Shown: positions 1-64,000 of the stretch, piece by piece
Layout of the letters: every line of letters begins with the position of its first letter
Numbering within the stretch: position 1 is the stretch's first letter
Notes under the pieces: model-generated
What the model saw: the letters and a program-made list of their open reading frames with translations, nothing else
Databases searched by the model: none
Told to the model about the DNA's origin: nothing
Program-made: the position numbers and the translations under genes
NCBI GenBank assembly: GCA_964569605.1
Contig: CAZMUJ010000099.1
Span: 6,072 to 70,071, forward strand
Length of the DNA stretch: 64,000 bases
Direction of reading: 5' to 3'
From: an uncultured Acidobacteriota bacterium
GTDB taxonomy: Bacteria; Acidobacteriota; UBA6911; RPQK01; CBDAPI01

Positions 1-1
1 A

Positions 2-739
2 GAAAAGACTGGTCTACTAAGACCGGGAAAAACAATTCTTGATGCAACGTCAGGTAATACGGGAATTGCTTTGGCAATGATTGGTGCATTGCGAGGATAT
101 GCGGTTGAACTAGCATTGCCCAAGAACGTTACTCCAGAAAGAAAGCAGATTCTGGCTAGTTATGGTGCAACTTTCCACCTTACCGATCCCCTCGAAGGAG
201 CGGATGGGGCCATCCAGAAGGCTCGGGAGCTTGCTGCATCTGATCCAGACAAGTATTACTATTCCGATCAGTACAGCAATCCCTCCAATTGGCAGGCACA
301 TTTTCATGGGACAGCTCCTGAGATTTATCATCAACTAGATGGAGAAATTACCCATTTTTTGGCAGGAATCGGGACTTCAGGGACTTTTGTAGGCACATCT
401 CGAGGACTTAAAAAGCTTGATCCGAGAATACAGGTTGTTTCCTTTATCCCTAGTGATCCATTGCATGGTTTGGAAGGGCTGAAACATCTTCCTACAGCGA
501 TGGTGCCAGCGATTTATGATCCTGACATAGCAGATACTGAGTTGACGGCTGAAACTGAAGAGGCTTATGAGATGGCTCGGCGTCTTGCACTGGAGGAGGG
601 GCTTTTTGTCGGACCTTCGTCGGCAGCAGCAGTGGTAGCATCTATTCAGTTAGCCCAAGAAATTAGTACTGGGACCATTGTTACTGTTTTTCCAGATAGC
701 GGATTGAAGTATGTTTCGGAGGAGTTCTGGGACAGTTGA
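2..739 (+). CDS. cysM: PLP-dependent cysteine synthase (CysM/CysK family), 5' end truncated by window edge
   Basis: Frame stays open upstream of the track start at 71, reading EKTGLLRPGKTILDATSGNTGIALAM. Contains DATSGNTG, DQYSNPSN, GIGTSGT and GPSS motifs of fold-type II PLP cysteine synthases. Confidence 0.9.
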   Translation, partial: EKTGLLRPGKTILDATSGNTGIALAMIGALRGYAVELALPKNVTPERKQILASYGATFHLTDPLEGADGAIQKARELAASDPDKYYYSDQYSNPSNWQAHFHGTAPEIYHQLDGEITHFLAGIGTSGTFVGTSRGLKKLDPRIQVVSFIPSDPLHGLEGLKHLPTAMVPAIYDPDIADTELTAETEEAYEMARRLALEEGLFVGPSSAAAVVASIQLAQEISTGTIVTVFPDSGLKYVSEEFWDS

Positions 740-1194
740 TTCACCCAGATAAAACAAGAATTAGATGTGTCAAAATGCTTAGGATTTCTACAGTTCAGTT
801 CGAAGAGGTGAAAAACATTTTAGAGAATGCATATCCAATGGAAGGGTGTGGAATTCTGACAGGGAAGGTTTTAGAAGACAGGAAGATTGTTCTGGAAATC
901 AGACGAGCGACCAATAAACGAGAGGATACCCAGAAAAGGTATCTTATCGATCCCACTGTGATAAGGGATTTAGAGAAGGAGCTTCGTCTTATCTCATTGG
1001 ATATATTGGGTTTTTTTCACTCTCATCCAGATGTGGAAGCTGTTCCTTCAGATTATGATCGCGTTCATGCCTGGCCTTGGTTTTCCTATCTCATTGTTTC
1101 AGTGCAAAAGGGGAAGAGTGAAGAAGCCCGGTCTTGGGTTTTAGATGAGGACCGCTCTTCATTTCTTGAGGAATCGTTGGTCATTACTGATTAA
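736..1194 (+). CDS. JAMM/MPN+ (Mov34) metallopeptidase, Mec-like
   Basis: E..GC motif plus HSHPD-x7-S-x2-D JAMM Zn motif (FFHSHPDVEAVPSDYD); overlaps the cysM stop. True start may be ATG 775. Confidence 0.85.
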   Translation: MIHPDKTRIRCVKMLRISTVQFEEVKNILENAYPMEGCGILTGKVLEDRKIVLEIRRATNKREDTQKRYLIDPTVIRDLEKELRLISLDILGFFHSHPDVEAVPSDYDRVHAWPWFSYLIVSVQKGKSEEARSWVLDEDRSSFLEESLVITD

Positions 1195-1249
1195 AGGACG
1201 CCGAATCCCGAAAGTCAATTTCATAAACTAGTGATCAGATAGTAGGTGG

Positions 1250-3091
1250 ATGAAGGAAACGTTTGCAGTTCGTGTAGGCACCCGAAAGTCAAACCTTGCA
1301 TGCCAACAGGCAGCACATGTAGTTGATCTATTAACAAATGTTCAACCTAGCTTAATCTGCAAGATTAAAACTATGCTTACTGAGGGTGATCGGAGATCTA
1401 AGGTTCCTTTGATCCATATGTCAGGTCGGGGGGTTTTCACGAATCAAATTGAGGATTCCCTGAAGGCAGGAAAGATCGATATTGCAGTACATTCCCTTAA
1501 GGATCTTCCAATCGAGGAGGATCCAGATTTGTGTCTTGCTGCTGTCCCTGCCAGAGGAGATCCTCGAGAGTGTCTGATCAGCAGCTCAGGAGCAAGTCTT
1601 TTTTCCTTGCCCCCTGGAGCTGTTGTCGGCACAAGTAGTACTCGGCGTGAAGCGCAGCTTAGGGCCCTCAGGCCTGACCTAGTATTTCGTCCCATTCGGG
1701 GTAATGTTGATACACGTATTTGCAAGGTTTTAGAGGGGTCTCTTTATGACGCAATTTTGTTAGCAGCTTCGGGGATTAAGCGCCTTAATTTGGATCATCA
1801 TGTGAGTGAGTGGCTTTCATTGGACAGAATATTACCGGCTCCTGGACAGGGTGCTTTAGCCATTCAATGTCGAAAAAATGATTTTCTGAATCGCACCAGA
1901 ATTGCAACAATAGACAATCCGCACGTTCGAGCCTCTGTTACCGCAGAGCGAATGTTTTTGGCAGAGCTTGGAGGAGGATGTGCTTTCCCGATAGCAGCTT
2001 TTGCAAACTGGGTTGAAAACACCAGTGGCGGTGAGATCCATTTCAAGGGAGCCGTTTTTTCTAGTGATGGGAAACGTCAGGTTTCCGTTAATGGCGTTGG
2101 TGACAGTGCACGAGAACTGGGTCGTTCAATGGCTCATCAGGCCTTGAAGTTAGGAGCTGGATCTCTTGGATTAATTAGGTCTATTAAACGATTAACTCAC
2201 CCTCTCCTAGGAAAACGTATTGTGGTTACTCGGGCAGTTTCCCAAGCACAGTACTTGACAGATAAACTTCAGTCTCTAGGAGCAAATCCCCTTAATCTTC
2301 CATTGGTTCGGATTGCAACTCTTCCGAAGCCAGAAACATTGAAAGATATAAGTTGCAGGCTTGATGAATATGATTGGGTCGTTTTCACGAGTGTTAATTG
2401 TGTCAAATCATGGCTGCAGTTGGTGCCAAACCCTAAACTAAATCCCGCAAAAACCAAAATTGCTGCAGTCGGTTCCAGAACAGCAGCCCAGCTTTCAAAG
2501 GGAAGCTTGAGACCATCTTTGGTTCCTCCAGAATTCTCTAAGGAGCATCTAGTAAAAGAAATGGGTGATGTGCAAGGACTTCAAATCCTTCTCCCTAGAG
2601 GTGAACTCGCAGGCCCTGAACTCTTAAATCTTCTGCAATCACGCGGGGCAAGGGTGGATGAAATAATTCTTTATCAGACTCTTCCAGTGGTTCCAGATCA
2701 AGAACAGCTTGATCTAATTGCTAGGGGTATTGATGCGGTTCTTTTTACCAGCAGCTCAACAGTACGTAATTTTGTTGCTGTCCTAAACGATTTTTGTCTT
2801 AGTCCGTCGCAGCTGCAGGGGGCTATCATTGTATGCATCGGTCCGGCTACTGCTAGGACTGCTGTGGAATTGGGCCTTATTAGTAGTGGTTTAGATTCGG
2901 GAGAAAACACAATCCCTATCTCAAAAGGATCTCATGCAGTACCCGTGAGAGAAAAGGTGGCTGCTATAGGTATAGATTCTGTGAAAGATGTTAAGGAATT
3001 AGAGAAGCCTATTTTTTCAAAACTTATCATCGCTAAGAACTTTACGACTGAGGGAGTCATTGAAGCTTTGATAGATTATTATCAGGATTAA
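1250..3091 (+). CDS. hemC: Fused hydroxymethylbilane synthase / uroporphyrinogen-III synthase (HemC-HemD)
   Basis: N-half has GTRKSNLA, AVHSLKDLP, GTSSTRR, IRGNVDTR and the cofactor Cys in LGGGCAFP. C-half has KRIVVTRA, WVVFTSVN, AVGSRTA, FTSSSTV and CIGPATA (HemD). Confidence 0.92.
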   Translation: MKETFAVRVGTRKSNLACQQAAHVVDLLTNVQPSLICKIKTMLTEGDRRSKVPLIHMSGRGVFTNQIEDSLKAGKIDIAVHSLKDLPIEEDPDLCLAAVPARGDPRECLISSSGASLFSLPPGAVVGTSSTRREAQLRALRPDLVFRPIRGNVDTRICKVLEGSLYDAILLAASGIKRLNLDHHVSEWLSLDRILPAPGQGALAIQCRKNDFLNRTRIATIDNPHVRASVTAERMFLAELGGGCAFPIAAFANWVENTSGGEIHFKGAVFSSDGKRQVSVNGVGDSARELGRSMAHQALKLGAGSLGLIRSIKRLTHPLLGKRIVVTRAVSQAQYLTDKLQSLGANPLNLPLVRIATLPKPETLKDISCRLDEYDWVVFTSVNCVKSWLQLVPNPKLNPAKTKIAAVGSRTAAQLSKGSLRPSLVPPEFSKEHLVKEMGDVQGLQILLPRGELAGPELLNLLQSRGARVDEIILYQTLPVVPDQEQLDLIARGIDAVLFTSSSTVRNFVAVLNDFCLSPSQLQGAIIVCIGPATARTAVELGLISSGLDSGENTIPISKGSHAVPVREKVAAIGIDSVKDVKELEKPIFSKLIIAKNFTTEGVIEALIDYYQD

Positions 3092-3095
3092 GGTA

Positions 3096-4148
3096 ATGAC
3101 AGAAAAAGATCGGATTTTTAAAGAATCTAGAATTGAAGCAAAAGCATCAACAGCGATCAAAAAACGTCCCCGGCGCTTGAGAAGAACAAAGGCTCTTAGG
3201 AAAATGATCCGGGAGACTTCCTTAGAGACTTGCAATTTTGTTCAACCACTTTTTGTTACTTCCGAAACAAAAGAACGACAGCCTATCTCCTCAATGCCAA
3301 ATGTATTTCAGCTTCCCGTTGAAGAAGTGGCAGAAGAAGCTCAAAAGATTCATGCTCTTGGTATTTCTGCAGGTATACTCGTTGCTATTCCTTCTACCAA
3401 AGATTTGCTAGGCTCCGAAAATTTTTCCCCAGAAGGGGTTATTCCGAGAGCAATTAGGGAGATCAAAAAATCTGTTCCAGAACTGGTTGTAATCACAGAT
3501 GTTTGCATGTGTGAGTACACCTCTAATGGCCATTGTGGGGTGTTGAACTCCCAAGCTGGTGAATCAAAAACAGGATTTGAGCCGCTTAACGACCAAACCT
3601 TAGATGTTCTTAAAAAGGTGGCTCTAATTCATGCACAAGCTGGAGCAGATATGGTTGCGCCTAGCGGGATGATGGATGGTATGGTGGGCGTACTCCGATC
3701 AGAACTAGATCTTTGGGATTTTACTCATGTAGCAATACTCTCTTACACTGTCAAATATGCTTCTGCCTTGTACGGACCCTTTCGTCAAGCTGCTAAAGGG
3801 GCTCCTGCCTTTGGAGATCGAAAAAGCCATCAAATGGACCCGGCTAATTCCAATGAAGCCCTCCGCGAAGCAATGCTGGATGTAGAAGAGGGAGCAGATT
3901 TTTTAATGGTGAAGCCAGCTCTTCCATATCTTGACGTACTATGGCGGTTACGAAAACGGTTTCCAGAAATGCCGCTCGCTGCATACCATGTCAGTGGAGA
4001 GTATTCGATGGTAAAGGCTTCTGTTGCCAATGGATGGATAAACGAGAGACAGGCGGTATTGGAAATCTTAACCAGCATTCGTAGAGCAGGAGCCAACCTG
4101 ATCATCACTTATTATGCCCAAGAAGTTGCAGGGTGGATGAGACATTAG
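3096..4148 (+). CDS. hemB: Porphobilinogen synthase (ALA dehydratase)
   Basis: RPRRLR, Zn motif DVCMCEYTSNGHCG, APSGMMDG, YGPFRQAA, MVKPA, AYHVSGEY. Confidence 0.96.
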   Translation: MTEKDRIFKESRIEAKASTAIKKRPRRLRRTKALRKMIRETSLETCNFVQPLFVTSETKERQPISSMPNVFQLPVEEVAEEAQKIHALGISAGILVAIPSTKDLLGSENFSPEGVIPRAIREIKKSVPELVVITDVCMCEYTSNGHCGVLNSQAGESKTGFEPLNDQTLDVLKKVALIHAQAGADMVAPSGMMDGMVGVLRSELDLWDFTHVAILSYTVKYASALYGPFRQAAKGAPAFGDRKSHQMDPANSNEALREAMLDVEEGADFLMVKPALPYLDVLWRLRKRFPEMPLAAYHVSGEYSMVKASVANGWINERQAVLEILTSIRRAGANLIITYYAQEVAGWMRH

Positions 4149-4208
4149 ATGGCACCAATTTCCCTATTTATCTTACAAACATTTAACAGGTAATTTTCAA
4201 ACGTTTCT

Positions 4209-6179
4209 ATGAGTGAAAATAACACCGAAGGCGTGAACCGAATTTGGGTATATAGCTTCGTTTTATTACCAATTATTCTTGGCATCGGGCAATTGTTTAT
4301 CGGTTCAGGTAGAGATCTTCCGACTTTTGTGGTGATAGATGACAAAGACGGTGATGTCGGTGGCCCAGAGGAACTTGTCTTCATGCTTCAATATCTGGGA
4401 ACTGATTATGAATTGGCAGTGAAGGATGGAACAGTCATCAATCATTTTGAGTTCAACGAGATGATTGACTTCAGCCAATCTATAGTTGAGAGGTATCGAG
4501 AACTAAACCCTGAAAATTCAAACAACATTCTTTCCGATTTACTTAATCTGGAAAATCTTGTGAATGCAAAATCCCACAAAAATAAAGTCAGAACCCAAGC
4601 AGCACGCCTAGTTAAGATTCTATCTAATGAGTTTAACGTTACACCGTTTCCTGCAAGACCTCCAAATTCTTCAAAAGGTAAACTTCTCTATAAAACGAAT
4701 TGCGCGAGCTGCCATGGAGATACTGGTGCGGGAGATGGTCCTTCTGTATCAGAAGGGCTGATGGATCCTATGCCCCGATCATTCCGAGATCAGCGCCTAA
4801 ATTCAATTGCACCATATCAGGTATACAATGCGGTGACCTTCGGAGTTGAAGGGACAGACATGCCAGCCCACGAAACTCTTGACATGCAGGAACGGTGGGC
4901 TGTCTCATTCTTTGTGTTTTCTCTGCAGGAAGACTTTTCTCCTTTAGAACCTAGAAGGGAATTCAAGTTAAATTTAAGGGAACTTGCTACTCAGTCAAAA
5001 CAAGAACTCGCCTCTGTTTTCTCAGATTTAGAGAAAGACCAATTGAATGGGTATGTTGACTATCTGCGGTTTTATCCTCCTGGACCTTCCCCTATAGAAC
5101 TGTTGGCATTGTCTCGCGACACTATCAATAGGAGCGTAGCTGCCTATCGAACAGGAGATAATGTTGGGGCTAGAGAGCTAGCCTTAGATGCTTATCTTTA
5201 CGGAATTGAACCGGTAGAAGCAGAACTCAGGTTACTGAATGCAACTATAGTAGATCGCTTAGAGCGTGAGTTAGCAAGTTATCGCATGAGTCTGAAGTAT
5301 GAAGACTCGTTAGAGAAGCACCTGCTAGTAGCAAAACAACTAACAGGAACTATTCAGGAAGCAGAGCGAAGTTTTTCACAGGTTTGGGGTGGGTCTTTTT
5401 TTACTTTTCTACAATCTCTTACAATTATTTTGAGGGAAGGTATTGAGGCAGCGCTGTTAGTGGGATTGTTGTTGGCATATTTATTCAAAATCAGGAGATT
5501 AGCCCTCCTTAAACTTGTTTATTTTGGATGTGCCTTGGGTGTTGTGGCGGGGCTTTTGACCTGGCTAGTTGGGAAACATTTATTGCTAGCTGTGGGTCAT
5601 AGAGAAGCTCTGGAAGCAATAACTTCGCTGTTGGCTGCCTCTGTTTTGTTTTGGTTAAGTTTATGGATCTTTCACAATTATGACGTAAAAAAATGGACAG
5701 GTTACATGCAGAAGCAGACTTCTCAAGCAGTGAAGACTGGAAGTGGATGGATGGTTGCCCTGTCTGCCTTTCTAGCAGTTTATCGTGAGGCAGTTGAAAC
5801 CCTTTTATTTTACCAGGTTTTGTGGTTACGTAGCAGGGGTTCAGGTCTGATCATCCTTGTCGGTTTTTTGGCTGGAACATTGCTTTTATGTGTATTTGTA
5901 ATTCTCTGGTTGAAACTAGGAATACGTCTCGATTTAAAGCCGTTCTTCTTAGTAAGCGGATGCATTTTGGGTGTTCTCTCTGTGATTTTTTCCGGTTATG
6001 GTGTACGAGAATTGCAGAGTATCGGATATCTCAATGAAACTCCGTTGAGATGGATGATTTCAGTTCCCTTCTTGGAAATCTGGCCGGTTAGAGAAAGTCT
6101 TGGCTTGCAGTTGGGTATAGTTTTTTCTTGTCTCCTTGGTTGGCAGGTGGCGAAACGCTATCGTGTTAAAGATTTTTAA
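4209..6179 (+). CDS. Cytochrome c / FTR1 (EfeU/PbrT-like) high-affinity iron permease fusion
   Basis: N-terminal TM, CASCH heme motif, GTDMP axial Met region, and C-terminal multi-TM domain with two RExxE motifs (ILREGIEA, VYREAVET). Confidence 0.88.
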   Translation: MSENNTEGVNRIWVYSFVLLPIILGIGQLFIGSGRDLPTFVVIDDKDGDVGGPEELVFMLQYLGTDYELAVKDGTVINHFEFNEMIDFSQSIVERYRELNPENSNNILSDLLNLENLVNAKSHKNKVRTQAARLVKILSNEFNVTPFPARPPNSSKGKLLYKTNCASCHGDTGAGDGPSVSEGLMDPMPRSFRDQRLNSIAPYQVYNAVTFGVEGTDMPAHETLDMQERWAVSFFVFSLQEDFSPLEPRREFKLNLRELATQSKQELASVFSDLEKDQLNGYVDYLRFYPPGPSPIELLALSRDTINRSVAAYRTGDNVGARELALDAYLYGIEPVEAELRLLNATIVDRLERELASYRMSLKYEDSLEKHLLVAKQLTGTIQEAERSFSQVWGGSFFTFLQSLTIILREGIEAALLVGLLLAYLFKIRRLALLKLVYFGCALGVVAGLLTWLVGKHLLLAVGHREALEAITSLLAASVLFWLSLWIFHNYDVKKWTGYMQKQTSQAVKTGSGWMVALSAFLAVYREAVETLLFYQVLWLRSRGSGLIILVGFLAGTLLLCVFVILWLKLGIRLDLKPFFLVSGCILGVLSVIFSGYGVRELQSIGYLNETPLRWMISVPFLEIWPVRESLGLQLGIVFSCLLGWQVAKRYRVKDF

Positions 6180-6400
6180 CTCCACTGTTTTTCAGGTTTT
6201 CTACTTTCCTTATTGCGCCTGACAAGGTTAAGGTTCCCTGATAGTTTTGTAACTAAAAAAGGAGGAGTCTTATGCTGGCATGGCAAGGTGAAACTCTGTA
6301 GAAAAAATATTTGAAGATATACTCACATTGTGAGAATTTTAGGGAAGTCAAATAATAACGGCGTGTATATTTCCCCCATATTGGAGAAGAAGGATATGTT

Positions 6401-7468
6401 TTGTTAAGGGAAAGCAAAATTATTGTAATTGGAATCGTGAGCTTAGGTTGTTCTCTTCTTGCACAGTCTACGAATATTTGGAAAAGTCACGATTTACAGC
6501 GTCCCTCACCTACCGTTGTTCTGCCTTCCTCTCAGTTGCTTCCGGTGGCACCACCTTCTGATGCTGTCATTCTTTTCACAGGAAAGGATTTTTCGAAGTG
6601 GAGATCTTTAGATGGGAGTCCTCCTGACTGGAAGTTGGCAGATGGGTACATGGAAGTCGTTGAAGGTGCGGGGGACATTTGGTCCCGTGATGTTTTTGGT
6701 GATGTCCAGTTACATATAGAGTGGATGATTCCAGACTCTAAGGGCATAGGACAAAATTCCGGAAATAGTGGTATCTTTTTGATGAGTCAATATGAGATCC
6801 AGGTTCTGAATTCCTTTGAATCAGTCACGTATGCAGATGGCCAAGCTGGTGCTGTATACGGACAATATCCACCCCTTGTAAATGCTTCTATGCCGCCGTG
6901 GAGTTGGCAAGCCTATGATGTTGTGTTTCGACGTCCCCGGTTTGATAGTAACGGAGAGGTCTTGCAGCGAGCTCGTATGACAGTATTTCATAACGGAATC
7001 TTAATTCAAGATTCTGTAGAGCTCGCTGGTCCTACGGATTGGTTACATCCTCGACCGTATAAGTCACATCCTGACAGGCTCCCGCTCAAGTTGCAGGAAC
7101 ACGCTTCAAAAGTTCGCTTCCGAAACATCTGGATACGCCGGCTCAACAAGATTTCTCAATTTAGTCCTGATGTTGAAGAACCCTTGGCACATTTCTTGCC
7201 AGAAAAGGAACTGCTTAAGTATGTAGGACCGTATGAATTTGCAAACGGGATTAAATTTTTTGTCAAACTTGATCAAGGTGTATTGCTTGGCAATTTGAAC
7301 CCAAAGACCAAGTCAAAGCGCGTGGAGTTAGTACCCCAATTAAAAGGTGAATTTGTATTACGCCGGACTGCAGCCCGTCTGGTTTTCGATCTTGGTGAGG
7401 ATGGGATTCCAAAAGGATTTGTTTTTCATATTGGGCTTCTACAATTCAGTGCTCGAAGGATACGGTGA
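6401..7468 (+). CDS. Exported DUF1080 (3-keto-disaccharide hydrolase family) protein with extra C-terminal domain
   Basis: Signal peptide; PPSDAVILF, FGDVQLHIEW, GNSGIF, YEIQVL, GAVYGQYPP, WQAYDV, LQEH..KVRFRNIWIR motifs. The last ~100 aa resemble DUF3471-type domains. Confidence 0.85.
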   Translation: MLRESKIIVIGIVSLGCSLLAQSTNIWKSHDLQRPSPTVVLPSSQLLPVAPPSDAVILFTGKDFSKWRSLDGSPPDWKLADGYMEVVEGAGDIWSRDVFGDVQLHIEWMIPDSKGIGQNSGNSGIFLMSQYEIQVLNSFESVTYADGQAGAVYGQYPPLVNASMPPWSWQAYDVVFRRPRFDSNGEVLQRARMTVFHNGILIQDSVELAGPTDWLHPRPYKSHPDRLPLKLQEHASKVRFRNIWIRRLNKISQFSPDVEEPLAHFLPEKELLKYVGPYEFANGIKFFVKLDQGVLLGNLNPKTKSKRVELVPQLKGEFVLRRTAARLVFDLGEDGIPKGFVFHIGLLQFSARRIR

Positions 7469-7529
7469 TCCTGGGAAGGTTTTTGTGAAGAATAATCAAC
7501 CCAAGTGGATGTTGCCAAAATTTTCAATG

Positions 7530-8990
7530 CTAGTGATTGTCAACTCTGTAATTGGGGGCTTCCTTAGTAACCACAACGTCATGCACATGTGATTCACGCA
7601 GACCCAAGTTGGTGACTTGGAGGAAAAACGTTTCTTTTTGGAGTTCTGGAATTGTGGATACACCGCAATAGCCCATTCCTGCACGCAAGCCACCTAGCAA
7701 GGTAGGAATTAGGTTTTCTATGGGGCCCTTGTATGGCACCCTTCCTTCGATGCCTTCAGGGACTAATTTCTCCTCCTTTGTATCCTCAATCCCGTAGCGA
7801 TCAGCTGATCTTCCACTCATGGCAGCTACTGATCCCATTCCTCGGTAGCTTTTGTAGCTTCTATTCTGGTAGAGAATCAACTCACCAGGTGACTCATCTG
7901 TTCCTGCGAAAAGATTTCCAATCATGACTGTGTCTGCGCCTGCAGCTAGGGCCTTAACAATATCTCCCGAATACTTGATTCCACCATCGGAAATTACTGG
8001 AAGCCCCAAAGTTTTTGCTATCTCCGCTGTTTCCAGGATTGCCGTGATCTGAGGAACCCCTGTTCCACTGATGACGCGGGTGGTACATATACTCCCTGGT
8101 CCCATACCAACCTTTACTGCATCTGCTCCGCTATCGTAAAGTTCCCGAGCGGCATCTCCAGAAGCAATGTTTCCAGCAATTAGGTCAGCACTGGACAGAC
8201 GTTTTTTGAGTTCTACTACTGTTTTGATTACACGGGAAGTGTGTCCATGTGCTGTATCAATGGTGATTACATCCGCTCCAGCGTTCTCAAGCTCTAGCGC
8301 TCTTTCCAAATAATCACCAGTAGTTCCAATGGCAGCACCTACTCGCAATCGGCCTAGTTGGTCCTTACAGGCATTCGGGTAAGCAATGGCTTTCATGATG
8401 TCCTTGACAGTTATCAGACCCTTTAGTTTAAAGTCATCATCGACAACGGGTAGCTTTTCGATTCGGTTCTCATGTAACTTACGCTTTGCCTTTTCAAGAA
8501 GGATCCCCTCTTTAACCGTCACTAGTTTTTTAGAGGTCATAATATCCGAAACTTTGAGATCCATATTAGATTCGAACCGCAGATCTCTATTTGTAACAAT
8601 GCCAAGTAGCTTTCCAGCAGGGTCTGTAATAGGCACTCCAGAGATATTATGTTTTTCCATAATAGAAACAACAGAGCTAATAGGGTCCTGCGGACCCATG
8701 GTGATGGGGTCAACGATCATTCCCGATTCGGAGCGCTTCACTTTATCGATTTCGGCAAGTTGGTTAGTGATGGTAAGGTTGCGGTGGATAATCCCAATTC
8801 CACCAAGACGGGCCAAGGCAACAGCCATCTTGGCTTCAGTGACTGTATCCATAGGTGAGGAGATCAGTGGAATTTGCAGTGAAATGTTGCGGGACAGAGT
8901 TGTCAAGAGATTAGCATCGGCAGGTACAACTTCACTGCGGCTGGGTTTAAGGAGCACATCATCAAAGCTGAGTGCTACAGGTATCTCCAT
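7530..8990 (-). CDS. guaB: IMP dehydrogenase
   Basis: [19 protein letters not shown] pair, DTAHGH, catalytic [21 protein letters not shown]. Confidence 0.98.
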
Positions 8991-9282
8991 GTACGGATTA
9001 TAGGGATGGTGTCGTGCCCTCGCAAGTGAGTTACGGGATAAGGTTCAGAGTTGAAAATTTAGATCTAGCGTTTTGTGTGTAACGTTGAAGCCATTAGACA
9101 AACCCTACAAGGAATGTATTTATCCCCAGAAATGTTCTTGAAGGTTTCCATTATCTGACTTCTTATACGGTTGAATTCTAGATGCTCTAAATTCGTTATT
9201 CCAAAAAATTCAAACAGGAATCTATCCTTTGGGAAGAGGTTGAAACCTTAGAGCTATAGTTAGGTGTTAAAATAAGAACACA

Positions 9283-11982
9283 GTGTTGAACAAAATCCTT
9301 ACCAAAATTGTAGGTAGTCAGAACGAGCGCGAGCTCAAACGGATCCAACCAATCGTTGAGGAGGTCAATGAATTAGAAAGTTCTATCAGGTCTCTTACCG
9401 ATAATGAACTGCAGAGAAAAACAGAGGACTTCAAAAATGCTTTGAACTTGGGCCAGTCAATTGAAGCAATTCTTCCCGAAGCCTTTGCTGTTGTTCGAGA
9501 GGCTAGCTGGAGAGCAATTGGCTTGCGCCACTACGATGTTCAAATCGTAGGTGGCGTCGTGTTACATAACGGCAAAATATCTGAAATGAAAACGGGAGAA
9601 GGCAAGACTCTTGTTTCAACCTTACCTGTTTATCTTAACTCACTGGAAGGTAAAGGGGTTCATCTTGTCACGGTGAATGACTATTTGGCGCGTAGAGATG
9701 CCGAGTGGATGGGTCCTGTCTATCGATTTCTCGGTTTGACAGTGGGAGTGATTCAGCATGACATGCCAGATATAGATAGGAAAGCAGCTTACAACGCTGA
9801 TGTAACTTACGGAACAAATAACGAATTTGGTTTCGACTACTTGAGAGACAATATGAAGTACTCTCAGAAAGATTGTGTTCAGCGAGGACACCATTACTCC
9901 ATAGTCGATGAAGTTGACTCTATTTTGATAGATGAAGCTCGTACTCCATTGATTATCAGTGGACCCTCAGAAGAATCTACAGACAAGTATTACAAAATCG
10001 ACAAGATAATCCCTCGGCTGAACCGTGATGAGGACTACCAAATTGATGAGAAAGCCCGGTCTGTTGTGCTGTTGGAACCAGGAATTGAAAAAGCGGAAAA
10101 AGAACTGAAAGTGACAAACCTTTATGACCCGAGTCATATGGATCTTGTTCACCATATTCAACAGGGCCTGAAAGCTCATACTCTTTTCCGTCGAGATGTT
10201 GACTATATGGTTAAGGAGGGTCAGGTAGTTATTGTGGACGAATTTACAGGACGATTGCTGCCGGGTCGTCGTTATTCAGAGGGTCTTCATCAAGCCCTGG
10301 AAGCAAAAGAAGGAGTTCGGATCGAACGGGAGAATCAAACATTGGCAACCGTCACTTTCCAGAACTATTTTCGTAAATACGAAAAATTGGCTGGCATGAC
10401 AGGAACAGCCGAAACAGAAGAGGCAGAATTTGGAAAAATTTATGAACTAGATGTCGTTGTAATCCCCACAAATCAGCCTCTTATCAGAACCGAGTATCAG
10501 GATGTGATTTATCGAACTGAACGCGAAAAGTTTAACTCTATTGCTGACGAAATTAAGAAAATGAATGAATTAGGCAGGCCTGTACTAGTAGGAACGACTT
10601 CTATCGACAAGTCAGAAAGGTTGGCTGCAGCTCTCAAGCGTCGTCGCATCAAACATGAAGTTCTCAATGCCAAATATCATGAAAATGAGGCTGAGATCAT
10701 TGCCTTTGCTGGACGTAAAAACTCAGTAACCATTGCTACTAACATGGCTGGAAGGGGTACCGACATTGTTCTGGGGGGTAATCCTGATTTTGAGGCCCGA
10801 CTGAAATTAAGATCTCGCAGTGTTGATTGGGAAGAGTCCCCTGAAGAGCTCAGGAAGGAAGTGGCCCGCCTTAGACCTGAATGGGAAAGACAACACCAGG
10901 ATGTTGTGGATTTAGGGGGACTCCATATTTTAGGAACAGAAAGACATGAGTCACGACGAATCGATAACCAGTTAAGGGGTCGTGCCGGTCGTCAGGGGGA
11001 TCCAGGTTCTAGTCGTTTTTATCTGTCCTTGGAAGATGACCTTATGAGGATTTTTGTTTCAGATCGAATCTCGGGAGTTATGCAATCACTTGGCATGGAA
11101 GAAGGAGTTCCTATTGAATCAAAGCTCATAACTCGGCAAATAGAGCGTGCTCAGAAAGAAGTGGAAGGCCGAAATTTTGGTATTCGAAAACATCTTCTTG
11201 AGTACGATGATGTAATGAACAGCCAGCGCCAAGAAGTGTATCGTTTTCGTCGAGAGCTACTGGCTGGAGAGGATCAGCAGGACTATATCTATAATTTGGC
11301 TAAAGATATCAGTCTGGAATTTATGGATGCCTTTGTCCCAGAAACAGCAGATCCAGACGATTGGCAGTTGGACGAATTTAAACTGAATTTGCAGAGAGTT
11401 TTTGGAGTCGATCTTCCCATTGGAAGCGAAGAGTTGTCCCGGCCTGAGTTAGAAGAGCTTGTCTTTAACATTATCCGTCAGACATACAAACAAAAGGGAG
11501 AAGAGCTTAACCAGGTCACGAAAAGTGAAAATTCCATGCGATGGTTTGAGCGAAGCATTATGTTGCAAATTATAGACCAACAGTGGAAAGATCATCTGTT
11601 GGCACTGGATCATCTTCGTGAAGGTATAGGTTTGAGAGGATATGGACAAAAAGATCCTCTCGTAGAATACAAACGTGAATCCTTTGAACTTTTTAGGGAT
11701 CTTTGGAATCGATCGACAGAAGAAATTGTAAAAATGCTCTTTCTCCTTCATCCGGTTGCTAGTGAAGGAGAGGCTCCTGTTCAGACACAAACACAAAGTA
11801 CATTCAGTTATTCTGGTCCTGGTCGAGATGAAGGAACAATTTCTCGCCGGTCTAGAATAGAGGCTCAATCCGGAAAGGGGATGAGTTCCGTAGGTTCCAA
11901 AGCGGTCAAGGTGGGGCGTAATCAACCTTGCCCTTGTGATTCGGGGAAGAAATACAAGAAATGCTGTGGTCGAGCGGGTTAG
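9283..11982 (+). CDS. secA: Protein translocase ATPase SecA
   Basis: MKTGEGKT, VTVNDYLA, DEVDSILIDEARTPLIISG, TNMAGRGTDI, RIDNQLRGRAGRQGDPG; C-terminal SEC-C motif CPCDSGKKYKKCC. GTG start. Confidence 0.98.
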   Translation: MLNKILTKIVGSQNERELKRIQPIVEEVNELESSIRSLTDNELQRKTEDFKNALNLGQSIEAILPEAFAVVREASWRAIGLRHYDVQIVGGVVLHNGKISEMKTGEGKTLVSTLPVYLNSLEGKGVHLVTVNDYLARRDAEWMGPVYRFLGLTVGVIQHDMPDIDRKAAYNADVTYGTNNEFGFDYLRDNMKYSQKDCVQRGHHYSIVDEVDSILIDEARTPLIISGPSEESTDKYYKIDKIIPRLNRDEDYQIDEKARSVVLLEPGIEKAEKELKVTNLYDPSHMDLVHHIQQGLKAHTLFRRDVDYMVKEGQVVIVDEFTGRLLPGRRYSEGLHQALEAKEGVRIERENQTLATVTFQNYFRKYEKLAGMTGTAETEEAEFGKIYELDVVVIPTNQPLIRTEYQDVIYRTEREKFNSIADEIKKMNELGRPVLVGTTSIDKSERLAAALKRRRIKHEVLNAKYHENEAEIIAFAGRKNSVTIATNMAGRGTDIVLGGNPDFEARLKLRSRSVDWEESPEELRKEVARLRPEWERQHQDVVDLGGLHILGTERHESRRIDNQLRGRAGRQGDPGSSRFYLSLEDDLMRIFVSDRISGVMQSLGMEEGVPIESKLITRQIERAQKEVEGRNFGIRKHLLEYDDVMNSQRQEVYRFRRELLAGEDQQDYIYNLAKDISLEFMDAFVPETADPDDWQLDEFKLNLQRVFGVDLPIGSEELSRPELEELVFNIIRQTYKQKGEELNQVTKSENSMRWFERSIMLQIIDQQWKDHLLALDHLREGIGLRGYGQKDPLVEYKRESFELFRDLWNRSTEEIVKMLFLLHPVASEGEAPVQTQTQSTFSYSGPGRDEGTISRRSRIEAQSGKGMSSVGSKAVKVGRNQPCPCDSGKKYKKCCGRAG

Positions 11983-11999
11983 CGGTTTGTAGATAATGC

Positions 12000-12018
12000 C
12001 CAGAAAACTGTTTTCTGG
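12000..12018. repeat. Short perfect inverted repeat downstream of secA
   Basis: ccagaaaac-t-gttttctgg, 18 bp after the secA stop. No U-tract follows, so function is uncertain. Confidence 0.4.
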
Positions 12019-12471
12019 AACGAGGAGCAGACATGAAATCCATCCGAACAGAGGTAATAAAGGATCAGTTCTAGATGCTTCTATTAGGAAACTGTTGTTT
12101 GTGTCAAGAAAAGTGTTATGTATTTAGATCTAGGCAAAAACTACTCCTTCAAGTTATTATGCCGGTCTTCTTACAGGTGCAGTTGTTTGTTGAGAGAAGA
12201 AAAGCCTGGTTCTTGAACCTATGGAGTTCGGGGTTTTATGTCGGCATCTTCGATAGGTTGTATTTTAGCTGAATTTCGAAAGCTTCACTATCATGGGGAT
12301 GTGAAAGTAGATATACATTGTGACTAGTAGGTTCAAGTCGGTGGGAAAACTGTAGAATCTAACAGCCATGGTCTGGCATCTGTAATCTTCAACTTGATAA
12401 AATCTTAGATTCCGTAGAAATCAGGAAAAATAGTGAAATGACCATCTTTTTATTTTTGATCGGTCAAATAA

Positions 12472-14223
12472 TTGACCCGAGTTGTGTCTCCCAAGAATGA
12501 AGATAAAATGACAGAATTTTTAATCAAACCTTACGGCGGAAAACTAATAGATCTTTGGCCTTCCAAAGAAACACTTTTTGAGCGAAGTGAACGAGTAAAA
12601 AAATTGCCTTCGATTCAAATTAGTGAACGCGCAGTCTGTGATCTTGAACTAATAGCCAATGGATCATTCTCTCCGCTAGATCGATTTATGGGAGAACAAG
12701 ATTATAGAAACGTGTTGCACGCAATGCGTATGCAAGATGGAACACTATTTCCCCTGCCAGTCACCTTGCCAGTCGATTTAAGCCCTGGCATTAGCTTAGA
12801 TAGTGAGGTCACCCTTCGAAGTTCAAAAAACGAAGCATTAGCGATTCTGAGAATCGAGGAGATCTATTCCTGGGACATGAAGGAATATTCTAGAAAAGTT
12901 TTGGGCACAGAAGATTTACGTCATCCACTTGTAGCTGAATTGTATCGATGGGGTAAGTATAAGGTTTCGGGGCGTCTACAAATGATTAAATCTCCGGGAT
13001 GGCACGATTTCAAGAGTCTCCGACTTTCTCCAATGCAGGTGAGAGAGAAGCTGATCTCTTTGGGCAAAAAAAATGTAGTTGCTTTCCAAACTAGAAATCC
13101 ACTCCATCGTATTCATGAAGAGCTGACCAAGCGGGCAATTTCTGAACACGACGGAGTTCTCCTTCTTCATCCAGTTGTTGGTCTTACTAAACCGGGAGAT
13201 GTGGATCACTACACAAGGGTAAGAACCTATAGAGCTTTGGCTGTTAATCATTACCAGGAGAATGAAATTTTGCTTGCTTTGCTGCCACTAGCTATGCGTA
13301 TGGCAGGGCCGAAGGAAGCGCTTTGGCATGCGATAATTCGTCGAAATTATGGAGCCAATCATTTAATTGTTGGTAGAGACCATGCTAGTCCAGGGAAGAA
13401 TTCTAGAGGTCAACCCTACTATCAGCCTTATGCAGCACAGAATCTAGTTGAAAAGTTTGCAGAGGAGACAGGTGTAACTTTGATTCCCTTTTCTGAATTT
13501 GTTTATTTATCCGAGGAAAAGCGTTATGAGGAACGGTCAAAGATTTCATCATCATCGCGCGTTCAATCGATTTCAGGAACTGAGGTAAGAGAACGCTTTT
13601 TAGATCAAGGCAAACAGTTACCGGAGTGGTTCACGCGTCCTGAAGTGGCGGAGATTCTTTACAGCAGCTATCCAGCTCTTCATCTGAGAGGTCTATGTAT
13701 CTGGTTTACTGGGTTAAGTGGATCAGGAAAATCAACCACTGCAGATGTACTGACCACGTTATTGTTAGAACATGGGCGTCAGGTAACTGTGCTTGATGGT
13801 GATGTGGTTAGGACTCACCTTTCAAAAGGTTTGGGGTTTTCTAAAGAAGATCGAGATATCAATATCCGACGCATTGGCTTTGTTGCAGCCGAGTTAGTAA
13901 GGCATGGAGGGACAGTTATTTGCGCGGCAGTGAGTCCTTATCGTTCTACTCGAAATGATGTTCGTAGCATGGTTGGGAAAGGTTTTGTCGAGGTTTTTGT
14001 TAATACTCCGCTGGAGATTTGTGAGAAGCGGGATGTAAAGGGAATGTATGCTAAAGCTCGAAGAGGGGAAATTACGGGTTTCACTGGTATCGATGATCCC
14101 TATGAAATGCCTGAAAATCCAGAACTTCAGCTGGATACCGTAATTAATACATGTGAACAAAATGCTGAGACAATTGTCTCTTTCCTTGTTAAGAAAGGAT
14201 ATCTGAAAAATCCTGTCAAATAG
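12472..14223 (+). CDS. sat: Bifunctional sulfate adenylyltransferase / APS kinase (Sat-CysC, PAPS synthesis)
   Basis: AFQTRNPLHRIH and VGRDHA (ATP sulfurylase); C-terminal WFTGLSGSGKST, LDGDVVR, KGLGFSKEDR, FTGIDDPYE (APS kinase). Start is TTG 12472 or ATG 12508. Confidence 0.95.
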   Translation: MTRVVSPKNEDKMTEFLIKPYGGKLIDLWPSKETLFERSERVKKLPSIQISERAVCDLELIANGSFSPLDRFMGEQDYRNVLHAMRMQDGTLFPLPVTLPVDLSPGISLDSEVTLRSSKNEALAILRIEEIYSWDMKEYSRKVLGTEDLRHPLVAELYRWGKYKVSGRLQMIKSPGWHDFKSLRLSPMQVREKLISLGKKNVVAFQTRNPLHRIHEELTKRAISEHDGVLLLHPVVGLTKPGDVDHYTRVRTYRALAVNHYQENEILLALLPLAMRMAGPKEALWHAIIRRNYGANHLIVGRDHASPGKNSRGQPYYQPYAAQNLVEKFAEETGVTLIPFSEFVYLSEEKRYEERSKISSSSRVQSISGTEVRERFLDQGKQLPEWFTRPEVAEILYSSYPALHLRGLCIWFTGLSGSGKSTTADVLTTLLLEHGRQVTVLDGDVVRTHLSKGLGFSKEDRDINIRRIGFVAAELVRHGGTVICAAVSPYRSTRNDVRSMVGKGFVEVFVNTPLEICEKRDVKGMYAKARRGEITGFTGIDDPYEMPENPELQLDTVINTCEQNAETIVSFLVKKGYLKNPVK

Positions 14224-14244
14224 CCTTAGAAAGTAGAACAGAAA

Positions 14245-15231
14245 ATGAGAAAGAAGGCATTAATTACAGGGATTACAGGTCAGGACGGTTCTTACCTTGC
14301 AGAGTTTCTTCTTGAAAAGGGATATCGGGTCGCTGGCATGGTTAGGCATTCCGGAACAGTCAACCTGGATAGAATCCAACATATCCTTGCTCGGTTAGAG
14401 CTACACCACGGAGATCTACTGGATCAGCCTTCTCTTATCAGTCTAATTGAAAAAGTAGAACCTGATGAAGTGTATAATTTAGCTGCCCAAACATTTATTC
14501 CAACATCATGGCAACAGCCTGTTCTAAATGGTGAGTTAACTGCTCTTGGTGTAACACGCTTATTGGAAGCTATTCGTTTGGTGAACTCCAGAATACGCTT
14601 TTACCAAGCTTCAAGTAGTGAGATGTTCGGTAAGGTTTTGGAAAGTCCCCAGAATGAAAAAACTCCTTTTTGCCCACGCAGTCCATACGGAGTTTCTAAG
14701 GTATACGGTCACTTCATCACTGTAAATTACCGAGAGAGCCATGGGCTTTTCGCTTGCTCGGGCATTCTTTTCAACCATGAATCTCCTAGGAGGGCCCCCG
14801 AGTTTGTTAGTCGAAAGGTGACACAAGGTGTCGCCCGGATAAAAATGGGTCTGGAAAAGCAGTTGGAATTAAGGGATCTCGATTCATCTAGAGACTGGGG
14901 GTTTGCAGGTGATTATGTCGAGGCAATGTGGCGAATGTTGCAGCTTGATCATCCCGATGATTTTGTTATAGGTTCAGGCCGAATTCATACAGTTAGGCAG
15001 TTGGTCGATAAGGCTTTTAAGTATGTGGGGCTTAGCTGGAAAAAGTATGTTTCCATTGATAAATCGCGATGTCGGCCATTTGAGACTGCTCGTCTTGTTG
15101 CCAACCCGTCGAAAGCTAGAAAAAAACTTGGTTGGAAACCAACTGTAAATTTTGACTCGCTTATTCAGATGATGGTAGATGCAGATTTAAAAAAACTGGC
15201 AGAAAAACAACCTGAGGGCTCATGCTTTTAA
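14245..15231 (+). CDS. gmd: GDP-mannose 4,6-dehydratase
   Basis: ALITGITGQDGSYLAE, YQASSSEMFG, SPYGVSK, GILFNHESPRR, RDWG. Confidence 0.93.
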   Translation: MRKKALITGITGQDGSYLAEFLLEKGYRVAGMVRHSGTVNLDRIQHILARLELHHGDLLDQPSLISLIEKVEPDEVYNLAAQTFIPTSWQQPVLNGELTALGVTRLLEAIRLVNSRIRFYQASSSEMFGKVLESPQNEKTPFCPRSPYGVSKVYGHFITVNYRESHGLFACSGILFNHESPRRAPEFVSRKVTQGVARIKMGLEKQLELRDLDSSRDWGFAGDYVEAMWRMLQLDHPDDFVIGSGRIHTVRQLVDKAFKYVGLSWKKYVSIDKSRCRPFETARLVANPSKARKKLGWKPTVNFDSLIQMMVDADLKKLAEKQPEGSCF

Positions 15232-16517
15232 ATCCTTCAGAACAATCCTTGAAAGAATCCCTAACTCAGAAGATAGAAGCACGTTCTGCTCGCCTTTGTA
15301 TAGTAGGACTTGGGTACGTGGGATTACCTCTTGCAATCAGTTTTTCGGAGGCTGGTTTCCCTGTTATAGGAATTGACATCGACACCGGGAAAATCGAGGC
15401 TCTACGCCAGGGAATTTCGCATGTTCCGGATGTTCCATCAAGCAAACTTTTAGATCAGATAGATTTTCATTCCGATTACTCACTAATTGGTAAGAGTGAT
15501 GTAGTAATTATCTGTGTGCCTACACCCCTCGGAAAAACTCGCGACCCAGACCTTAGCTACCTGGTTCGTGCTGGTGAATCAGTGGGCAGTCATTTACACA
15601 AAGGAATGTTAGTTGTTCTGGAATCAACTACCTATCCTGGAACAACTGAAGAATTGATCCAGCCTCTTCTTGAGTCTTCGGGGTTTCGGACTGGACATGA
15701 TTTTTTTCTAACTTTTTCTCCTGAACGGATCGATCCAGGGCGTTCTGACTATGTTCTGACCAATACCCCAAAGGTCGTTGGAGGTGTGACCTCCCATTGC
15801 TTGGAAGTTGCTTCTCTTCTGTACGAACAGGTAGTTAACAAGGTGATCAAGGTTTCTTCGACCCAAGCAGCAGAGATGGTCAAGCTTCTTGAGAACACCT
15901 TTCGGGCTGTTAACATTGCTCTTGTCAACGAAATTGCCATTATGTGTGACAAGTTAGATATTGATGTGTGGGAAGTAGTTCAGGCTGCATCCTCCAAGCC
16001 TTACGGATTTATGCCTTTTTCCCCTGGTCCTGGTGTAGGAGGGCATTGTATTCCGTTAGATCCACAGTATTTGTCTTGGAAGTTAAAGACACTGAATTAC
16101 AACGCACGATTTATTCAACTGGCTGATGAGATTAATTCACTCATGCCCGAGTATTGGGTGGGAAAAATTCAGGACAAACTGAATGACCGTAACAAGTCAG
16201 TAAAAGGTGGACGGATTCTTGTCCTTGGAGTTGCCTATAAGAAAGATGTGAACGATGTTCGCGAATCCCCTGCTGTCGACATGATTAGGCTTCTTCGTGA
16301 AAAGGGTGCGGATTTGTCTTACTTCGATCCCCATGTTCCGGTTCTTAAGTTAGATGATCTAGAAATTGTGTGTGTGACTGATCTCCGTTCGGCCCTTGAG
16401 AAGGCAGATTGTACGGTTGTTGCCACTGATCACACTTGGTTTGATTGGAATTGTGTCAAGGAGATTAGCGAGCTAATAGTTGATACTCGGCATGTTAACG
16501 AACTAAGTGGAGACTAG
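15222..16517 (+). CDS. Nucleotide-sugar 6-dehydrogenase (UDP-GlcNAc/UDP-ManNAc dehydrogenase family)
   Basis: GLGYVGLP, ICVPTP, LESTTYPGTT, FSPERIDPG, KLLENTFR, GVGGHCIP, LGVAYK. Confidence 0.92.
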   Translation: MLLNPSEQSLKESLTQKIEARSARLCIVGLGYVGLPLAISFSEAGFPVIGIDIDTGKIEALRQGISHVPDVPSSKLLDQIDFHSDYSLIGKSDVVIICVPTPLGKTRDPDLSYLVRAGESVGSHLHKGMLVVLESTTYPGTTEELIQPLLESSGFRTGHDFFLTFSPERIDPGRSDYVLTNTPKVVGGVTSHCLEVASLLYEQVVNKVIKVSSTQAAEMVKLLENTFRAVNIALVNEIAIMCDKLDIDVWEVVQAASSKPYGFMPFSPGPGVGGHCIPLDPQYLSWKLKTLNYNARFIQLADEINSLMPEYWVGKIQDKLNDRNKSVKGGRILVLGVAYKKDVNDVRESPAVDMIRLLREKGADLSYFDPHVPVLKLDDLEIVCVTDLRSALEKADCTVVATDHTWFDWNCVKEISELIVDTRHVNELSGD

Positions 16518-17499
16518 AGTGGCTGGTGCTAGGTATTTGGTAACAGGTTCAGCTGGTTTTATTGGATCTAGGGTATCAAGTCTCTTGTTGGCTAATGGGC
16601 ACGAGGTGGTTGGCTTGGATAACCTCAATGCGGCTTATGATGTCCGACTCAAAAACTGGAGGCTCAAAAAACTATTACCAATTCCGGGGTTTTCATTCAT
16701 CCATTCGGATATCTGTGAGCGAGAAAACCTTGAGAGCCTTCTAGCGAAACAACCCAAATTAGATGCAATCATTAATCTAGCAGCTAGGGCTGGAGTTAGA
16801 CAATCTATTGATGATCCTTGGGTCTATTTTGAAACAAATTGTACAGGAACCTTAAATCTTTTGAACCACTGTGTGAACAAAGGAATTGAGAAGTTCGTAC
16901 AGGCATCGACTTCCAGTGTCTATGGTGATTGTGCCACTCAACCGTTTCACGAAAATCTTCCAACCGACCAGCCCCTTTCCCCTTATGCTGCATCAAAGAA
17001 GGCTTGTGAAGCACTTTGTCACAGCTATCACCACTTGTATGGTTTGGACATCAGCGTGTTACGTTATTTTACGGTTTATGGTCCTGCTGGAAGACCCGAC
17101 ATGAGTCTCTTTCGCTTTGTTCGTTGGATTAATGAAGGAGAACCAATAAGGGTTTTTGGAGATGGTAGCCAGTCACGGGATTTTACATATATTGATGACA
17201 TAGCTCGTGGAACGATCGCAGCCCTGAAAAAACTTGGTTGGTCAGTCATCAATTTAGGATCGGATTCACCTCTGGAACTCAATCAAGCGATTGCACTGGT
17301 AGAACTCCAAGTAGGAAGGAAGGCAATTATCAAATACGAGCCTAAACACGTTTGCGATGTAAGTAGGACCTGGGCCAACATTTCACGTGCCCGGGAAGTC
17401 CTCAAATGGGAGCCTAAGGTTCCAATCAATGAAGGTATTGGAAAATTAACAGAATGGTATCATGCCAACAGCGCGTGGGCTCAAAAACTAATTATATAA
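16507..17499 (+). CDS. NAD-dependent epimerase, UDP-glucuronate 4-epimerase-like
   Basis: VTGSAGFIG, NLAARAGVR, ASTSSVYG, SPYAASK, RYFTVYGPAGRPDM, RDFTYIDD. Confidence 0.88.
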   Translation: METRVAGARYLVTGSAGFIGSRVSSLLLANGHEVVGLDNLNAAYDVRLKNWRLKKLLPIPGFSFIHSDICERENLESLLAKQPKLDAIINLAARAGVRQSIDDPWVYFETNCTGTLNLLNHCVNKGIEKFVQASTSSVYGDCATQPFHENLPTDQPLSPYAASKKACEALCHSYHHLYGLDISVLRYFTVYGPAGRPDMSLFRFVRWINEGEPIRVFGDGSQSRDFTYIDDIARGTIAALKKLGWSVINLGSDSPLELNQAIALVELQVGRKAIIKYEPKHVCDVSRTWANISRAREVLKWEPKVPINEGIGKLTEWYHANSAWAQKLII

Positions 17500-17743
17500 A
17501 CAATAGTCAGATGATTAATCTCTAGTCTTTTGTTGCAGCTATGCTTGTCAAGTGAGCATATATCTTCTGAACATTTCCTGAAAACTTATCTTATGTTGTC
17601 TTGTCTAGAACCTGTTTTTTAGAGCTACAAACTGGAGCACACTTCATTCAATAATGAATGAGGTTAGGCAACTCACAGAGTAGACTCAGCTGTTCCTTAG
17701 TGTTTTGTTAGTTAAACAGCCTAGGGGATTTCAGTCCAGGATT

Positions 17744-20467
17744 TTAGGAACACCCTGATGTGGCACCACAAACAGTACATACATGACAGTTGCCGTTGCG
17801 TTGCATTAGATTGCCGCAGGAATGGCAAGTTGCCGAACCAGATTTGGAATCACCCATCAACTTATTAACAGTTTCGGTTATTTGAGGATGTTTTTTCCCA
17901 TTAGTTTGGGGAAAATTGAGCTGAACCCCATCCTGGATAGAGTTGTTCGGATTTTGCCGATGGATGCCAAGGGCTTGCTGGGCATCAGTATCCATGAACT
18001 TGCTGGCAAGATAACGAACGGCATAATCGGGTATAGAGGTCGCAAATGGTATCTGTGAATTGTCTGTAAATCCAGCAGGCTCGAAACTCATATGGGCAAA
18101 CATGCGAACATAGTCTTCTAAGGGAACCCCTCTTTGAAGGCCCATAGAAATAGCAATTGCCCAAGCCATAGCCATACCTTGCAAAGTAGAACCCTGTTTT
18201 GCGAAATTGACAAAAATTTCACCTAATTCATTATCTTCAGGGTACAAACCCATCGTCAAAAAACCTTTAAAACCTTTTATCCGGAATTCATGCTGATAAG
18301 CTGGATGATCCTTTGGCATATTGCGCTGGGTTGGCCCCCCCGTAGCTTGAGTTCCAGACTGATCGAGATTTTTGTTTGAAAGGGGTTGAACCATTTTGCA
18401 ACCATCTCTGTAAATTGAGATGGACTTCATTCCATGTTTCCATCCTTGAAGGTAGGCTTCCCTTATTTCGGAGGCTGTGGCTTCATTTGGTAAGTTGACG
18501 GTTTTTGATATCGCACCAGAAAGAAATGGCTGAACGGCTCCACACATTTTTATATGCCCAAGATGGTGGATACTTCTTTCTCCAAGCGCTGCACGGTCAG
18601 CACAGTCAAAAACAGGAAGATGTTGTTTTTCCAGTTTTGGAGCTCCTTCAATTGTTTCTTGTTGCTCCACGTATTCACAGATCTCAGTGATATTCCTATC
18701 TGCATATCCTAGTTTTTTTAGAGCGAGTGGAATCGTGTTATTGACGATCTTAAGGGTTCCTCCACCGACTAATTTTTTTACCTTGACCAGTGAAAAATCA
18801 GGTTCGATGCCGGTGGTGTCACAGTCCATCATGAATGCAATGGTTCCAGTGGGTGCCAGTAGTGTAACTTGTGCATTACGGTAGCCAGATTTGGATCCCT
18901 TCACAATTGCCTCGTCCCAAGATTCCATAGCTGCATGTAGCAGATCCATTGGGACCAAAGCACTGTCGATGGTCGTTAGAGCGTCGCGATGTTTATGCAT
19001 GACTCGCATCATGGGGACCCGATTTTTCTCAAAACCCAGAAACGGCTCCTTTTTTTCGGCGATCTCTGCACTTGTTAAGTAGGCTTCACCAGTCATTAAA
19101 GCGGTGATAGCTGCAGAGATATTACGGGCCTGATTGCTATCGTAAGGTAATCCCCGGGACATTAGATAGGCCCCAAGATTTGCATATCCTAAGCCCAAGG
19201 TTCGATACTCATGGCTAATCTTTTTAATTTCAGGAGTAGGGTAACTTGAGTTGTCGACGATAATTTCCTGTGCCGTAATCATTGTTCGCACAGTGTGTTT
19301 GAAGCCCTGAGTATCAAAAGCACCATCATCCTTGGAAAACTTCATTAGATTAATGGAGGAAAGATTACAGGCAGAATTGTCTAAAAAGACGTATTCTGAA
19401 CAAGGGTTGCAGCCTCGAATTACATCTGTATTCGGACAAGTATGCCAGTCGTTTATTGTAGAGTAATACTGGAGTCCAGGATCTCCACAAATCCAAGTTG
19501 CCTCGGCTATCCAATCCATCATTTCATTAGCAGTGAAAGTCTCGGAAATCTCTCCATTTGTGATCTCGCGGGTATGCCAATCTTCTTGATTTGTGACAGC
19601 TTCCATAAATTCATTTGTGACGCTAACGCTATTATTGGCATTTTGAAATTGCACGCTGTTGTAAGCTTCTCCATCGATAGAAGCGTCATAGCCAAGCTCG
19701 ATCAATTTCTGGGCTTTTTGTTCTTCTAAAGCCTTACACCAGACGAATTCCTTTACATCGGGGTGGTCTGAATTCAAAATGACCATTTTTGCTGCTCTGC
19801 GAGTTGCTCCACCTGATTTGATGGCTCCAGCAAAACTGTCGTAGCCTCGCATGAAGGAAACAGGACCAGAGGCAAAGCCACCTACACGAAGAGGTTCGCG
19901 CGAAGAACGAATTCGGGAAAGATTAATCCCTGATCCAGAACCTCCCTTGAAAATGGTTGCTTCAGTTTTGGCCAACTTCATGATCGATTCCATTGAGTCA
20001 TCCACGCTATTGATAAAACAAGCCGAACATTGTGGTTTTGTCCTGATACCAACGTTGAATTGTACGGGAGAGTTAAAGGCAGCCATTTGGTGAAGTAGAA
20101 TATGAGTCAGTTCGTGATTGAATGAGAGGGCATCATCCTTAGTAGCGAAGTAGTTCATCTTTTTGCCCCATCCGCTAATTGTATCTGCAATGCGTCCCAC
20201 CAACTCTTTGAGACTGCTTTCCCTACCAGGCTTTCCCAGATGGCCTCGAAAGTACTTACTGGCCACAATGTCAGTAGCTCTTTGAGACCAAAAATCAGGG
20301 AATTCGATATCATCCTGGCGGAAGGCTACCTCGCCAGTTTTCCAATCCTTGATTTCGGCGACACGTTTTTCCCATTTCACCTGTTTGAACGGATGTACTG
20401 TATCCTTGGTAAAATGACGATTAAAGTTCAATCCTTTCTTGTGGGTGACTTTGAGCTGTTTCTTCAT
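17744..20467 (-). CDS. nrdJ: Adenosylcobalamin-dependent (class II) ribonucleotide reductase with C-terminal TSCPD-like and Zn-ribbon domains
   Basis: FNSP, QCSACFI, GGSGSG, GGATRRAAKM, active-site NPCSE, ACNLSSINL, APTGTI, GAISKTVN; terminal CHSC..CHVCTVCGATSGCS. No intein seen. Confidence 0.95.
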   Translation of the reverse strand: MKKQLKVTHKKGLNFNRHFTKDTVHPFKQVKWEKRVAEIKDWKTGEVAFRQDDIEFPDFWSQRATDIVASKYFRGHLGKPGRESSLKELVGRIADTISGWGKKMNYFATKDDALSFNHELTHILLHQMAAFNSPVQFNVGIRTKPQCSACFINSVDDSMESIMKLAKTEATIFKGGSGSGINLSRIRSSREPLRVGGFASGPVSFMRGYDSFAGAIKSGGATRRAAKMVILNSDHPDVKEFVWCKALEEQKAQKLIELGYDASIDGEAYNSVQFQNANNSVSVTNEFMEAVTNQEDWHTREITNGEISETFTANEMMDWIAEATWICGDPGLQYYSTINDWHTCPNTDVIRGCNPCSEYVFLDNSACNLSSINLMKFSKDDGAFDTQGFKHTVRTMITAQEIIVDNSSYPTPEIKKISHEYRTLGLGYANLGAYLMSRGLPYDSNQARNISAAITALMTGEAYLTSAEIAEKKEPFLGFEKNRVPMMRVMHKHRDALTTIDSALVPMDLLHAAMESWDEAIVKGSKSGYRNAQVTLLAPTGTIAFMMDCDTTGIEPDFSLVKVKKLVGGGTLKIVNNTIPLALKKLGYADRNITEICEYVEQQETIEGAPKLEKQHLPVFDCADRAALGERSIHHLGHIKMCGAVQPFLSGAISKTVNLPNEATASEIREAYLQGWKHGMKSISIYRDGCKMVQPLSNKNLDQSGTQATGGPTQRNMPKDHPAYQHEFRIKGFKGFLTMGLYPEDNELGEIFVNFAKQGSTLQGMAMAWAIAISMGLQRGVPLEDYVRMFAHMSFEPAGFTDNSQIPFATSIPDYAVRYLASKFMDTDAQQALGIHRQNPNNSIQDGVQLNFPQTNGKKHPQITETVNKLMGDSKSGSATCHSCGNLMQRNGNCHVCTVCGATSGCS

Positions 20468-20609
20468 CCCTCTCCTGTCTCATTTTGGCTAGAATCTCAG
20501 TTTTTTTCCAGTCTCAAGAACGGTTACATAACGCTGAAAAGTTTGGCCAGTCTAGACCTCGAACCTGACATTAAGTAGAGGTATTTGGAGGCCTTCCATG
20601 GAGACCAAA

Positions 20610-20657
20610 ATCCATTATATGGTGTTGGATAAAAGATAACTACTCTATATAGAGGCT
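20610..20657 (-). promoter_or_regulatory. Tandem NrdR-box-like operators overlapping a TATAAT -10 element upstream of nrdJ
   Basis: atccattatatggtgt (20610-20625) and actctatatagaggct (20642-20657) each match 12/16 of acaCwAtATaTwGtgt and start 32 bp apart. Minus-strand TATAAT at 20614-20619 lies inside box 1. Confidence 0.6.
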
Positions 20658-20937
20658 TAGCTGTGATGTAGTTCTGTTTTTAAACTCTTTTGTAATAGAA
20701 CAAGATCTTTTGTGATTGCAAATTTATTTTTTACCGAGAAAAAGTTTGATCAAGGTATGGGGATTGCCCGAGAAAGAACTCTTAAAGCAATCATTGAATG
20801 ATTTAATCGATCCATAGGGTTGCTATGTTCAAGTTGGCCTTAAGACTGTTAATGTAGCGTTTCCCGATGAAAAACTGACTTCTTCTAGTTTATCTTCAGA
20901 ATGGAGAACAAGTTTTTATGCTTTTTGAAAATCGTGA

Positions 20938-21630
20938 TCAACGCATTCCACGTGGTCCGAAAATGCCTGTACCTATTCGTATTAGAGTAGCACCTTCTTG
21001 AATGGCAATTTTGTAATCCCTACTCATTCCCATGGATAGTTGGTCAATCGGTTTTGCACTCAGATGATCAATCTGCTCGAGCAGAGATCGAACTTGCCTG
21101 AAAAAAGATCGGGTTTTTTCGGGATCAGGGTCATGGGGAGGAATACACATAAGTCCCTCAAGTTGGAGACTCGGATTTTTCTCCAAGGCTTCCAAGAGAG
21201 AAGGGAGATCAGAGGGAGATGCACCATGCTTCTGAATCTCGCCGCCTACGTTGACTTGAAGATAGACTCTCATTTTCTTACCCAAATCTTCTGCAGCACG
21301 TCCTGTCTTATGAATAATCTTAGGGCGATCTAGAGTCTGAATCACGTCGAAGATTTGAACGGCCTTTCGAGCTTTGTTGGTCTGAAGAGGTCCGATAAGA
21401 TGCCATTTAATCCCCTTTGGACATAGAGGGATTTTTCTGGCAGCTTCCTGAACTCGATTTTCACCGAAGGACTTCTGACCACAGTAGTGTGCCTCGGAAA
21501 CTGCTTGGGGAGAAAAAGTTTTGGAGACCGCTAGCAGCTGCAACGAGCTTCGTTTTCTTCCAGCTTTCCGTACAACTTCATGTAAATGGTGTTCTAATTC
21601 CTGTAGATTGGATCCAATTGAACTCACCAC
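20938..21630 (-). CDS. yggS: PLP homeostasis protein YggS/PROSC
   Basis: LLAVSKT, FGENRVQE, WHLIGPLQTNK, LQVN, GLMCIPP, LSMGMS.DY, EGATLIRIGTGIFG. Confidence 0.95.
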   Translation of the reverse strand: MVSSIGSNLQELEHHLHEVVRKAGRKRSSLQLLAVSKTFSPQAVSEAHYCGQKSFGENRVQEAARKIPLCPKGIKWHLIGPLQTNKARKAVQIFDVIQTLDRPKIIHKTGRAAEDLGKKMRVYLQVNVGGEIQKHGASPSDLPSLLEALEKNPSLQLEGLMCIPPHDPDPEKTRSFFRQVRSLLEQIDHLSAKPIDQLSMGMSRDYKIAIQEGATLIRIGTGIFGPRGMR

Positions 21631-21808
21631 TTAAGTATATAGTCCCCAGACTCAAAATGAGGAGCTGTTTGTTTTAAAGATTTCGACATTCCTTAAGATT
21701 TTTTTTTAGGATCCAGTGAAGTACTGTTAAGGTTTAATCTTCCGAACACAGCGAGGAAGACAGGAAAACAATACGCCGTGTGTTCTATGCATACAGGAAG
21801 GTCCTTGA

Positions 21809-22426
21809 GTGATGAAAATTAAAGGTGAATATACGTTTGATGCATCTCCCGAAAAGGTTTGGGATGGCTTGATGAATCCGGAGGTTATGGCCGCTACCAT
21901 CCCGGGCGCTGAAAAATTTGAACTGGTGGGTGAAAATCATTTTGCGAGTGAACTAACCATTAAGGTAGGGCCAGTTCAGGGCCATTTTCGAGGTCGGATC
22001 CAGCTTGAGGATATCGATTCACTCAACTCTTACACCATGAAAGTAGATGGACAGGGCCCTCAGGGATTCGTAAAAGCAAAGGCCAGAATTGCAATTGTCG
22101 CGCAAGAAAAAAAGACACTGATGACTTATGACGCTGATGCCCAAGTTGGTGGTCGAATTGTAAGCGTTGGTCAGCGTCTGATGGAAAGTTCAGGCAAGGC
22201 TATCATCAGAAAGAGTTTGGAGGGTTTGAACACTAGATTCTCGGCGCAGAATACTGAACAGATGAGCAGTGACAAATCAGAAAAAGTGCCTGAAATCATA
22301 ACTCCTTCACAGACTGCGTTTGCTGCCGAGGTGACAAAAGAGGTGGTCAGAGATTTGGTCCCTACGCCTATCTGGGTAGGATTAGGAATCTTGCTGCTTG
22401 GCTTTCTCTTTTATCTAATCCAGTGA
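21809..22426 (+). CDS. coxG: CoxG/SRPBCC-family protein with C-terminal membrane anchor
   Basis: VWDGLMNPEV...IPG, KVGPV.G.F.G, AQVGGRIVSVGQRL; C-terminal TM (IWVGLGILLLGFLFYLI). Confidence 0.75.
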   Translation: MMKIKGEYTFDASPEKVWDGLMNPEVMAATIPGAEKFELVGENHFASELTIKVGPVQGHFRGRIQLEDIDSLNSYTMKVDGQGPQGFVKAKARIAIVAQEKKTLMTYDADAQVGGRIVSVGQRLMESSGKAIIRKSLEGLNTRFSAQNTEQMSSDKSEKVPEIITPSQTAFAAEVTKEVVRDLVPTPIWVGLGILLLGFLFYLIQ

Positions 22427-22619
22427 GGAGCAGGACCTTACTGCGGGTTACGTACTGTTACCAAATTGTCTTTGGGTAGGAGCACTAAAGAATCTAAGAC
22501 TAGAACCACTTATGAATTAAATTCATTCTCGATGCCAAACTTAGGAAATGGACCTAGAAGATCTTATTAGAAACAAACATTTTTTTGGTTCATGATTTTA
22601 GTTATGAGGAGATAAAAAC

Positions 22620-23624
22620 ATGAAAAGGCCAGTCACTTTGTTCACAGGCCAATGGGCCGATCTTACTTTCGATACAATCTGTCAAAAAGCTAAGCTCTTT
22701 GGGTATGAAGGTGTTGAAATAGCCTGCTGGGGTGACCATTTTGATGTAGTTAAAGCTCTTGAGGAAGAGGGATATTGCAAAAACCGTCGGGATATTCTCA
22801 AGAGCCACGGGTTGTCGTGTTATGCGATCAGCAATCATCTTGTGGGACAGGCAGTGTGTGACCTTATTGATCAGAGACACAGGTCAATTCTACCAGCTCG
22901 TGTCTGGAGAGATGGAGATCCCATAGGTGTCAGAAATAGGGCAGTTGAAGAAATGAAAATTACTGCCCGAGCCGCAGCGAAATTAGGAGTTAAAGTCGTC
23001 ACGGGATTTGTGGGAAGTAGTATTTGGCATCTCTTATATTCCTTTCCTCCTGTAGATCCATTGCAAATCGAGCAAGGTTTTCGGGAATTCGCGGAGCTCT
23101 GGAATCCAATTTTAGATGTTTTCGATGAAGAAGGGGTTCGCTTTGCCCTTGAGGTTCACCCTACCGAAATTGCTTTTGATATTGCTACGGCACAAAGAGC
23201 CGTGGATGAACTAGGAGGGCGGGAGGCATTCGGTTTTAATTATGACCCGAGCCATCTTGGCTACCAGGGAGTTGATTACGTTGATTTCATTCGCCAGTTT
23301 AGTGAACGAATTTATCATGTTCACATGAAGGATGTAGGTTGGTCAGACAAGCCTACTCAAGCGGGAGTTTTTGGTGGTCACCTTCCGTTCGGAGATCCGA
23401 AAAGATTCTGGGATTTCCGTTCGCTGGGTCGGGGCAATATTGATTTTGAGTCGATCATTAGAGCTTTGAACGAAATTAAATATGTGGGTCCTCTTTCAGT
23501 GGAGTGGGAAGATCCTGGGATGGACCGAGAAGAAGGCGCTACTGAAGCTGCTGATTTCGTCAAGAAAATGAATTTTATGCCTTCTGGAATTGCTTTTGAT
23601 TCTGCTTTTTCTAAGGATGAGTAA
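22620..23624 (+). CDS. Sugar-phosphate isomerase/epimerase (AP_endonuc_2 TIM barrel)
   Basis: [41 protein letters not shown] metal-binding motifs. Confidence 0.88.
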
Positions 23625-23716
23625 TACGGTTTAGTACTTCTTGTTCTTGTAGAAAATTCAACAATTCTTCTAAATTTTAGATGTTAGAAGTCCGTTTGAA
23701 CAAAATACAACTGTAG

Positions 23717-24334
23717 TTGAATGTGTTCATGTCAGAGAATCGTTTTAGTCATAATCAATACCAAAAGAATATTTTTACTGAAGCGTATGAAGAGTTTTGT
23801 AAGTCTATACCTGTTGAAGTAGAAGAAAACCTGAAACAGATCGTGGCTAGTGTATCGCTATTAGGCGGTGAGCATGTGTTGGATGTGGGCACTGGAACGG
23901 GCGTTTTAATTCCCTATATTCGAAAATATGGAAGTATAGACATCGTAGCATGCGATTTGACTCAAATCATGCTTGAAAAGGCGAGGGAAAAGCATGATGG
24001 AGTGACTTTTTGGCTAGGTGATGTCATCGATTTACCTTCAAGTTTAGGGCTCTTTGATGTGGTATTTTTCAACGCGATGTTTGGGAATGTTTGGAACCAG
24101 CGAAGAATTTTGCAGAAAATAACAAATAGGTTAAATCCCGATGGCCGAATCTGCATAAGTCATCCCCTAGGTTCCCATTTTGTTGCTAAGTTACATCAAG
24201 ATAACCCTCGTCAAACACCTCACCTACTTCCTGATCAACCACGATTACGTTTCCTCAAAGAGGGAATACCACTCGAGGTACTCCACTATTATGATGAAAG
24301 GGATTTTTACCTTCTGGTTCTTAAGAGATTGTGA
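23717..24334 (+). CDS. Class I SAM-dependent methyltransferase
   Basis: Motif I VLDVGTGTG, acidic ACDLT after beta-2, FDVVFF, LNPDGRICI. Confidence 0.85.
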   Translation: MNVFMSENRFSHNQYQKNIFTEAYEEFCKSIPVEVEENLKQIVASVSLLGGEHVLDVGTGTGVLIPYIRKYGSIDIVACDLTQIMLEKAREKHDGVTFWLGDVIDLPSSLGLFDVVFFNAMFGNVWNQRRILQKITNRLNPDGRICISHPLGSHFVAKLHQDNPRQTPHLLPDQPRLRFLKEGIPLEVLHYYDERDFYLLVLKRL

Positions 24335-24466
24335 TACTTGAAATCTCCGTTTTTGGTGAAAGACTTCAATACCTCTTCAAAGTTTGAGGCCCATAATTGT
24401 TGTGAAATGTTTTAGTATTTTTAAGCGGGTATTGATCGGAATGAATTTTGTTAGATTCCGGAAAGA

Positions 24467-25474
24467 GTGAATGTTTTGAAATTAGTTATTTACCCTGCTA
24501 TTGATTCTGACCGTTTGGGGAAAATCGTTACTGCTGCTGGATCAATGTCCGTAAAAAACACTCACAGTGAAGTCGAGGCTCTGGCTGAAATTGTTGACGC
24601 TGAGGCTTTCTTGGGACAGATTAACAAAAAGATCCTTTCAGCCGCTCACAATCTATGCTGGGTACAAACAGTTACCGCTAGCCTTGAAAATTACATTTTT
24701 CCAGAATTAATTGAGCATCCTTGCCGGTTGACCAACACGCGGGGACTTTACTCAGATGTGGTAGCTGATCATGCTTTTGGTTACCTGCTCTGTTTTGCTC
24801 GAAACTTTCACATATATATTCGTCGCCAAATGGAGTCTAGATGGGAGGCAGCTGGAGGTGAGTTGGAGCGTCCCTCCATCTCAATGGGACAGGTTAAAGT
24901 TGGGCCTATAGACAGGGCACACATACACCTTGGTTCCATGGTTTTGGGCATTGTGGGTCTGGGTTCTATAGGTTCCGAAATTGCTCGCCGTGGATTGTCT
25001 TGTGGTATGAGGGTGATGGCTGTTGATCCTGTGAAGACCAAGACTAGTCAAGACATTGATTTGTGGACACCTGAAAGGTTGCCCGACCTTTTATCCAAGA
25101 GTGATTTTGTAGTAATTTCGGCTCCTCATACACCACAGACTGAAAAACTTTTTCGCCGCACACAGTTTCTTCAGATGAAACCAACGGCTTATTTGATCAA
25201 TGTCGGTCGTGGGATGATAGTAGATTTAAAGGATTTGACGACGGCATTGAAATCGGGAACTATTTCTGGTGCCGGACTAGATGTTTTTGAGTTAGAGCCT
25301 CTACCCGCAAAACATCCATTGTGGAAAATGGAAAATGTAATCATAACTCCTCATGTGGGTAGTAGTGCCACATGCATTGCATTGCGTCATTTAGAGTTTT
25401 TATTAGATAATGTTGCTAGATTCTCTCAAGGGAAAAACCTACGCAACTTGGTTGATAAAGAGAAATGGTTTTGA
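24467..25474 (+). CDS. D-2-hydroxyacid dehydrogenase family protein
   Basis: GIVGLGSIG, PHTPQT, INVGRG, GLDVFELEP, ITPHVG. Confidence 0.9.
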   Translation: MNVLKLVIYPAIDSDRLGKIVTAAGSMSVKNTHSEVEALAEIVDAEAFLGQINKKILSAAHNLCWVQTVTASLENYIFPELIEHPCRLTNTRGLYSDVVADHAFGYLLCFARNFHIYIRRQMESRWEAAGGELERPSISMGQVKVGPIDRAHIHLGSMVLGIVGLGSIGSEIARRGLSCGMRVMAVDPVKTKTSQDIDLWTPERLPDLLSKSDFVVISAPHTPQTEKLFRRTQFLQMKPTAYLINVGRGMIVDLKDLTTALKSGTISGAGLDVFELEPLPAKHPLWKMENVIITPHVGSSATCIALRHLEFLLDNVARFSQGKNLRNLVDKEKWF

Positions 25475-28122
25475 TCACTATAAGAACAACAACATCAATA
25501 ACTAAATTTCTGTTTGTACTCTTTTGTTTCTGTTCAAGTTCCTTAGCTGTGGGGCCTCCTCCTTCAATTTTGGAAGTAACCGCTAGAAATATCCTGAAAC
25601 GACACTGTATCTCCTGCCACGGAGAGCTTAAAGTTTCCGGGCTTGATCTCAGACAGCTTGAAACAACTTTAATAGGTGGCAGCCAGGGACCTTCTCTTGT
25701 TCCCGGTAAAGCGACTGAGAGTCTTTTGTTTTTGGCAGCCGCCCATGTTGGGGAGCTAAAGATGCCTCCAGGCAAACCAGCACTTTCGCTTCAGGATCTC
25801 GAAGTCTTACGTAACTGGATTAACGCAGGCGCTCCCTGGGCTTCTGTAGTGGCATCCCACAAAGAGTCTGAGCCGACTTGGTGGTCGCTCCGCTCTCCTC
25901 GTCGACCTTTAATTCCTCCGGTCAGAGAGGATACTCAAATTCGAAATCCTATTGATGCTTTTATTTTGGAAAAGTTGGGGGAAAAACAATTGAAGCCTGC
26001 TCCTGATACTGACAAGCGTACCCTGATTCGGAGAGCAGCATTTGATCTAACAGGCCTACCTCCCAAGCCAGAACAAGTAGAAAAGTTTCTGAATGATCCC
26101 TCTCCTGATGCTTACGAAAAGCTCCTTGATTCATTTATGGGTTCTCCTCGCTATGGTGAACGTTGGGGGAGACACTGGTTGGACGTGGTGCGCTATGCTG
26201 ACAGCGGGGGATACGAAACGGATGAGTACTTTCCTAATGCTTGGCGATATCGAGATTACGTCATTAAATCGTTTAATGAAAACAAACCTTATGATCGATT
26301 TCTGCAGGAGCAGATTGCTGGTGATGAACTATGGCCTAACAATTTAGATCTTAATAAGGATTACTATGGAATTGCCCCGGAAAAACTCGAACATATGGAG
26401 GCCAAAGTCGGGACGGGACTGTATACATTTGGTCCTGAAATTCTTGAGGACCTTCTCGATGCTCCCAAACTAGTTAACAGCAGATTGACTGATTGGGCAG
26501 ACACGACTGGTACTGTTTTCATGGGTTTGACAGTGGGTTGTGCCCGCTGTCACACACATAAATTCGACCCGATTTCTCAGGAAGACTATTATCGTTTTCA
26601 GGCCTTTTTTGCAGCTAGTCAGCCTGTAGAGATTCCTGTAGTGACAAAAATGGGCATATTCCATAGAAACGAGAGTTACCCTATAATGCTTGGAATCGAC
26701 GAAGCGAGAAGATCCTATCGTCTTTACCTGAGTCAACTTAAGGAAAAGTTGGTAGATCTGACCAAGTCGGAGTTTTCCCCAAAAATTCTTCAGGCCTATG
26801 AGATTACTGAGGAGAAGAGAACACCTCAGGAGAAGAAACTGGCACTGCCATTAATTTTGGCTCTTAAGTCTCTGGATGAAAATTGGGAAGATCAATTGAC
26901 TTTAGAAGAGAAGGAAGAGAAAAGAAAAAAGCTTCAGAAAATAGGGGAAGCAGTTCTTGAGTTGCCCGAAAAAGATCATTCTCACGCAGTAACTTACGAT
27001 GGATTTTATGATGTTCCCAAGGCTTCTGTTCTTGGTCACCGTGAGCCGGATCTAATTCCCAGAGTACATGTTTTAGATCGAGGAGAATTAGATAGAAAGG
27101 GTGAGGAAGTGGATGCTTCCGTTCCTGCTATATTCCATTATCTCGGAAATTCAGAAAATGAAAGTAGTCATGTAGATGGGGCCAAGGTTCACCATACTCG
27201 TAAGCAACTTGCCTTGTGGCTGACTCGCCCGGACCATCCCTTGACGGCTAGAGTAATGGTGAATCGTCTCTGGCAATGGCATTTTGGCCATGGAATAGTT
27301 CGTACTCCAAATGATTTTGGGGTTAGAGGTGACCCCCCCACACATCCTGAGTTGCTGGATTGGCTAGCGACTGAGTTTGTTTCCAGTGGTTGGGACATTA
27401 AAGCTATGCATAAACTGATCATGTTGTCCAACACTTATCGCATGACTAGTCGCTATTCGAATCTACGCAACATTGAAATGGATCCTGAAAACCACTTTCT
27501 TTGGCGTATGAACCGGCGGCGTCTAGAAGCTGAGACTGTTTGGGATACCCTCCACGCAGTGGCAGGTACAATCAATCTGAAAATGGGAGGTCGTCCAGTA
27601 GTACCTTCTTTGCTTGAGGATGAGTTGGCAGGATTGCCAGCGCTTTTCTTATGGCCAGTTTCTGCCGATCCTGACGAGCACAGACGGCGAGGTGTCTACA
27701 TATTATCCCGGCGGAGTTTCCCTTTCCCGATGTTTCGAATTTTTGATCAGCCAGATTCCTCAATAAGTTGTCCCAGTAGAGACGAGACAACTGTGGCAAC
27801 TCAATCGTTGTGGTCCCTTAATAACAAAATAGTCTTGGAGCAGGCGACAGAATTAGCCAAACGGTTGGTCAATATCGATGGTGAAAGTGCGTCCACCTGG
27901 GTATCGAATCTTTGGGAGATTACACTCGGTCGATTTCCCTCTAAAGACGAAAAACGAGAAGCTTTAGAACTTATGAAAATTATTGAAAATCATGGTGAGT
28001 TAGCAAATGGATGGGAAAAGATGCCACCTGTCCTTGAGGAGATTGGACCGGCCCGGTCCTCTTCTTTAATAGCACTTTGCCTAACTATGTTTAATTTAAA
28101 CGAGTTTTTGTATATTGACTAA
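25465..28122 (+). CDS. Planctomycete-type cytochrome c protein (PSCyt1 + DUF1549 + DUF1553)
   Basis: Signal peptide; HCISCHG and CARCHTHKFD CxxCH motifs; NPIDAFI, YGERWGRHWLDVVRYADS, HPLTARVMVNRLWQWHFG, PTHPELLDWLA, LNEFLYID. Confidence 0.92.
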   Translation: MVLITIRTTTSITKFLFVLFCFCSSSLAVGPPPSILEVTARNILKRHCISCHGELKVSGLDLRQLETTLIGGSQGPSLVPGKATESLLFLAAAHVGELKMPPGKPALSLQDLEVLRNWINAGAPWASVVASHKESEPTWWSLRSPRRPLIPPVREDTQIRNPIDAFILEKLGEKQLKPAPDTDKRTLIRRAAFDLTGLPPKPEQVEKFLNDPSPDAYEKLLDSFMGSPRYGERWGRHWLDVVRYADSGGYETDEYFPNAWRYRDYVIKSFNENKPYDRFLQEQIAGDELWPNNLDLNKDYYGIAPEKLEHMEAKVGTGLYTFGPEILEDLLDAPKLVNSRLTDWADTTGTVFMGLTVGCARCHTHKFDPISQEDYYRFQAFFAASQPVEIPVVTKMGIFHRNESYPIMLGIDEARRSYRLYLSQLKEKLVDLTKSEFSPKILQAYEITEEKRTPQEKKLALPLILALKSLDENWEDQLTLEEKEEKRKKLQKIGEAVLELPEKDHSHAVTYDGFYDVPKASVLGHREPDLIPRVHVLDRGELDRKGEEVDASVPAIFHYLGNSENESSHVDGAKVHHTRKQLALWLTRPDHPLTARVMVNRLWQWHFGHGIVRTPNDFGVRGDPPTHPELLDWLATEFVSSGWDIKAMHKLIMLSNTYRMTSRYSNLRNIEMDPENHFLWRMNRRRLEAETVWDTLHAVAGTINLKMGGRPVVPSLLEDELAGLPALFLWPVSADPDEHRRRGVYILSRRSFPFPMFRIFDQPDSSISCPSRDETTVATQSLWSLNNKIVLEQATELAKRLVNIDGESASTWVSNLWEITLGRFPSKDEKREALELMKIIENHGELANGWEKMPPVLEEIGPARSSSLIALCLTMFNLNEFLYID

Positions 28123-28144
28123 ATATTATAGGGATAATTTATAG

Positions 28145-28171
28145 TCGTTAGTTTTACAATAAAACTAACGA
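28145..28171. repeat. Perfect 12-bp inverted repeat between the PSCyt and DUF1501 genes
   Basis: tcgttagtttta-caa-taaaactaacga. Confidence 0.7.
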
Positions 28172-28204
28172 TATTACAGAGGTTTTGGTTTTCGAAGTTA
28201 AGTA

Positions 28205-29683
28205 GTGAAGAAAGCTATGGTGAAATACAGAAACAATCTACAGTGTTGTAATCTTCACGAAAAGGTAGGCTCTAGGCGCGAGTTTCTCGCCAAGGCTGGT
28301 TTTGGTTTTGGTGCTTTGGCCTTGAGTTGTCTTCCCAATGAGGAACTTATTGCTTCTACTCTAAAAAATAGAGGGATCAACAATCCTCTTTCGCCCACTC
28401 CTCCCCACTTTCCAGCTAAGGCAAAGAATGTCATTTTCATGTTTATGAAGGGAGGTCCTTCACATATCGATACTTTTGACCCGAAGCCGGAGTTGAATCG
28501 GCTTGACGGGCAATTCCTGCCGCCAAGTTTTCGCCCAGAGGAATTAAACCTTCAGTTTGTCAAGGCTCATGAAGCGAAATTGATGGGGTCACCTAGGACG
28601 TTCAAAAAATATGGAAAATCTGGTATAGAGATCTCAGATCTTTTTTCTAACGTCGGTCAGTTTGCTGATGAATTAGCAGTGATTCGTTCTTGTTATCATG
28701 ATTCAATCATTCACAATCCTGCTGTCAACTTAGCTTTTTGTGGATCAGTTCGACTGGGGCATCCAACACTGGGTTCCTGGATCACTTATGGACTGGGAAC
28801 TGAGAACGAAAATCTTCCTGCCTTTATAGCCATGCAGTCAGGGAATTTCGCCTTTAGTGATAAATCCTTCCACGGCTCCGGATTCTTGCCCGCTGTTTAT
28901 CAGGCTACGCGAGCCTCTTCCCAGGGACCTCCTTTTCAAAATTTAGACCCTCAACCTCAAATAGGAGTTAACAACCAACGCAGGATGTTAGAGCAGCTCC
29001 ATTTGTGGAACCAGAAGCATCTAGAAACCCGTCGTGACGACAGTCGTCTGGCCGCTCGTATCTCTAATTACCAACTTGCCTTCCGTATGCAGGTAGAAGC
29101 CCCTGAACTTACAGACCTTACACGTGAGCCCAAATCTATCCAGAGTCTTTACGGTATGGATGACGAAAAAAGTAGTGAGTTTGGTCGAATGTGTCTATTG
29201 GCTCGGCGAATGGTGGAAAGAGGAGTTCGTTTTGTACAGCTTTCCCAGGGAAATTGGGATGGTCATTCGAATTGCGATAAGAATCACGTCGATAATGCTG
29301 GTAAGACAGATAAACCGATTGCCGGATTATTAAAGGATCTGAAACAACGAGGCTTGTTGGACACTACTCTGGTGATATGGATCGGTGAGTTTGGTCGTAC
29401 AGCTGTGGCTCAGGGGGACGGTGGAAGGGATCACAACCCACATGGATTTAGCTGCTGGATGGCAGGAGGAGGCATTCGGGGTGGAAAGGTTATCGGAGCA
29501 ACCGATCCACTCGGCTGCCGAGCAATTGAAGATAAAGTACACGTGCATGATGTACACGCCACTATTTTGTCATTACTGGGACTCGATCATACGAAATTAA
29601 CGTATCTGACCCAGGGCCGCGATATGCGTTTGACGGACGTTGGAGGCCAGAACGACTTATCAGAAAGACTTACTAAAGCATAA
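28205..29683 (+). CDS. DUF1501 family protein (Tat-like leader)
   Basis: SRREFL leader; AKNVIFMFMKGGPSHIDTFDPKP, RRMVERGVRFVQL, WIGEFGRT, GRDHNP, VHVHDVHATIL, RLTDVGG. Confidence 0.92.
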   Translation: MKKAMVKYRNNLQCCNLHEKVGSRREFLAKAGFGFGALALSCLPNEELIASTLKNRGINNPLSPTPPHFPAKAKNVIFMFMKGGPSHIDTFDPKPELNRLDGQFLPPSFRPEELNLQFVKAHEAKLMGSPRTFKKYGKSGIEISDLFSNVGQFADELAVIRSCYHDSIIHNPAVNLAFCGSVRLGHPTLGSWITYGLGTENENLPAFIAMQSGNFAFSDKSFHGSGFLPAVYQATRASSQGPPFQNLDPQPQIGVNNQRRMLEQLHLWNQKHLETRRDDSRLAARISNYQLAFRMQVEAPELTDLTREPKSIQSLYGMDDEKSSEFGRMCLLARRMVERGVRFVQLSQGNWDGHSNCDKNHVDNAGKTDKPIAGLLKDLKQRGLLDTTLVIWIGEFGRTAVAQGDGGRDHNPHGFSCWMAGGGIRGGKVIGATDPLGCRAIEDKVHVHDVHATILSLLGLDHTKLTYLTQGRDMRLTDVGGQNDLSERLTKA

Positions 29684-29715
29684 AACTTTTACCCATGATG
29701 GCAGTTTAACTAGTT

Positions 29716-30252
29716 TTGAGAAAAGACAAAGAAGGAATCGCAATATTTATGAGAGGCTTAGTTCTCTTTCTTTTGCTATTGGTATCGATTATCCCGACGT
29801 TAGGCCAGGATACCGTTTCCTATATTTGCAACATTAACCTTCCTATTGATCTATACACCGGAGACGGGATGATTCTCGAAAAGGGACGCCACAACCTAGA
29901 ACTGCATATTGGGGAACAACAGCAATCGCTTAGCTTTTTAAAGCATGATCAAACAATAGCCACTGTCAAAGGAAATCCTTATCTCCAAAGGGAACGAGAT
30001 AGAGGATCAATTCCTTTGGTAGGAACGCTTTTGCTCCGTTCCACATTAGCTAAGATTGGCACGGATGAGGAACGACATTATAGTAAGACAGGTGGAGCCC
30101 AATACGAATACGAACACCACAATTGGGATGCCACTCTTAGAGTTTATCGATCAGTCAATTCAGAAACCAAAGAAGTTCGTTTTGTGTTCCACAACATCGG
30201 CGAAAGTGGGTATCGAACCCAAGTCGATTTTCTGCTTTTCTTGAACAACTAA
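29716..30252 (+). CDS. Hypothetical exported protein
   Basis: 178-aa ORF with hydrophobic leader (LVLFLLLLVSIIPTLG), following DUF1501 in the same orientation; no family recognised. Confidence 0.6.
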   Translation: MRKDKEGIAIFMRGLVLFLLLLVSIIPTLGQDTVSYICNINLPIDLYTGDGMILEKGRHNLELHIGEQQQSLSFLKHDQTIATVKGNPYLQRERDRGSIPLVGTLLLRSTLAKIGTDEERHYSKTGGAQYEYEHHNWDATLRVYRSVNSETKEVRFVFHNIGESGYRTQVDFLLFLNN

Positions 30253-30429
30253 ATTCAGAATTATTTTGGCAAGATTTTGTGTCGGGAGTTGTGATTTGGG
30301 ATTGGTCTGTACGGTCATTGTCTTGGTTAAGGCAGTTACACTTATCTTCAGTAGCAGGAATTCCCCATAATCAAAAAGGGTACATCTTTCTATGGCTCGA
30401 CTGTTCTTGGCGGAGCCTTTAGTCGATCA

Positions 30430-31923
30430 TTAGGCAGCCGGTGTCTTCTCTTGGAAAAGAAATCGAAGAGGAATGACAAGCAGGATACAGGCAACAAGAG
30501 GGATGATAACGGTCAAACAAGCTGTTATCTGACCATAATCCCAAAGGGCTTTCACCCCCGCAAAAAGGAAAACTAAACAAACAAAAATATTCACAGAAGC
30601 CAACCAGCGGGGCATACGCAATACTAAAGGAAGAAAGCGCCAGTCAGCCCAAGGATTTGCCAGGGTATAGAAGCTCGTGAGCAAAAATCCAGTGAAAATT
30701 GCCACTGGAGTATAGATGTCAATAGGATCGAGACCTGGATACATCCTTGTTAACCAGAGAACAATGAGTCCTCCACCAAGAACCCAACCCTGGACTGCAA
30801 TCTTAAGTTTCCGTTCTGGAACGCGATTACGCAAGCCTGGAACAGCGTGAAAAATCTCATAAATCGGGCGGTAATTAGCTTCAGGTCCGGCATAGATAGT
30901 CCCAAAAAATGCCAATAAAATACCTACTTGATAAAGTGGCAAAAGCCAGGGGGCCAATGCGGTCAGAAAGGAAGCCTGGTAGTTCAGTAGGTTGACTCCC
31001 TCCGGAACTAGGTGTTGAGGTCTCAGGACAATGGCCCCAAGAATACAAAAGGCACAGGAGAGAACAACCACTGTGATAAAGCTAACGATGCTGTCGATTA
31101 AGGGGGCACGTAACCACTGCCGACGGACATGATTGTCCGAATTAGCCATGATCTCGAGTTGTTCGTAGCTGGCTGGACCTAAGTGGGTTCGTCCCCACTT
31201 TTTTTCTCGTAAGTACGATGTATAAGACAAATAATCGGGTGCCGTTCCCCCAATTACTGACACATAAACAAGGACCTCAACCCAGACGGACCGTGACCTC
31301 ATTTCGGGAAGTGTCGTGAATAGCCAATCAGCATAGGAAAGTGGTTGGGGAACAAGACCTCTGAGTATTTCCGTCCAGTCAGGTTGAAGATAGAAGACCG
31401 CAATCAATATGGTTCCCACCATCACTCCTAGAATGCCAATTTGAGCTTTTTCAAGAAATTCATAGCCTCCAAAGACAAGGAGGCCTGCTGCAATCACGGC
31501 GCTTAGTGAAGCCCAAAAGTAATAGTTACCTATGCCAAAGACCCAGGTACAGGCTGTTCCGAGAATTCCAAGGAGAAAAGCAAAGGTAAGCGGGATTGTA
31601 AACACCAGGCATAATAATAGAAACAGATGTAGCCAGCCTCGGGGCCCAGGGATGAAAATCCATCTCTCCAAGGGGTGTGCTCCGCTTAATACCATGTGAC
31701 GCATACTGGAATAGGCTAGTGCCCATTTAAAAAATCCAACTATGAGAAATATCCACAGTAGACGGTATCCGAAAATCGAGCCTCCTCTTGATGGAAAGAG
31801 CAGCTCGCCGCTACCGATGGTTGCGGAAGCGACTATGGCTCCAGGGCCAAAGAAGCGCAACCACTGAAGCGGATTCCGGGAAATTAAAGCACGAGGGGGA
31901 GGAGGTAAGATGTTACTATTCAT
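30430..31923 (-). CDS. NRAMP/APC-superfamily-like transporter
   Basis: GPGAIVASATIGSGELL TM1 motif and roughly 11-12 hydrophobic segments. Confidence 0.75.
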   Translation of the reverse strand: MNSNILPPPPRALISRNPLQWLRFFGPGAIVASATIGSGELLFPSRGGSIFGYRLLWIFLIVGFFKWALAYSSMRHMVLSGAHPLERWIFIPGPRGWLHLFLLLCLVFTIPLTFAFLLGILGTACTWVFGIGNYYFWASLSAVIAAGLLVFGGYEFLEKAQIGILGVMVGTILIAVFYLQPDWTEILRGLVPQPLSYADWLFTTLPEMRSRSVWVEVLVYVSVIGGTAPDYLSYTSYLREKKWGRTHLGPASYEQLEIMANSDNHVRRQWLRAPLIDSIVSFITVVVLSCAFCILGAIVLRPQHLVPEGVNLLNYQASFLTALAPWLLPLYQVGILLAFFGTIYAGPEANYRPIYEIFHAVPGLRNRVPERKLKIAVQGWVLGGGLIVLWLTRMYPGLDPIDIYTPVAIFTGFLLTSFYTLANPWADWRFLPLVLRMPRWLASVNIFVCLVFLFAGVKALWDYGQITACLTVIIPLVACILLVIPLRFLFQEKTPAA

Positions 31924-31929
31924 TTGTTT

Positions 31930-32721
31930 TTAGGAAGTTGTATCCATCTTTTGAAAATGTTCTCTTAGCCGTGTAGAGACTGAAAGAATTCCCCCCATCA
32001 AGACTGCCCAGTCAACTCCAGCCAGAATCCATTGCATCCCCTTGTCAACCCAATCTATCAGCAAGTCTGGATTGTCGGCAAGGCCTATGCTAACAAAGAC
32101 TCCAGCCTTATGGCACTTCGCTACAGTTGTCTCAATAGCTGAGACAACATCGGGGTGATTGGTTTGCCCCATAAGCCCCATGGAACCCGATAAATCGTTG
32201 GGACCCACTAATACAGCTGTTACCCCCGGAACCGCTAAAATTTCATCCAGGTTGTTCACTGCATCAATATGTTCTATCTGGACAATGACGATGATCTTTT
32301 TGTTCGCAACCTGACAATAATCACGATCCTTCACAAGTCCATACTTAAGAGGACGTCTTGGGCCAAAACCACGGATTCCATCCGGTGGATACAAGCAAGC
32401 TTGTACAGCCAGACGAGCATCGTCAGCAGTTCGAATCAAAGGCACACAAATACCATCGGCCCCAATATCCAAGACTGGTTTGATCAAGACAGGATCATTC
32501 CAGGGAACCCGAACCAGAGCTGCCGCGTCACTTCCTCTGGTTGCCATAATGTGGGCTTGGACTGTTTCCAGTGAGAGGGCATTGTGCTCCATGTCAATAA
32601 ACAAAAAATCAAGGACATTGGACATCGCCTCAGCTATAGCGGGGTCGCTAAAAGAAATACCGCAACCTATAGGAAGCTGTTCTTCTTGCCATTTTCTTCG
32701 TAACTTGTCAGCATTTTCCAT
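31930..32721 (-). CDS. HpcH/HpaI-family class II aldolase
   Basis: FIDMEH, VRVPWNDP..IKPVLD.GA, YPPDGIRG, VQIE, VGPNDLS. Confidence 0.9.
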   Translation of the reverse strand: MENADKLRRKWQEEQLPIGCGISFSDPAIAEAMSNVLDFLFIDMEHNALSLETVQAHIMATRGSDAAALVRVPWNDPVLIKPVLDIGADGICVPLIRTADDARLAVQACLYPPDGIRGFGPRRPLKYGLVKDRDYCQVANKKIIVIVQIEHIDAVNNLDEILAVPGVTAVLVGPNDLSGSMGLMGQTNHPDVVSAIETTVAKCHKAGVFVSIGLADNPDLLIDWVDKGMQWILAGVDWAVLMGGILSVSTRLREHFQKMDTTS

Positions 32722-32838
32722 CTTTTTTCCTTTCTAAAATTAATATTCCTAACCAGGTAAAAGTTTAATGGGGTTCTTTATAGGATCAAAAGGAATGAAA
32801 TTCCTCAGAGAGTTTAGTTAATTGTTGGATAACAGGAA

Positions 32839-33669
32839 CTAGAGTTCGAGTTTTCCGTGGTAAACCATATCCTTTAATTTAAATTTTTTCTTCAGATTTT
32901 TCCCGGCTACTTTGGTCACAAACTCAACCTCCCTCTCCTCGAGTGTAATAGGTTGCGTGCGTGGAAAGAGTATCAAAAGCTCTATCTGTTGCGGAAGCAA
33001 GGATGGAGCTACATCAACCTCATCTAAGTGTGGAGCTCTACGCATCTGAATCTCAACCGTTTGGATCGGAGAGCGACCTGGTATGTTAAGGAAAGAATGT
33101 GAACTCAAGCGCTCATTAAGGGCTGCCCAGGGATCTAAATTGGCTTCGGACTTAGAAATGTCGGGCTCATCAATAAAGAAAAGGCCAATTAATCCAGAGA
33201 GACCGATCATGTAATGGGTTTCCTCAATCAGCAACTCCTTGTCTGCGTGTGCCTCACTTCCATAGCGGTGTGTCGCAAAGGCATGTTTGATCGGTAAAGA
33301 GCTGCACCAGCGCACCGTAACACTTAGGCCTGAGGGTGAGCCCCTGCGGGATGGTGGAGCACCAGAGTGGCTTCTAGGATCTCCCCCTCCTCCTGGGTTC
33401 CCAAAGGCGACACCCCTTTCAGCAGTACTTCCACGGCTACTTGCAGAAACACCAGACATGCCACGGCTATTAGCTAAAACAAAAGCCTGTAGATTCTGGT
33501 TAAGACGGACGGGGATAGCACGAGCCCAGGGAGATTTTTTTAGCATCTTTTGGGTCTCTTTTTTGTTCCAGTCGGGGAATTCTTTCTTTTCCCAAAACTT
33601 CTGTGCTCCAAGAGCTACTTCTACAAGTATTATTGCAATTGAAACTAAAGGTATAAGTTTTTGTTTCAT
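32839..33669 (-). CDS. Conserved exported hypothetical protein (Acidobacteria-type)
   Basis: Signal peptide, then FWEKK..W..E..ML..SPWA, a Gly/Ser-rich linker, VRW.S.LPIK and a C-terminal FKLKDMVYHGKLEL. I recall this architecture from Acidobacteria proteins; not checked. Confidence 0.7.
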   Translation of the reverse strand: MKQKLIPLVSIAIILVEVALGAQKFWEKKEFPDWNKKETQKMLKKSPWARAIPVRLNQNLQAFVLANSRGMSGVSASSRGSTAERGVAFGNPGGGGDPRSHSGAPPSRRGSPSGLSVTVRWCSSLPIKHAFATHRYGSEAHADKELLIEETHYMIGLSGLIGLFFIDEPDISKSEANLDPWAALNERLSSHSFLNIPGRSPIQTVEIQMRRAPHLDEVDVAPSLLPQQIELLILFPRTQPITLEEREVEFVTKVAGKNLKKKFKLKDMVYHGKLEL

Positions 33670-33741
33670 ATGATCCTCTATTTAAGCTTTGCACAGATTC
33701 TGTTAAGAATTGTACCTAATAAATGTCTTGAGGGTCCAAGA

Positions 33742-34788
33742 ATGTACAAAGATGCTTATGAACTCAAAAAACTGGTTTCCAAAATATTAATGGCTGCAAA
33801 TGCCAATCAGGTAAACGCCAAGGTGGTAGCTGAACATTTAGTTTCAGCTAATCTCAGTGGGGTAGACACACATGGGGTCTGGCAGTTGCCAGGTTATATT
33901 TCTGCCATCCAGGCTGGAGAACTGGTTCCTGCCGCGCAGCCCGAAATTCTACAAGAAACAGCTACCAGTGCATTAGTAACTGGAAACTGGACCTTCGGGC
34001 AAGTAGCGGCAAAGTTCGCAATGGAAAAGGCTATTGCCAAAGTCGCCAAGTACGACCTGGCTTTAGTTGGAATCGTAGAGAGTCACCACATTGGTCGTCT
34101 TGGTGAATACGCAGAAATGGCAGCCTCTAAAAAGATGATCTCTATGATCTCAGCAGGTGGTTTTTCTGAAAACAGGCCAGTAGTTGTCCCGCATGGAGGT
34201 CGGAAGGCGATTCTGGGAACCAATCCTATAGCAATGGGTTTTCCTGCCGGAAACGAGCCTCGCATGCTGTTCGATTTTGCAACTGCTGCATCGTCGGGCG
34301 TGAAGATCGTCAATGCTCAGCGCTCAAAGAAAAAAATACCTGAAGGCTGGATCGTTGATAAAGAAGGTAATCCCTCCCAAAATGCAGATGATGTTTTAGA
34401 GGGAGGTGGTCAGCTACCCTTTGGAGAGCATAAAGGTTATTCACTATTGATGGCGACTGAATGGCTAAGTCGAGTTTTTACAGGGTCATCCCGGTTTTCC
34501 CAGGACAACCGTGGAGGCCTCTACTTTAGTCATTCGGGTACAACTATGATTGTTTTTAGAGCAGATCTTTTCCAATCATTTCCCGATTACGCTGATCGGG
34601 CGGACCGCCTGAAACAGCGTGTGAAGTCTGTGCCTCCAGCACCGGGATTTGAAGAGGTTCTTATTCCTGGAGATCCGGAGTTGCGGACACGTGCTTCCAG
34701 GTTGCAGGATGGAATTCCTATTCCTGCAAAACTTTGGAAAGAGTTGGAAACCCTAGCAAGATCACTGGGGATTACAATCTCTGAATAA
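33742..34788 (+). CDS. Ldh_2 family oxidoreductase (malate/L-lactate/sulfolactate/ureidoglycolate dehydrogenase type 2)
   Basis: GVDTHGV, HHIGRLGEY, GTNPIA, DFAT, HKGYSL, LIPGDPE. ATG 33742 is preferred over the track start 33661, which overlaps the divergent gene. Confidence 0.9.
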   Translation: MYKDAYELKKLVSKILMAANANQVNAKVVAEHLVSANLSGVDTHGVWQLPGYISAIQAGELVPAAQPEILQETATSALVTGNWTFGQVAAKFAMEKAIAKVAKYDLALVGIVESHHIGRLGEYAEMAASKKMISMISAGGFSENRPVVVPHGGRKAILGTNPIAMGFPAGNEPRMLFDFATAASSGVKIVNAQRSKKKIPEGWIVDKEGNPSQNADDVLEGGGQLPFGEHKGYSLLMATEWLSRVFTGSSRFSQDNRGGLYFSHSGTTMIVFRADLFQSFPDYADRADRLKQRVKSVPPAPGFEEVLIPGDPELRTRASRLQDGIPIPAKLWKELETLARSLGITISE

Positions 34789-34842
34789 CTGCCTAGATAA
34801 CTTTATGAACCTGGAAACAAGATAGTATATGATCTGTAAACA

Positions 34843-36531
34843 ATGAAAAGGATTGCCAGAAAAAACGCAAACTCCGTACTGGCTCTTACATTGCTCCTGC
34901 TAACCATATCTGGGCCTTCAAATGGGGCACTTTCCGTCACTCCCTCTGAGGTCCAGTTTGTAGATCACTCTCTGCTAGTGGCTCCTGAATTTCCGTGTAC
35001 TTGGCCTAATATATTTCCACTTTTCCACATCAACCACTACCTCCGGATTGGTCCGCTGAGTCCTTACAATAGCGACATTATTACGCTAGATGAAAATACT
35101 GGGTCCCAATTCGATTCTCCGGCGCATGGTCCGGTTCCTGGTCAGACAGCTATGATCACGCCAGAAAAAGTTCCCATCTGGCAATTTACAGGAGAGGCCT
35201 GTGTGATTGACGTCCGTCATCTTCTGGATGATTCAGCTCTGGGTCAGAGTCCGCTCATTAAAAAAGAACATATTGTGTCTTGGGAACAGAAGAACCGCTC
35301 ACTCGGAGCTGGAGACGTTGTCCTTTTTCACAGTGGCTACAGTGATCGCTACTATCAGCCACTACCGGCAGGACGACGTTTTATTGCTAAGCCTGTAGAA
35401 GGAAAATCACAGGCCTGGCCCGCCCCAGACCCTGAAGCCATGGATTATCTTGGAAGTCTAGGTGTAATGACTGCTGGTACAGATGGTGTAAGCATGGGAC
35501 CAATAGGGCCTCTGGTGTTGGAAACCCATGCCGCTGGCCTGAAATATGGAATGATCTGGGCAGAAGGTGTTACTAACTTAGGAAATATTCCGACTGTGGG
35601 GGCATTTTACTCCCAGTTGCCTCCCAAGCATGGAGGCGGTATTGGTGCCGAAATCCGTGCCTTTACTGTGGTTGGGTCTCCACTTGCTAAATGGCTTGTT
35701 AATGCAGCTCGTGGTAAAAGAGTTCTCGATTTATCTGTGCAACTGTCGGAAAATCTACCGGTTTGGTGGCCTGGCCCAGGTGTTGGGAATTCTCGCTATC
35801 CCTATTATCAGCATGTTCTCCCACTTCCTTTTACCCCCCCACAGCATCAGCGTGCCTTTGACAGTCATGTTGGAACTCATCTGGTTCCCCCGAGCTATGC
35901 GTTACCCAGAGAAGGGTTTGATAACAGCGATTATGCATTGGAGATACAGGAATGGTTGGAGCAGTACGAGGAGATATATGGTAGTCGGGGTATCAGCGAT
36001 GTGACTACGGAACAGGTTCCACTTTCCCAGACTAGTGGTTGGGCTCGGGTCATTGACGTTAAACCTTTGATCGGCTCAACAAATAAGTTGAGTTGGCCTG
36101 CATCTCCAGTGATTAGCCCAGAATATATAAAAAAACATGAAAAGGAACATGGTGAACTTAAACCAGGCACTGTGGTTATTTTTAACAGTGGATATAGTGA
36201 TATTTATTTGAAGCCTTTTCCTCAGGATCGGGCTTGTCTTGTAGAGCCTATCAACGGAGAAAGGGAAGGATGGCCGGCACCAGGACCGGATGCCATTAAA
36301 TACCTGGCAAACAAGGGAATTCAGTGTGTTGCAACTGATGGGCCCACGCTAGGGGGTGTCGATCCCAAAAACGCACTAATGACCTACTGGATGTTGGGCA
36401 GTCGTGGGATGGTAGGGGTAGAGTACCTGACTAATGTCGGAACTTTACCTTCCAAGGCATATTTTCTTTTTGCTGCTCCTAGGATTCGCGATAGCCATGG
36501 TGGAACGGGTAGAGCCATTGCCTTGTATTAA
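34843..36531 (+). CDS. Exported two-domain cyclase/kynurenine-formamidase-family hydrolase with degenerate metal motifs
   Basis: Signal peptide; two cyclase-like repeats (ENTGSQFDSPAH...GDVVLFHSG...GTDG...E.VTNL and SHVGTHLVPPSY...GTVVIFNSG...ATDG...E.LTNV...GGTGRAIAL). Confidence 0.8.
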   Translation: MKRIARKNANSVLALTLLLLTISGPSNGALSVTPSEVQFVDHSLLVAPEFPCTWPNIFPLFHINHYLRIGPLSPYNSDIITLDENTGSQFDSPAHGPVPGQTAMITPEKVPIWQFTGEACVIDVRHLLDDSALGQSPLIKKEHIVSWEQKNRSLGAGDVVLFHSGYSDRYYQPLPAGRRFIAKPVEGKSQAWPAPDPEAMDYLGSLGVMTAGTDGVSMGPIGPLVLETHAAGLKYGMIWAEGVTNLGNIPTVGAFYSQLPPKHGGGIGAEIRAFTVVGSPLAKWLVNAARGKRVLDLSVQLSENLPVWWPGPGVGNSRYPYYQHVLPLPFTPPQHQRAFDSHVGTHLVPPSYALPREGFDNSDYALEIQEWLEQYEEIYGSRGISDVTTEQVPLSQTSGWARVIDVKPLIGSTNKLSWPASPVISPEYIKKHEKEHGELKPGTVVIFNSGYSDIYLKPFPQDRACLVEPINGEREGWPAPGPDAIKYLANKGIQCVATDGPTLGGVDPKNALMTYWMLGSRGMVGVEYLTNVGTLPSKAYFLFAAPRIRDSHGGTGRAIALY

Positions 36532-36852
36532 CTAACTAATTTTTCTAAGCTGCTCTAGGTTAGGAGGAGAAATTACTTGGTGAGCTCACGTGTTCCAAAA
36601 TTATTTTTTTGTTGGCGATAGTGTTGGAACAAGTTTCCTTTAGTAGACGAATCGCTAAATTAAATACTAACTCAATATGATTCTGATAGAGTAGTGTCTT
36701 CTTTACTGATTTCCTATGGTTAACATTAAGAAACTCATTTAGGGAGCCTTGAACAGAATCGGTCTTTTTTGAGACCGAAAAGAAAGTCTTTTGTCCTATC
36801 TGAGCTAGGATGGGTTTAAACTTGTTTTTCCCTCCATTAAAATCAAAGTTGC

Positions 36853-38436
36853 ATGAGACGATTTTTTAGTTACACCTGGTTATTACCACTGGTTTTGTTT
36901 CAAGCATGCAGTCCTACGGTCAAGGTCCCGTCAAAGAAGGCAATTACCAACCAAGATCTCCCTCTACCGTCGGTTACCATAAGCCTTAGTTCAAAGTTGT
37001 TAAATCTTGATCCTGTAAAACCGGCTCCACAGTCTGACATTATAACTATCTATTTAACTGCAGGCCGTCTTTTTAAATTAAACCGGGATTGGTCTGTGGA
37101 GCCTGAGCTCGCCGAATCCATGAAGGTGTCCGAAGATGGTTTAGAGGCTAAAGTTATACTTAAGGAGGACATTGTATATTCAGATGGGACAAAGCTTACG
37201 AGCCAGGACGTAGTATTTGCTTATACAAGAAATCGAGATTTTCCAGGCCCGTTTTTTCCTACATTACTGTTGCCCATTGATAGCGTTGAGGCTGCTGATC
37301 ATCGCACTGTTATTTTTCGTTTAAAGCAACCCTATATTGACCTGCGTTTGGCACTAGCCCATATGGCCATGGTGATTCACCCCCAGTCGAAAATTGAAAA
37401 TGACCCTGATTATTTTCTGCACCCCGTCAGTGCAGGACCTTATGTTCTAAAAAAATGGATTCCCGGTGCCTCGACCTGGACTATTGAAGCCAATCCGCAT
37501 TATGTACGAGGTGCTATGGCGATTAACCAAATTGAGCTAGTATCGGTGCCCGATCCAACTTCGCGAGTGTTGCAATTGGTTTCAGGTTCCATCGATTATG
37601 TCTATGAACTTCCCGTATCAGCTCAAGCCTTAATGCCTGAAGAGGTAACAACACATAAGGTGCCTCTTAATGGACAATACTTCTTCGGTGTCAATCACGG
37701 GTTACCATCTAATCATCCTTTGCGAAATGCAAAAGTCCGGCAGGCATTCTCGCTGGCGATAAACCGGGAGGAGATCAACCAGAAAGCTTTTGGTGGAATT
37801 TCAACTCCTGCTAAAGGGTTTCAATATCCTGGACCGAAAGAAGGTCTGGACAACCTTCCCTTTAAGGGCAGAAGAAACCTCGAGGCTGCTCGAGAACTGT
37901 TGGCTCAGACGCCTTTTGCCAAGGGATTTAGAACAATTCTTCATAGTTATGGACAGCGACCTGGATGGACAGATGCGGCCCTTGTCATTGCTTCTAACCT
38001 AAAAGACTTGGGAATCGAAGTTCAAGTTAGTCCCGTTGAGGACTCTGTGGCAACTTCCGATGCTCGTGCGGGACGCTTCGAAATGATTTTTTCTGGAAAT
38101 AGTTCAGGGCCAATAAATTTTTTTAGAAATATGTGGATTCCTGGTACGTTTTGGGCTGAGGTTCTTCGCTATAATAGTCCAGAGGTGATATCTCTGGTCA
38201 ATGCTGCTTCTAAGTCAAAAAACTTCGATCAGAGAATTGAGCTAATCCATGCAGCTCAGGATTTAGCACTTGAGGAAATGCCCATCATTCCAGTGTCGGA
38301 GCGGGTACTGTTAGTGGGAAGTCGAATTCGTCGGGACATTTTATTTGAAGAAAATCTCCCCCCGGGTACCAACCCTATGGTAGCAACAATATCTGAATTG
38401 CAGGGAGTCGACAGCGGATCGGCTGTTCGTGAATAA
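36853..38436 (+). CDS. ABC transporter substrate-binding lipoprotein (SBP family 5, peptide/nickel/opine)
   Basis: Lipobox FQA-C; VEPELAES, YSDGTKLTSQDV, SAGPYVL, VRQAFSLAINRE. Confidence 0.9.
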   Translation: MRRFFSYTWLLPLVLFQACSPTVKVPSKKAITNQDLPLPSVTISLSSKLLNLDPVKPAPQSDIITIYLTAGRLFKLNRDWSVEPELAESMKVSEDGLEAKVILKEDIVYSDGTKLTSQDVVFAYTRNRDFPGPFFPTLLLPIDSVEAADHRTVIFRLKQPYIDLRLALAHMAMVIHPQSKIENDPDYFLHPVSAGPYVLKKWIPGASTWTIEANPHYVRGAMAINQIELVSVPDPTSRVLQLVSGSIDYVYELPVSAQALMPEEVTTHKVPLNGQYFFGVNHGLPSNHPLRNAKVRQAFSLAINREEINQKAFGGISTPAKGFQYPGPKEGLDNLPFKGRRNLEAARELLAQTPFAKGFRTILHSYGQRPGWTDAALVIASNLKDLGIEVQVSPVEDSVATSDARAGRFEMIFSGNSSGPINFFRNMWIPGTFWAEVLRYNSPEVISLVNAASKSKNFDQRIELIHAAQDLALEEMPIIPVSERVLLVGSRIRRDILFEENLPPGTNPMVATISELQGVDSGSAVRE

Positions 38437-39433
38437 TGTAAATTTACCTTCTAAACAAACCGGCTTTCTCTTGTTGGGCACATATCTTTCTTTCCTAAAC
38501 TCTAGGGCTTTTCAGAATTTAATTAGAGCACTACTAGCAACTATGGGTGTTTTGGTGGTGACCTTTACTCTGATCCACCTAATTCCCGGTGATCCAGTGG
38601 AAATGTTATTGGGTGAAGCGGCTACAGAGGAGCTGGTTCTTGAATACCGGAGAATTCTAGGTCTTGAGGGAAGTCTGTTTGATCAATTTATTAGTTATCT
38701 AAGCTCGGTAGTACACGGAGACCTCGGAACTTCTTTGTTAACTAGGCAAAGTGTCAATGCAGTGGTTGCTCGAACACTGCCGCTAACAGCTTGGTTAATC
38801 ACTGTAACAATTGCAATGTCACTCTTGATGGCAATTCCTTTGGGTATTCTTGCGGCAATTTATAGAGGAACTTGGTTTGACCATGCTTTCCGCGTTTTCA
38901 CCTCTATTTCTCTGGCCACTCCCAGTTTTTATTCAGGCTTGCTACTGATTCTTTTTTTTGCCATTCAATTAAAGCTGGCGCCAGTAGCAGGCTATAATCC
39001 AGGGTTTCCAGGAAATCTATATTATCTGTGGTTGCCTGCTCTTACCATGAGTGGGGCGTTGGTTCCTATTCTTTCAAGAGTCTTGCAGAGTTCGATTGTG
39101 GATACTATGGAGCAGGAATTTGTGGAAACAGCTATTGTCAGAGGGCTTCCCAAATCTGTGTTGGTTTGGCGTTATCTTTTGCGACCCTCACTTGCCCCAA
39201 CTATTGGGCTTCTGGGTTACATCATTGGCCAATTGTTGAGTGCCACGGTAGTGGTTGAAATTGTTTTCAATCTTCCAGGAATGGGTACGGCCCTGGTGGT
39301 CGAAGGGGTGCTGCTTCGAGACTATCCTCTAGTCCAGGGCATCATTCTTGTGTTTGCCCTCATTGTAGTCATCGTTAGTTTCTTATCAGATATGTTGTGT
39401 GGATGGATTGATCCTAGGACTAAAATTTCATGA
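38429..39433 (+). CDS. ABC transporter permease (DppB/OppB-like)
   Basis: IPGDPV, GDLGTS, EAA-like loop QEFVETAIVRG, VEIVFNLPGMG, RDYPLVQG. Confidence 0.92.
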   Translation: MNNVNLPSKQTGFLLLGTYLSFLNSRAFQNLIRALLATMGVLVVTFTLIHLIPGDPVEMLLGEAATEELVLEYRRILGLEGSLFDQFISYLSSVVHGDLGTSLLTRQSVNAVVARTLPLTAWLITVTIAMSLLMAIPLGILAAIYRGTWFDHAFRVFTSISLATPSFYSGLLLILFFAIQLKLAPVAGYNPGFPGNLYYLWLPALTMSGALVPILSRVLQSSIVDTMEQEFVETAIVRGLPKSVLVWRYLLRPSLAPTIGLLGYIIGQLLSATVVVEIVFNLPGMGTALVVEGVLLRDYPLVQGIILVFALIVVIVSFLSDMLCGWIDPRTKIS

Positions 39434-40260
39434 AGTTGTCAAAGATAGCGTTTGTCAAAGATCTTAACCATTCAACGATCTGTGGTCTCGCTATTGTCAT
39501 GATGATCGTATTTCTCAGCATCATGGTCCCCCTTTTTAGTCCGTATAATCCTCTGGTTGGCGTAAGCGAACCCTTGTCTGCTCCCAGCCTTTCCAATTTT
39601 TTTGGAACTGATCAGCTGGGCCGAGATGTGTTCACGCGGACCTTTGCTTCAGGAAGGTTAGATCTTATGCTGGCCCTCATAGGGGTGGCAGGTCCGTTGT
39701 TCATTGGGACTTTACTGGGTGCTATTTTGGGGACAACTCGTAGTTCGCTGGTGGTTTGGTTCTGGCTGATGTTGATTGACGCCATCAATGCATTTCCTTT
39801 TATCGTTCTTGTGATCGCGATTGTTGCAATCATGGGTCCGGGGGTCAGTGGTCTACTCATTGGTTTAACGGCAGTTAACTGGGCTCGTTATGCCAAAATT
39901 GCTCGAGCTAGAGCGCTGATTTTACGGAGATCCGATTTTGTCGAGGTAACAAGAGTCCTTGGATATTCAAGAATTCGAGTTTTGGTCAGACACATTCTTC
40001 CGAATGTATTTAGTGAGACAATTGCCTATGGATTAAGCGATTTTGTTATCGTTGTGCTCGCTGTCTCGGCACTGTCTTTCCTAGGTGCTGGAGTCCGCCC
40101 CCCCACGGCTGAATGGGGTGCCATGATGGCAGACGGACGTGTTTATTTACAGACACATTGGTGGATCACAGTATTTCCAGGGCTTGCTTTGTCTCTTGCT
40201 GCAATCGGTGTTGCTCTGCTTGCCCATGGTTTGGTAGGACGTTACGCTGGAGAAAAATGA
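39430..40260 (+). CDS. ABC transporter permease (DppC/OppC-like)
   Basis: FGTDQLGRD, RHILPN, LSFLGAG..PPTAEWGAM. Confidence 0.92.
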   Translation: MKLSKIAFVKDLNHSTICGLAIVMMIVFLSIMVPLFSPYNPLVGVSEPLSAPSLSNFFGTDQLGRDVFTRTFASGRLDLMLALIGVAGPLFIGTLLGAILGTTRSSLVVWFWLMLIDAINAFPFIVLVIAIVAIMGPGVSGLLIGLTAVNWARYAKIARARALILRRSDFVEVTRVLGYSRIRVLVRHILPNVFSETIAYGLSDFVIVVLAVSALSFLGAGVRPPTAEWGAMMADGRVYLQTHWWITVFPGLALSLAAIGVALLAHGLVGRYAGEK

Positions 40261-40264
40261 AATA

Positions 40265-41305
40265 GTGGTCAGAAGTAAAGAAAAACCAACCATGAAATCG
40301 AAAGCCTCACTCGGTCAAACGGCTAATATTCTGGAAGTAGAAGGAGTGTGTATCAGTGTGCCTCAAGTGAAAGGGCCAATGCTAAATTTAATAGAGACAG
40401 CTGATTTTCAGCTTCGTAGTGACCAATCACTGGGTATTGTTGGGGAATCAGGCTCGGGAAAGACCATGCTGTGTCGGTCTCTAATCGGAACGCTAAGCCG
40501 GCATGGGGCAGTTGTTTCAGGGGGAAAAATTGTTTTTAAGGGACAGGACCTGACGGGTGTTGACGAGTCTACTTGGAGACAAATTAGGGGTCGTTGTATC
40601 GGTTACGTACCGCAGAGCTCGCTGGCTGGGCTCAATCCTGTTCTAACTGTTAGGACACAGCTATTAGAGGCTATTCGGGTGGTCAGAAAACTTGCTCCAA
40701 AAGAGGCTGAAGAAGAAGCAATACAACTTCTAGAACAGGTGCATATTGATCGACCTGTGGCGGTTTTGGATGCGCGATCTGACCAACTCTCTGGAGGAAT
40801 GAGACAACGTGTCATGATTGCCACTGCCATTGCTCAAAAACCTGATATTCTGATTGCTGATGAACCCACAACAGCGTTGGATGTCACCATTCAAAGTGAG
40901 ATTCTTGCCCTGATTAATAGCTTGCACAAGGAGTTGGGCATGGCACTTATTTTCGTGTCACACGATCTAGCCGTGGTTGAAGAAGTTTGTGATAGCGTCA
41001 TGGTTATGTACTCTGGGGCCTCAGTCGAGATTGGCCCTATTGATGCTGTGGTTGAAAATCCTTGTCATCCTTACACCAAGGCCCTTCTTGCCTCTCGGGT
41101 TGATCTGGCAACGGTTGGAAAAGAATTAGAAGCAGTTCCTGGAGACCCAGCTTCAGTAGGGGCCTGGCCTACAGGATGTCGATTCTGGCCCCGCTGTTCG
41201 TTGGTGGATGAACTGTGCAAACAAGGAGTCCAGCCTTCTTTAAAGGCTGTAAATAGTCAACAAACGGCCTGTTTGCGTGCCGATTTTCTAGAGAGGAATG
41301 CATGA
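40265..41305 (+). CDS. ABC transporter ATP-binding protein (DppD-like)
   Basis: GESGSGKT, LSGGMRQR, ADEPTTALD, HPYT, Cys-rich oligo_HPY tail. Confidence 0.92.
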   Translation: MVRSKEKPTMKSKASLGQTANILEVEGVCISVPQVKGPMLNLIETADFQLRSDQSLGIVGESGSGKTMLCRSLIGTLSRHGAVVSGGKIVFKGQDLTGVDESTWRQIRGRCIGYVPQSSLAGLNPVLTVRTQLLEAIRVVRKLAPKEAEEEAIQLLEQVHIDRPVAVLDARSDQLSGGMRQRVMIATAIAQKPDILIADEPTTALDVTIQSEILALINSLHKELGMALIFVSHDLAVVEEVCDSVMVMYSGASVEIGPIDAVVENPCHPYTKALLASRVDLATVGKELEAVPGDPASVGAWPTGCRFWPRCSLVDELCKQGVQPSLKAVNSQQTACLRADFLERNA

Positions 41306-42096
41306 ATCGGGCACTCCTTGAGGGCAGGGACATTACAGTCCAGTTTGGTCAGGGCTCAAATGCGTTTGAAGCAGTAAAGTCTGCATCTATGTACATTAAC
41401 TCAGGTGAAATTGTCGGAATAGTGGGGGAAAGTGGCAGTGGCAAGACAACTTTAGCCCGTGTTTTAGTGGGGCTCCAGCCTATCAGAGTGGGGGCGGTGT
41501 CACTGGAAGAGACTCTAGTTCTGAGTTCTAATTCAAAAAAGGAAATTCCAAAAAATGAGCGCTGGAAAATACAGATGGTTTTCCAGGATCCTTATTCCTC
41601 ACTCAATCCCCGGATACAGGCTTGGAAAACAGTGGCAGAAGTCTTTCAGGTCTGGAAAAAACTTTCGCCAAAACAAGGGAAGAAAGCAGCATTCGATCTG
41701 TTGCAATCGATTGGCATAACAGCCTCTCAAGCCAAGCGGTATCCAAGATCATTGTCAGGTGGTCAGCGTCAGCGGGTCAGCATTGCTCGTGCTCTTGCCC
41801 CAGGACCCAAAGTTCTTATAGCGGATGAACCGACTTCTTCCATCGACCAGTCTGCACAGGCTCAGTTAATAAATCTTTTAAATCGGCTTCAATCCGAACG
41901 GGATCTTGCGATCTTGTTTATTTCGCACGATTTGGCCCTTGTACGCTATATAACATCCCGTGTATATGTAATGAAGCAAGGATGTATCGTAGAGGAAGGG
42001 AACACCAAGACTGTTTTGCATCGCCCAAAACATCCTTATACAAAACTTCTGTTAGAATCGCTTCCTGGTAAAGTACATCAACAGTCATCCTCCTAA
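41302..42096 (+). CDS. ABC transporter ATP-binding protein (DppF-like)
   Basis: GESGSGKT, FQDPYSSLNP, LSGGQRQR, ADEPTSSID, HPYT. Confidence 0.92.
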   Translation: MNRALLEGRDITVQFGQGSNAFEAVKSASMYINSGEIVGIVGESGSGKTTLARVLVGLQPIRVGAVSLEETLVLSSNSKKEIPKNERWKIQMVFQDPYSSLNPRIQAWKTVAEVFQVWKKLSPKQGKKAAFDLLQSIGITASQAKRYPRSLSGGQRQRVSIARALAPGPKVLIADEPTSSIDQSAQAQLINLLNRLQSERDLAILFISHDLALVRYITSRVYVMKQGCIVEEGNTKTVLHRPKHPYTKLLLESLPGKVHQQSSS

Positions 42097-42480
42097 AAAA
42101 TTATTATGTTGTGGAAGAAACTGGACTCTAATAAAGGTTTTCCAGAAAACCGTCATTGTTTGTTTTCAGCGGGATGTTGTTTGAAACCCCTCCAAGTACA
42201 GCTTCTTGGCTAGGATCTGAGGGTTTTTTCTAAGAGTGCCTCAAAATAACAGATATCTCTTATTGTTGATGCCAATTATTTTTTGTTCAGTTCCAACTAA
42301 AAAACGGGGTGCTCCTATGTATCAAGTCGGTGAATGCTGATGACCCTAGGGATTGTAGCAATAGAGGCCATCTTGGGGGAGTGGATCCCGCAGTAAAATT
42401 GTCGAGACGGCTTTCCAAGTCTGAAAAGGAAGTTTTCTATTAACAAGATGAGTTTGAGATTAATTTAATAACATTAAAGC

Positions 42481-44625
42481 ATGTTGAGAACTAGCAAACT
42501 GATAGTCAGAAAAAATAGCCGCCTGAGAAGGATATTTTGTCTTTTTTTGGTGGTCTATCTAAGTACTTCTTTGCCAGTAAATGCGTATATCGGACCCGGG
42601 GCAGGCGTGGCCTTTGTTTCCTCTTTTCTGGTTGTAATTGTTACTTTTTTACTAGCTTTTTTAACGATTGTGACTTGGCCACTTCGTTGGATGATTCACA
42701 AACTTCGCGGACGAATAGCTTTGGGGAAAAGTCGAGTCCGGCGAGTAGTAATTTTGGGACTAGATGGTCAGGATCCTCAACTTACCGAAAAATTTCTGGA
42801 AGAAGGGGACTTGCCGAATTTTTCTCGACTTCGTAGAGATGGATCATATACTCGCCTTCAGACTTCGTTACCCGCTGAATCACCTGTAGCTTGGGCAAGC
42901 TTTCAAACCGGTTGCAATCCTGGTAAGCATCGAGTTTTTGACTTTCTTGTTCCCAACCGCAAGTCTTATTTGCCCGAACTTTGCTCAGCACGGGTTGAAC
43001 CCCCTAGGCGGAGTCTAAAGATTGGATCTTACAGGATACCTTTGAGCAAACCCCTAATTAAGTCCGAACGTAGGAGCCAGTCTTTTTGGAAAATATTGGG
43101 TGATTCTGGGATATTCAGTAACATAATTCGTGTTCCAACTAGCTTTCCTCCAGAAAAGTTTCGGGGAGTGTTGCTTTCGGCGATGTCTGTGCCAGACCTT
43201 CGGGGAACTCAGGGAACGTTTTCCTACTATAGCAGTGATCCCAGAGAGGTAGAGACATTTACGGGAGGAGAACGGATTTTGGTGAAAGGAAATAAAGGTT
43301 TGTTTAAAACCTTTATTCTTGGTCCAGAGAATCCGATTAGAAAGCCGGTAAGGACGATGAAACTTTCGTTACAGATTAAGATAGGTTTGAACGATTGCGA
43401 TGCTTGTTTAAGGATAGGGAAAAAGGAGTACAAGCTCTTAACTAGAGAATATAGCGAGTGGATTCCACTCAAATTCCGAGCTGGTCTAGGCATCAATGTG
43501 CATGGCATGTGTCGGTTTCTTCTCCTAGAAACTTCACCGCATTTGAAGCTCTACATGGGTCCTATCAATATTGCTCCGGATCGACCAGTTTTGCCGATAT
43601 CCCATCCTGCAACCTACTCCATGTATCTTTCGAAAACACAGGGAAAGTTTTGCACTTTGGGACTTGCTGAAGATACTTGGGCTCTCAATGAAGGAGTTTT
43701 GGACGAAAAGGACTTTTTAAAGCAAGCATTTTTGGTCCACGAAGAGCGCAAAAAAATGTTTTTTGATGCCCTCGATCAGACAAGACAAGGATTGATAGTC
43801 TGTGTTTTCGATATCACCGATCGAATTCAACACATGTTTTGGCGTTATCTTGAGGAAGATCATCCTGCCAATACGGTGAAAGATACTAAGGAGCATAGAG
43901 ATGAAATTCGGAATCTGTATCGTAGGATGGACACGCTTCTTGGTCAGACATTGGAGAAAATCGATGATGAAACTTTAGTCATAGTAATGTCTGACCATGG
44001 TTTTAACTCCTTTCGTCGAGGGGTTAACCTCAATACTTGGTTGTATCAGAACGGTTATCTAACTATGAATAAATCCCCTCATGGGAAGGAATGGTTTCAT
44101 GATGTGGACTGGGAAAAAACCAGAGCTTACGCGGTAGGCCTGGGAGGTATTTACTTGAATTTAGCAGGGAGAGAGAGTCAGGGAGTAGTTCCGAGTTGCG
44201 ACACACAAAAGTTGAAAAAAGAGCTTTGTTCCAAGCTGAAAGGCCTGAGGGATGATCAGACAGGAGAATTGGCAATCAGAGAAGTTTATGATACGCATAA
44301 AGTTTATTCTGGTCCGTACGTGGCTGATGGCCCAGATCTAGTAGTGGGTTTCAGTACAGGTTACCGTGCATCTTGGCTTTCTGTGACTGGTGGTGTCACA
44401 GATCAAGTTCTCGAAAACAACCTGAAAAGTTGGAGCGGGGATCACTGCATTAATCCCCCGGAAGTTCCGGGAATTCTTTTCTGCAATTCCAAAATTGATC
44501 GAACTCACATCGAAATCACGGACATAGCACCCACGGTTTTGGATCTCTTTGGAGTTCCCATCCCAAAGTGGATGGACGGCAATCCATTCCTTTGTAACCG
44601 AAAAACGGAGAACGACGAGAATTGA
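42481..44625 (+). CDS. AlkP-superfamily (type I phosphodiesterase/NPP-like) enzyme A, membrane anchored
   Basis: Signal peptide ending PVNA, then YIGPGAG + TM + basic patch. Motifs ILGLDG, LPAESPVAW..F.TG.NPGKH..FDF, MSDHGF, GPDLVVG, WSGDH. Confidence 0.88.
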   Translation: MLRTSKLIVRKNSRLRRIFCLFLVVYLSTSLPVNAYIGPGAGVAFVSSFLVVIVTFLLAFLTIVTWPLRWMIHKLRGRIALGKSRVRRVVILGLDGQDPQLTEKFLEEGDLPNFSRLRRDGSYTRLQTSLPAESPVAWASFQTGCNPGKHRVFDFLVPNRKSYLPELCSARVEPPRRSLKIGSYRIPLSKPLIKSERRSQSFWKILGDSGIFSNIIRVPTSFPPEKFRGVLLSAMSVPDLRGTQGTFSYYSSDPREVETFTGGERILVKGNKGLFKTFILGPENPIRKPVRTMKLSLQIKIGLNDCDACLRIGKKEYKLLTREYSEWIPLKFRAGLGINVHGMCRFLLLETSPHLKLYMGPINIAPDRPVLPISHPATYSMYLSKTQGKFCTLGLAEDTWALNEGVLDEKDFLKQAFLVHEERKKMFFDALDQTRQGLIVCVFDITDRIQHMFWRYLEEDHPANTVKDTKEHRDEIRNLYRRMDTLLGQTLEKIDDETLVIVMSDHGFNSFRRGVNLNTWLYQNGYLTMNKSPHGKEWFHDVDWEKTRAYAVGLGGIYLNLAGRESQGVVPSCDTQKLKKELCSKLKGLRDDQTGELAIREVYDTHKVYSGPYVADGPDLVVGFSTGYRASWLSVTGGVTDQVLENNLKSWSGDHCINPPEVPGILFCNSKIDRTHIEITDIAPTVLDLFGVPIPKWMDGNPFLCNRKTENDEN

Positions 44626-46604
44626 AAATGAACAAGTATATTGTGTGGGTTTTCGTCCTGATTGTTTTTACAGTTTGTTCGAGTCAGGCAACTCCTTCAA
44701 GACGAGTATTTATTTTGGGCATTGATGGCCTAGATCCAACGATTCTAGAGGAATTCATGGATGAGGAACTGCTGCCTAATTTCAAGGCTTTGGTCAAAGA
44801 GGGAGATATGGCGCGTTTGACCACAACCATGCCTCCCCTAAGTCCTGTGGCTTGGTCTACTTTCATTACAGGGTTGGATTCCTCTGGACACGGGATTTTC
44901 GATTTTATCCATAGAGACCCTGTCACTTATTTGCCAGAGTTCTCAATCGCTAGGTCAATTCCTTCAGATGTCTCTATCTCTCTTGGTTCTTGGGTTCTTC
45001 CTTTAAAGAGGGCATCCATTAAACAGTTAAGGAAAGGTACTTCTTTTTGGGAGATCCTTGAAAAGCAGGGTGTGCCAACCACTATATTTCGAATGCCGGT
45101 GAATTTTCCACCCAATTCTCCTGGATACTCTTTGTCTGGGATGGGTACTCCAGATCTCTTGGGTACTCAGGGTGGCACCTTTACTCTTTTTACCACTAGC
45201 CCTCCCCCTCAGGCATCTCGTATTAGTGGTGGCCGATTTTATAGGGTGGCAGTCATCAACAATAGGTTATATTTACGATTGGAAGGTCCAGATAACCCAT
45301 TTAGAAAAGAAACACTTTCTTCACTTTCAAAAACGAATGAAACCCATCATAGAGCTAAGCTGGGTCTTGATTTCAAGGTTTTCGTGGACCCTAAAAACCC
45401 ATCTGCGAAATTGGAAGTTCAGGGACAAGAATTTGTTCTCCAAGAGGGTGAGTGGAGTGATTGGATTTTATTAGAGTTTGAAGCGATTCCCTACCTGGTC
45501 TCGGTTAGCGCCACAGCTCGCTTTTATTTAAAACAAGTGCAGCCAGACTTTGAGCTTTACGTATCGCCACTTCAAATTAATCCAGAAGATCCAGCTATGC
45601 AAATCTCAACACCGAACAATTGGTCTAAGCAATTGTTCCAAAAACTGGGACATTTCTATACACAGGAGCTTCCAGAGGATACTAAAGCCTTTTCAGCAGG
45701 AGTTTTTTCTGGAAAAGAATTCTGGGAGCAATCACAATTTGTTTACGTTGAACAGATGAAGGCTCTTCGCCACCTGTTAGGGCGGTTTCAAGAAGGTCTT
45801 TTATTCTTTTATTTTTCTTCAGTCGATCAGGGTAGTCACATGCTTTGGAGGTATTTTGATCCAAAACACCCCGCTTACGTCAATGATCCGGGCCTACAGG
45901 ATTCTATCAAGACGTTGTATCGGGAAATGGATGAAGCTCTAGGACTTATACGTGAGAAACTAGAGAAAGAAGATACCTTGATAGTAATGTCCGATCATGG
46001 ATTTGCTCCTTTTTATTGGCAGGTGAATTTAAATTCATGGTTGTTGAAAAACGGTTACATTCACCTTAAGGACCCTAAAAAACACAATTTTCCCTTGTTT
46101 TCCAATGTGGACTGGTCAAGGACCTCTGCTTACTCTTTAGGCCTAAACGGTATCTACATAAATCTCAAAGGAAGGGAAGGCCAGGGAATTGTTTTGAAAG
46201 GTGAAGATTACAAAGGGCTTATGAGTCGGCTTGAAAGAGATCTTATGTCGATGACAGACCTGAGAAACGGCAACTTTCCAGTTAGCTTTGTCAGAAGAAA
46301 ACCTAGGCAATTACTGGAAAATCATGGTCCCGATTTAATTGTTGGATACAGAAGAGGATATAGAACTTCATGGGAGAGTCCTCTTGGAGGGTTCACTACA
46401 GAAGTTTTTGAGGATAACCATAATGCCTGGAGTGGTGACCATAGTATCGATTATCGTTTAGTCCCAGGTGTTTTGTTAAGTAATCGAAAAATCAAAATAT
46501 CCAATCCGGCACTGTATGACCTGACCGTTGCAGTTCTAGACGAGTTTGGCGTGGAAAAGCTCCCAGAAATGATTGGACAAGACTGCCTAGAAGACAAAGA
46601 TTAG
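44622..46604 (+). CDS. AlkP-superfamily (type I phosphodiesterase/NPP-like) enzyme B, exported paralog
   Basis: Single N-terminal signal peptide; ILGIDG, MPPLSPVAW..F.TG..HGIFDF, MSDHGF, GPDLIVG, WSGDH. Colinear with enzyme A along its whole length. Confidence 0.88.
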   Translation: MKMNKYIVWVFVLIVFTVCSSQATPSRRVFILGIDGLDPTILEEFMDEELLPNFKALVKEGDMARLTTTMPPLSPVAWSTFITGLDSSGHGIFDFIHRDPVTYLPEFSIARSIPSDVSISLGSWVLPLKRASIKQLRKGTSFWEILEKQGVPTTIFRMPVNFPPNSPGYSLSGMGTPDLLGTQGGTFTLFTTSPPPQASRISGGRFYRVAVINNRLYLRLEGPDNPFRKETLSSLSKTNETHHRAKLGLDFKVFVDPKNPSAKLEVQGQEFVLQEGEWSDWILLEFEAIPYLVSVSATARFYLKQVQPDFELYVSPLQINPEDPAMQISTPNNWSKQLFQKLGHFYTQELPEDTKAFSAGVFSGKEFWEQSQFVYVEQMKALRHLLGRFQEGLLFFYFSSVDQGSHMLWRYFDPKHPAYVNDPGLQDSIKTLYREMDEALGLIREKLEKEDTLIVMSDHGFAPFYWQVNLNSWLLKNGYIHLKDPKKHNFPLFSNVDWSRTSAYSLGLNGIYINLKGREGQGIVLKGEDYKGLMSRLERDLMSMTDLRNGNFPVSFVRRKPRQLLENHGPDLIVGYRRGYRTSWESPLGGFTTEVFEDNHNAWSGDHSIDYRLVPGVLLSNRKIKISNPALYDLTVAVLDEFGVEKLPEMIGQDCLEDKD

Positions 46605-46673
46605 ATCAGGTGGTATGCAACAGAGCTTGAGGAATTCAACTTGTTTGGCTAGTTATTCTCTGAGGAAGTAATT

Positions 46674-46865
46674 ATGTTTAGTCCCAAGATAAAAATCAAA
46701 AAACATTTGATGGAAAAAATCAAAAAGCATTCTCGTGTTTCTGGTTATTCTTCGGTTGAGGAGTTTGTGGAACACACCCTTGAAAAAGAGTTATCCAAAC
46801 TAGAAGGTGCTTCCTCTGAAGAGGAAATAAAAAAGAGACTCAAAGGGCTTGGGTATATTTCATAG
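46674..46865 (+). CDS. 63-aa ribbon-helix-helix (CopG-like) protein with C-terminal RLKGLGYI helix
   Basis: GAGGA ribosome-binding site upstream; PKIKIKKHLMEKIK (strand-helix), GYSSVEEFVEHTLEKEL (helix), EEEIKKRLKGLGYIS tail. Confidence 0.75.
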   Translation: MFSPKIKIKKHLMEKIKKHSRVSGYSSVEEFVEHTLEKELSKLEGASSEEEIKKRLKGLGYIS

Positions 46866-46935
46866 ATATTTTAGGTTGAGATTTTTTAGTTTTTCTTTAT
46901 CTAAGCCCCGAAAGTAGTTATTGACTGAGTGAAAC

Positions 46936-47763
46936 ATGATTAAACTCGCATACAGCATCAATGGATTTGTGGAGACTTTTCTTTCTTTTTTTCTATGGCC
47001 TTTTCAAAGTTTGGAGCCAGTTTGGGGGTTAGTATTTATTTCTTTCTTGACAGGTGTTTCCATTGTCTGGGGTTACAAGCTGGTGTCCAACCAATCAGAA
47101 ATTGTCAAGGCGCGAGATAAAATCAGAGGTAACTTAATAGGTATTAGGCTTTATCAGCATGACCTGCAGACAGTTCTCCGCCTACAACTGAAGACACTAA
47201 AATATACGCTACGTTATATGGGTTATTCTTTGTTGCCAATGTTGGTTTTGTCGACGCCGATGATGTTTCTTCTAATACAGCTAAATTATAACTTTAGTTT
47301 TCGCCCATTCCTTCCGGAAGAGGTCACTCTCCTTAAGGCTACCTTTAAAAATCCAGACCTTTTAGAGGAGGTAAATTTAGAAGTTCCTTCTTCAGTCGTG
47401 ATAGAAACACTTCCTGTAAACATTCCTAGTTTGGGTGAAATCGCTTGGAGGATTCGTCTAAAAGAAGCCGGACAGCATTTTCTGAAATTTCATGTAGGAA
47501 ACCAGATAGTCAACAAAGAACTCTATGTAGGAACTAAATGGCAGAAAGTCTCTCCCCTCAAATCTTCTATTTTTTCCGATGTCCTCTTTTATTACGGTGA
47601 AGAGCCTTTCCCACATTCTTTCCAGTTGTCAAAGATCGAAGTGATCTATCCTTCCCTTTCAATTCAGGTTTTTGGGTGGGAGCTTCACTGGCTTTGGGTT
47701 TTTTTCGTAGTTTCTTTGGGGACAGCTTTTGTTTGCAAACGACCTTTGGGTGTGGCGATATAA
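46936..47763 (+). CDS. DUF106/EMC3/TMCO1-like (Oxa1-superfamily) three-TM membrane protein with inserted soluble domain
   Basis: Amphipathic N-helix; TM1 ending ..YKLVSNQ; helical hairpin; TM2 LPMLVLSTPMMFLLIQL; ~120-aa beta-rich insert; TM3 WLWVFFVVSLGTAFVCKR. Pattern recognition only. Confidence 0.6.
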   Translation: MIKLAYSINGFVETFLSFFLWPFQSLEPVWGLVFISFLTGVSIVWGYKLVSNQSEIVKARDKIRGNLIGIRLYQHDLQTVLRLQLKTLKYTLRYMGYSLLPMLVLSTPMMFLLIQLNYNFSFRPFLPEEVTLLKATFKNPDLLEEVNLEVPSSVVIETLPVNIPSLGEIAWRIRLKEAGQHFLKFHVGNQIVNKELYVGTKWQKVSPLKSSIFSDVLFYYGEEPFPHSFQLSKIEVIYPSLSIQVFGWELHWLWVFFVVSLGTAFVCKRPLGVAI

Positions 47764-47784
47764 TTGTTTTGAAGGAGTGCTTTC

Positions 47785-48399
47785 TTGCTGTTGAAGTTCA
47801 AGGAGTTCTTGTTCAGGCATTGCCATGGGGATCCAGTTATCGTAGTGTCCGGATTGCCTCGTTCGGGAACGTCTATGGCAATGAGGATGTTGGAAGCTGG
47901 AGGGATTCCTCTTTTGACAGACTCTTTAAGAGTTCCTGACAAGGATAATCCTAAAGGATACTTTGAGATAGAAAAAGCCAAATATCTGGGTGTTAGAAAC
48001 GAGAAATCTTGGCTGAAAAAAGCTCGTGGTAAGGCTGTCAAAATTGTTTCACACCTCCTCCATGAACTGCCGGACAATAATACCTACCAGGTGCTTTTCA
48101 TGAACCGCGATTTAATAGAAGTGATCTATTCCCAAAACAAAATGCTAGTACGTAGGGGAGAATTTGTCAGAGGGAATGATGAGACAGTGAAGACCCTCTT
48201 TGAGAAGCACCTTAGCTCCCTAGAGCAATGGTTTAAACAAAAGCCAAATTTTAGTGTTTTGAATATGGATTATGCTGAGGTAATTGCAAACCCACAGCGA
48301 GAATCGTTAAAAATTGAAAGCTTTCTCTATCCATCCATTGACCCGGAAGCTATGGCTTCTGTGGTAGATCCAACCTTGTACCGAAATCGTGTAATCTAA
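47785..48399 (+). CDS. PAPS-dependent sulfotransferase (P-loop sulfotransferase fold)
   Basis: 5'-PSB loop VVSGLPRSGTS, NPKGYFE, KAVK, 3'-PB motif MNRDLIEVIYSQ; no signal peptide. Confidence 0.85.
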   Translation: MLLKFKEFLFRHCHGDPVIVVSGLPRSGTSMAMRMLEAGGIPLLTDSLRVPDKDNPKGYFEIEKAKYLGVRNEKSWLKKARGKAVKIVSHLLHELPDNNTYQVLFMNRDLIEVIYSQNKMLVRRGEFVRGNDETVKTLFEKHLSSLEQWFKQKPNFSVLNMDYAEVIANPQRESLKIESFLYPSIDPEAMASVVDPTLYRNRVI

Positions 48400-48594
48400 C
48401 ACTTTAATTTTAGGATTTGGTAATGGGATTTAGAACGTTTTTTTGAGAGAGTGCACTAGTTAACTCTTGATATATTGTGATGAAAGTCTGGTTATTGAGA
48501 GCTTAAGAGAACTGTTCCGTCTAAGCACTATCTTGTTGTCAATGATAAACTTCTATCAGCTATTTTTACAAAAAACAGGGAAGCTTACTGAATC

Positions 48595-50727
48595 TTGAAG
48601 CAGGTTCTTGTCAGGATGATGCTAAGGGGATCAAATATTTTGGTTAGAGACATGAGGTGGGGAATTGGTGTAGTAACTGTGATTCTGGGCATTTGCTCTC
48701 TTATGGCAGTAAAGCCTCAACTCAAACTTCCTTCGGAGGAAGTTTTTGGAATTCTGAGAGATGAATTGTCTGGAAAATTGGCGAGAGACCACGTTATTGA
48801 AATAACTCGCCACCACCGCATCTTGGGGTCTCGTGGATATTCTGATGCTGCACAATACATTTTGGGCACACTCCGAAAGTTTGGTTTCCAAGATAATCAG
48901 GCCTGGATTGAGAGTTTTCCCTCTGACGGAAAACTAATTTATCAGACCTGGCAGTCTCCATCAGGTTGGGACATTACATCGGCAGAACTGCGTATGATCG
49001 AACCAACTGATGAGCTACTGGTTAGATATCCCGAGATTGGGATGAGTGTAATGAGCTATTCAAATGCTGGTGAAGCACAAGCAGAGTTGGTAGACGTTGG
49101 GACTGGCACTCTTGATTCTGAGTACAGCGGAAAGGATGTTAAAGGGAAATTCGTTTTGGCAACGGGTAGTGGAAGTCGAGTCCATCGTCTTGCAGTTCTG
49201 AAGTATGGTGCTGTTGCAGTGGTTTGTTACCTTGATGACTTCCGGGCTTCCGAGCATCCAGACATGATTGGATCGAATGGAATTTGGCCTAGAACAGAGG
49301 AAATCCCAGATGTGAAATTTGGATTTAACATTAGTAACCGCCAGGGACGAGCGCTAAAAGATCTTCTCACAAAGAACCAAAAGGTTGTTTTGGATGGGAA
49401 AATAGAGGGGAGGGGTCTGGAACCCTGGAGAATGGATGTTGTCGTTGCATTAATATCTGGGACTGAGGATTCAGGACAGGAGCTTGTTTTTACTGCCCAT
49501 TTAGATAATCCCAAAGAATCAGCCAATGACAATGCCAGTGGTAGTGCAGCCCTGCTAGATATTGCCCGCACACTTAATGAACTGATCAATCTTGGAAAGC
49601 TTCCACGGCCTAAACGAACTATCCGTTTCCTATGGGTTCCTGAGCTGTATGGAACCATGGCATATCTTGATGCTCACCCAGAACTAAAGGGTCCAAGATT
49701 AGGGGGGAAGGTGTTGGCTAATCTCAACTTAGACATGGTTGGTCAGAATTTGGATCTTTTACAGACCAAGATGAACATTACATGGACACCGCCAACTATT
49801 AGTAGCGTGTTTGCGGACCTGACTTCTCTAGTTGCTGATCGGGTTGACACTCAAGGGATTTCCAATCCAGGGGGAAGTTCTAACAACTTTAATTACCGTA
49901 TAACTCCCTTCAGTGGCGGTAGCGATCATATCGTGTTCAACGATGGTGCCGTAAGTGTACCTGCTATGATGATTGGGCATTGGCCCGACTACACTAATCA
50001 AACGACTGAAGATACCCCTGACAAAGTTGACGCACTAGAATTAGAAAGAGCAGAATTGATAGCCACCTCAGTTTTCTGGACTCTGGCTACTCTTACGGCC
50101 GATCAAAGCCTGGATCTTACTAATCTTGTGGCAGCAAATGCTCAAGCAAGATTGATTCAAGATACCAGAAAGGCGGTTTCCTGGATTCTAGAATCTCCTA
50201 TCGAGATACTAGAAGTAACATATCATGATGCTAAGAGAGTTATTGACTTTGCCCTTGAAAGGGAAACGATGGCCCTAAAGAGTGTCCTGGATTTTGCTCC
50301 CTTTGAGCTGACCCTTCGTTTGGTTGATACGTGGAGACAGACTTTAGAAGGTCAAGCTGAACTACAAAGGCGCACCCTTCATGCTATTTTTTACCAGCGG
50401 GCTGGGCGTCTTCCCATACCAACCATCCTCAGTGAACCCGAAAGACAAGCTTCAAAAGTGATCCCCAGTCGATTGACCCGGGGGCCATTCGGAGAAGGGG
50501 TTCCAGAATTACTTTTGAGTGAGGACGATCGCTCCTGGTATTCATCAGTAAAGCTCACCGGGTTAAATTTCTATTTTTTGGTTAATCTTATCGACGGAAA
50601 GCGCTCTATACTTGAAATTCGAAACGCACTTTCATCTGCTACTCAGCCTGTGTCTTTGAGTATCATTAACCAATATGTTCACGACCTTGAAAAGGTTGGG
50701 TTGGTGGATCTCAAACGAATCGAGTAA
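48595..50727 (+). CDS. Exported M28-family peptidase-like protein with PA domain (DUF4910-like)
   Basis: AHLDNP..SANDNASG, RTIRFLWVPE, NLDMVG, GGSDH; PA domain (VDVGTG...DVKGKFVLA). Confidence 0.8.
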   Translation: MKQVLVRMMLRGSNILVRDMRWGIGVVTVILGICSLMAVKPQLKLPSEEVFGILRDELSGKLARDHVIEITRHHRILGSRGYSDAAQYILGTLRKFGFQDNQAWIESFPSDGKLIYQTWQSPSGWDITSAELRMIEPTDELLVRYPEIGMSVMSYSNAGEAQAELVDVGTGTLDSEYSGKDVKGKFVLATGSGSRVHRLAVLKYGAVAVVCYLDDFRASEHPDMIGSNGIWPRTEEIPDVKFGFNISNRQGRALKDLLTKNQKVVLDGKIEGRGLEPWRMDVVVALISGTEDSGQELVFTAHLDNPKESANDNASGSAALLDIARTLNELINLGKLPRPKRTIRFLWVPELYGTMAYLDAHPELKGPRLGGKVLANLNLDMVGQNLDLLQTKMNITWTPPTISSVFADLTSLVADRVDTQGISNPGGSSNNFNYRITPFSGGSDHIVFNDGAVSVPAMMIGHWPDYTNQTTEDTPDKVDALELERAELIATSVFWTLATLTADQSLDLTNLVAANAQARLIQDTRKAVSWILESPIEILEVTYHDAKRVIDFALERETMALKSVLDFAPFELTLRLVDTWRQTLEGQAELQRRTLHAIFYQRAGRLPIPTILSEPERQASKVIPSRLTRGPFGEGVPELLLSEDDRSWYSSVKLTGLNFYFLVNLIDGKRSILEIRNALSSATQPVSLSIINQYVHDLEKVGLVDLKRIE

Positions 50728-50732
50728 AGGTT

Positions 50733-51713
50733 TTGAAATTTTTCTGGTTTTCTTGCAGCTTTTCTTCTGGAATGGTCCAAATACTGGGGAAAAAGGTTCG
50801 AGCAAGCTTTTTTTTCCTAGTTTTTGCAATGGTTTCCATGATTGGAAACACGTTAGTAGTGTCGGAAACACAGGCAGAAAAGGTCACAATCTTTTTTACA
50901 GGTTTGGTTCGGGGAAACTACGGTCCCTGTGGTTGTAGTACTGTTCCTTCTGGAGGGTTCGCAAAACGATCCGCCTATGCTTCCAACTATATACAGAAGA
51001 GCAAGTCACAGGTCCTTCATGTAGATCTGGGTGGGATATTGCTTCCGCGAGGACCAAATGCTGGCTACGTGAATCCGGAAATTTTGAACGCGATTCGAGA
51101 TTTACCTGTGAAGGTTGTGAATCTCTCACCTTCGGATCTATTTCTATGGGATCAAATTGCATCGTCGGATCTTAATGGGCACTTTATTTCTACTAATCTG
51201 TCTCCTTTAGACTCTGATCGACGCATCCCCGAGCGTTTCAGGATTGTGAAAGTTGAGTTAGAAAGTATCAATATTGACATTGGCTTTCTCGGGATTAGTG
51301 ATCCAGAAAAGGTCAAGCCTAACTCTGGTTTTATAGGTGAGGATCCAGTCCTTGCCGTGTCTAGGATTATAGACACAGTTTTAAAGGAAGCGGATTTTCT
51401 AATAGTTTTGGCAGATATTCCCCAGCAGTCAACAGTAACAACTTTTGAGAAGCTAGCCTGGAATCATTCTGAAATTATTGCATTTCTTACCACTGAAGAG
51501 GGCTACCGCCTACACGAACCTAGGATTATAAACAACGCTGTTTTATTATCCAGTGTCGAGCGGGGTCGCTATCTTGGGCAATTGGAACTGTTAATCGACA
51601 AGATGGGTAGAGTTCAGGAGTTTATCCCGGAATTCATCCAAATGTCTGATGAATTGGAAGAAGATCCACACTTCCTAAAAATTCAAAAAACATTGGCTCC
51701 CTACTTACCTTGA
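50733..51713 (+). CDS. UshA/5'-nucleotidase-like N-terminal-domain protein with PCGC motif
   Basis: Hydrophobic leader; FFTG.VRGNYGPCGC, GGFAKR, HVDLGG, FISTNL, IGFLGI, GRYLGQLEL. Start uncertain. Confidence 0.7.
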   Translation: MKFFWFSCSFSSGMVQILGKKVRASFFFLVFAMVSMIGNTLVVSETQAEKVTIFFTGLVRGNYGPCGCSTVPSGGFAKRSAYASNYIQKSKSQVLHVDLGGILLPRGPNAGYVNPEILNAIRDLPVKVVNLSPSDLFLWDQIASSDLNGHFISTNLSPLDSDRRIPERFRIVKVELESINIDIGFLGISDPEKVKPNSGFIGEDPVLAVSRIIDTVLKEADFLIVLADIPQQSTVTTFEKLAWNHSEIIAFLTTEEGYRLHEPRIINNAVLLSSVERGRYLGQLELLIDKMGRVQEFIPEFIQMSDELEEDPHFLKIQKTLAPYLP

Positions 51714-51751
51714 ATTGGTTCCTTTACTCAGTATGGGAGCTTAAAATTCCC

Positions 51752-52261
51752 CTAGATTTTCACCACGTGTTTCAGCAAGCGGGGTGGTAGCAGCCAGAGT
51801 AGCTGTCCCTTAGCAGCTTGTACTTCCTTCCAAGAGTTCCCCTCGAATTTGAGTTGAGCTATAGCTGCAGTGGGGAATTTGATATTGATCTGACCGGTTA
51901 GATGAGAAATTGCTTCAGAACAGGTGGGTTGGTGGCCTACGAACATAACTTTGGATAGATTTTCTGGCAGGATCCAAACTAGTTCTTCGATTATCGGGTA
52001 ATGTGCTCCGTAGAGTCTGGGTTCCACATTTAGCTGTGAAGCCCACTCACCTGTTTTCATTGCAATCTGGGCTGTGGATCGCGTTCGAATTGCCGAAGAC
52101 GTTATGATCAGATCAGGAACTTGCTGGACGTCTTGGATGAATTTCCCCATTAGGCGTGCAGCCTTAACTCCACGTGGTGCTAACGGTCTGTCGTGATCAC
52201 AGAGATTTAAGTCATTCCAAGCTGACTTTCCATGGCGAAAAAACAAAATATTCTTTGGCAC
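51752..52261 (-). CDS. sixA: Phosphohistidine phosphatase SixA
   Basis: RHGKS, DHDRPL..RG, SSAIRT..TA, VGHQP, FPTAAIA. Confidence 0.88.
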   Translation of the reverse strand: MPKNILFFRHGKSAWNDLNLCDHDRPLAPRGVKAARLMGKFIQDVQQVPDLIITSSAIRTRSTAQIAMKTGEWASQLNVEPRLYGAHYPIIEELVWILPENLSKVMFVGHQPTCSEAISHLTGQINIKFPTAAIAQLKFEGNSWKEVQAAKGQLLWLLPPRLLKHVVKI

Positions 52262-52437
52262 ATTTAACCCTTCTTTTTAACACCCCACCTCTTTTTGTGT
52301 GTATCTCTTTACGCTTCTCTTAGTTGCTAGTTCTATACGTTGTTTTTAGTCTGATTTCAAATTTCTTAATGTAGGAGAAATGATTTCCCATGGGTTTTTA
52401 GGCCGTTAGAGCAATTTCCTGATGAGATCTTGTTCTG

Positions 52438-53712
52438 TTAGCTCTGAAAGAAGACCAAGGTGTTTGGAGGAATAGAATGTTGGTCGATTTTGTCACCGCT
52501 TAGAATTTTTCCATCCGGCAATCGATAAAAAGTGGAAGGATAATTCCATTTGATTCCAGCGATTTGATGAGGCAATCGTTCGTTAGTAATGTGACCTCCA
52601 TAAACATAGCCCACTAAAATTCGAGTTCCTGGGGGCAAACTCGATAGTAGTAAACGATCCCCAGGATTTTTGTGAATCTCTTTGCCAGTGCGAATTGAGC
52701 CGTTGGGAAGGAAGTAAATAGTTGTAGTTTCTGCAAACACATCACCAAGAATAGTATGAGCATCTTTGGGTGAATTTCCGACATCGAGAAATCCTTCGAA
52801 TTTCACACTAGGAGTTGGCTCTCCTATCTCGACTTGGGTGCCTACTGGAATCTGGTTCCAGCTTTCGATCTCATTTCCGCGCAGAGTGGTTCCGTTAGGA
52901 AAGTGGTAACGTGTTTCAGGACTATCGTATTCCTCTCGAGCAATCGTCCAGGCCGAAAAACCCCGAGCAATCACATTAGAATTCTTCGGTTGCCTGTTTG
53001 GCACTGTTGTATACAGAAACCGGTGTAATTCTGGATCAGCGACACGAAGACGTCTAGATTTAACCTCAGGGTCCTCAAAAGGTTTGTCTGGAAATCCCAG
53101 TCGTTCTCGAACATCTGGTCTAGCAAAAATCATCCCGCACCGCTTTCGCCCACGATGGTAGTAACGGTGAAAACGGTTGGGGGCCCCGTAAGCAACCATG
53201 GAATGAGTCAGAATCTGTTTATCAGAAATGGAGTATAGAGACCGGAGTTGACGTAAGAGCTCAGTTAGCGCCGAGTACTGTTGAGAGGTAATATCACGGT
53301 TGTGATAACCAACAACTTCGATTCCGATCGAATGATGGTCTATTCCTTTCTGTCCTTCCCAGTAGCTTCTTCCAGCATGGGTTGCAATTTTGGTTCGGTG
53401 AATAATTCTGTAAACGTTTCCTTTTAGGCCCACGAAATAGTGAGCCTCCCCAAAACGTCGAATTTTTTTGAGTGATCCCTCCTCACGTCCTTCAGTTGTG
53501 TGTAGAACTATATATTTCGTAGAAGGTCGCAGAGGCCTTTTTTTATCCCTTGGGCTATATAAATTCTCGATGTGCAATGCTGGTGAATTCTTGGCGAACA
53601 AGCTGACCGAATAGACAAACATCAGTCCTAATCCGACAACAGTCATAAGGAGCACATTTTTTAACGTTGAGAAACTCCCTCGACTATTTTGGGGAAAGGC
53701 AATTCGAAACAT
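52438..53712 (-). CDS. N-acetylmuramoyl-L-alanine amidase (Amidase_2) with three C-terminal repeats
   Basis: N-terminal TM/signal; IVLHTTEG, AHYFV, THAG, SIGIEV, THSMV, RKRCG Zn-amidase motifs. Confidence 0.85.
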   Translation of the reverse strand: MFRIAFPQNSRGSFSTLKNVLLMTVVGLGLMFVYSVSLFAKNSPALHIENLYSPRDKKRPLRPSTKYIVLHTTEGREEGSLKKIRRFGEAHYFVGLKGNVYRIIHRTKIATHAGRSYWEGQKGIDHHSIGIEVVGYHNRDITSQQYSALTELLRQLRSLYSISDKQILTHSMVAYGAPNRFHRYYHRGRKRCGMIFARPDVRERLGFPDKPFEDPEVKSRRLRVADPELHRFLYTTVPNRQPKNSNVIARGFSAWTIAREEYDSPETRYHFPNGTTLRGNEIESWNQIPVGTQVEIGEPTPSVKFEGFLDVGNSPKDAHTILGDVFAETTTIYFLPNGSIRTGKEIHKNPGDRLLLSSLPPGTRILVGYVYGGHITNERLPHQIAGIKWNYPSTFYRLPDGKILSGDKIDQHSIPPNTLVFFQS

Positions 53713-54240
53713 GATTTAGTAGTCTACAGGGAGCAACTGTCAACTAAGTATTTGTGCAAGTGAGATAATCTTTTCCCTGTTTTTTTTTATTAACAAATTT
53801 AACCATTTAAGTAAGGTTAAGTCCTACTTCTAAACAGGATCTAAAATTTGGAACAAAGCTGGCGAGTCGATAATTAGGACTAAAAACAATCAGGGTTTCA
53901 GGCACTCTAGTCCAAAACAACCTGAATCAGCTTGTTCCATGCATTCATTACATTGTTTTTTGGATCCTTGAATCCCTCAGCATTATTGAGATGATTCCTA
54001 GCAAACGGATAAAATAAAAGGAGAAATGTTTTAATGGTTCAACTTAGGGTTTTCCTAAAATTTAAAGAATCATGGTATCTTGTTCAGAACTCACAACTAA
54101 AAAGTGAAGCTTTTCAGGAGATGCTTTTCAAGAGAATTAAATATTTTTTAATGCCATCAAGTCGGTGTTTGTCTATCAACAGAAAATCAAATAGGGCTCC
54201 CGTGATTAGCCCTACGTAAGTTCTAAGAGAGGTATGTGTT

Positions 54241-55212
54241 ATGGGTTCTGAAATTGGAAAGATGAAGGTAGTTTTCCCAGATGAATCCACACTAAGTTTA
54301 AATGACGATCTAGATCTGTCTGGGTTCAAAGAGTTGGGTAAATACGTTGGTTATTCTGATTTAACTGAGAAAGAAATTATCGAAAAGCATCCTGATACTG
54401 TCGTATTGATTCCTAACAAGGTGAAAGTAACATCCCGGATCTTCGAATCAATGGAGTCCCTGCAGTTGGTTGCTGAAATCGCAACCGGGTACGATAATGT
54501 CGACTTGCGTGCTGCTAGAGAAAACAATGTTGCGGTCTGTAATGTGGCTGGCTATGCTGCTAACACTGTTCCACAGCATACCTTTGCTCTCATTCTCAAC
54601 CTAGCCACTAAAGCTTATTTGTACCACAATGATGTGATGGGTGGAGATTGGGCAAAATCGAACTCTTTTACTCTGTTAAATTACCCCGCTTTTGAGCTCA
54701 ACGATTTAACTATTGGAATCATTGGCTTTGGTACCATTGGCCGCGGAGTTGCCCGGATTGCCGAGGCCTTTGGAATGAAGGTTTTGGTCTATGATATTGT
54801 TGAAATTACAGGCTCAAACTACACAAATGTAGATCTTGAAACAATTCTCTGCGAGTCTGACGTGATAACGGTCCATACTCCTCTGGTAGAGCAAACCAGG
54901 AATTTAATTGATGCGGAGGCTTTAGAAAAAATGAAGCCTACGGCCATAATTATTAATACGGCACGAGGTGGTATTGTGAATGAGCAAGCGCTTGCTTCTG
55001 CCTTGAACAGTGGTGAAATTGCTGGGGCAGGCTTTGATGTTTTAACTTCGGAACCTCCAGTTGAGGGAAATGTTCTTCTGGAGGCAAACAATGTAATGAT
55101 CACACCCCATAGCGCCTGGTCAACGTTACAGGCGAGACAGAAACTAGTGGATGAAACGATAATAAATATTAGGTCTTTTTTTGATGGAAAGCCCCGCAAC
55201 ATTGTTAACTAA
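54241..55212 (+). CDS. D-2-hydroxyacid dehydrogenase, glycerate dehydrogenase/hydroxypyruvate reductase-like
   Basis: ATGYDNVD, VCNVAGY, GIIGFGTIG, VHTPL, INTARG, GFDVLTSEPP, TPHSAW. Confidence 0.88.
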   Translation: MGSEIGKMKVVFPDESTLSLNDDLDLSGFKELGKYVGYSDLTEKEIIEKHPDTVVLIPNKVKVTSRIFESMESLQLVAEIATGYDNVDLRAARENNVAVCNVAGYAANTVPQHTFALILNLATKAYLYHNDVMGGDWAKSNSFTLLNYPAFELNDLTIGIIGFGTIGRGVARIAEAFGMKVLVYDIVEITGSNYTNVDLETILCESDVITVHTPLVEQTRNLIDAEALEKMKPTAIIINTARGGIVNEQALASALNSGEIAGAGFDVLTSEPPVEGNVLLEANNVMITPHSAWSTLQARQKLVDETIINIRSFFDGKPRNIVN

Positions 55213-55266
55213 TTGTTTTGCTTGTGAATCCATCTAAGACCTTCCTCTGGGAGTTTTGAGAAAAAC

Positions 55267-55716
55267 GTGAAAGGTCTGCAAAAGTATCCTCGTTTTCTCG
55301 AGGGTCTGTATTCCGTTACTAAACATTGTTTACAACCTTTTCGACCTTGGCTTAAAACGGGAGGCTGGGTGGAATCTTTTTTGATTCGTGCAGAAAAACT
55401 TAGTAAAGGAATTGTGTTCGATTGTCAGATGTGTGGTCAGTGTGTGTTGCATTTTACAGGGATGACCTGCCCTATGACTTGTCCCAAAAATTTACGAAAC
55501 GGTCCCTGTGGGGGAGTGCGGGAAAACGGCCATTGCGAAATTATTCCAGACATGCCTTGTGTATGGGTCCAAGCCTGGGAGAGGTCAGGGAAAATGCCAA
55601 TCTACGGTTCGGAGATTCTCAAGGTTTTGCCTCCACTAAATCGTCAACTAGAAGGGACTTCGGCGTGGATAAATGACTTTACGGATAAGGTCAAGCCACC
55701 ACCCGGATGGGAATAA
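55267..55716 (+). CDS. MTHFR_C / MetV-like Cys-rich methylene-THF reductase partner
   Basis: DCQMCGQC.L..TGMTCPMTCPKNLRNGPCGG....CE...DMPCVW; overlaps the start of metF. Confidence 0.85.
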   Translation: MKGLQKYPRFLEGLYSVTKHCLQPFRPWLKTGGWVESFLIRAEKLSKGIVFDCQMCGQCVLHFTGMTCPMTCPKNLRNGPCGGVRENGHCEIIPDMPCVWVQAWERSGKMPIYGSEILKVLPPLNRQLEGTSAWINDFTDKVKPPPGWE

Positions 55717-56684
55717 TGGGTCAGAGAAAAATCCAATCCGGCTCTCGACTCGAGCACGTATTACAATCGGGTCGTTTTGCTGTTACAGCCGAATTGAATC
55801 CTCCTGACACTGCGGATCCAAATGAAGTCTATGATCGGGCCTTGGTTTTGGCCTCTGTTTGTGACGCTATAAACGCGACGGATGCGTCGGGTGCACATGT
55901 ACACATGTCCAGTGTAGGAGTTTGTTCCTTGTTAAAGAGCGCAGGCTATGAGTCTGTATTACAGGTCTCTTGCCGGGATAGAAATCGAATAGCAATTCAG
56001 GGGGATCTTCTGGGTGCTGCAGCTTTGGGTATTAGAAATGTACTCTGTTTGACGGGTGACGGTGTTCAGGTGGGTGACCACCCCGAGGCTAAGCCAGTTT
56101 TTGATTTTGATTCGATGACTCTACTCAGGACTGCTCAAATTTTGCGAGACGAGTCAAGGTTTTTGAGCGGTCGAAAGTTAGAAAGTCCCCCCAAGTTATT
56201 TTTAGGGGCTGCCGCCAATCCTTTCGTTCCCCCCCTAGATTTTCGACCCCTTAGGTTAAAGAAAAAAATAGAGGCAGGGGCCGATTTTATTCAGACTCAG
56301 TACTGTTTCGATGTTCCTCTCTTTGAGGCTTTTATGGAGAGGGTTCGAGACCTTGGACTCCATGAAGAAGTTTTTATTTTGGTAGGTGTCGGGCCCTTAC
56401 GGTCTGCTAAGGCTGCTGAGTGGATTAGAGCCAATGTTCCCGGTGTCAGAATCCCTGATTCTGTAATCCATCGGTTGAAATCAGTTCCGCCTGTAAAACA
56501 GATGGACGAAGGCCGGAAAATTTGTGTTGAAATTATTCAACAAGTTAGTAATGTTATTGGTGTTTCAGGTGTTCATGTCATGGCCTACCGTCAAGAAGAA
56601 CTGGTGGCAGAGATTGTCGAGGAAGCAGGGTTGCTGTCACGTCGCCAGCAACTGAGCAAGCAAGAATCTCCAGGACAAAAATAG
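55707..56684 (+). CDS. metF: 5,10-methylenetetrahydrofolate reductase
   Basis: TAELNPP, NATD, SCRDRNRIAIQGDLLGA, CLTGD, GAAANP, KKIEAGADFIQTQ. Confidence 0.93.
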   Translation: MGIMGQRKIQSGSRLEHVLQSGRFAVTAELNPPDTADPNEVYDRALVLASVCDAINATDASGAHVHMSSVGVCSLLKSAGYESVLQVSCRDRNRIAIQGDLLGAAALGIRNVLCLTGDGVQVGDHPEAKPVFDFDSMTLLRTAQILRDESRFLSGRKLESPPKLFLGAAANPFVPPLDFRPLRLKKKIEAGADFIQTQYCFDVPLFEAFMERVRDLGLHEEVFILVGVGPLRSAKAAEWIRANVPGVRIPDSVIHRLKSVPPVKQMDEGRKICVEIIQQVSNVIGVSGVHVMAYRQEELVAEIVEEAGLLSRRQQLSKQESPGQK

Positions 56685-56694
56685 AATGACGTTT

Positions 56695-57447
56695 TTAATA
56701 GGTGGCTCTCCCACCACTGACGTCATAACATTGTCCAGTTACGAAACTTGAATCATCTGAAGCCAGAAAGTGAATCACCGCAGCCACTTCTTCAGGGGTT
56801 CCCACTCTGCCGAGAGGAATTTTGCTCACCATGTAGTCAATGTGTTCCTGGCTACACTGGTCCAAGATTTGGGTCTGAATGACTGCGGGGGCAACACAAT
56901 TAACCCTCAAGTTGTCAGACACAACTTCTTTTGCTAGTGCCTTGGTAAGTCCGATGACAGCGGCTTTGGTTGTCGAATACGGAGCAGCAAGAGGGTTGCC
57001 CTCCTTTCCAGCAATAGAGGATACGTTGATGATTCGTCCTTCTTTGCGTTTTCTCATGTGAGGTACGACGCCACGACAACAAAAAAAGACGCCGTTAAGA
57101 TTAACCTCCACAATCCTCGTCCAGTCTTCGTCGGTCTGTTCCCACAAAGGGACACTTTTCCCAGCAATTCCAGCGTTATTGACCAGAATGTCGATTTGAC
57201 CAAATCGTTTTAGCGCCAGGGCAACCATTCTCTCAACATCTTTGCGGACGGAGACATCTGCACCAATAATGTGGAAGGTATGTCCTGCAGCGGACAATCT
57301 AGCGCCAGAATCTGAGGCAGCCTCGGGATCAATATCTACTATACATACCTTAGCCCCGTAATCGGCCAACCTATGCGCTGTAGCTGCACCAATCCCTGTG
57401 GCTGCTCCTGTTACAATAGCTACTCGTCCATCTAAGCGAAAACTCAT
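56695..57447 (-). CDS. Short-chain dehydrogenase/reductase (FabG-like)
   Basis: TGAATGIG, LVNNAG, NVSS, YSTTK, NCVAP, GQCYDVSGG. Confidence 0.92.
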   Translation of the reverse strand: MSFRLDGRVAIVTGAATGIGAATAHRLADYGAKVCIVDIDPEAASDSGARLSAAGHTFHIIGADVSVRKDVERMVALALKRFGQIDILVNNAGIAGKSVPLWEQTDEDWTRIVEVNLNGVFFCCRGVVPHMRKRKEGRIINVSSIAGKEGNPLAAPYSTTKAAVIGLTKALAKEVVSDNLRVNCVAPAVIQTQILDQCSQEHIDYMVSKIPLGRVGTPEEVAAVIHFLASDDSSFVTGQCYDVSGGRATY

Positions 57448-57813
57448 TTTTTACCCCTTTTCTCACATATATCAAAAGGCTGATCTTGTCTTTCAGTTTG
57501 TATAGCAATGGAAAGTCAATCAGAGTAATTGAAGATAACATTGCTATAAACTATAAGATTAACAAAAAATATGAATTGGATATATAAGTTGTGTCTTTGG
57601 TTTAAGAGCACTACATCTTTGGAAATCAATTCTTAATTAATGTAATATGGTCGCTATTTTTGTATTAGAGTCAGGGTAAATACATACAAGCTGAATTCTT
57701 TCTGTTTGCGCAGGCATGTCAGTTGTCGAGCTAGGGTTCTCGCAAAAAGGGAATAAACAATGAGAGCGTTCCAATAGGCAACAGAAAATTTTCTGAGCAG
57801 GTCGTTTCTTCTA

Positions 57814-58164
57814 ATGAAAGAAAATACAAAAGCACGAATTCTTTATTGGAAGGAGATTCCAGCTCAGGTGCAAGCCGAGGATAATAAAGGGAAGATATCC
57901 TATCCGCTTGCTAGCCGTTTTCAAGAGGGGATTGACAAGATTGCTATGCTAGATGGTAGTCACAATTCAGAAAGCTATTTAGATGGATGGGTTTGGGGAG
58001 AGTATTCAGCGGTAGAGGGTACAGCAGAAGAAGCGGCTGTCAGACTAGCGGATAGGTACAATGAAGGTTTTCCGAACGACTTTGTAAATAAAATTAAAAA
58101 ACTTCAGGTGACGGGTGAGAGAAGGCCTTATCCTGGGGCTGTAGACGAATGGATTTCTAAATAA
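57814..58164 (+). CDS. Virulence_fact (PF13769-like) domain protein
   Basis: LYWKEIPAQV, RFQEGID..AM, YLDGW pattern. First gene of the methyltransferase cluster. Confidence 0.7.
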   Translation: MKENTKARILYWKEIPAQVQAEDNKGKISYPLASRFQEGIDKIAMLDGSHNSESYLDGWVWGEYSAVEGTAEEAAVRLADRYNEGFPNDFVNKIKKLQVTGERRPYPGAVDEWISK

Positions 58165-58199
58165 AAAAGGACTGAGGATATTTTGCCGAGGCTGGTCTA

Positions 58200-58892
58200 A
58201 TGGAGAAAAGCCCTATGGTCGAAAAAGTAGTCGACAACTCGCTTTCTGTAATTGAAGTTATTAAGCGATACGGAAAATGCTTGGATTTAGTTCCGATGGA
58301 TCCACACTTCAATAATATTACCGTAGGAATTTATGTAAAAGACGAAATCATTACTGTCTGGACTTACAGTAAAAAAAGTGGTGTGACAGAAAGAATTAGA
58401 TGCATCCGTGATCAAGTATTGAAATTGGGTGGCCTCGTGGCTGTGAATAATACGGTGAACCAAGCACGATTTTCTTGTGGTGTGCTTCACGTTAAACCTC
58501 TTAAATTTTTGATTAGTCAGGCAGTTGAAAAAGCACCTGACTATACTTATCCTGCTGGGAAACTTTCTATAAAAGACACCAAAACTGACCTGACCCTGAA
58601 TGTTCAGGGAAGTAAAAGAGATGCTAAATGGATCTATCAAATTTCAGCTGAAGGTGACCCCGAGAAAATTTCCTGGAGACTCGCTGCTGTGCAAACCGGT
58701 TTTATTCGTTATGGAGAAATGGAAAAGGTTGAGGAAAACACTGTAGCTTTTTCTTGTGGACAACGTCACGATGAATTAGTCAGACTACTTCTACCATACT
58801 CGCGCAACATAAGTGCGGTTGAAACGATGCTAGAAGAGTCGGCGATGAGAGGACAATTAACTACAGAAACTTCTGGGTTTTCTCCTGTCTAA
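58200..58892 (+). CDS. Hypothetical protein with internal duplication (two FSCG-x-x-H motifs)
   Basis: 230-aa ORF in-operon; ARFSCGVLH and VAFSCGQRH repeats. Confidence 0.75.
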   Translation: MEKSPMVEKVVDNSLSVIEVIKRYGKCLDLVPMDPHFNNITVGIYVKDEIITVWTYSKKSGVTERIRCIRDQVLKLGGLVAVNNTVNQARFSCGVLHVKPLKFLISQAVEKAPDYTYPAGKLSIKDTKTDLTLNVQGSKRDAKWIYQISAEGDPEKISWRLAAVQTGFIRYGEMEKVEENTVAFSCGQRHDELVRLLLPYSRNISAVETMLEESAMRGQLTTETSGFSPV

Positions 58893-58942
58893 TGATTGGA
58901 TCTAAAGGTTTTAGTGATAAGAATTTTTGAGGATTAATTTGT

Positions 58943-59980
58943 ATGGCTTTCCTTGAAACGATGAAACCACGCGATCGAGTTTTGAATGCCTTAATGGGCA
59001 AACCGGTTGATAGGCCACCCATATCCAACCCTACAAATGTTGCCACAGTAGAGTTAATGGATTTGGTTAATGCCCCCTTTCCAGATGCTTGCCGAGATCC
59101 CGAATTAAATGCGAGACTAGCAGCTACGGGCTACACTGAACTGGGCTTTGACAGCATAATGCCTGTTTTCAGTATTATTCAAGAGTCTTCAGCGTTAGGT
59201 TGTGAGATGCAATGGGAAGTCAAGGACAACTGGCCCACGGTAAGAATGTACAAGCCCATATGGGAAGAACCAGAAGATATTCGAATTCCCAAGGATTTCC
59301 TTACTCATCCCGATAACCGGTGTGTACTCGACTCACTTTCCATTTTGAAGAAACAGTACGGTGATGAAGTTGCCATTATTGGAAAGGCGATGGGACCCTG
59401 GACTCTTGCCTACCATGTTTTTGGCGTGCAGCAATTTCTGCTAATGAGCATTGATAATCCTGGCAAGACTATGCAATGTCTAGATCGTCTTAAAGAAATA
59501 TCTGTTCTGTTTTGCAAGGCCCAAATTGAAGCCGGTGCCGACGCACTCACTTTTCCAGATCACGCAACTGGAGACTTAGTAAGTGGAGAATATTACCGAA
59601 AGTTTTTACTAGAGCTCCATCAGGAAATGGTGGATCGAATCTCTTGTCCTCTGATTCTGCATATTTGTGGGCATACTCTGGACAGACTAGATTTTATTGC
59701 CCAGACAGGTATGGCCTGTTTTCACTTTGATTCCAAGAATGATCCGAAGAAAGCAATGGAGATTGCAGGGGGACGAATCCAGCTGGTAGGCAATATAAAC
59801 AATCCGGAACTTTTGTACGCACGCGGCCCCGAACAAGTTCATGAGGCAGTCTATGAATGCATGGATGCGGGTGTCGATTTAATTGCTCCCGAGTGCGCCA
59901 TCCCCTTGGCAACAAGATTAGAGAATCTGCTTGAGATCCCAAAAGCTGTCAAGGATTGGTGTAAAGATAATTCGAACTAA
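58943..59980 (+). CDS. MtaA/CmuA-family (UroD-fold) corrinoid methyltransferase
   Basis: RVLNAL.GKPVDRPP, GPWTLA, QIEAGAD, Zn motif LHICG ... APECAI, GNINNP. Confidence 0.88.
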   Translation: MAFLETMKPRDRVLNALMGKPVDRPPISNPTNVATVELMDLVNAPFPDACRDPELNARLAATGYTELGFDSIMPVFSIIQESSALGCEMQWEVKDNWPTVRMYKPIWEEPEDIRIPKDFLTHPDNRCVLDSLSILKKQYGDEVAIIGKAMGPWTLAYHVFGVQQFLLMSIDNPGKTMQCLDRLKEISVLFCKAQIEAGADALTFPDHATGDLVSGEYYRKFLLELHQEMVDRISCPLILHICGHTLDRLDFIAQTGMACFHFDSKNDPKKAMEIAGGRIQLVGNINNPELLYARGPEQVHEAVYECMDAGVDLIAPECAIPLATRLENLLEIPKAVKDWCKDNSN

Positions 59981-60004
59981 TTCCTAGCTACTCATTTTCA
60001 CATC

Positions 60005-61048
60005 ATGTCTAAAATCGTCAGATCTGCCCAGGATTTCGTCATTATCGGAGAAAATATTCACGCCACTCGGATCGTTTTATTGAAGGGAATCCGAGTTGCT
60101 ACGCTCGAAGATGGAACGGAAGCAGTTTTCTTTCAAGATAAGTCGGGTGAGAAACGTTTCATGCCCATTCCAGAGAGCTATAAAGAAACTCAGCCCTATC
60201 AACAGGGTCACGTGAAACATTATATGATTGCGGTGCTCAAAGGACTCAGCGGGAACCCAGATGATCAGGCACAAGGCAAGGCCTACATACATTATGGGGT
60301 TAAACGTCAGGTGGATGCTGGGGCTAAATTTTTAGATTTGAATGTCGACGAAGTGTCCTATCAGGTAGATATTCAAAAAAAGGCGATGGAATGGCTAGTC
60401 AGAACCGTTCAGGAGGTTTCTCCTATTCCCCCTAGTGTGGACTCTTCCAATGCTGAAATCATTGAAGCCGGATTAGCTCAGTACGATGGCCGTGCCGGTC
60501 GCCCTATGTTGAACTCCCTTGCTCTCGAGCGTCCACAAACCCTTGATTTGGTTGAACAATTCAACGCTAAGATTATCTTAACTGCAGCAGGTGCTGAGGG
60601 AATGCCGGCGGACGCAGCTGAAAGAGTATCCAATGTGAAACAGCTAATGGAATTGGTTGAGGAGCGAGCAATTCCACTGGACGATGTTTACATTGATGGT
60701 CTTGTGTTTCCTATCTCTGTGGCTGCAGATTATGGACAGCACTATTTAGATGCTGTGGCTGAATTACGAGAGCTTTACGGTCCTGAAGTTCATATAACAG
60801 GGGGATTAAGTAATGTTTCTTTTGGGTTGCCCCAGCGGAAGCTAATCAATTTAGCATTTATTCATTTGGCTTTGGAAGCAGGCATTGATAGTGGGATCAT
60901 TGATCCAGTTCAGTGCGATATTGAAGGAATTCTAGATCTAGACATTGAGTCAAATGCTATCCGTATGGCCCGTGATGTTCTTTTGGGGCGAGATGAGTTC
61001 TGTGTGAATTATCTGAAGGCCTGGAGAGAGGGAAGGCTAGAGGAGTAA
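60005..61048 (+). CDS. Pterin-binding methyltetrahydrofolate:corrinoid methyltransferase (AcsE/MetH-pterin-like)
   Basis: IIGENIH, LDLNVD, SVDSS, MLNSL, IDGLVFP, GLSNVSFGLP.R, GIIDP. Confidence 0.88.
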   Translation: MSKIVRSAQDFVIIGENIHATRIVLLKGIRVATLEDGTEAVFFQDKSGEKRFMPIPESYKETQPYQQGHVKHYMIAVLKGLSGNPDDQAQGKAYIHYGVKRQVDAGAKFLDLNVDEVSYQVDIQKKAMEWLVRTVQEVSPIPPSVDSSNAEIIEAGLAQYDGRAGRPMLNSLALERPQTLDLVEQFNAKIILTAAGAEGMPADAAERVSNVKQLMELVEERAIPLDDVYIDGLVFPISVAADYGQHYLDAVAELRELYGPEVHITGGLSNVSFGLPQRKLINLAFIHLALEAGIDSGIIDPVQCDIEGILDLDIESNAIRMARDVLLGRDEFCVNYLKAWREGRLEE

Positions 61049-61126
61049 ATGTTTTAAGCGTGACAAGACCAATAGAACTTTGCGAAAAACAACAAGGGAT
61101 TAGCTGCAATTGGTAAGGAGAAAAGA

Positions 61127-61858
61127 ATGGCTATCGTAAATGAGGGGCTTAAAAAAGAGCTGGTTCATGTGACACGCCCAAATGAACTGAAACATATCAG
61201 CGATCTTTTTGCAAAGGCGGATCCATTGATGCAGGATATCAGCTACGCGCTTATCATAGGCAATCAGCACGACGTAGACAGGCTTACTAAGCAGGCTCTT
61301 GAAGGGGGATATGCAGCAAACACTGTATTAGATGATGGGCTTATTGCGGGGATGGCTCTAGTAGGTGTTAAGTTTAGGGATAACATCATTTTTGTTCCTG
61401 AGGTTCTAATTTCCGCCCGTGCCATGAAGGCAGGCATGGCTCACCTAGAGCCGATCCTTTCGGCTTCCGACATTCCTCCACTCGGAACTGTCATCATGGG
61501 AACAGTCAAAGGCGACCTGCATGACATTGGCAAGAACCTCTGTATCATGATGCTGCGGGGATCTGGTTTTACAGTTGAGGATCTAGGAGTCGACACAAAA
61601 CCAGATGACTTTATTGACGCAGTCATGGAACATGGAGCACAAGTTGTTGGAATGTCGGCGTTGCTAACGACAACAATGCCTAATATGGGTAAGACCATCC
61701 AGGCTTTTGAAGAAGCAGGACTGCTAAGTAGGATAAAAACCATGGTGGGAGGAGCCCCGGTCACTCAGGAATTCGCTGATGATATGGGGGCGGATGCCTA
61801 TGGAAAGGATGCAATTGCTTGCGTGGAAAAAGCAAAAGAAATGTTAGAAATTCAATAA
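61127..61858 (+). CDS. Corrinoid (B12-binding) methyl-carrier protein (MtaC/MttC-like)
   Basis: Cap domain (GLIAGM..VG..F...IFVPEVL.SARAM) plus GDLHDIGKN (DxHxxG), MSALLTTT, VGGAP. Confidence 0.93.
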   Translation: MAIVNEGLKKELVHVTRPNELKHISDLFAKADPLMQDISYALIIGNQHDVDRLTKQALEGGYAANTVLDDGLIAGMALVGVKFRDNIIFVPEVLISARAMKAGMAHLEPILSASDIPPLGTVIMGTVKGDLHDIGKNLCIMMLRGSGFTVEDLGVDTKPDDFIDAVMEHGAQVVGMSALLTTTMPNMGKTIQAFEEAGLLSRIKTMVGGAPVTQEFADDMGADAYGKDAIACVEKAKEMLEIQ

Positions 61859-62055
61859 CGAATGTGAAATTTGAAGGCATTGCCTCTAAAAGAATCAATG
61901 AGCTGTGTCAATGTTAAACGCTGATAAATAAAAAATCTTTAAAGCTACAACTCTTGTAGGCCCTGTTCTCCATTTATAATGGGTAATTGTCTAAGAAAAT
62001 GCTTATTATTGTGAAGGCAAAAGGTAATAGGAAACAAACTACAAAACTATAGCCT

Positions 62056-62307
62056 ATGAGCTCTCAGGTTAGCACCGATAAAAAAAAGCTAAGGGAAAGT
62101 CTTGATCGTCTATGGGAGATATACAAGGATATCGGTCAGACTGTTAACAAAGTGTCTCAGTTGCGTTGTCCCTACAAGAATAAGGATGATTACTGTACGG
62201 CACTCTTTGGCTGTCGTTACCAGTTATACAAGGACGGAAAAGACAAGCCGGCTCTTTGTACAGGAAGTGACAAGTTAAACTACCGGAGCGCTTGGGAAAC
62301 AGAATAA
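62056..62307 (+). CDS. Small four-cysteine hypothetical protein
   Basis: 83 aa; RCPYK-x4-C-x5-C-x14-C; 9 bp upstream of the RACo gene. Confidence 0.7.
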   Translation: MSSQVSTDKKKLRESLDRLWEIYKDIGQTVNKVSQLRCPYKNKDDYCTALFGCRYQLYKDGKDKPALCTGSDKLNYRSAWETE

Positions 62308-62316
62308 ATACTCCCC

Positions 62317-63942
62317 ATGCCTCGAATTTTCCATAATGGCCAGGAATTAGAACTGGTCGCCAACCAAACCATCTTCGATTATGCAGATGAATTGAAGGTT
62401 CGTGTGCCCACCTCTTGTGGGAGAAATGGTGATTGTCACGAATGCGTGGTGCAGATTTTGAAAGGCATGGAATCCTTGTGTCAACGGACCGAAGCAGAGA
62501 ATTTTCTATCCGAAAACTATCGGCTTGCTTGTCAGGCTAGAGTAACAAACACAGGATCAAACGTTGAGTTCTCCCTACTTCACCGACAACCCAAAATCCT
62601 TACTCATTCTACTCACCGAAGGGTAACGATCAATCCTCTCATCAAATGTCGTGAAAACAGTGTTTACTGGCAAAAGACTAAGATTGATCGATACAGGGGA
62701 AATCTTTTTGGGTTGGCTGTTGATCTTGGAACCACTACGGTTGTTTTTAACTTGGTCGATTTGCAAAGTGGAGAGGTATTGAGTACGAGTTCCTTTGAAA
62801 ACCCACAGCGTTTCGGGGGAAGTGACATCATGCACCGAATCTCTTATGACGGTGGACAATTTCACGGTGAACTTCAGCAAGCGATTCTTTCTGGATTAAA
62901 CTTCGAAATCCGAGAAACATGCAGGGAAATCGGAATTCCAAAAAGACATATCTATGAAGTTGTCATTGTAGGAAATTCTACTATGCGCGACATCTTCTTT
63001 GGTTTCGATGTCCAATCCATAGGAGAAAAACCTTACAAATCGCTTACCGAACACGAAATGCTTCGTGGAGATCGGAAAACGACTGCTCTTAACATACCGG
63101 CAAGAAATCTGGGTCTAAAAGTTTTCCCAAAAGCCAACGTATATGGTGGCCCCTTAATTGCGTCTCATGTGGGGGCAGATGTGGCAGCAAACCTTCTTGC
63201 GATCGGGATGGACCACGAAGATAGTACGGTCATGCTTATTGATGTAGGAACTAATACTGAAATAGTAGTGGGCCACCGAAATCAAATGATGGTCGCTTCT
63301 TGTCCTGCAGGTCCGGCTTTTGAAGGAGGAGAAATCACTTATGGGATGCCTGGTTATGAGGGGGCAGTCGAAGCAGTAAAACTTGAGGAAGGTGAGGTTA
63401 AGTGGCGCACCATAGGGAACACTTCTCCTGTAGGAATTTGTGGCTCCGGTCTGATCGATCTATTGGCAGAGCTTCGTCGTGCCGGTTTAATGACTGAATT
63501 AGGAGTTCTGGCAGACCAGCGCAAGCATTTTGAATTTGTTCCTGGGAAAGGGATGTCTGTCTCGCGGGCTGATATTAGCAGTTTGGCGCAAGCTAAAGCA
63601 GCCAATTTTTGTGGTCAGCAAATCGTTCTTCAGCGTTTTGGAATACCCCTTGAAAAGCTTTCTAAGGTGTATTTGGCAGGAGGATTTGCCAATTATATCG
63701 ATGTCGAAAGTGCACGGGAAATCGGCTTCATACCCGATATTTCTCAGGAGAAAATAGTGAAGGTCGGCAATGCTTCCTTGGAGGGGGCTACTCTTATGTT
63801 GCTTTCAAGGGACCTACGTCAGTGGATGGAAAAGGCGGTAACGCAGATCGAGCATGTCGAACTTGAAACCACTCCGAATTTTTTTGACATTTTTGTAGAG
63901 GGCTGTATGTTTCAGCCTACCAGTCGCTCCCAGATCAAGTAA
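62317..63942 (+). CDS. ASKHA-type reductive activator of corrinoid protein (RACo/DUF4445) with N-terminal [2Fe-2S] domain
   Basis: SCGRNGDCHEC...RLACQ ferredoxin; AVDLGTTT, GNSTM, GGPLIASHVGAD, IDVGTNTE, GPAFEG, GICGSG, GNASLEGA. Confidence 0.92.
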   Translation: MPRIFHNGQELELVANQTIFDYADELKVRVPTSCGRNGDCHECVVQILKGMESLCQRTEAENFLSENYRLACQARVTNTGSNVEFSLLHRQPKILTHSTHRRVTINPLIKCRENSVYWQKTKIDRYRGNLFGLAVDLGTTTVVFNLVDLQSGEVLSTSSFENPQRFGGSDIMHRISYDGGQFHGELQQAILSGLNFEIRETCREIGIPKRHIYEVVIVGNSTMRDIFFGFDVQSIGEKPYKSLTEHEMLRGDRKTTALNIPARNLGLKVFPKANVYGGPLIASHVGADVAANLLAIGMDHEDSTVMLIDVGTNTEIVVGHRNQMMVASCPAGPAFEGGEITYGMPGYEGAVEAVKLEEGEVKWRTIGNTSPVGICGSGLIDLLAELRRAGLMTELGVLADQRKHFEFVPGKGMSVSRADISSLAQAKAANFCGQQIVLQRFGIPLEKLSKVYLAGGFANYIDVESAREIGFIPDISQEKIVKVGNASLEGATLMLLSRDLRQWMEKAVTQIEHVELETTPNFFDIFVEGCMFQPTSRSQIK

Positions 63943-64000
63943 CGCCCTACTCCCTAAGGAAAAGCTGGAATTACTTTGTGGCAGAATGAACCTTTTGGAG

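What the first reader, a model, noticed from the sequence alone, without database searches (positions are those of the whole stretch)
34843..36531. Exported tandem cyclase whose two domains keep complementary halves of the metal-binding motif
Seen: the family motif HxGTHxDxPxH is ENTGSQFDSPAH in domain 1 (35092-35127: both first His lost, Asp and last His kept, downstream H..E kept in ETH...WAEG). It is SHVGTHLVPPSY in domain 2 (35863-35898: both first His kept, Asp and last His lost, only the downstream Glu kept). Known: KynB/isatin-hydrolase cyclases are homodimers whose metal site uses these His/Asp/Glu residues. Inference: a fused pseudo-heterodimer with a remodelled or composite active site, or a catalytic + binding domain split. 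Its signal peptide suggests periplasmic processing of the substrate of the downstream ABC transporter.
Basis: partly seen in the sequence, partly recalled or inferred. Interest (0 to 1): 0.55.

Follow-up and report, generated by a model that had tools for sequence, protein, structure and literature searches.

The report
Exported two-domain cyclase-fold hydrolase, one site dead
This gene encodes a secreted enzyme made of two fused copies of the kynurenine-formamidase/isatin-hydrolase fold, where the first copy keeps a remodelled catalytic centre and the second is a conserved but apparently dead partner; it belongs to a large, uncharacterised family of soil and water bacteria and is an unusual variant of a known enzyme type, not a new kind of system.

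Summary
ORF 34843-36531 encodes a 562-aa protein with a Sec-type leader and two PF04199 cyclase-fold domains.

The substitutions are conserved, not decaying. In 144 tandem homologues with a degenerate second domain:
- Domain 1 always keeps Asp91, His95, Asp214, His229 and Glu241. These form the second metal site plus the proton-shuttle triad of KynB, isatin hydrolase and C-PTE. The two first-site histidines are Asn/His85 and Gln89.
- Domain 2 has lost the bridging Asp and both shuttle histidines. Its "kept" first histidine (His342) is replaced by Gln, Phe, Asn or Met in about half of the relatives.

Related tandem subfamilies combine a canonical domain 1 with a degenerate domain 2, or the reverse. 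The two changes are therefore independent, and a composite site is unlikely.

Best reading: a covalent pseudo-heterodimer with one remodelled active site in domain 1 and a structural or ligand-binding pseudo-domain 2.

The link to the ABC transporter holds only in the closest relatives. The recurrent partner is the upstream Ldh_2 oxidoreductase. In the sister subfamily the recurrent neighbours are 2-hydroxyacid/2-oxoacid dehydrogenases and an MFS carrier. The substrate is unknown.

Earlier first-reader notes of this scan flagged similar secreted tandem cyclases in at least five other genomes; none was followed up.

The parts
34843..36531 (+). Whole gene: exported tandem cyclase-fold protein, 562 aa
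   Evidence: ORF list and translation. PF04199 at 125 bits in two stretches. AF2 pLDDT 84.7, pTM 0.87.
34843..34926 (+). Sec-type signal peptide, residues 1-28 (basic n-region, hydrophobic core, SNG|A)
   Evidence: Read from the sequence. Low-pLDDT N-terminal helix 4-22 followed by a disordered stretch 22-33. A hydrophobic N-terminal 12-mer occurs in 77/80 loci of the NQ subfamily. No predictor was run.
34948..35679 (+). Domain 1 (residues 36-279), the putative catalytic cyclase-fold domain
   Evidence: VIA-align gives Z 26.1, rmsd 2.6 A, 233 residues against isatin hydrolase 4m8d, and Z 25.8 against C-PTE 8f9x. Sequence hits to IH, C-PTE and KynB.
35014..35088 (+). Domain 1 beta-hairpin (residues 58-82). 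It corresponds to the exchanged hairpin of IH/C-PTE dimers and would reach into domain 2
   Evidence: DSSP strands 62-66 and 77-82. Mean identity 0.77 in 121 homologues. Hairpin exchange is described in PMC6117287 and PMC12135135.
35092..35127 (+). Domain 1 motif ENTGSQFDSPAH: Asn85 and Gln89 replace the two first-site histidines; Asp91 and His95 are kept
   Evidence: Across 144 tandem homologues: Asn/His85 79/65, Gln89 138, Asp91 144, His95 144.
35482..35565 (+). Domain 1 Asp214, His229 and Glu241: the shuttle Asp, the second-site/shuttle His, and the bridging Glu
   Evidence: Aligned to the His and Glu of C-PTE and to IH His207. 144/144 conserved.
35713..36528 (+). Domain 2 (residues 291-562), a cyclase-fold pseudo-catalytic domain
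   Evidence: Modelled alone: pLDDT 84.2. Z 24.8 against C-PTE and 24.3 against IH. Profile hit to IH at E 3e-14.
35788..35859 (+). Domain 2 hairpin (residues 316-339), variable in sequence and length. It would line the domain 1 pocket
   Evidence: Mean identity 0.45. Strands 321-325 and 335-340 with pLDDT about 80 in the full-length model. pLDDT below 50 when domain 2 is modelled alone.
35863..35898 (+). Domain 2 motif SHVGTHLVPPSY: His342 and His346 kept; the bridging Asp is Val348 and the catalytic His is Tyr352
   Evidence: Across 144 homologues: His342 76, His346 143, Val348 136, Tyr/Phe352 92/47.
36385..36423 (+). Domain 2 Tyr515 (replaces the downstream His) and Glu527 (kept)
   Evidence: Alignments to PaKynB and LaIHA. 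Tyr515 113/144 (Asp in 23), Glu527 139/144.
33742..34788 (+). Upstream Ldh_2-family oxidoreductase, 54 nt from the cyclase and probably co-transcribed. The likely start is ATG 33742 rather than TTG 33661; no leader is present
   Evidence: PF02615 at E 7e-101. N-terminus read. An Ldh_2 gene lies directly upstream on the same strand in L005, L006, L008 and L011 and in at least 12 loci of the sister subfamily.
36853..42096 (+). SBP5 + two permeases + two ATPases (Opp/Dpp-type ABC importer). A neighbour, separated by 321 nt; the link is not conserved beyond close relatives
   Evidence: Pfam. NCBIfam hits are all far below their cut-offs. Present downstream in only 7 of 80 genome loci.

Best explanation
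The gene encodes a Sec-exported, single-chain pseudo-heterodimer of two cyclase-fold domains (the KynB / isatin hydrolase / C-PTE fold). It arose by an old internal duplication.

Domain 1 is the catalytic half.
- It keeps the bridging Asp91, the general base His95, the Asp214-His229 shuttle pair and Glu241. Together these are the complete second (beta / ZnII) metal site and proton-transfer machinery of the characterised enzymes.
- The two histidines of the first (alpha / ZnI / MnI) site have become Asn85 and Gln89.
- Domain 1 therefore probably runs either on a single metal in the second site, or on a mixed pair with a harder ion (Mn, Mg or Ca) held by oxygen ligands in the first site (inferred).

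Domain 2 has lost the bridging Asp and both shuttle histidines, so it cannot work by the known mechanism.
- It is probably retained because this fold needs a partner whose beta-hairpin completes the active-site pocket.
- It may also bind a ligand (inferred).

The enzyme most likely hydrolyses an amide, lactam, lactone or ester outside the cytoplasm. The acid product would then be imported and oxidised by cytoplasmic dehydrogenases such as the co-oriented Ldh_2 enzyme (inferred from gene neighbourhood; substrate unknown).
For: Architecture and fold.

Residue roles taken from papers:
- KynB: first-site Zn bound by His50, His54 and Asp56; second-site Zn by Asp56, His161 and Glu173; His60 is the base (PMC4243253).
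- LaIHA: Mn bound by His69, His73 and Asp75; shuttle His79-His207-Asp193 (PMC6117287).
- C-PTE: alpha site His92, His96, Asp98, Glu236; beta site Asp98, His224, Glu236; hairpin 67-90 reaches into the partner's site (PMC12135135).

Mapping onto this protein.

Conservation:
- Domain 1 Asp91, His95, Asp214, His229 and Glu241 are identical in all 160 tandem homologues from every subfamily.
- Domain 2 His342 is 76/144, Tyr352 alternates with Phe, and Tyr515 alternates with Asp.

The tree shows congruent domain 1 and domain 2 clades with a both-canonical protein basal. This points to one old duplication followed by independent changes.

Single-domain exported relatives carry HxGTQ (P0187, P0201), and a paralogue in the same genome carries QxGTQxDxPxH with the downstream His and Glu. 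The Gln variant therefore exists in proteins where every site is of that type.

The domain 2 hairpin is ordered only in the full-length model, which fits hairpin exchange.

Export is conserved.

Gene neighbourhood:
- Ldh_2 lies directly upstream here and in divergent subfamilies.
- In the sister subfamily (59 loci, 19 clusters at 70% identity), within 6 kb: 2-hydroxyacid dehydrogenase in 32, SDR in 31, 2-oxoacid dehydrogenase E1 in 35 and E2 in 28, MFS in 32.
Against: - No metal content, activity or coordinates are available.
- In isatin hydrolase the only metal sits in the first site, whose histidines domain 1 lacks, so domain 1 could be inactive.
- Domain 2 is as conserved as domain 1 (mean identity 0.76 against 0.77), and its motif is the most conserved stretch (0.93). 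The conserved domain 1 hairpin would line the domain 2 pocket. This is more than a passive scaffold would obviously need.
- I could not superpose the model on a solved dimer, so the pseudo-dimer geometry rests on pTM 0.87 and the hairpin ordering.
- The dehydrogenase-rich neighbourhood belongs mainly to the sister subfamily (40-48% identical). Within the window's own subfamily neighbours are mostly not conserved.
- The tree is midpoint-rooted only.
Confidence: 0.6

Rival explanations
1. Both domains are active, each with a different single-metal site. Domain 1 would use the second site (Asp91, His229, Glu241). Domain 2 would use the first site (His342, His346, Glu527) with Tyr352 and Tyr515 as new catalytic or ligand residues. 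The result would be a bifunctional enzyme.
For: In this protein the retained residues are exactly complementary. Domain 2 is as conserved as domain 1 and its motif is the most conserved segment. In KynB and C-PTE the Glu also contacts the first-site metal, so a His-His-Glu triad is geometrically conceivable.
Against: His342 is Asn, Thr or Gln in 19/121 close homologues. It is Gln, Phe, Asn, Met or Leu in about half of the 144 wider homologues. Tyr352 alternates with Phe and Tyr515 with Asp. No general base remains in domain 2.
Confidence: 0.15
2. The two half-motifs from the two domains come together to form one composite metal and active site at the domain interface.
For: Only the reciprocal pattern of losses in this protein.
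Against: The two changes occur separately in related subfamilies: canonical domain 1 with degenerate domain 2, and N..Q domain 1 with canonical domain 2. Solved dimers of the fold have two separate sites, each completed only by the partner's hairpin. Each domain model superposes on a complete protomer.
Confidence: 0.03
3. Neither site is catalytic. The protein is an exported binding protein or scaffold that uses the old substrate pockets to hold a small molecule.
For: Both domains lack a complete canonical motif. TIGR03035 (arylformamidase) scores 32.5 bits against a cut-off of 223. In the only mononuclear member characterised, the metal uses the histidines that domain 1 has lost.
Against: All five catalytic and second-site residues of domain 1 are invariant in 160 homologues across subfamilies down to about 40% identity. 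That is hard to explain without chemistry. The Gln variant also occurs in single-domain relatives.
Confidence: 0.12
4. It is a decaying duplicate or pseudogene whose motifs are eroding at random.
For: None beyond the non-canonical motifs.
Against: The frame is intact. There are 1581 database clusters at E <= 1e-10 and at least 556 genome hits. Identity is 55-73% across two phyla, with the same substitutions fixed.
Confidence: 0.01

Closest known systems
Isatin hydrolase (LaIHA/LaIHB, RsIHA; PDB 4M8D, 4J0N, 5NNA, 5NMP)
   Same: Same fold for both domains: Z 26.1 for domain 1 and 24.3 for domain 2. The N-terminal hairpin, exchanged between protomers in isatin hydrolase, is present in both domains. 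Domain 1 keeps the His-His-Asp proton shuttle (His95, His229, Asp214) and the metal-binding Asp.
   Different: Isatin hydrolase is a cytoplasmic single-domain homodimer with one Mn bound by His, His and Asp. Here two domains are fused behind a signal peptide. Domain 1 has Asn/Gln in place of the two Mn histidines, and domain 2 lacks the Asp and both shuttle histidines. The GLQC/GLAS and WxW signatures are absent; both domains have a KynB-like Glu instead.
Cyclase-phosphotriesterase C-PTE of Ruegeria pomeroyi (PDB 8F9X)
   Same: Z 25.8 for domain 1 and 24.8 for domain 2. C-PTE is a domain-swapped dimer whose hairpin reaches the partner's site. Its beta-site ligands Asp, His and Glu and the nearby catalytic His are all present in domain 1.
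   Different: C-PTE has a full binuclear Zn site (alpha site His92 and His96). It has a single domain and assembles as dimers that pack into a decamer. Neither domain here has the complete ligand set.
Bacterial kynurenine formamidase KynB (PDB 4COB, 4CO9, 4COG; TIGR03035)
   Same: Same fold (Z about 21.7). Both domains carry the I/L/V-E motif Glu. Domain 1 has the equivalents of Asp56, His60, His161 and Glu173.
   Different: KynB is a roughly 210-aa cytoplasmic homodimer in which His50 and His54 are conserved in over 99% of sequences. The TIGR03035 score here is 32.5 against a cut-off of 223. No tryptophan-catabolic genes lie nearby. The genome has a separate canonical 235-aa KynB-like gene.
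Other exported tandem cyclase subfamilies (P0126 and P0135 both canonical; P0132 N..Q + canonical; P0124 canonical + degenerate)
   Same: Same two-domain architecture. Except for P0135, they share the same duplication (congruent domain 1 and domain 2 clades). All have signal-like N-termini except the P0124 type.
   Different: They carry different combinations of intact and altered sites. None is characterised. Database names are only 'cyclase family protein', 'kynurenine formamidase' or 'isatin hydrolase'.

Membership tests
Pfam PF04199 Cyclase (KynB/isatin-hydrolase fold) | Profile HMM score above the gathering threshold | tested here: met
   125.1 bits against 23.1, in two stretches.
Pfam PF04199 Cyclase (KynB/isatin-hydrolase fold) | The fold of solved members, in each domain | tested here: met
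   Domain 1: Z 26.1, rmsd 2.6 A, 233 residues aligned. Domain 2 alone: Z 24.8, rmsd 2.5 A, 204 residues aligned.
Pfam PF04199 Cyclase (KynB/isatin-hydrolase fold) | Complete HxG[T/A]HxDxPxH metal motif | tested here: not met
   Domain 1 has NxGSQxDxPxH and domain 2 has HxGTHxVxPxY.
Pfam PF04199 Cyclase (KynB/isatin-hydrolase fold) | Dimer with hairpin exchange that completes the partner's pocket | tested here: inconclusive
   The two domains are fused. pTM is 0.87, and the domain 2 hairpin is ordered only in the full-length model. No coordinates were available to superpose on a solved dimer.
Kynurenine formamidase KynB (EC 3.5.1.9, TIGR03035) | Equivalog HMM above its cut-off | tested here: not met
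   32.5 bits against a cut-off of 223.05.
Kynurenine formamidase KynB (EC 3.5.1.9, TIGR03035) | Binuclear Zn ligands His50, His54, Asp56, His161 and Glu173, plus His60 | tested here: not met
   Domain 1 has N, Q, D, H, E and H. Domain 2 has H, H, V, Y, E and Y.
Kynurenine formamidase KynB (EC 3.5.1.9, TIGR03035) | Hydrolysis of N-formylkynurenine | not testable with these tools
   An enzyme assay is needed.
Isatin hydrolase | Mn site His-His-Asp together with the GLQC/GLAS signature and the WxW/FxW pocket motif | tested here: not met
   Neither domain has the His-His-Asp site. At the signature position domain 1 reads IWAEG and domain 2 reads VGVEY. The hairpin of domain 1 reads SPYNSD.
Cyclase-phosphotriesterase (C-PTE type) | Alpha site His, His, Asp, Glu and beta site Asp, His, Glu | tested here: not met
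   The beta site is complete in domain 1 only. The alpha-site histidines are missing in domain 1, and the Asp is missing in domain 2.

The most novel reading that the evidence does not exclude
This exported family runs on a metal centre new to the cyclase fold. Either the second site (Asp/His/Glu) works alone, or it pairs with an all-oxygen Asn/Gln/Asp/Glu first site holding Ca, Mg or Mn, as an adaptation to life outside the cytoplasm. The strictly conserved domain 2 pocket would then serve as a second, non-catalytic ligand site that gates or feeds the domain 1 site. The enzyme would open cyclic alpha-oxo esters or amides (isatin-like or dehydroascorbate-like) to alpha-oxo acids, which the linked Ldh_2, 2-hydroxyacid and 2-oxoacid dehydrogenases then consume.
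Probability: 0.15. Interest if true: 0.65.

Novelty: new variant of a known kind. Interest (0 to 1): 0.45.

Why it matters
The cyclase/KynB fold is known from a handful of cytoplasmic single-domain homodimers. This protein belongs to a large exported two-domain branch that nobody has characterised. The branch has over 1,500 sequence clusters and hits in at least 556 species genomes, mostly Planctomycetota and Acidobacteriota.

The natural series runs from two intact sites, through either site altered, to one remodelled site plus one dead site. That makes it a clean system for studying two questions:
- how obligate homodimers turn into fused heterodimers;
- how a binuclear His-rich centre can be rebuilt with amide ligands.

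The recurrent link to Ldh_2, 2-hydroxyacid and 2-oxoacid dehydrogenase genes gives a concrete starting point for finding the substrate. This could uncover an extracytoplasmic step in carbon turnover by abundant soil and water bacteria.

It is not a new kind of system. The pattern of one active and one dead domain after duplication is well known in other enzyme families.

Tried and rejected
Gene context came instead from the search for related loci in the genome and metagenome collections.
- No model coordinates are exposed. I could not measure the distance between the two sites or superpose the model on a solved dimer.
- Searching P0132 in the window's own phylum returned only orthologues of the window's subfamily.
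- Literature searches for PF04199 and for tandem cyclase-family proteins found no description of the two-domain exported form. One search failed on term syntax.
- NCBIfam gave no equivalog-level name for the SBP, the Ldh_2, the aldolase or the Nramp-like carrier. All scores were below the cut-offs, except the Nramp_1 model (NF037982) for the carrier.
- The promoter and terminator scan was no richer than shuffled sequence. It found no terminator on the + strand between the cyclase and the SBP, so operon boundaries remain open.
- The ESM Atlas returned only clusters named 'putative cyclase family protein'.
- All-against-all clustering of neighbours in the 80 genome loci found no universally conserved neighbour for the window's subfamily. 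One Terriglobia/Versatilivorator synteny block (M81/MlrC peptidase, amidohydrolase, BKACE, gluconolactonase and others) looks lineage-specific.
- Rejected explanations: pseudogene decay, because of the conservation; and a composite site, because the two changes are separable and the sites in known dimers are separate.
Full report
**1. What is in the sequence**

The ORF at 34843-36531 (+) is intact and encodes 562 residues. The N-terminus has a basic stretch, an 11-residue hydrophobic core and a small-residue site (SNG|A). This is a typical Sec leader; I judged it by eye because no predictor was available. AlphaFold gives a low-confidence helix at 4-22 followed by a disordered stretch.

Pfam finds PF04199 (Cyclase) twice, at 125 bits against a cut-off of 23.1. 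The two halves are 37% identical over 168 residues (E 2e-31).

- ENTGSQFDSPAH at residues 84-95 (nt 35092-35127)
- SHVGTHLVPPSY at residues 341-352 (nt 35863-35898)

**2. Fold**

- The full-length model has pLDDT 84.7 and pTM 0.87. The pTM value means the two domains are predicted to pack in one fixed arrangement.
- Foldseek and VIA-align place domain 1 (36-279) on isatin hydrolase (Z 26.1, rmsd 2.6 A, 233 residues), C-PTE (Z 25.8) and KynB (Z about 21.7).
- Domain 2 modelled alone (pLDDT 84.2) matches C-PTE (Z 24.8, rmsd 2.5 A, 204 residues) and isatin hydrolase (Z 24.3).
- The stretch of domain 2 that corresponds to the exchanged hairpin (residues about 309-341) is below pLDDT 50 when domain 2 is modelled alone. 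In the full-length model it forms two strands at pLDDT about 80.
- This fits the hairpin packing on domain 1, as the hairpin of one protomer packs on the other in solved dimers (PMC6117287; PMC12135135).
- I could not superpose on a dimer because coordinates are not exposed.

**3. Residue map**

Residue roles from the literature:
- In BaKynB, the first Zn is held by His50, His54 and Asp56. The second Zn is held by Asp56, His161 and Glu173. His60 is the proposed base (PMC4243253).
- In LaIHA, the single Mn is held by His69, His73 and Asp75. His79, His207 and Asp193 shuttle protons (PMC6117287).
- C-PTE has the same two sites: alpha site His92, His96, Asp98, Glu236; beta site Asp98, His224, Glu236; with His102 nearby.

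Alignments give the following equivalents:

| Role | Domain 1 | Domain 2 |
|---|---|---|
| First-site His (1) | Asn85 | His342 |
| First-site His (2) | Gln89 | His346 |
| Bridging Asp | Asp91 | Val348 |
| Base / shuttle His | His95 | Tyr352 |
| Shuttle Asp | Asp214 | Asp499 |
| Second-site / shuttle His | His229 | Tyr515 |
| Bridging Glu | Glu241 | Glu527 |

Domain 1 keeps the whole second site and the proton machinery and has lost only the two first-site histidines. Domain 2 keeps those two histidines and the Glu and has lost everything else.

**4. Conservation**

The family is large:
- 1581 clusters at E <= 1e-10 among the candidates scored.
- At least 556 hits in the one-genome-per-species collection, mainly Acidobacteriota and Planctomycetota, with a few Acidimicrobiia and Chloroflexota bins.
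- Within the window's own phylum it is patchy: 9 of 301 sampled genomes, all in two families of one order.

In 121 homologues at 55-98% identity:
- Gln89, Asp91, His95 and His346 are invariant.
- Val348 is 120/121 and Tyr352 is 114/121.
- Asn85 is Asn 105 / His 16.
- His342 is His 102, otherwise Asn, Thr or Gln.

Both domains are equally conserved (mean identity 0.77 and 0.76). The domain 2 motif is the most conserved stretch (0.93). The domain 1 hairpin is conserved (0.77), while the domain 2 hairpin is variable in sequence and length (0.45). Random decay is excluded.

**5. Wider tandem clade**

The exhaustive representative search and the metagenome scan brought in other tandem subfamilies. 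Across 160 tandem proteins:
- Domain 1 positions 91, 95, 214, 229 and 241 are Asp, His, Asp, His and Glu without exception.
- Position 85 is Asn or His, and position 89 is Gln or His.
- Among the 144 proteins with a degenerate domain 2, position 342 is His in only 76. It is otherwise Gln 34, Phe 12, Asn 8, Met 6, and others.
- In the same 144, position 352 is Tyr 92 / Phe 47 and position 515 is Tyr 113 / Asp 23.
- His346 (143), Asp499 (142), Trp516 (142) and Glu527 (139) persist.

All combinations of site states exist:
- both domains canonical (P0126, P0135);
- canonical domain 1 with degenerate domain 2 (P0124 type);
- N..Q domain 1 with canonical domain 2 (P0132 type);
- H..Q or N..Q domain 1 with degenerate domain 2.

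A maximum-likelihood tree of separated domains puts the domain 1s of P0126, P0132, P0124, the H..Q group and the N..Q group in one clade (100/99). Their domain 2s form another clade with the same branching order, and the both-canonical P0126 is basal. This indicates one old duplication followed by independent changes in each half. P0135 is a separate duplication. The root is a midpoint root only.

Single-domain exported relatives with HxGTQ and intact Asp, His, His and Glu exist (P0187, P0201). The window's own genome has an exported 331-aa single-domain paralogue with QxGTQxDxPxH plus the downstream His and Glu. The Gln substitution is therefore viable in proteins where every site carries it.

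**6. Interpretation**

- The invariance of the domain 1 set and the looseness of domain 2's first His argue that domain 1 is the working site. By the known mechanism, domain 2 is a pseudo-site.
- The apparent complementarity is real in this protein. It results from two separable histories, not from a shared site.
- What domain 1 uses as metal is inferred. It could be a lone second-site ion, or a second-site ion plus a harder ion bound by Asn/Gln/Asp/Glu oxygens in the first site.
- The high conservation of domain 2, and of the domain 1 hairpin that would line its pocket, is not fully explained by a scaffold role. It leaves room for a ligand-binding function.

**7. Export**

A strongly hydrophobic N-terminal segment precedes the first domain in most subfamilies:

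| Subfamily (domain 1 / domain 2) | Loci with hydrophobic N-terminus |
|---|---|
| N..Q / degenerate | 77/80 |
| H..Q / degenerate | 52/57 |
| N..Q / canonical | 9/9 |
| Both canonical | 5/5 |
| P0124 type | 0/6 (acidic extension instead) |

**8. Neighbourhood**

In the window:
- The cyclase follows a cytoplasmic Ldh_2-family oxidoreductase by 54 nt. The likely start of that gene is ATG 33742.
- An SBP5-type ABC importer follows the cyclase after 321 nt.
- An HpcH aldolase and an Nramp-like carrier lie divergently upstream.

In the 80 best genome loci:
- The ABC genes appear downstream only in the closest Acidobacteriota relatives: 7 of L005-L014, with SBP5 starting about 0.6 to 9.5 kb beyond the cyclase's end. 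An FG-GAP/ASPIC gene is inserted between them in at least one locus (L006).
- The ABC genes appear in none of the other 70 loci.
- No neighbour is universal in this subfamily.

Ldh_2, by contrast, sits directly upstream on the same strand:
- in L005, L006, L008 and L011;
- in at least 12 metagenome loci of the H..Q sister subfamily, whose cyclases are 40-48% identical to the window's and whose Ldh_2 proteins are only about 30% identical.

An earlier first-reader note on another genome (e1-775983) pointed to the same Ldh_2-cyclase pairing and prompted this test.

In the sister subfamily (59 loci, 19 clusters at 70% identity), the genes within 6 kb are:

| Neighbour | Loci |
|---|---|
| D-2-hydroxyacid dehydrogenase | 32 |
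| SDR | 31 |
| Fused 2-oxoacid dehydrogenase E1 | 35 |
| 2-oxoacid dehydrogenase E2 | 28 |
| MFS transporter | 32 |
| Malate:quinone oxidoreductase | 14 |
| Ldh_2 | 14 |

This suggests that the hydrolase's product is a 2-hydroxy or 2-oxo acid that is imported and oxidised. The product of isatin hydrolase, isatinate, is itself an alpha-oxo acid. This is an inference, drawn mainly from the sister subfamily. The substrate of the window's enzyme remains unknown.

**9. Comparison with known families and novelty**

- The protein is a member of PF04199 by profile and by fold.
- It fails the defining ligand sets of KynB, isatin hydrolase and C-PTE.
- It scores far below the KynB equivalog cut-off (32.5 against 223).
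- The genome has a separate canonical KynB-like gene.
- I found no paper describing exported tandem cyclase-fold proteins. Database names are generic.
- Earlier first-reader notes of this scan flagged similar proteins in at least five other genomes, without follow-up.

I classify it as a new variant of a known kind: a fused, exported pseudo-heterodimer with a remodelled metal centre.

**10. Limits**

- There is no activity, metal or coordinate data.
- The signal peptide was not scored by a predictor.
- The tree is midpoint-rooted.
- Many metagenome loci are related to one another, so locus counts overstate independence. The 19 clusters at 70% identity are the fairer unit.

Noticed in passing
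L003:1303-2298 (-) = own genome contig C94: An exported 331-aa single-domain cyclase-family paralogue has the motif QxGTQxDxPxH, with both first-site histidines replaced by Gln. It keeps the downstream His and Glu. It has no NCBIfam hit.
   Followed up: partly
L001:1294-2001 (-) = own genome contig C68: A canonical cytoplasmic 235-aa KynB-like protein (HCGTHMDSPFH; TIGR03035 at 108 bits, below its cut-off). The genome therefore has an ordinary family member besides the tandem one.
   Followed up: partly
window 33661-33741: The listed Ldh_2 ORF starts at TTG 33661 and overlaps the minus-strand 276-aa ORF (32839-33669). The Pfam match begins at residue 33 and an ATG lies at 33742, so the real start is probably there.
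   Followed up: partly
L095-L174, e.g. L118:7110-13174 and L120:5810-9716: In the H..Q sister subfamily the tandem cyclase sits in a recurrent cluster: D-2-hydroxyacid dehydrogenase, Ldh_2 and/or SDR upstream; MFS carrier, fused 2-oxoacid dehydrogenase E1, E2 and sometimes malate:quinone oxidoreductase downstream. It looks like an uncharacterised catabolic operon.
   Followed up: partly
protein P0106 (833 aa): One homologue fuses the tandem cyclase to a PF03781 (formylglycine-generating enzyme / sulfatase-modifying factor) domain.
   Followed up: no
L108, L112, L128, L143, L160 (P0124-type loci): The subfamily with a canonical domain 1 and a degenerate domain 2 lacks a signal peptide. It carries a long, highly acidic N-terminal extension instead.
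   Followed up: no
L017:8100-9596 and equivalent positions in L018, L020-L026: In Terriglobia/Versatilivorator genomes an M81/MlrC-type metallopeptidase lies directly upstream of the tandem cyclase. It sits within a block that also holds an amidohydrolase, BKACE, GNAT, aldo-keto reductase, metallo-beta-lactamase-fold, gluconolactonase-like and xylose-isomerase-like genes.
   Followed up: partly
window 32839-33669 (-): A 276-aa ORF with no Pfam or NCBIfam hit is conserved next to the Ldh_2/cyclase pair in the closest relatives (L005, L006, L008, L011; 43-57% identity).
   Followed up: no

What the first reader, a model, noticed from the sequence alone, without database searches (positions are those of the whole stretch)
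46936..47763. Bacterial DUF106/EMC3/TMCO1/Get1-like (Oxa1-superfamily) protein outside the yidC context, with an inserted ~120-aa exoplasmic domain
Seen: N-terminal amphipathic helix; TM1 ending YKLVSNQ; a ~45-aa helical hairpin (SEIVKARDKIR...LRLQLKTLKY); TM2 starting LPML..TP; a beta-rich insert; TM3 WLWVFFVVSL followed by basic KR. Known: three TMs, a cytosolic coiled coil after TM1 and a W-x-x-(W/F)-(Y/F)-x3-S-type TM3 describe archaeal Ylp1/DUF106 (e.g. MJ0480) and eukaryotic EMC3, TMCO1 and Get1. Bacteria normally use five-TM YidC. Inference: a pathway-dedicated insertase, or a hydrophilic-groove translocator/scramblase, serving the adjacent enzymes.
Basis: partly seen in the sequence, partly recalled or inferred. 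Interest (0 to 1): 0.78.

Follow-up and report, generated by a model that had tools for sequence, protein, structure and literature searches.

The report
Bacterial three-helix Oxa1-like membrane protein
This bacterial gene encodes a small membrane protein related to the protein-inserting machine of archaea and the eukaryotic ER rather than to bacterial YidC, with an extra outward-facing domain, and it always travels with an unusual membrane anchor and sulfate/phosphate-ester enzymes, which points to an undescribed envelope machine.

Summary
An AlphaFold2 model (pLDDT 90) gives an N-terminal peripheral helix, TM1, a helical hairpin, TM2, a ~130-aa beta-sandwich and TM3.

Homology to archaeal DUF106/Ylp1 (Oxa1 superfamily) is well supported:
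- A family profile hits only MJ0480 in the whole PDB (E 5e-8).
- hhalign against a DUF106 alignment gives 96% probability, E 5e-9, end to end. Reversed and shuffled controls fail.
- The signature residues coincide.
- Foldseek did not recover Oxa1 structures, so the fold test is inconclusive.

The family is large (>3000 clusters at 50% identity), bacterial, and absent from the searched literature.

It is not a housekeeping insertase. It sits in a conserved cassette: PDE_A, PDE_B, a 63-aa protein, this gene, and often a sulfotransferase.

PDE_A always begins with a procoat-like anchor: signal peptide, A|Y[IVL]GPGAG, TM, WPxR. Elsewhere that anchor is a free ~80-aa protein, followed directly by a homologue of this gene in 45 of 53 loci, between a periplasmic arylsulfotransferase and a PAPS-type sulfotransferase. 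One locus fuses a periplasmic PDE to the homologue's N-terminus.

Best reading: a dedicated Oxa1-type partner or insertase of that anchor, forming a two-sided sulfo/phospho-ester enzyme platform. The mechanism is untested.

The parts
46936..47763 (+). DUF106L: 275-aa bacterial DUF106/Ylp1-like (Oxa1-superfamily) membrane protein with an inserted beta-sandwich
   Evidence: ORF. AF2 model with pLDDT 90.3. PDB-wide profile search finds only MJ0480. hhalign 96%, E 4.6e-9, with controls.
46939..47004 (+). H0: N-terminal peripheral/amphipathic helix (res 2-23), ending in the conserved Pro22
   Evidence: Helix 2-23 in both AF2 models. P22 is 93% conserved and aligns with the invariant P19 of the archaeal set.
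47017..47094 (+). H1/TM1 (res 28-53) with polar S36, T39 and the S51-N52-Q53 end motif
   Evidence: Helix 28-50. S36 92%, S51 98%, Q53 100% conserved. KLVSNQ aligns with the archaeal KLLVDQ, whose Q is invariant.
47095..47226 (+). H2/H3 basic helical hairpin (res 54-97), predicted cytoplasmic
   Evidence: Helices 53-72 and 77 onward. It carries 9 K/R (sequence). It aligns with the coiled-coil region of MJ0480.
47227..47295 (+). H4/TM2 (res 98-120) with the S-L-x-P-M...P motif and Q115
   Evidence: P101 97%, P108 92%, Q115 81% conserved. P101, M102 and P108 align with the invariant P102, M103 and P109 of the archaeal set.
47296..47685 (+). Inserted ~130-aa Ig-like beta-sandwich (res 121-250), predicted periplasmic, with conserved VETP, WRIR and Y238
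   Evidence: Strands in the AF2 model. Foldseek matches S-layer SbsC, filamin and intimin Ig-like domains (E ~2e-3, probability 1.0). It is an insertion relative to DUF106. It is absent from a 152-aa Nitrospinota homologue.
47686..47739 (+). H5/TM3 (res 251-268): H-W-L-x-x-F-F-x-x-S...K, followed by a short basic C-tail
   Evidence: Helix 252-268. W252 100%, F256 98%, S260 85% (+11% T), K268 74% (+16% R) conserved. These align with W176, Y180, S184 and R192, which are invariant in the archaeal set.
42481..44625 (+). PDE_A: 714-aa alkaline-phosphatase-superfamily enzyme (PF01663) carrying the N-terminal anchor
   Evidence: Pfam E 1.6e-29. Colinear with PDE_B, small63 and DUF106L in 60 of 66 genome loci with enough flank.
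42481..42744 (+). Anchor module of PDE_A (res 1-88): signal peptide, A35|Y36-IGPGAG (42586-42606), TM (res 43-66), W66-P-L-R, basic stretch
   Evidence: The motif is present in 63 of 63 PDE_A N-termini, with A (60) or G (3) at position -1. The same module occurs as free 70-98-aa proteins.
44622..46604 (+). PDE_B: 660-aa paralogue (PF01663) with an export signal (lipobox-like FTVC|S here)
   Evidence: Pfam E 3e-31. Orthologues carry lipoboxes or Tat RR signals. A PDE of this kind is fused to the N-terminus of a DUF106L homologue in L165.
46674..46865 (+). small63: 63-aa protein with a weakly RHH-like N-half and the invariant C-terminus ...EEEIKKRLKGLGYIS
   Evidence: Directly upstream of DUF106L in 78 of 80 genome loci, with median identity 65% against 36% for DUF106L. 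RHH_1 matches are weak, in 10 of 15 members.
47785..48399 (+). 204-aa PAPS-type sulfotransferase, 21 nt downstream
   Evidence: PF13469 and PF00685, E ~2e-7. Present in 36 of 80 genome loci. A larger PF13469 sulfotransferase flanks the free-anchor cassettes in 27 of 30 loci.

Best explanation
The gene encodes a bacterial, archaeal-type (three-TM, DUF106/Ylp1-like) member of the Oxa1 insertase superfamily. Its TM2-TM3 loop has been replaced by a periplasmic Ig-like beta-sandwich. It is not a general insertase. It is the dedicated membrane subunit of a conserved envelope module.

Its specific partner is a single-pass anchor: signal peptide, then A|Y[IVL]GPGAG, TM, WPxR and a basic stretch. Here that anchor is fused to the N-terminus of the alkaline-phosphatase-type enzyme PDE_A. 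In other bacteria it is a free ~80-aa protein encoded immediately upstream.

Most likely mechanism (inferred): the Oxa1-type hydrophilic groove inserts the anchor's procoat-like hairpin, passing the short uncharged YxGPGAG loop across the membrane. It then stays paired with the anchor helix, as EMC3 does with EMC6, GET1 with GET2 and Ylp1 with MJ0606. The N-terminal/beta-sandwich side holds the exported enzyme (PDE_B here, an arylsulfotransferase elsewhere). The basic cytoplasmic hairpin faces the cytoplasmic components (the PDE_A domain, the 63-aa protein, the PAPS-type sulfotransferase). The result would be a two-sided sulfo-/phospho-ester enzyme platform.

Shown here: homology, architecture, gene linkage and fusions. 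Inferred: topology, insertion, stable pairing, and the chemistry of the pathway.
For: Homology:
- The only PDB hit of the family profile is MJ0480, E 5.4e-8.
- hhalign gives 96%, E 4.6e-9, end to end. Reversed and shuffled controls give <=0.5%.
- The reciprocal archaeal HMM hits this family in 52 of 53 hits among 851 neighbouring ORFs.
- The landmark residues of both families coincide: K48/K46, Q53/Q51, P101/P102, P108/P109, W252/W176, S260/S184, K268/R192.
- The order H0-H1-hairpin-H4-insert-H5 is the SecY/Oxa1 connectivity described in PMC8675477.

Dedication to a module:
- PDE_A, PDE_B, small63 and DUF106L are colinear in 60 of 66 genome loci across Acidobacteriota, Verrucomicrobiota, Entotheonella and others.

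Link to the anchor:
- 63 of 63 PDE_A proteins start with the anchor.
- Where the anchor is a free gene, a DUF106L homologue lies directly downstream in 45 of 53 metagenome loci. The same holds in Thiohalobacter, Steroidobacteraceae and Nitrospinota genomes.
- The anchor has the shape of a YidC-only substrate (M13 procoat): two hydrophobic segments, a ~7-residue translocated loop and a basic C-flank (comparison from established knowledge).

Link to the periplasmic enzyme:
- In L165 a signal-peptide-bearing PDE domain is fused to the N-terminus of a full DUF106L homologue, next to a free anchor.

Precedent for partnership:
- Archaeal and eukaryotic three-TM Oxa1 proteins use the exposed face of H5 to bind a small TM partner (PMC8675477).
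Against: - There is no functional data of any kind.
- Foldseek did not retrieve Ylp1, EMC3, GET1 or YidC with either the full model or the helical part. The best helical hit was E 0.69, to ABC-transporter TM domains. I could not inspect a 3D groove.
- Bacteria with this gene are expected to possess YidC, which should be able to insert such a hairpin. This is established knowledge and was not checked in these genomes. A dedicated insertase is therefore not obviously needed.
- The invariance of the translocated YxGPGAG tail and of the beta domain's WRIR and VETP motifs suggests more than a transient client relationship.
- Some anchor cassettes lack a detectable DUF106L: 8 of 53 metagenome loci, plus L095. 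Two genome loci (L035, L087) have DUF106L and small63 without PDEs.
- PDE_A's catalytic domain is predicted to be cytoplasmic only by the positive-inside rule. Close homologues without the anchor are exported lipoproteins, so the two-sided picture is uncertain.
Confidence: 0.55

Rival explanations
1. Conduit rather than insertase. The Oxa1-type groove, with the anchor helix beside it, moves a small polar or amphipathic moiety across the inner membrane. This could be a sulfated or phosphorylated carrier lipid or phenolic compound. It could also be the anchor's own N-terminal Tyr tail. The movement would couple a cytoplasmic PAPS-dependent sulfotransferase to a periplasmic PAPS-independent transferase (ASST or PDE_B).
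For: - The recurrent cassette is ASST (periplasmic), anchor, DUF106L, PF13469 sulfotransferase: ASST upstream in 35 of 44 loci and sulfotransferase adjacent in 27 of 30.
- ASST and an exported PDE are interchangeable in that position (L117, L162, L171, L174, L165).
- PAPS-synthesis genes lie nearby in some loci and in the window: L004, L007, and 12472-14223.
- Insertases including YidC and the GET and EMC complexes scramble lipids through the same groove (PMC11047089, listed).
- The natural substrates of bacterial ASTs have not been identified (PMC13426309).
- A two-step sulfation (PAPS-dependent sulfotransferase, then a phenolic carrier, then an AST-type enzyme) is known from caprazamycin biosynthesis. 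This is my own knowledge and I did not read it here.
- The mature anchor begins with an invariant Tyr.
Against: - No carrier molecule is identified.
- Aminicenantes-type cassettes have no sulfotransferase within 8 kb.
- A scramblase would not need a strictly conserved protein partner or an Ig-like domain.
- Using a protein Tyr as a shuttle would be stoichiometric and has no precedent.
Confidence: 0.2
2. Pure scaffold. The Oxa1 fold has been co-opted as an inert membrane anchor and assembly platform. It tethers the periplasmic enzyme through the beta-sandwich and the cytoplasmic proteins through the hairpin. It has no insertion or translocation activity.
For: - Fusion of an exported PDE to the N-terminus of a homologue in L165.
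- A conserved beta-sandwich of the Ig-like kind, a fold commonly used for binding.
- High conservation of the hairpin and of the 63-aa neighbour with its invariant C-terminal tag.
- The tail after TM3 is very short, so there is no long basic C-terminal tail of the kind Oxa1 and some YidCs use to bind ribosomes (sequence; comparison from established knowledge).
Against: - The polar groove-lining residues shared with archaeal YidC are the most conserved positions of the family: S36, S51/N52/Q53, Q115, W252, S260. An inert anchor would not be expected to keep them.
- A 152-aa homologue with no beta domain keeps the association with the anchor and the sulfotransferase (L093).
Confidence: 0.17
3. 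A second, general-purpose membrane-protein insertase of these bacteria, analogous to YidC2 or SpoIIIJ paralogues, that merely happens to lie next to these enzymes.
For: Homology to a family whose characterised members are general insertases.
Against: - The neighbourhood is almost invariant across phyla and across two different cassette architectures.
- The phyletic distribution is patchy.
- The protein has no ribosome-binding tail.
- It is fused to a pathway enzyme in L165.
Confidence: 0.03
4. Not an Oxa1 relative at all. The three TM helices plus a helical hairpin would be a convergent arrangement, and the profile matches would reflect composition.
For: - Foldseek found no Oxa1-family structure.
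- The Pfam PF01956 model is not matched above threshold.
Against: - MJ0480 is the only one of 177,635 PDB sequences, which include thousands of membrane proteins, to be hit at E<=10.
- Reversed and shuffled templates score <=0.5% in hhalign.
- The alignment is collinear over the whole length and superimposes the invariant residues of both families.
Confidence: 0.05

Closest known systems
Archaeal YidC / Ylp1 (MJ0480, DUF106, Pfam PF01956; PDB 5C8J)
   Same: - About 145 aa of collinear core: peripheral N-terminal helix, TM1 ending K-L-x-x-x-Q, basic helical hairpin, TM2 with S-x-x-P-M...P, TM3 with W-x-x-x-(F/Y)-x-x-x-S...(K/R), and a short C-tail ending G-(V/I)-x.
- It is the only PDB hit of the family profile.
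- hhalign gives 96% probability.
   Different: - Bacterial rather than archaeal.
- The ~45-aa TM2-TM3 loop is replaced by a ~130-aa Ig-like beta-sandwich, which is smaller or absent in some relatives.
- Below Pfam's PF01956 threshold.
- Embedded in an enzyme cassette.
- Ylp1 is regarded as the general archaeal insertase and binds ribosomes (PMC5868721).
EMC3-EMC6, GET1-GET2, TMCO1-C20orf24 and Ylp1-MJ0606 heterodimers of the Oxa1 superfamily
   Same: A three-TM Oxa1 core that works with an obligatory small TM partner bound to the exposed face of the last helix (PMC8675477). Here DUF106L is genetically coupled to a small single-pass anchor, either fused to PDE_A or free.
   Different: - The anchor (signal peptide, YxGPGAG, one TM) has no detected similarity to EMC6 or GET2, which have two to three TMs.
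- The contact between the two proteins is inferred from gene linkage only.
- The eukaryotic complexes serve many clients. This one appears tied to one pathway.
Bacterial YidC (PF02096) inserting M13 procoat or Pf3 coat
   Same: Same superfamily and the same kind of proposed client: a hairpin of two hydrophobic segments with a very short translocated loop, followed by signal-peptidase cleavage (established knowledge of the YidC-only pathway).
   Different: - No sequence match to YidC in Pfam at E<=1 or in the PDB at E<=10.
- Three TMs instead of five, and no TM3/TM4 hairpin covering H5.
- The groove arginine is not strictly conserved: position 48 is R/K in 68% and G in 27% of members.
Two-step sulfation systems (PAPS-dependent sulfotransferase plus AST-type arylsulfotransferase, e.g. 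caprazamycin Cpz8/Cpz4) and periplasmic ASSTs
   Same: A PAPS-type sulfotransferase and an ASST-type enzyme are encoded together around the anchor-DUF106L pair in the sister cassette.
   Different: - In the known case both steps are cytoplasmic and use a polyketide carrier (my own knowledge, not read here).
- In this cassette the ASST-type gene sits where other variants have an exported PDE, and known bacterial ASTs are periplasmic (PMC13426309). A membrane step would therefore be needed.
- The window's own cassette has PDE_A and PDE_B instead of an ASST.

Membership tests
Oxa1 superfamily, DUF106/Ylp1 branch (PF01956) | Significant sequence-profile similarity to DUF106 proteins | tested here: met
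   - hmmsearch of the 77-member profile against the PDB finds only MJ0480, E 5.4e-8.
- hhalign against 15 PF01956-annotated archaeal proteins gives 96%, E 4.6e-9 over 186 columns. Reversed and shuffled controls give <=0.5%.
- Caveat: the single sequence gives no PF01956 hit, and members reach only E 0.026, below the gathering score.
Oxa1 superfamily, DUF106/Ylp1 branch (PF01956) | Connectivity H0, TM1, cytosolic helical hairpin, TM2, TM3 (three-TM core) | tested here: met
   AF2 secondary structure at pLDDT 90-96 is H2-23, H28-50, H53-72, H77-120, beta domain, H252-268. This matches the consensus elements in PMC8675477.
Oxa1 superfamily, DUF106/Ylp1 branch (PF01956) | N-out/C-in topology with the hairpin in the cytoplasm | tested here: inconclusive
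   This is prediction only. The hairpin has 9 K/R and the C-tail is KR. A natural fusion places a signal-peptide-bearing PDE domain on the N-terminus of a homologue (L165). There is no experimental topology.
Oxa1 superfamily, DUF106/Ylp1 branch (PF01956) | Lipid-exposed hydrophilic groove lined by conserved polar residues of TM1 and TM3, with a Trp at the interface | tested here: inconclusive
   At sequence level the expected residues are the most conserved ones: S36 92%, T39 59%, S51 98%, Q53 100%, Q115 81%, W252 100%, S260 85%.
Oxa1 superfamily, DUF106/Ylp1 branch (PF01956) | Structural similarity to Ylp1, EMC3, GET1 or YidC in a fold search | tested here: inconclusive
   Foldseek against the PDB with the full model returns only Ig-like domains. 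With the helical part (res 1-122, pLDDT 95.9) the best E is 0.69, and no Oxa1 member appears in the top 50. TM3 was missing from that query, and Foldseek is weak on short helical bundles.
Oxa1 superfamily, DUF106/Ylp1 branch (PF01956) | Insertase activity, with substrate or ribosome contact | not testable with these tools
   Needs biochemistry.
Bacterial YidC/Oxa1/Alb3 (PF02096, 60KD_IMP) | Five-TM core with a TM3/TM4 hairpin, and similarity to PF02096 | tested here: not met
   No PF02096 hit at E<=1 for the protein or at E<=10 for 16 relatives. No YidC chain among PDB hits at E<=10. The model has only three TM helices.
Bacterial YidC/Oxa1/Alb3 (PF02096, 60KD_IMP) | Strictly conserved positive charge in the groove | tested here: not met
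   The only candidate, position 48 near the cytoplasmic end of TM1, is R 36%, K 32%, G 27%.
Anti-phage defence systems (PADLOC) | Match to a known defence protein model | tested here: not met
   No hit for DUF106L, PDE_A, PDE_B, small63 or the sulfotransferase at E<=0.01.

The most novel reading that the evidence does not exclude
The anchor-DUF106L pair is the membrane step of a trans-envelope sulfuryl (or phosphoryl) relay. A cytoplasmic PAPS-dependent sulfotransferase loads a phenolic carrier. The carrier could be a small amphiphile or the invariant N-terminal tyrosine tail of the anchor itself. The Oxa1-type groove passes that carrier across the inner membrane. A periplasmic PAPS-independent enzyme (an arylsulfotransferase, or the AlkP-type PDE_B here) then uses it to modify envelope or external targets. 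This would be a non-insertase job for an Oxa1-fold protein. It would also explain how activated sulfate reaches the periplasm.
Probability: 0.12. Interest if true: 0.9.

Novelty: new variant of a known kind. Interest (0 to 1): 0.75.

Why it matters
The papers I read treat the three-TM DUF106/Ylp1/EMC3/GET1/TMCO1 branch of the Oxa1 superfamily as archaeal and eukaryotic, with bacteria using five-TM YidC (PMC5868721, PMC8887752, PMC8675477). This finding shows a large bacterial branch of the three-TM type. It has more than 3000 50%-identity clusters and is spread over Acidobacteriota, Verrucomicrobiota, Sumerlaeota, Entotheonella, Nitrospinota and Gammaproteobacteria.

This branch is not a general insertase. 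It is hard-wired to one small anchor protein and to sulfo-/phospho-ester enzymes on both faces of the membrane. That has three consequences:
- It offers a simple, genetically defined bacterial model of the Oxa1-core-plus-small-partner arrangement seen in the EMC, GET and TMCO1 complexes.
- It bears on the evolution of the superfamily: either ancient bacterial retention or transfer from archaea.
- It points to an undescribed envelope module that may explain what periplasmic arylsulfotransferases do. Their physiological role and natural substrates have not been identified (PMC13426309).

Tried and rejected
**Fold and family searches**
- Foldseek of the full model against the PDB found only Ig-like beta-sandwich matches.
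- Foldseek of a separately predicted helical part (res 1-122) found nothing significant. The top hits were ABC-transporter TM domains and coiled coils at E>=0.69. The fold search is therefore uninformative, not negative proof.
- Pfam and NCBIfam on the single protein gave no usable hit.

**Neighbouring proteins**
- PDB sequence searches for PDE_A and PDE_B found nothing beyond a marginal NPP match at E 0.007, so the substrate could not be inferred.
- I considered that a cytoplasmic nucleotide-pyrophosphatase-like PDE_A plus an antitoxin-like RHH protein might form a defence or toxin-antitoxin system. I dropped this. PADLOC gave no hits, and the cassette sits in the same position relative to the corrinoid-methyltransferase genes in the window and in a related Acidobacteriota contig, which fits a chromosomal gene set.
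- The fold of small63 remains uncertain. RHH_1 is only weakly matched, best E 0.0065, and there is no PDB hit worth naming.

**Other checks**
- The promoter and terminator scan of 42000-48700 gave nothing above the shuffled expectation. The operon call rests on spacing only: a 4-nt overlap, then gaps of 69, 70 and 21 nt.
- Apparent read-through fusions small63-DUF106L (L067) and PDE_B-small63 (L022) were examined. I did not use them as evidence. L067 looks like a frameshift, and L022 keeps a Shine-Dalgarno sequence and an ATG in front of small63.
- Literature searches for bacterial DUF106, Ylp1 or PF01956 proteins found no description of this family.
Full report
**1. The observation**

The window has an ATG ORF at 46936..47763 on the + strand (275 aa).

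AlphaFold2 on a 16-sequence alignment gives a confident model (mean pLDDT 90.3, pTM 0.80). The elements are:
- helix 2-23
- helix 28-50 (TM1)
- helices 53-72 and 77-120 (the hairpin running into TM2)
- a beta domain between about 121 and 250
- helix 252-268 (TM3)

A second model of residues 1-122, built on 77 sequences, reproduces the helices at pLDDT 95.9.

The insert is about 130 aa. Its closest PDB matches are Ig-like beta-sandwiches: S-layer SbsC domains, a filamin repeat and intimin D00-D0, at E ~2e-3 and probability 1.0.

The gene is conserved. A word-indexed search found 17 relatives. An exhaustive profile search found 3085 50%-identity clusters at E<=1e-3 and 1105 at E<=1e-30, and almost all of the 150 best listed are 270-280 aa long and matched end to end.

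**2. Is it an Oxa1-superfamily/DUF106 protein?**

The single sequence hits nothing useful in Pfam or NCBIfam. Four of 16 relatives give sub-threshold PF01956 matches, best E 0.026. JGI had named one relative 'DUF106 family'.

Profiles are decisive:
- The 16-member profile searched against all 177,635 distinct PDB sequences returns one hit at E<=10: MJ0480/Ylp1 (5c8j), E 1.5e-5. The 77-member profile again returns only MJ0480, at E 5.4e-8.
- I collected MJ0480 relatives, all annotated PF01956, aligned 15 of them and ran hhalign. The result was 89% probability and E 2.3e-6 with the shallow profile. With the deeper one it was 96% and E 4.6e-9, over 186 columns from residue 11 to 275 against 8-197 of 198. 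The beta domain appears as a single insertion in the TM2-TM3 loop.
- Reversed and ten column-shuffled templates give <=0.5% probability and E>=0.1.
- Reciprocally, the archaeal HMM searched against 851 ORFs from 81 loci hits this family in 52 of its 53 hits.

The residues that are invariant or nearly so in each family fall on each other:

| This family | Archaeal DUF106 set |
|---|---|
| P22 | P19 |
| K48 | K46 |
| Q53 | Q51 |
| P101, M102 | P102, M103 |
| P108 | P109 |
| W252 | W176 |
| F256 | Y180 |
| S260 | S184 |
| K268 | R192 |

The element order is H0, H1, H2/3 hairpin, H4, intervening element, H5. The order, the interface Trp and the polar H1/H5 positions are the features Lewis and Hegde describe for archaeal YidC (PMC8675477).

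There is no similarity to bacterial YidC in Pfam or the PDB.

The one test that did not come through is the fold search. Foldseek returned no Oxa1-family structure with either model. I treat that as inconclusive, because the helical query lacked TM3 and Foldseek discriminates short helical bundles poorly.

**3. Context in the window**

The gene sits in a tight, same-strand block:

| Gene | Coordinates | Annotation |
|---|---|---|
| PDE_A | 42481-44625 | PF01663 |
| PDE_B | 44622-46604 | PF01663; 4-nt overlap with PDE_A |
| small63 | 46674-46865 | 63-aa ORF |
| DUF106L | 46936-47763 | this finding |
| sulfotransferase | 47785-48399 | 204 aa, PAPS-type |

An M28 peptidase and a UshA-like protein follow. 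A scan for terminators and promoters inside the block gave nothing above chance.

Thirty kilobases upstream the window also encodes a bifunctional ATP-sulfurylase/APS-kinase at 12472-14223, so the organism can make PAPS.

The relatives with organism names are nearly all Acidobacteriota MAGs, with closest identity 57-59%. The window shares a downstream corrinoid-methyltransferase cluster with one of them.

**4. The cassette is conserved**

I examined 80 genome loci from Acidobacteriota (including Vicinamibacterales, Aminicenantes/Saccharicenans and Bryobacterales), Verrucomicrobiota, Sumerlaeota, Entotheonella and others.
- small63 lies directly upstream of DUF106L in 78 of them.
- PDE_A, PDE_B, small63 and DUF106L are colinear in 60 of the 66 loci with enough flank.
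- The small sulfotransferase is present in 36.

small63 is much better conserved than DUF106L, with median identity 65% against 36%. It has a weakly RHH-like N-half and an invariant C-terminus ...SEEEIKKRLKGLGYIS.

**5. The anchor**

Every PDE_A whose N-terminus is available (63 of 63) begins with the same sequence of elements:
- a signal peptide ending in A (60 cases) or G (3 cases)
- immediately after it, Y-[I/V/L]-G-P-G-A-G
- a ~23-residue hydrophobic helix with a conserved SS pair
- (T/S)-W-P-x-R and a strongly basic stretch
- the catalytic domain

This is the shape of a procoat-type hairpin: two hydrophobic segments, a ~7-residue uncharged translocated loop and a signal-peptidase site. 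The YidC-only pathway handles such substrates (established knowledge). By the positive-inside rule the PDE_A catalytic domain would stay in the cytoplasm.

PDE_B has export signals instead. These are lipoboxes in the close Acidobacteriota relatives and here (FTVC|S), and twin-arginine signals in Aminicenantes.

**6. The anchor also exists as a free gene, next to DUF106L**

A profile of the anchor retrieved many 70-98-aa proteins. Each consists of just the signal peptide, AY[VI]GPGAG, the TM, WPxR, a basic stretch and a short tail.

Lookups of seven anchor proteins gave these contexts:
- In a Nitrospinota MAG the corresponding protein is only 152 aa. It matches TM1-hairpin-TM2 and TM3 with no beta domain.
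- L094 proved to be a frameshifted copy of the PDE-type cassette, with DUF106L fragments present.
- L095 has no DUF106L.
- L098 has an unmatched 124-aa three-segment membrane protein in that position.

A metagenome scan with the free-anchor profile gave 474 confirmed loci, of which I analysed 80:
- DUF106L lies directly downstream of the anchor in 45 of 53 loci with >=900 bp of downstream sequence.
- An ASST lies directly upstream in 35 of 44.
- A sulfotransferase is adjacent in 27 of 30.

Variants replace the ASST with an exported lipoprotein PDE (L117, L162, L171, L174).

In L165 a signal-peptide-bearing PDE domain (residues 20-629) is fused to the N-terminus of a complete DUF106L (residues ~650-906), right after a free anchor. 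That fusion fits an N-out orientation of DUF106L and argues for physical association with the periplasmic enzyme.

**7. What it most likely does**

Four things are shown here:
- The protein is homologous to the archaeal-type Oxa1 insertase.
- It has that family's element order plus an inserted beta-sandwich.
- It is genetically locked to one small anchor, in two independent architectures (fused to an enzyme, or free).
- It is locked to a periplasmic ester-transfer enzyme (once by fusion) and usually to a PAPS-type sulfotransferase.

From these I infer that it is the dedicated Oxa1-type partner of the anchor. It would insert the anchor's hairpin through its groove and then remain paired with it. 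Three-TM Oxa1 proteins in archaea and the ER pair with EMC6, GET2 or MJ0606-type partners in this way (PMC8675477). The resulting platform would carry enzymes on both faces of the membrane. I put this at about 0.55.

The main rivals keep the same homology and linkage but change the activity:
- A conduit or scramblase for a sulfated or phosphorylated carrier. This is supported by the pairing of a PAPS-type sulfotransferase with an ASST-type enzyme around it, and by the report that lipid scrambling is a general feature of protein insertases (PMC11047089, title and abstract as listed).
- A pure scaffold.

A general housekeeping insertase and a non-homologous look-alike are both unlikely.

Three uncertainties remain:
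- The cytoplasmic location of PDE_A's domain rests on the positive-inside rule only, and close anchor-less homologues are exported.
- 8 of 53 free-anchor loci, and L095, lack a detectable DUF106L.
- The substrate of the pathway is unknown. PDE_A and PDE_B have no informative PDB relatives.

**8. Comparison with what is known, and novelty**

The papers I read place DUF106/Ylp1-type proteins in archaea and eukaryotes and give bacteria five-TM YidC (PMC5868721, PMC8887752, PMC8675477). Searches for bacterial DUF106, Ylp1 or PF01956 proteins found no description of this family. One automated JGI annotation had already called a member 'DUF106 family'.

I classify it as a new variant of a known kind. 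It is a member of the Oxa1 superfamily by homology, but it differs from described members in four ways:
- it is a bacterial branch
- it carries a periplasmic Ig-like insert
- it has a dedicated single-pass partner
- it has a fixed association with sulfo-/phospho-ester enzymes

The surrounding module (ASST or PDE, anchor, DUF106L, sulfotransferase) was not described in any paper my searches returned. It may bear on the unresolved physiological role of bacterial arylsulfotransferases (PMC13426309).

Noticed in passing
window 46674-46865; L010, L013, L014, L016, L017, L019 and others (cluster-3 ORFs just upstream of PDE_A); L023 798-1793: Unrelated proteins around the cassette share a C-terminal tag. 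small63 ends ...EEEIKKRLKGLGYIS. A ~820-aa membrane-anchored sulfatase-like protein directly upstream of PDE_A ends ...SQEELQRLKSLGYIQ in 21 of 22 loci. An ORF over the APS-kinase gene of L023/L007 ends ...EEEEIKQRLQALGYI. It may be a docking peptide for the PDE enzymes or for the DUF106L hairpin. PDE_A and PDE_B contain an internal look-alike (NLN(T/S)WL..NGY(L/I)).
   Followed up: partly
L090 5620-9202; L091 5661-9154; L096 3263-6833; L099-L178: A widespread four-gene cassette in Gammaproteobacteria and metagenomes: arylsulfotransferase (PF05935/PF14269), a free ~80-aa AY[VI]GPGAG anchor, a DUF106L homologue, and a PF13469 sulfotransferase. No paper returned by my searches describes it.
   Followed up: yes
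L093 6279-6737: A minimal 152-aa homologue in a Nitrospinota MAG has TM1, hairpin, TM2 and TM3 with no beta domain. It lies between a free anchor and a sulfotransferase. This shows the Ig-like insert is accessory.
   Followed up: partly
L165 5213-7933: A 906-aa natural fusion: signal peptide, PDE-type AlkP domain and a complete DUF106L homologue, directly after a free anchor gene.
   Followed up: partly
L022 5732-7933; L067 around 7761-8762: There are two apparent read-through fusions. PDE_B-small63 in Entotheonella DD2 has no stop codon but retains an AAGGAG-ATG in front of small63. small63-DUF106L in an Aminicenantes MAG looks like a frameshift in the GYIS codons. Both may be assembly errors.
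   Followed up: partly
window 12472-14223, with 14245-17499: A bifunctional ATP-sulfurylase/APS-kinase (PAPS synthase) is followed by nucleotide-sugar enzymes (GDP-mannose-4,6-dehydratase-like, UDP-glucose dehydrogenase, epimerase). This could supply the sulfotransferase and hints at a sulfated glycan.
   Followed up: no
window 50733-51713: This ORF matches NCBIfam 'UshA-like (seleno)protein' (NF041198, E 7e-23) over model positions 4-275 of 519. The ORF contains the sequence PCGC, which I read as a Cys-for-Sec version of the model's motif (inferred from the model name 'PCGU'). The ORF is shorter than the model.
   Followed up: no
window 48595-50727: A 710-aa membrane-anchored M28 peptidase with a PA-like region and a long C-terminal extension of unknown function lies immediately downstream of the cassette. 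It is not conserved next to the cassette in other loci.
   Followed up: no
window 55707-63942: A corrinoid-dependent methyltransferase cluster (MTHFR, URO-D/MtaA-like, pterin-binding, B12-binding, RACo activase). The same genes flank the cassette in a related Acidobacteriota contig (L001-L003), where they lie on the opposite strand.
   Followed up: no
window 25465-29683: A PSCyt1/PSCyt2/PSD1 (DUF1549/DUF1553) protein followed by a DUF1501 protein. This is the gene pair Pfam names after planctomycetes; its function is unknown.
   Followed up: no
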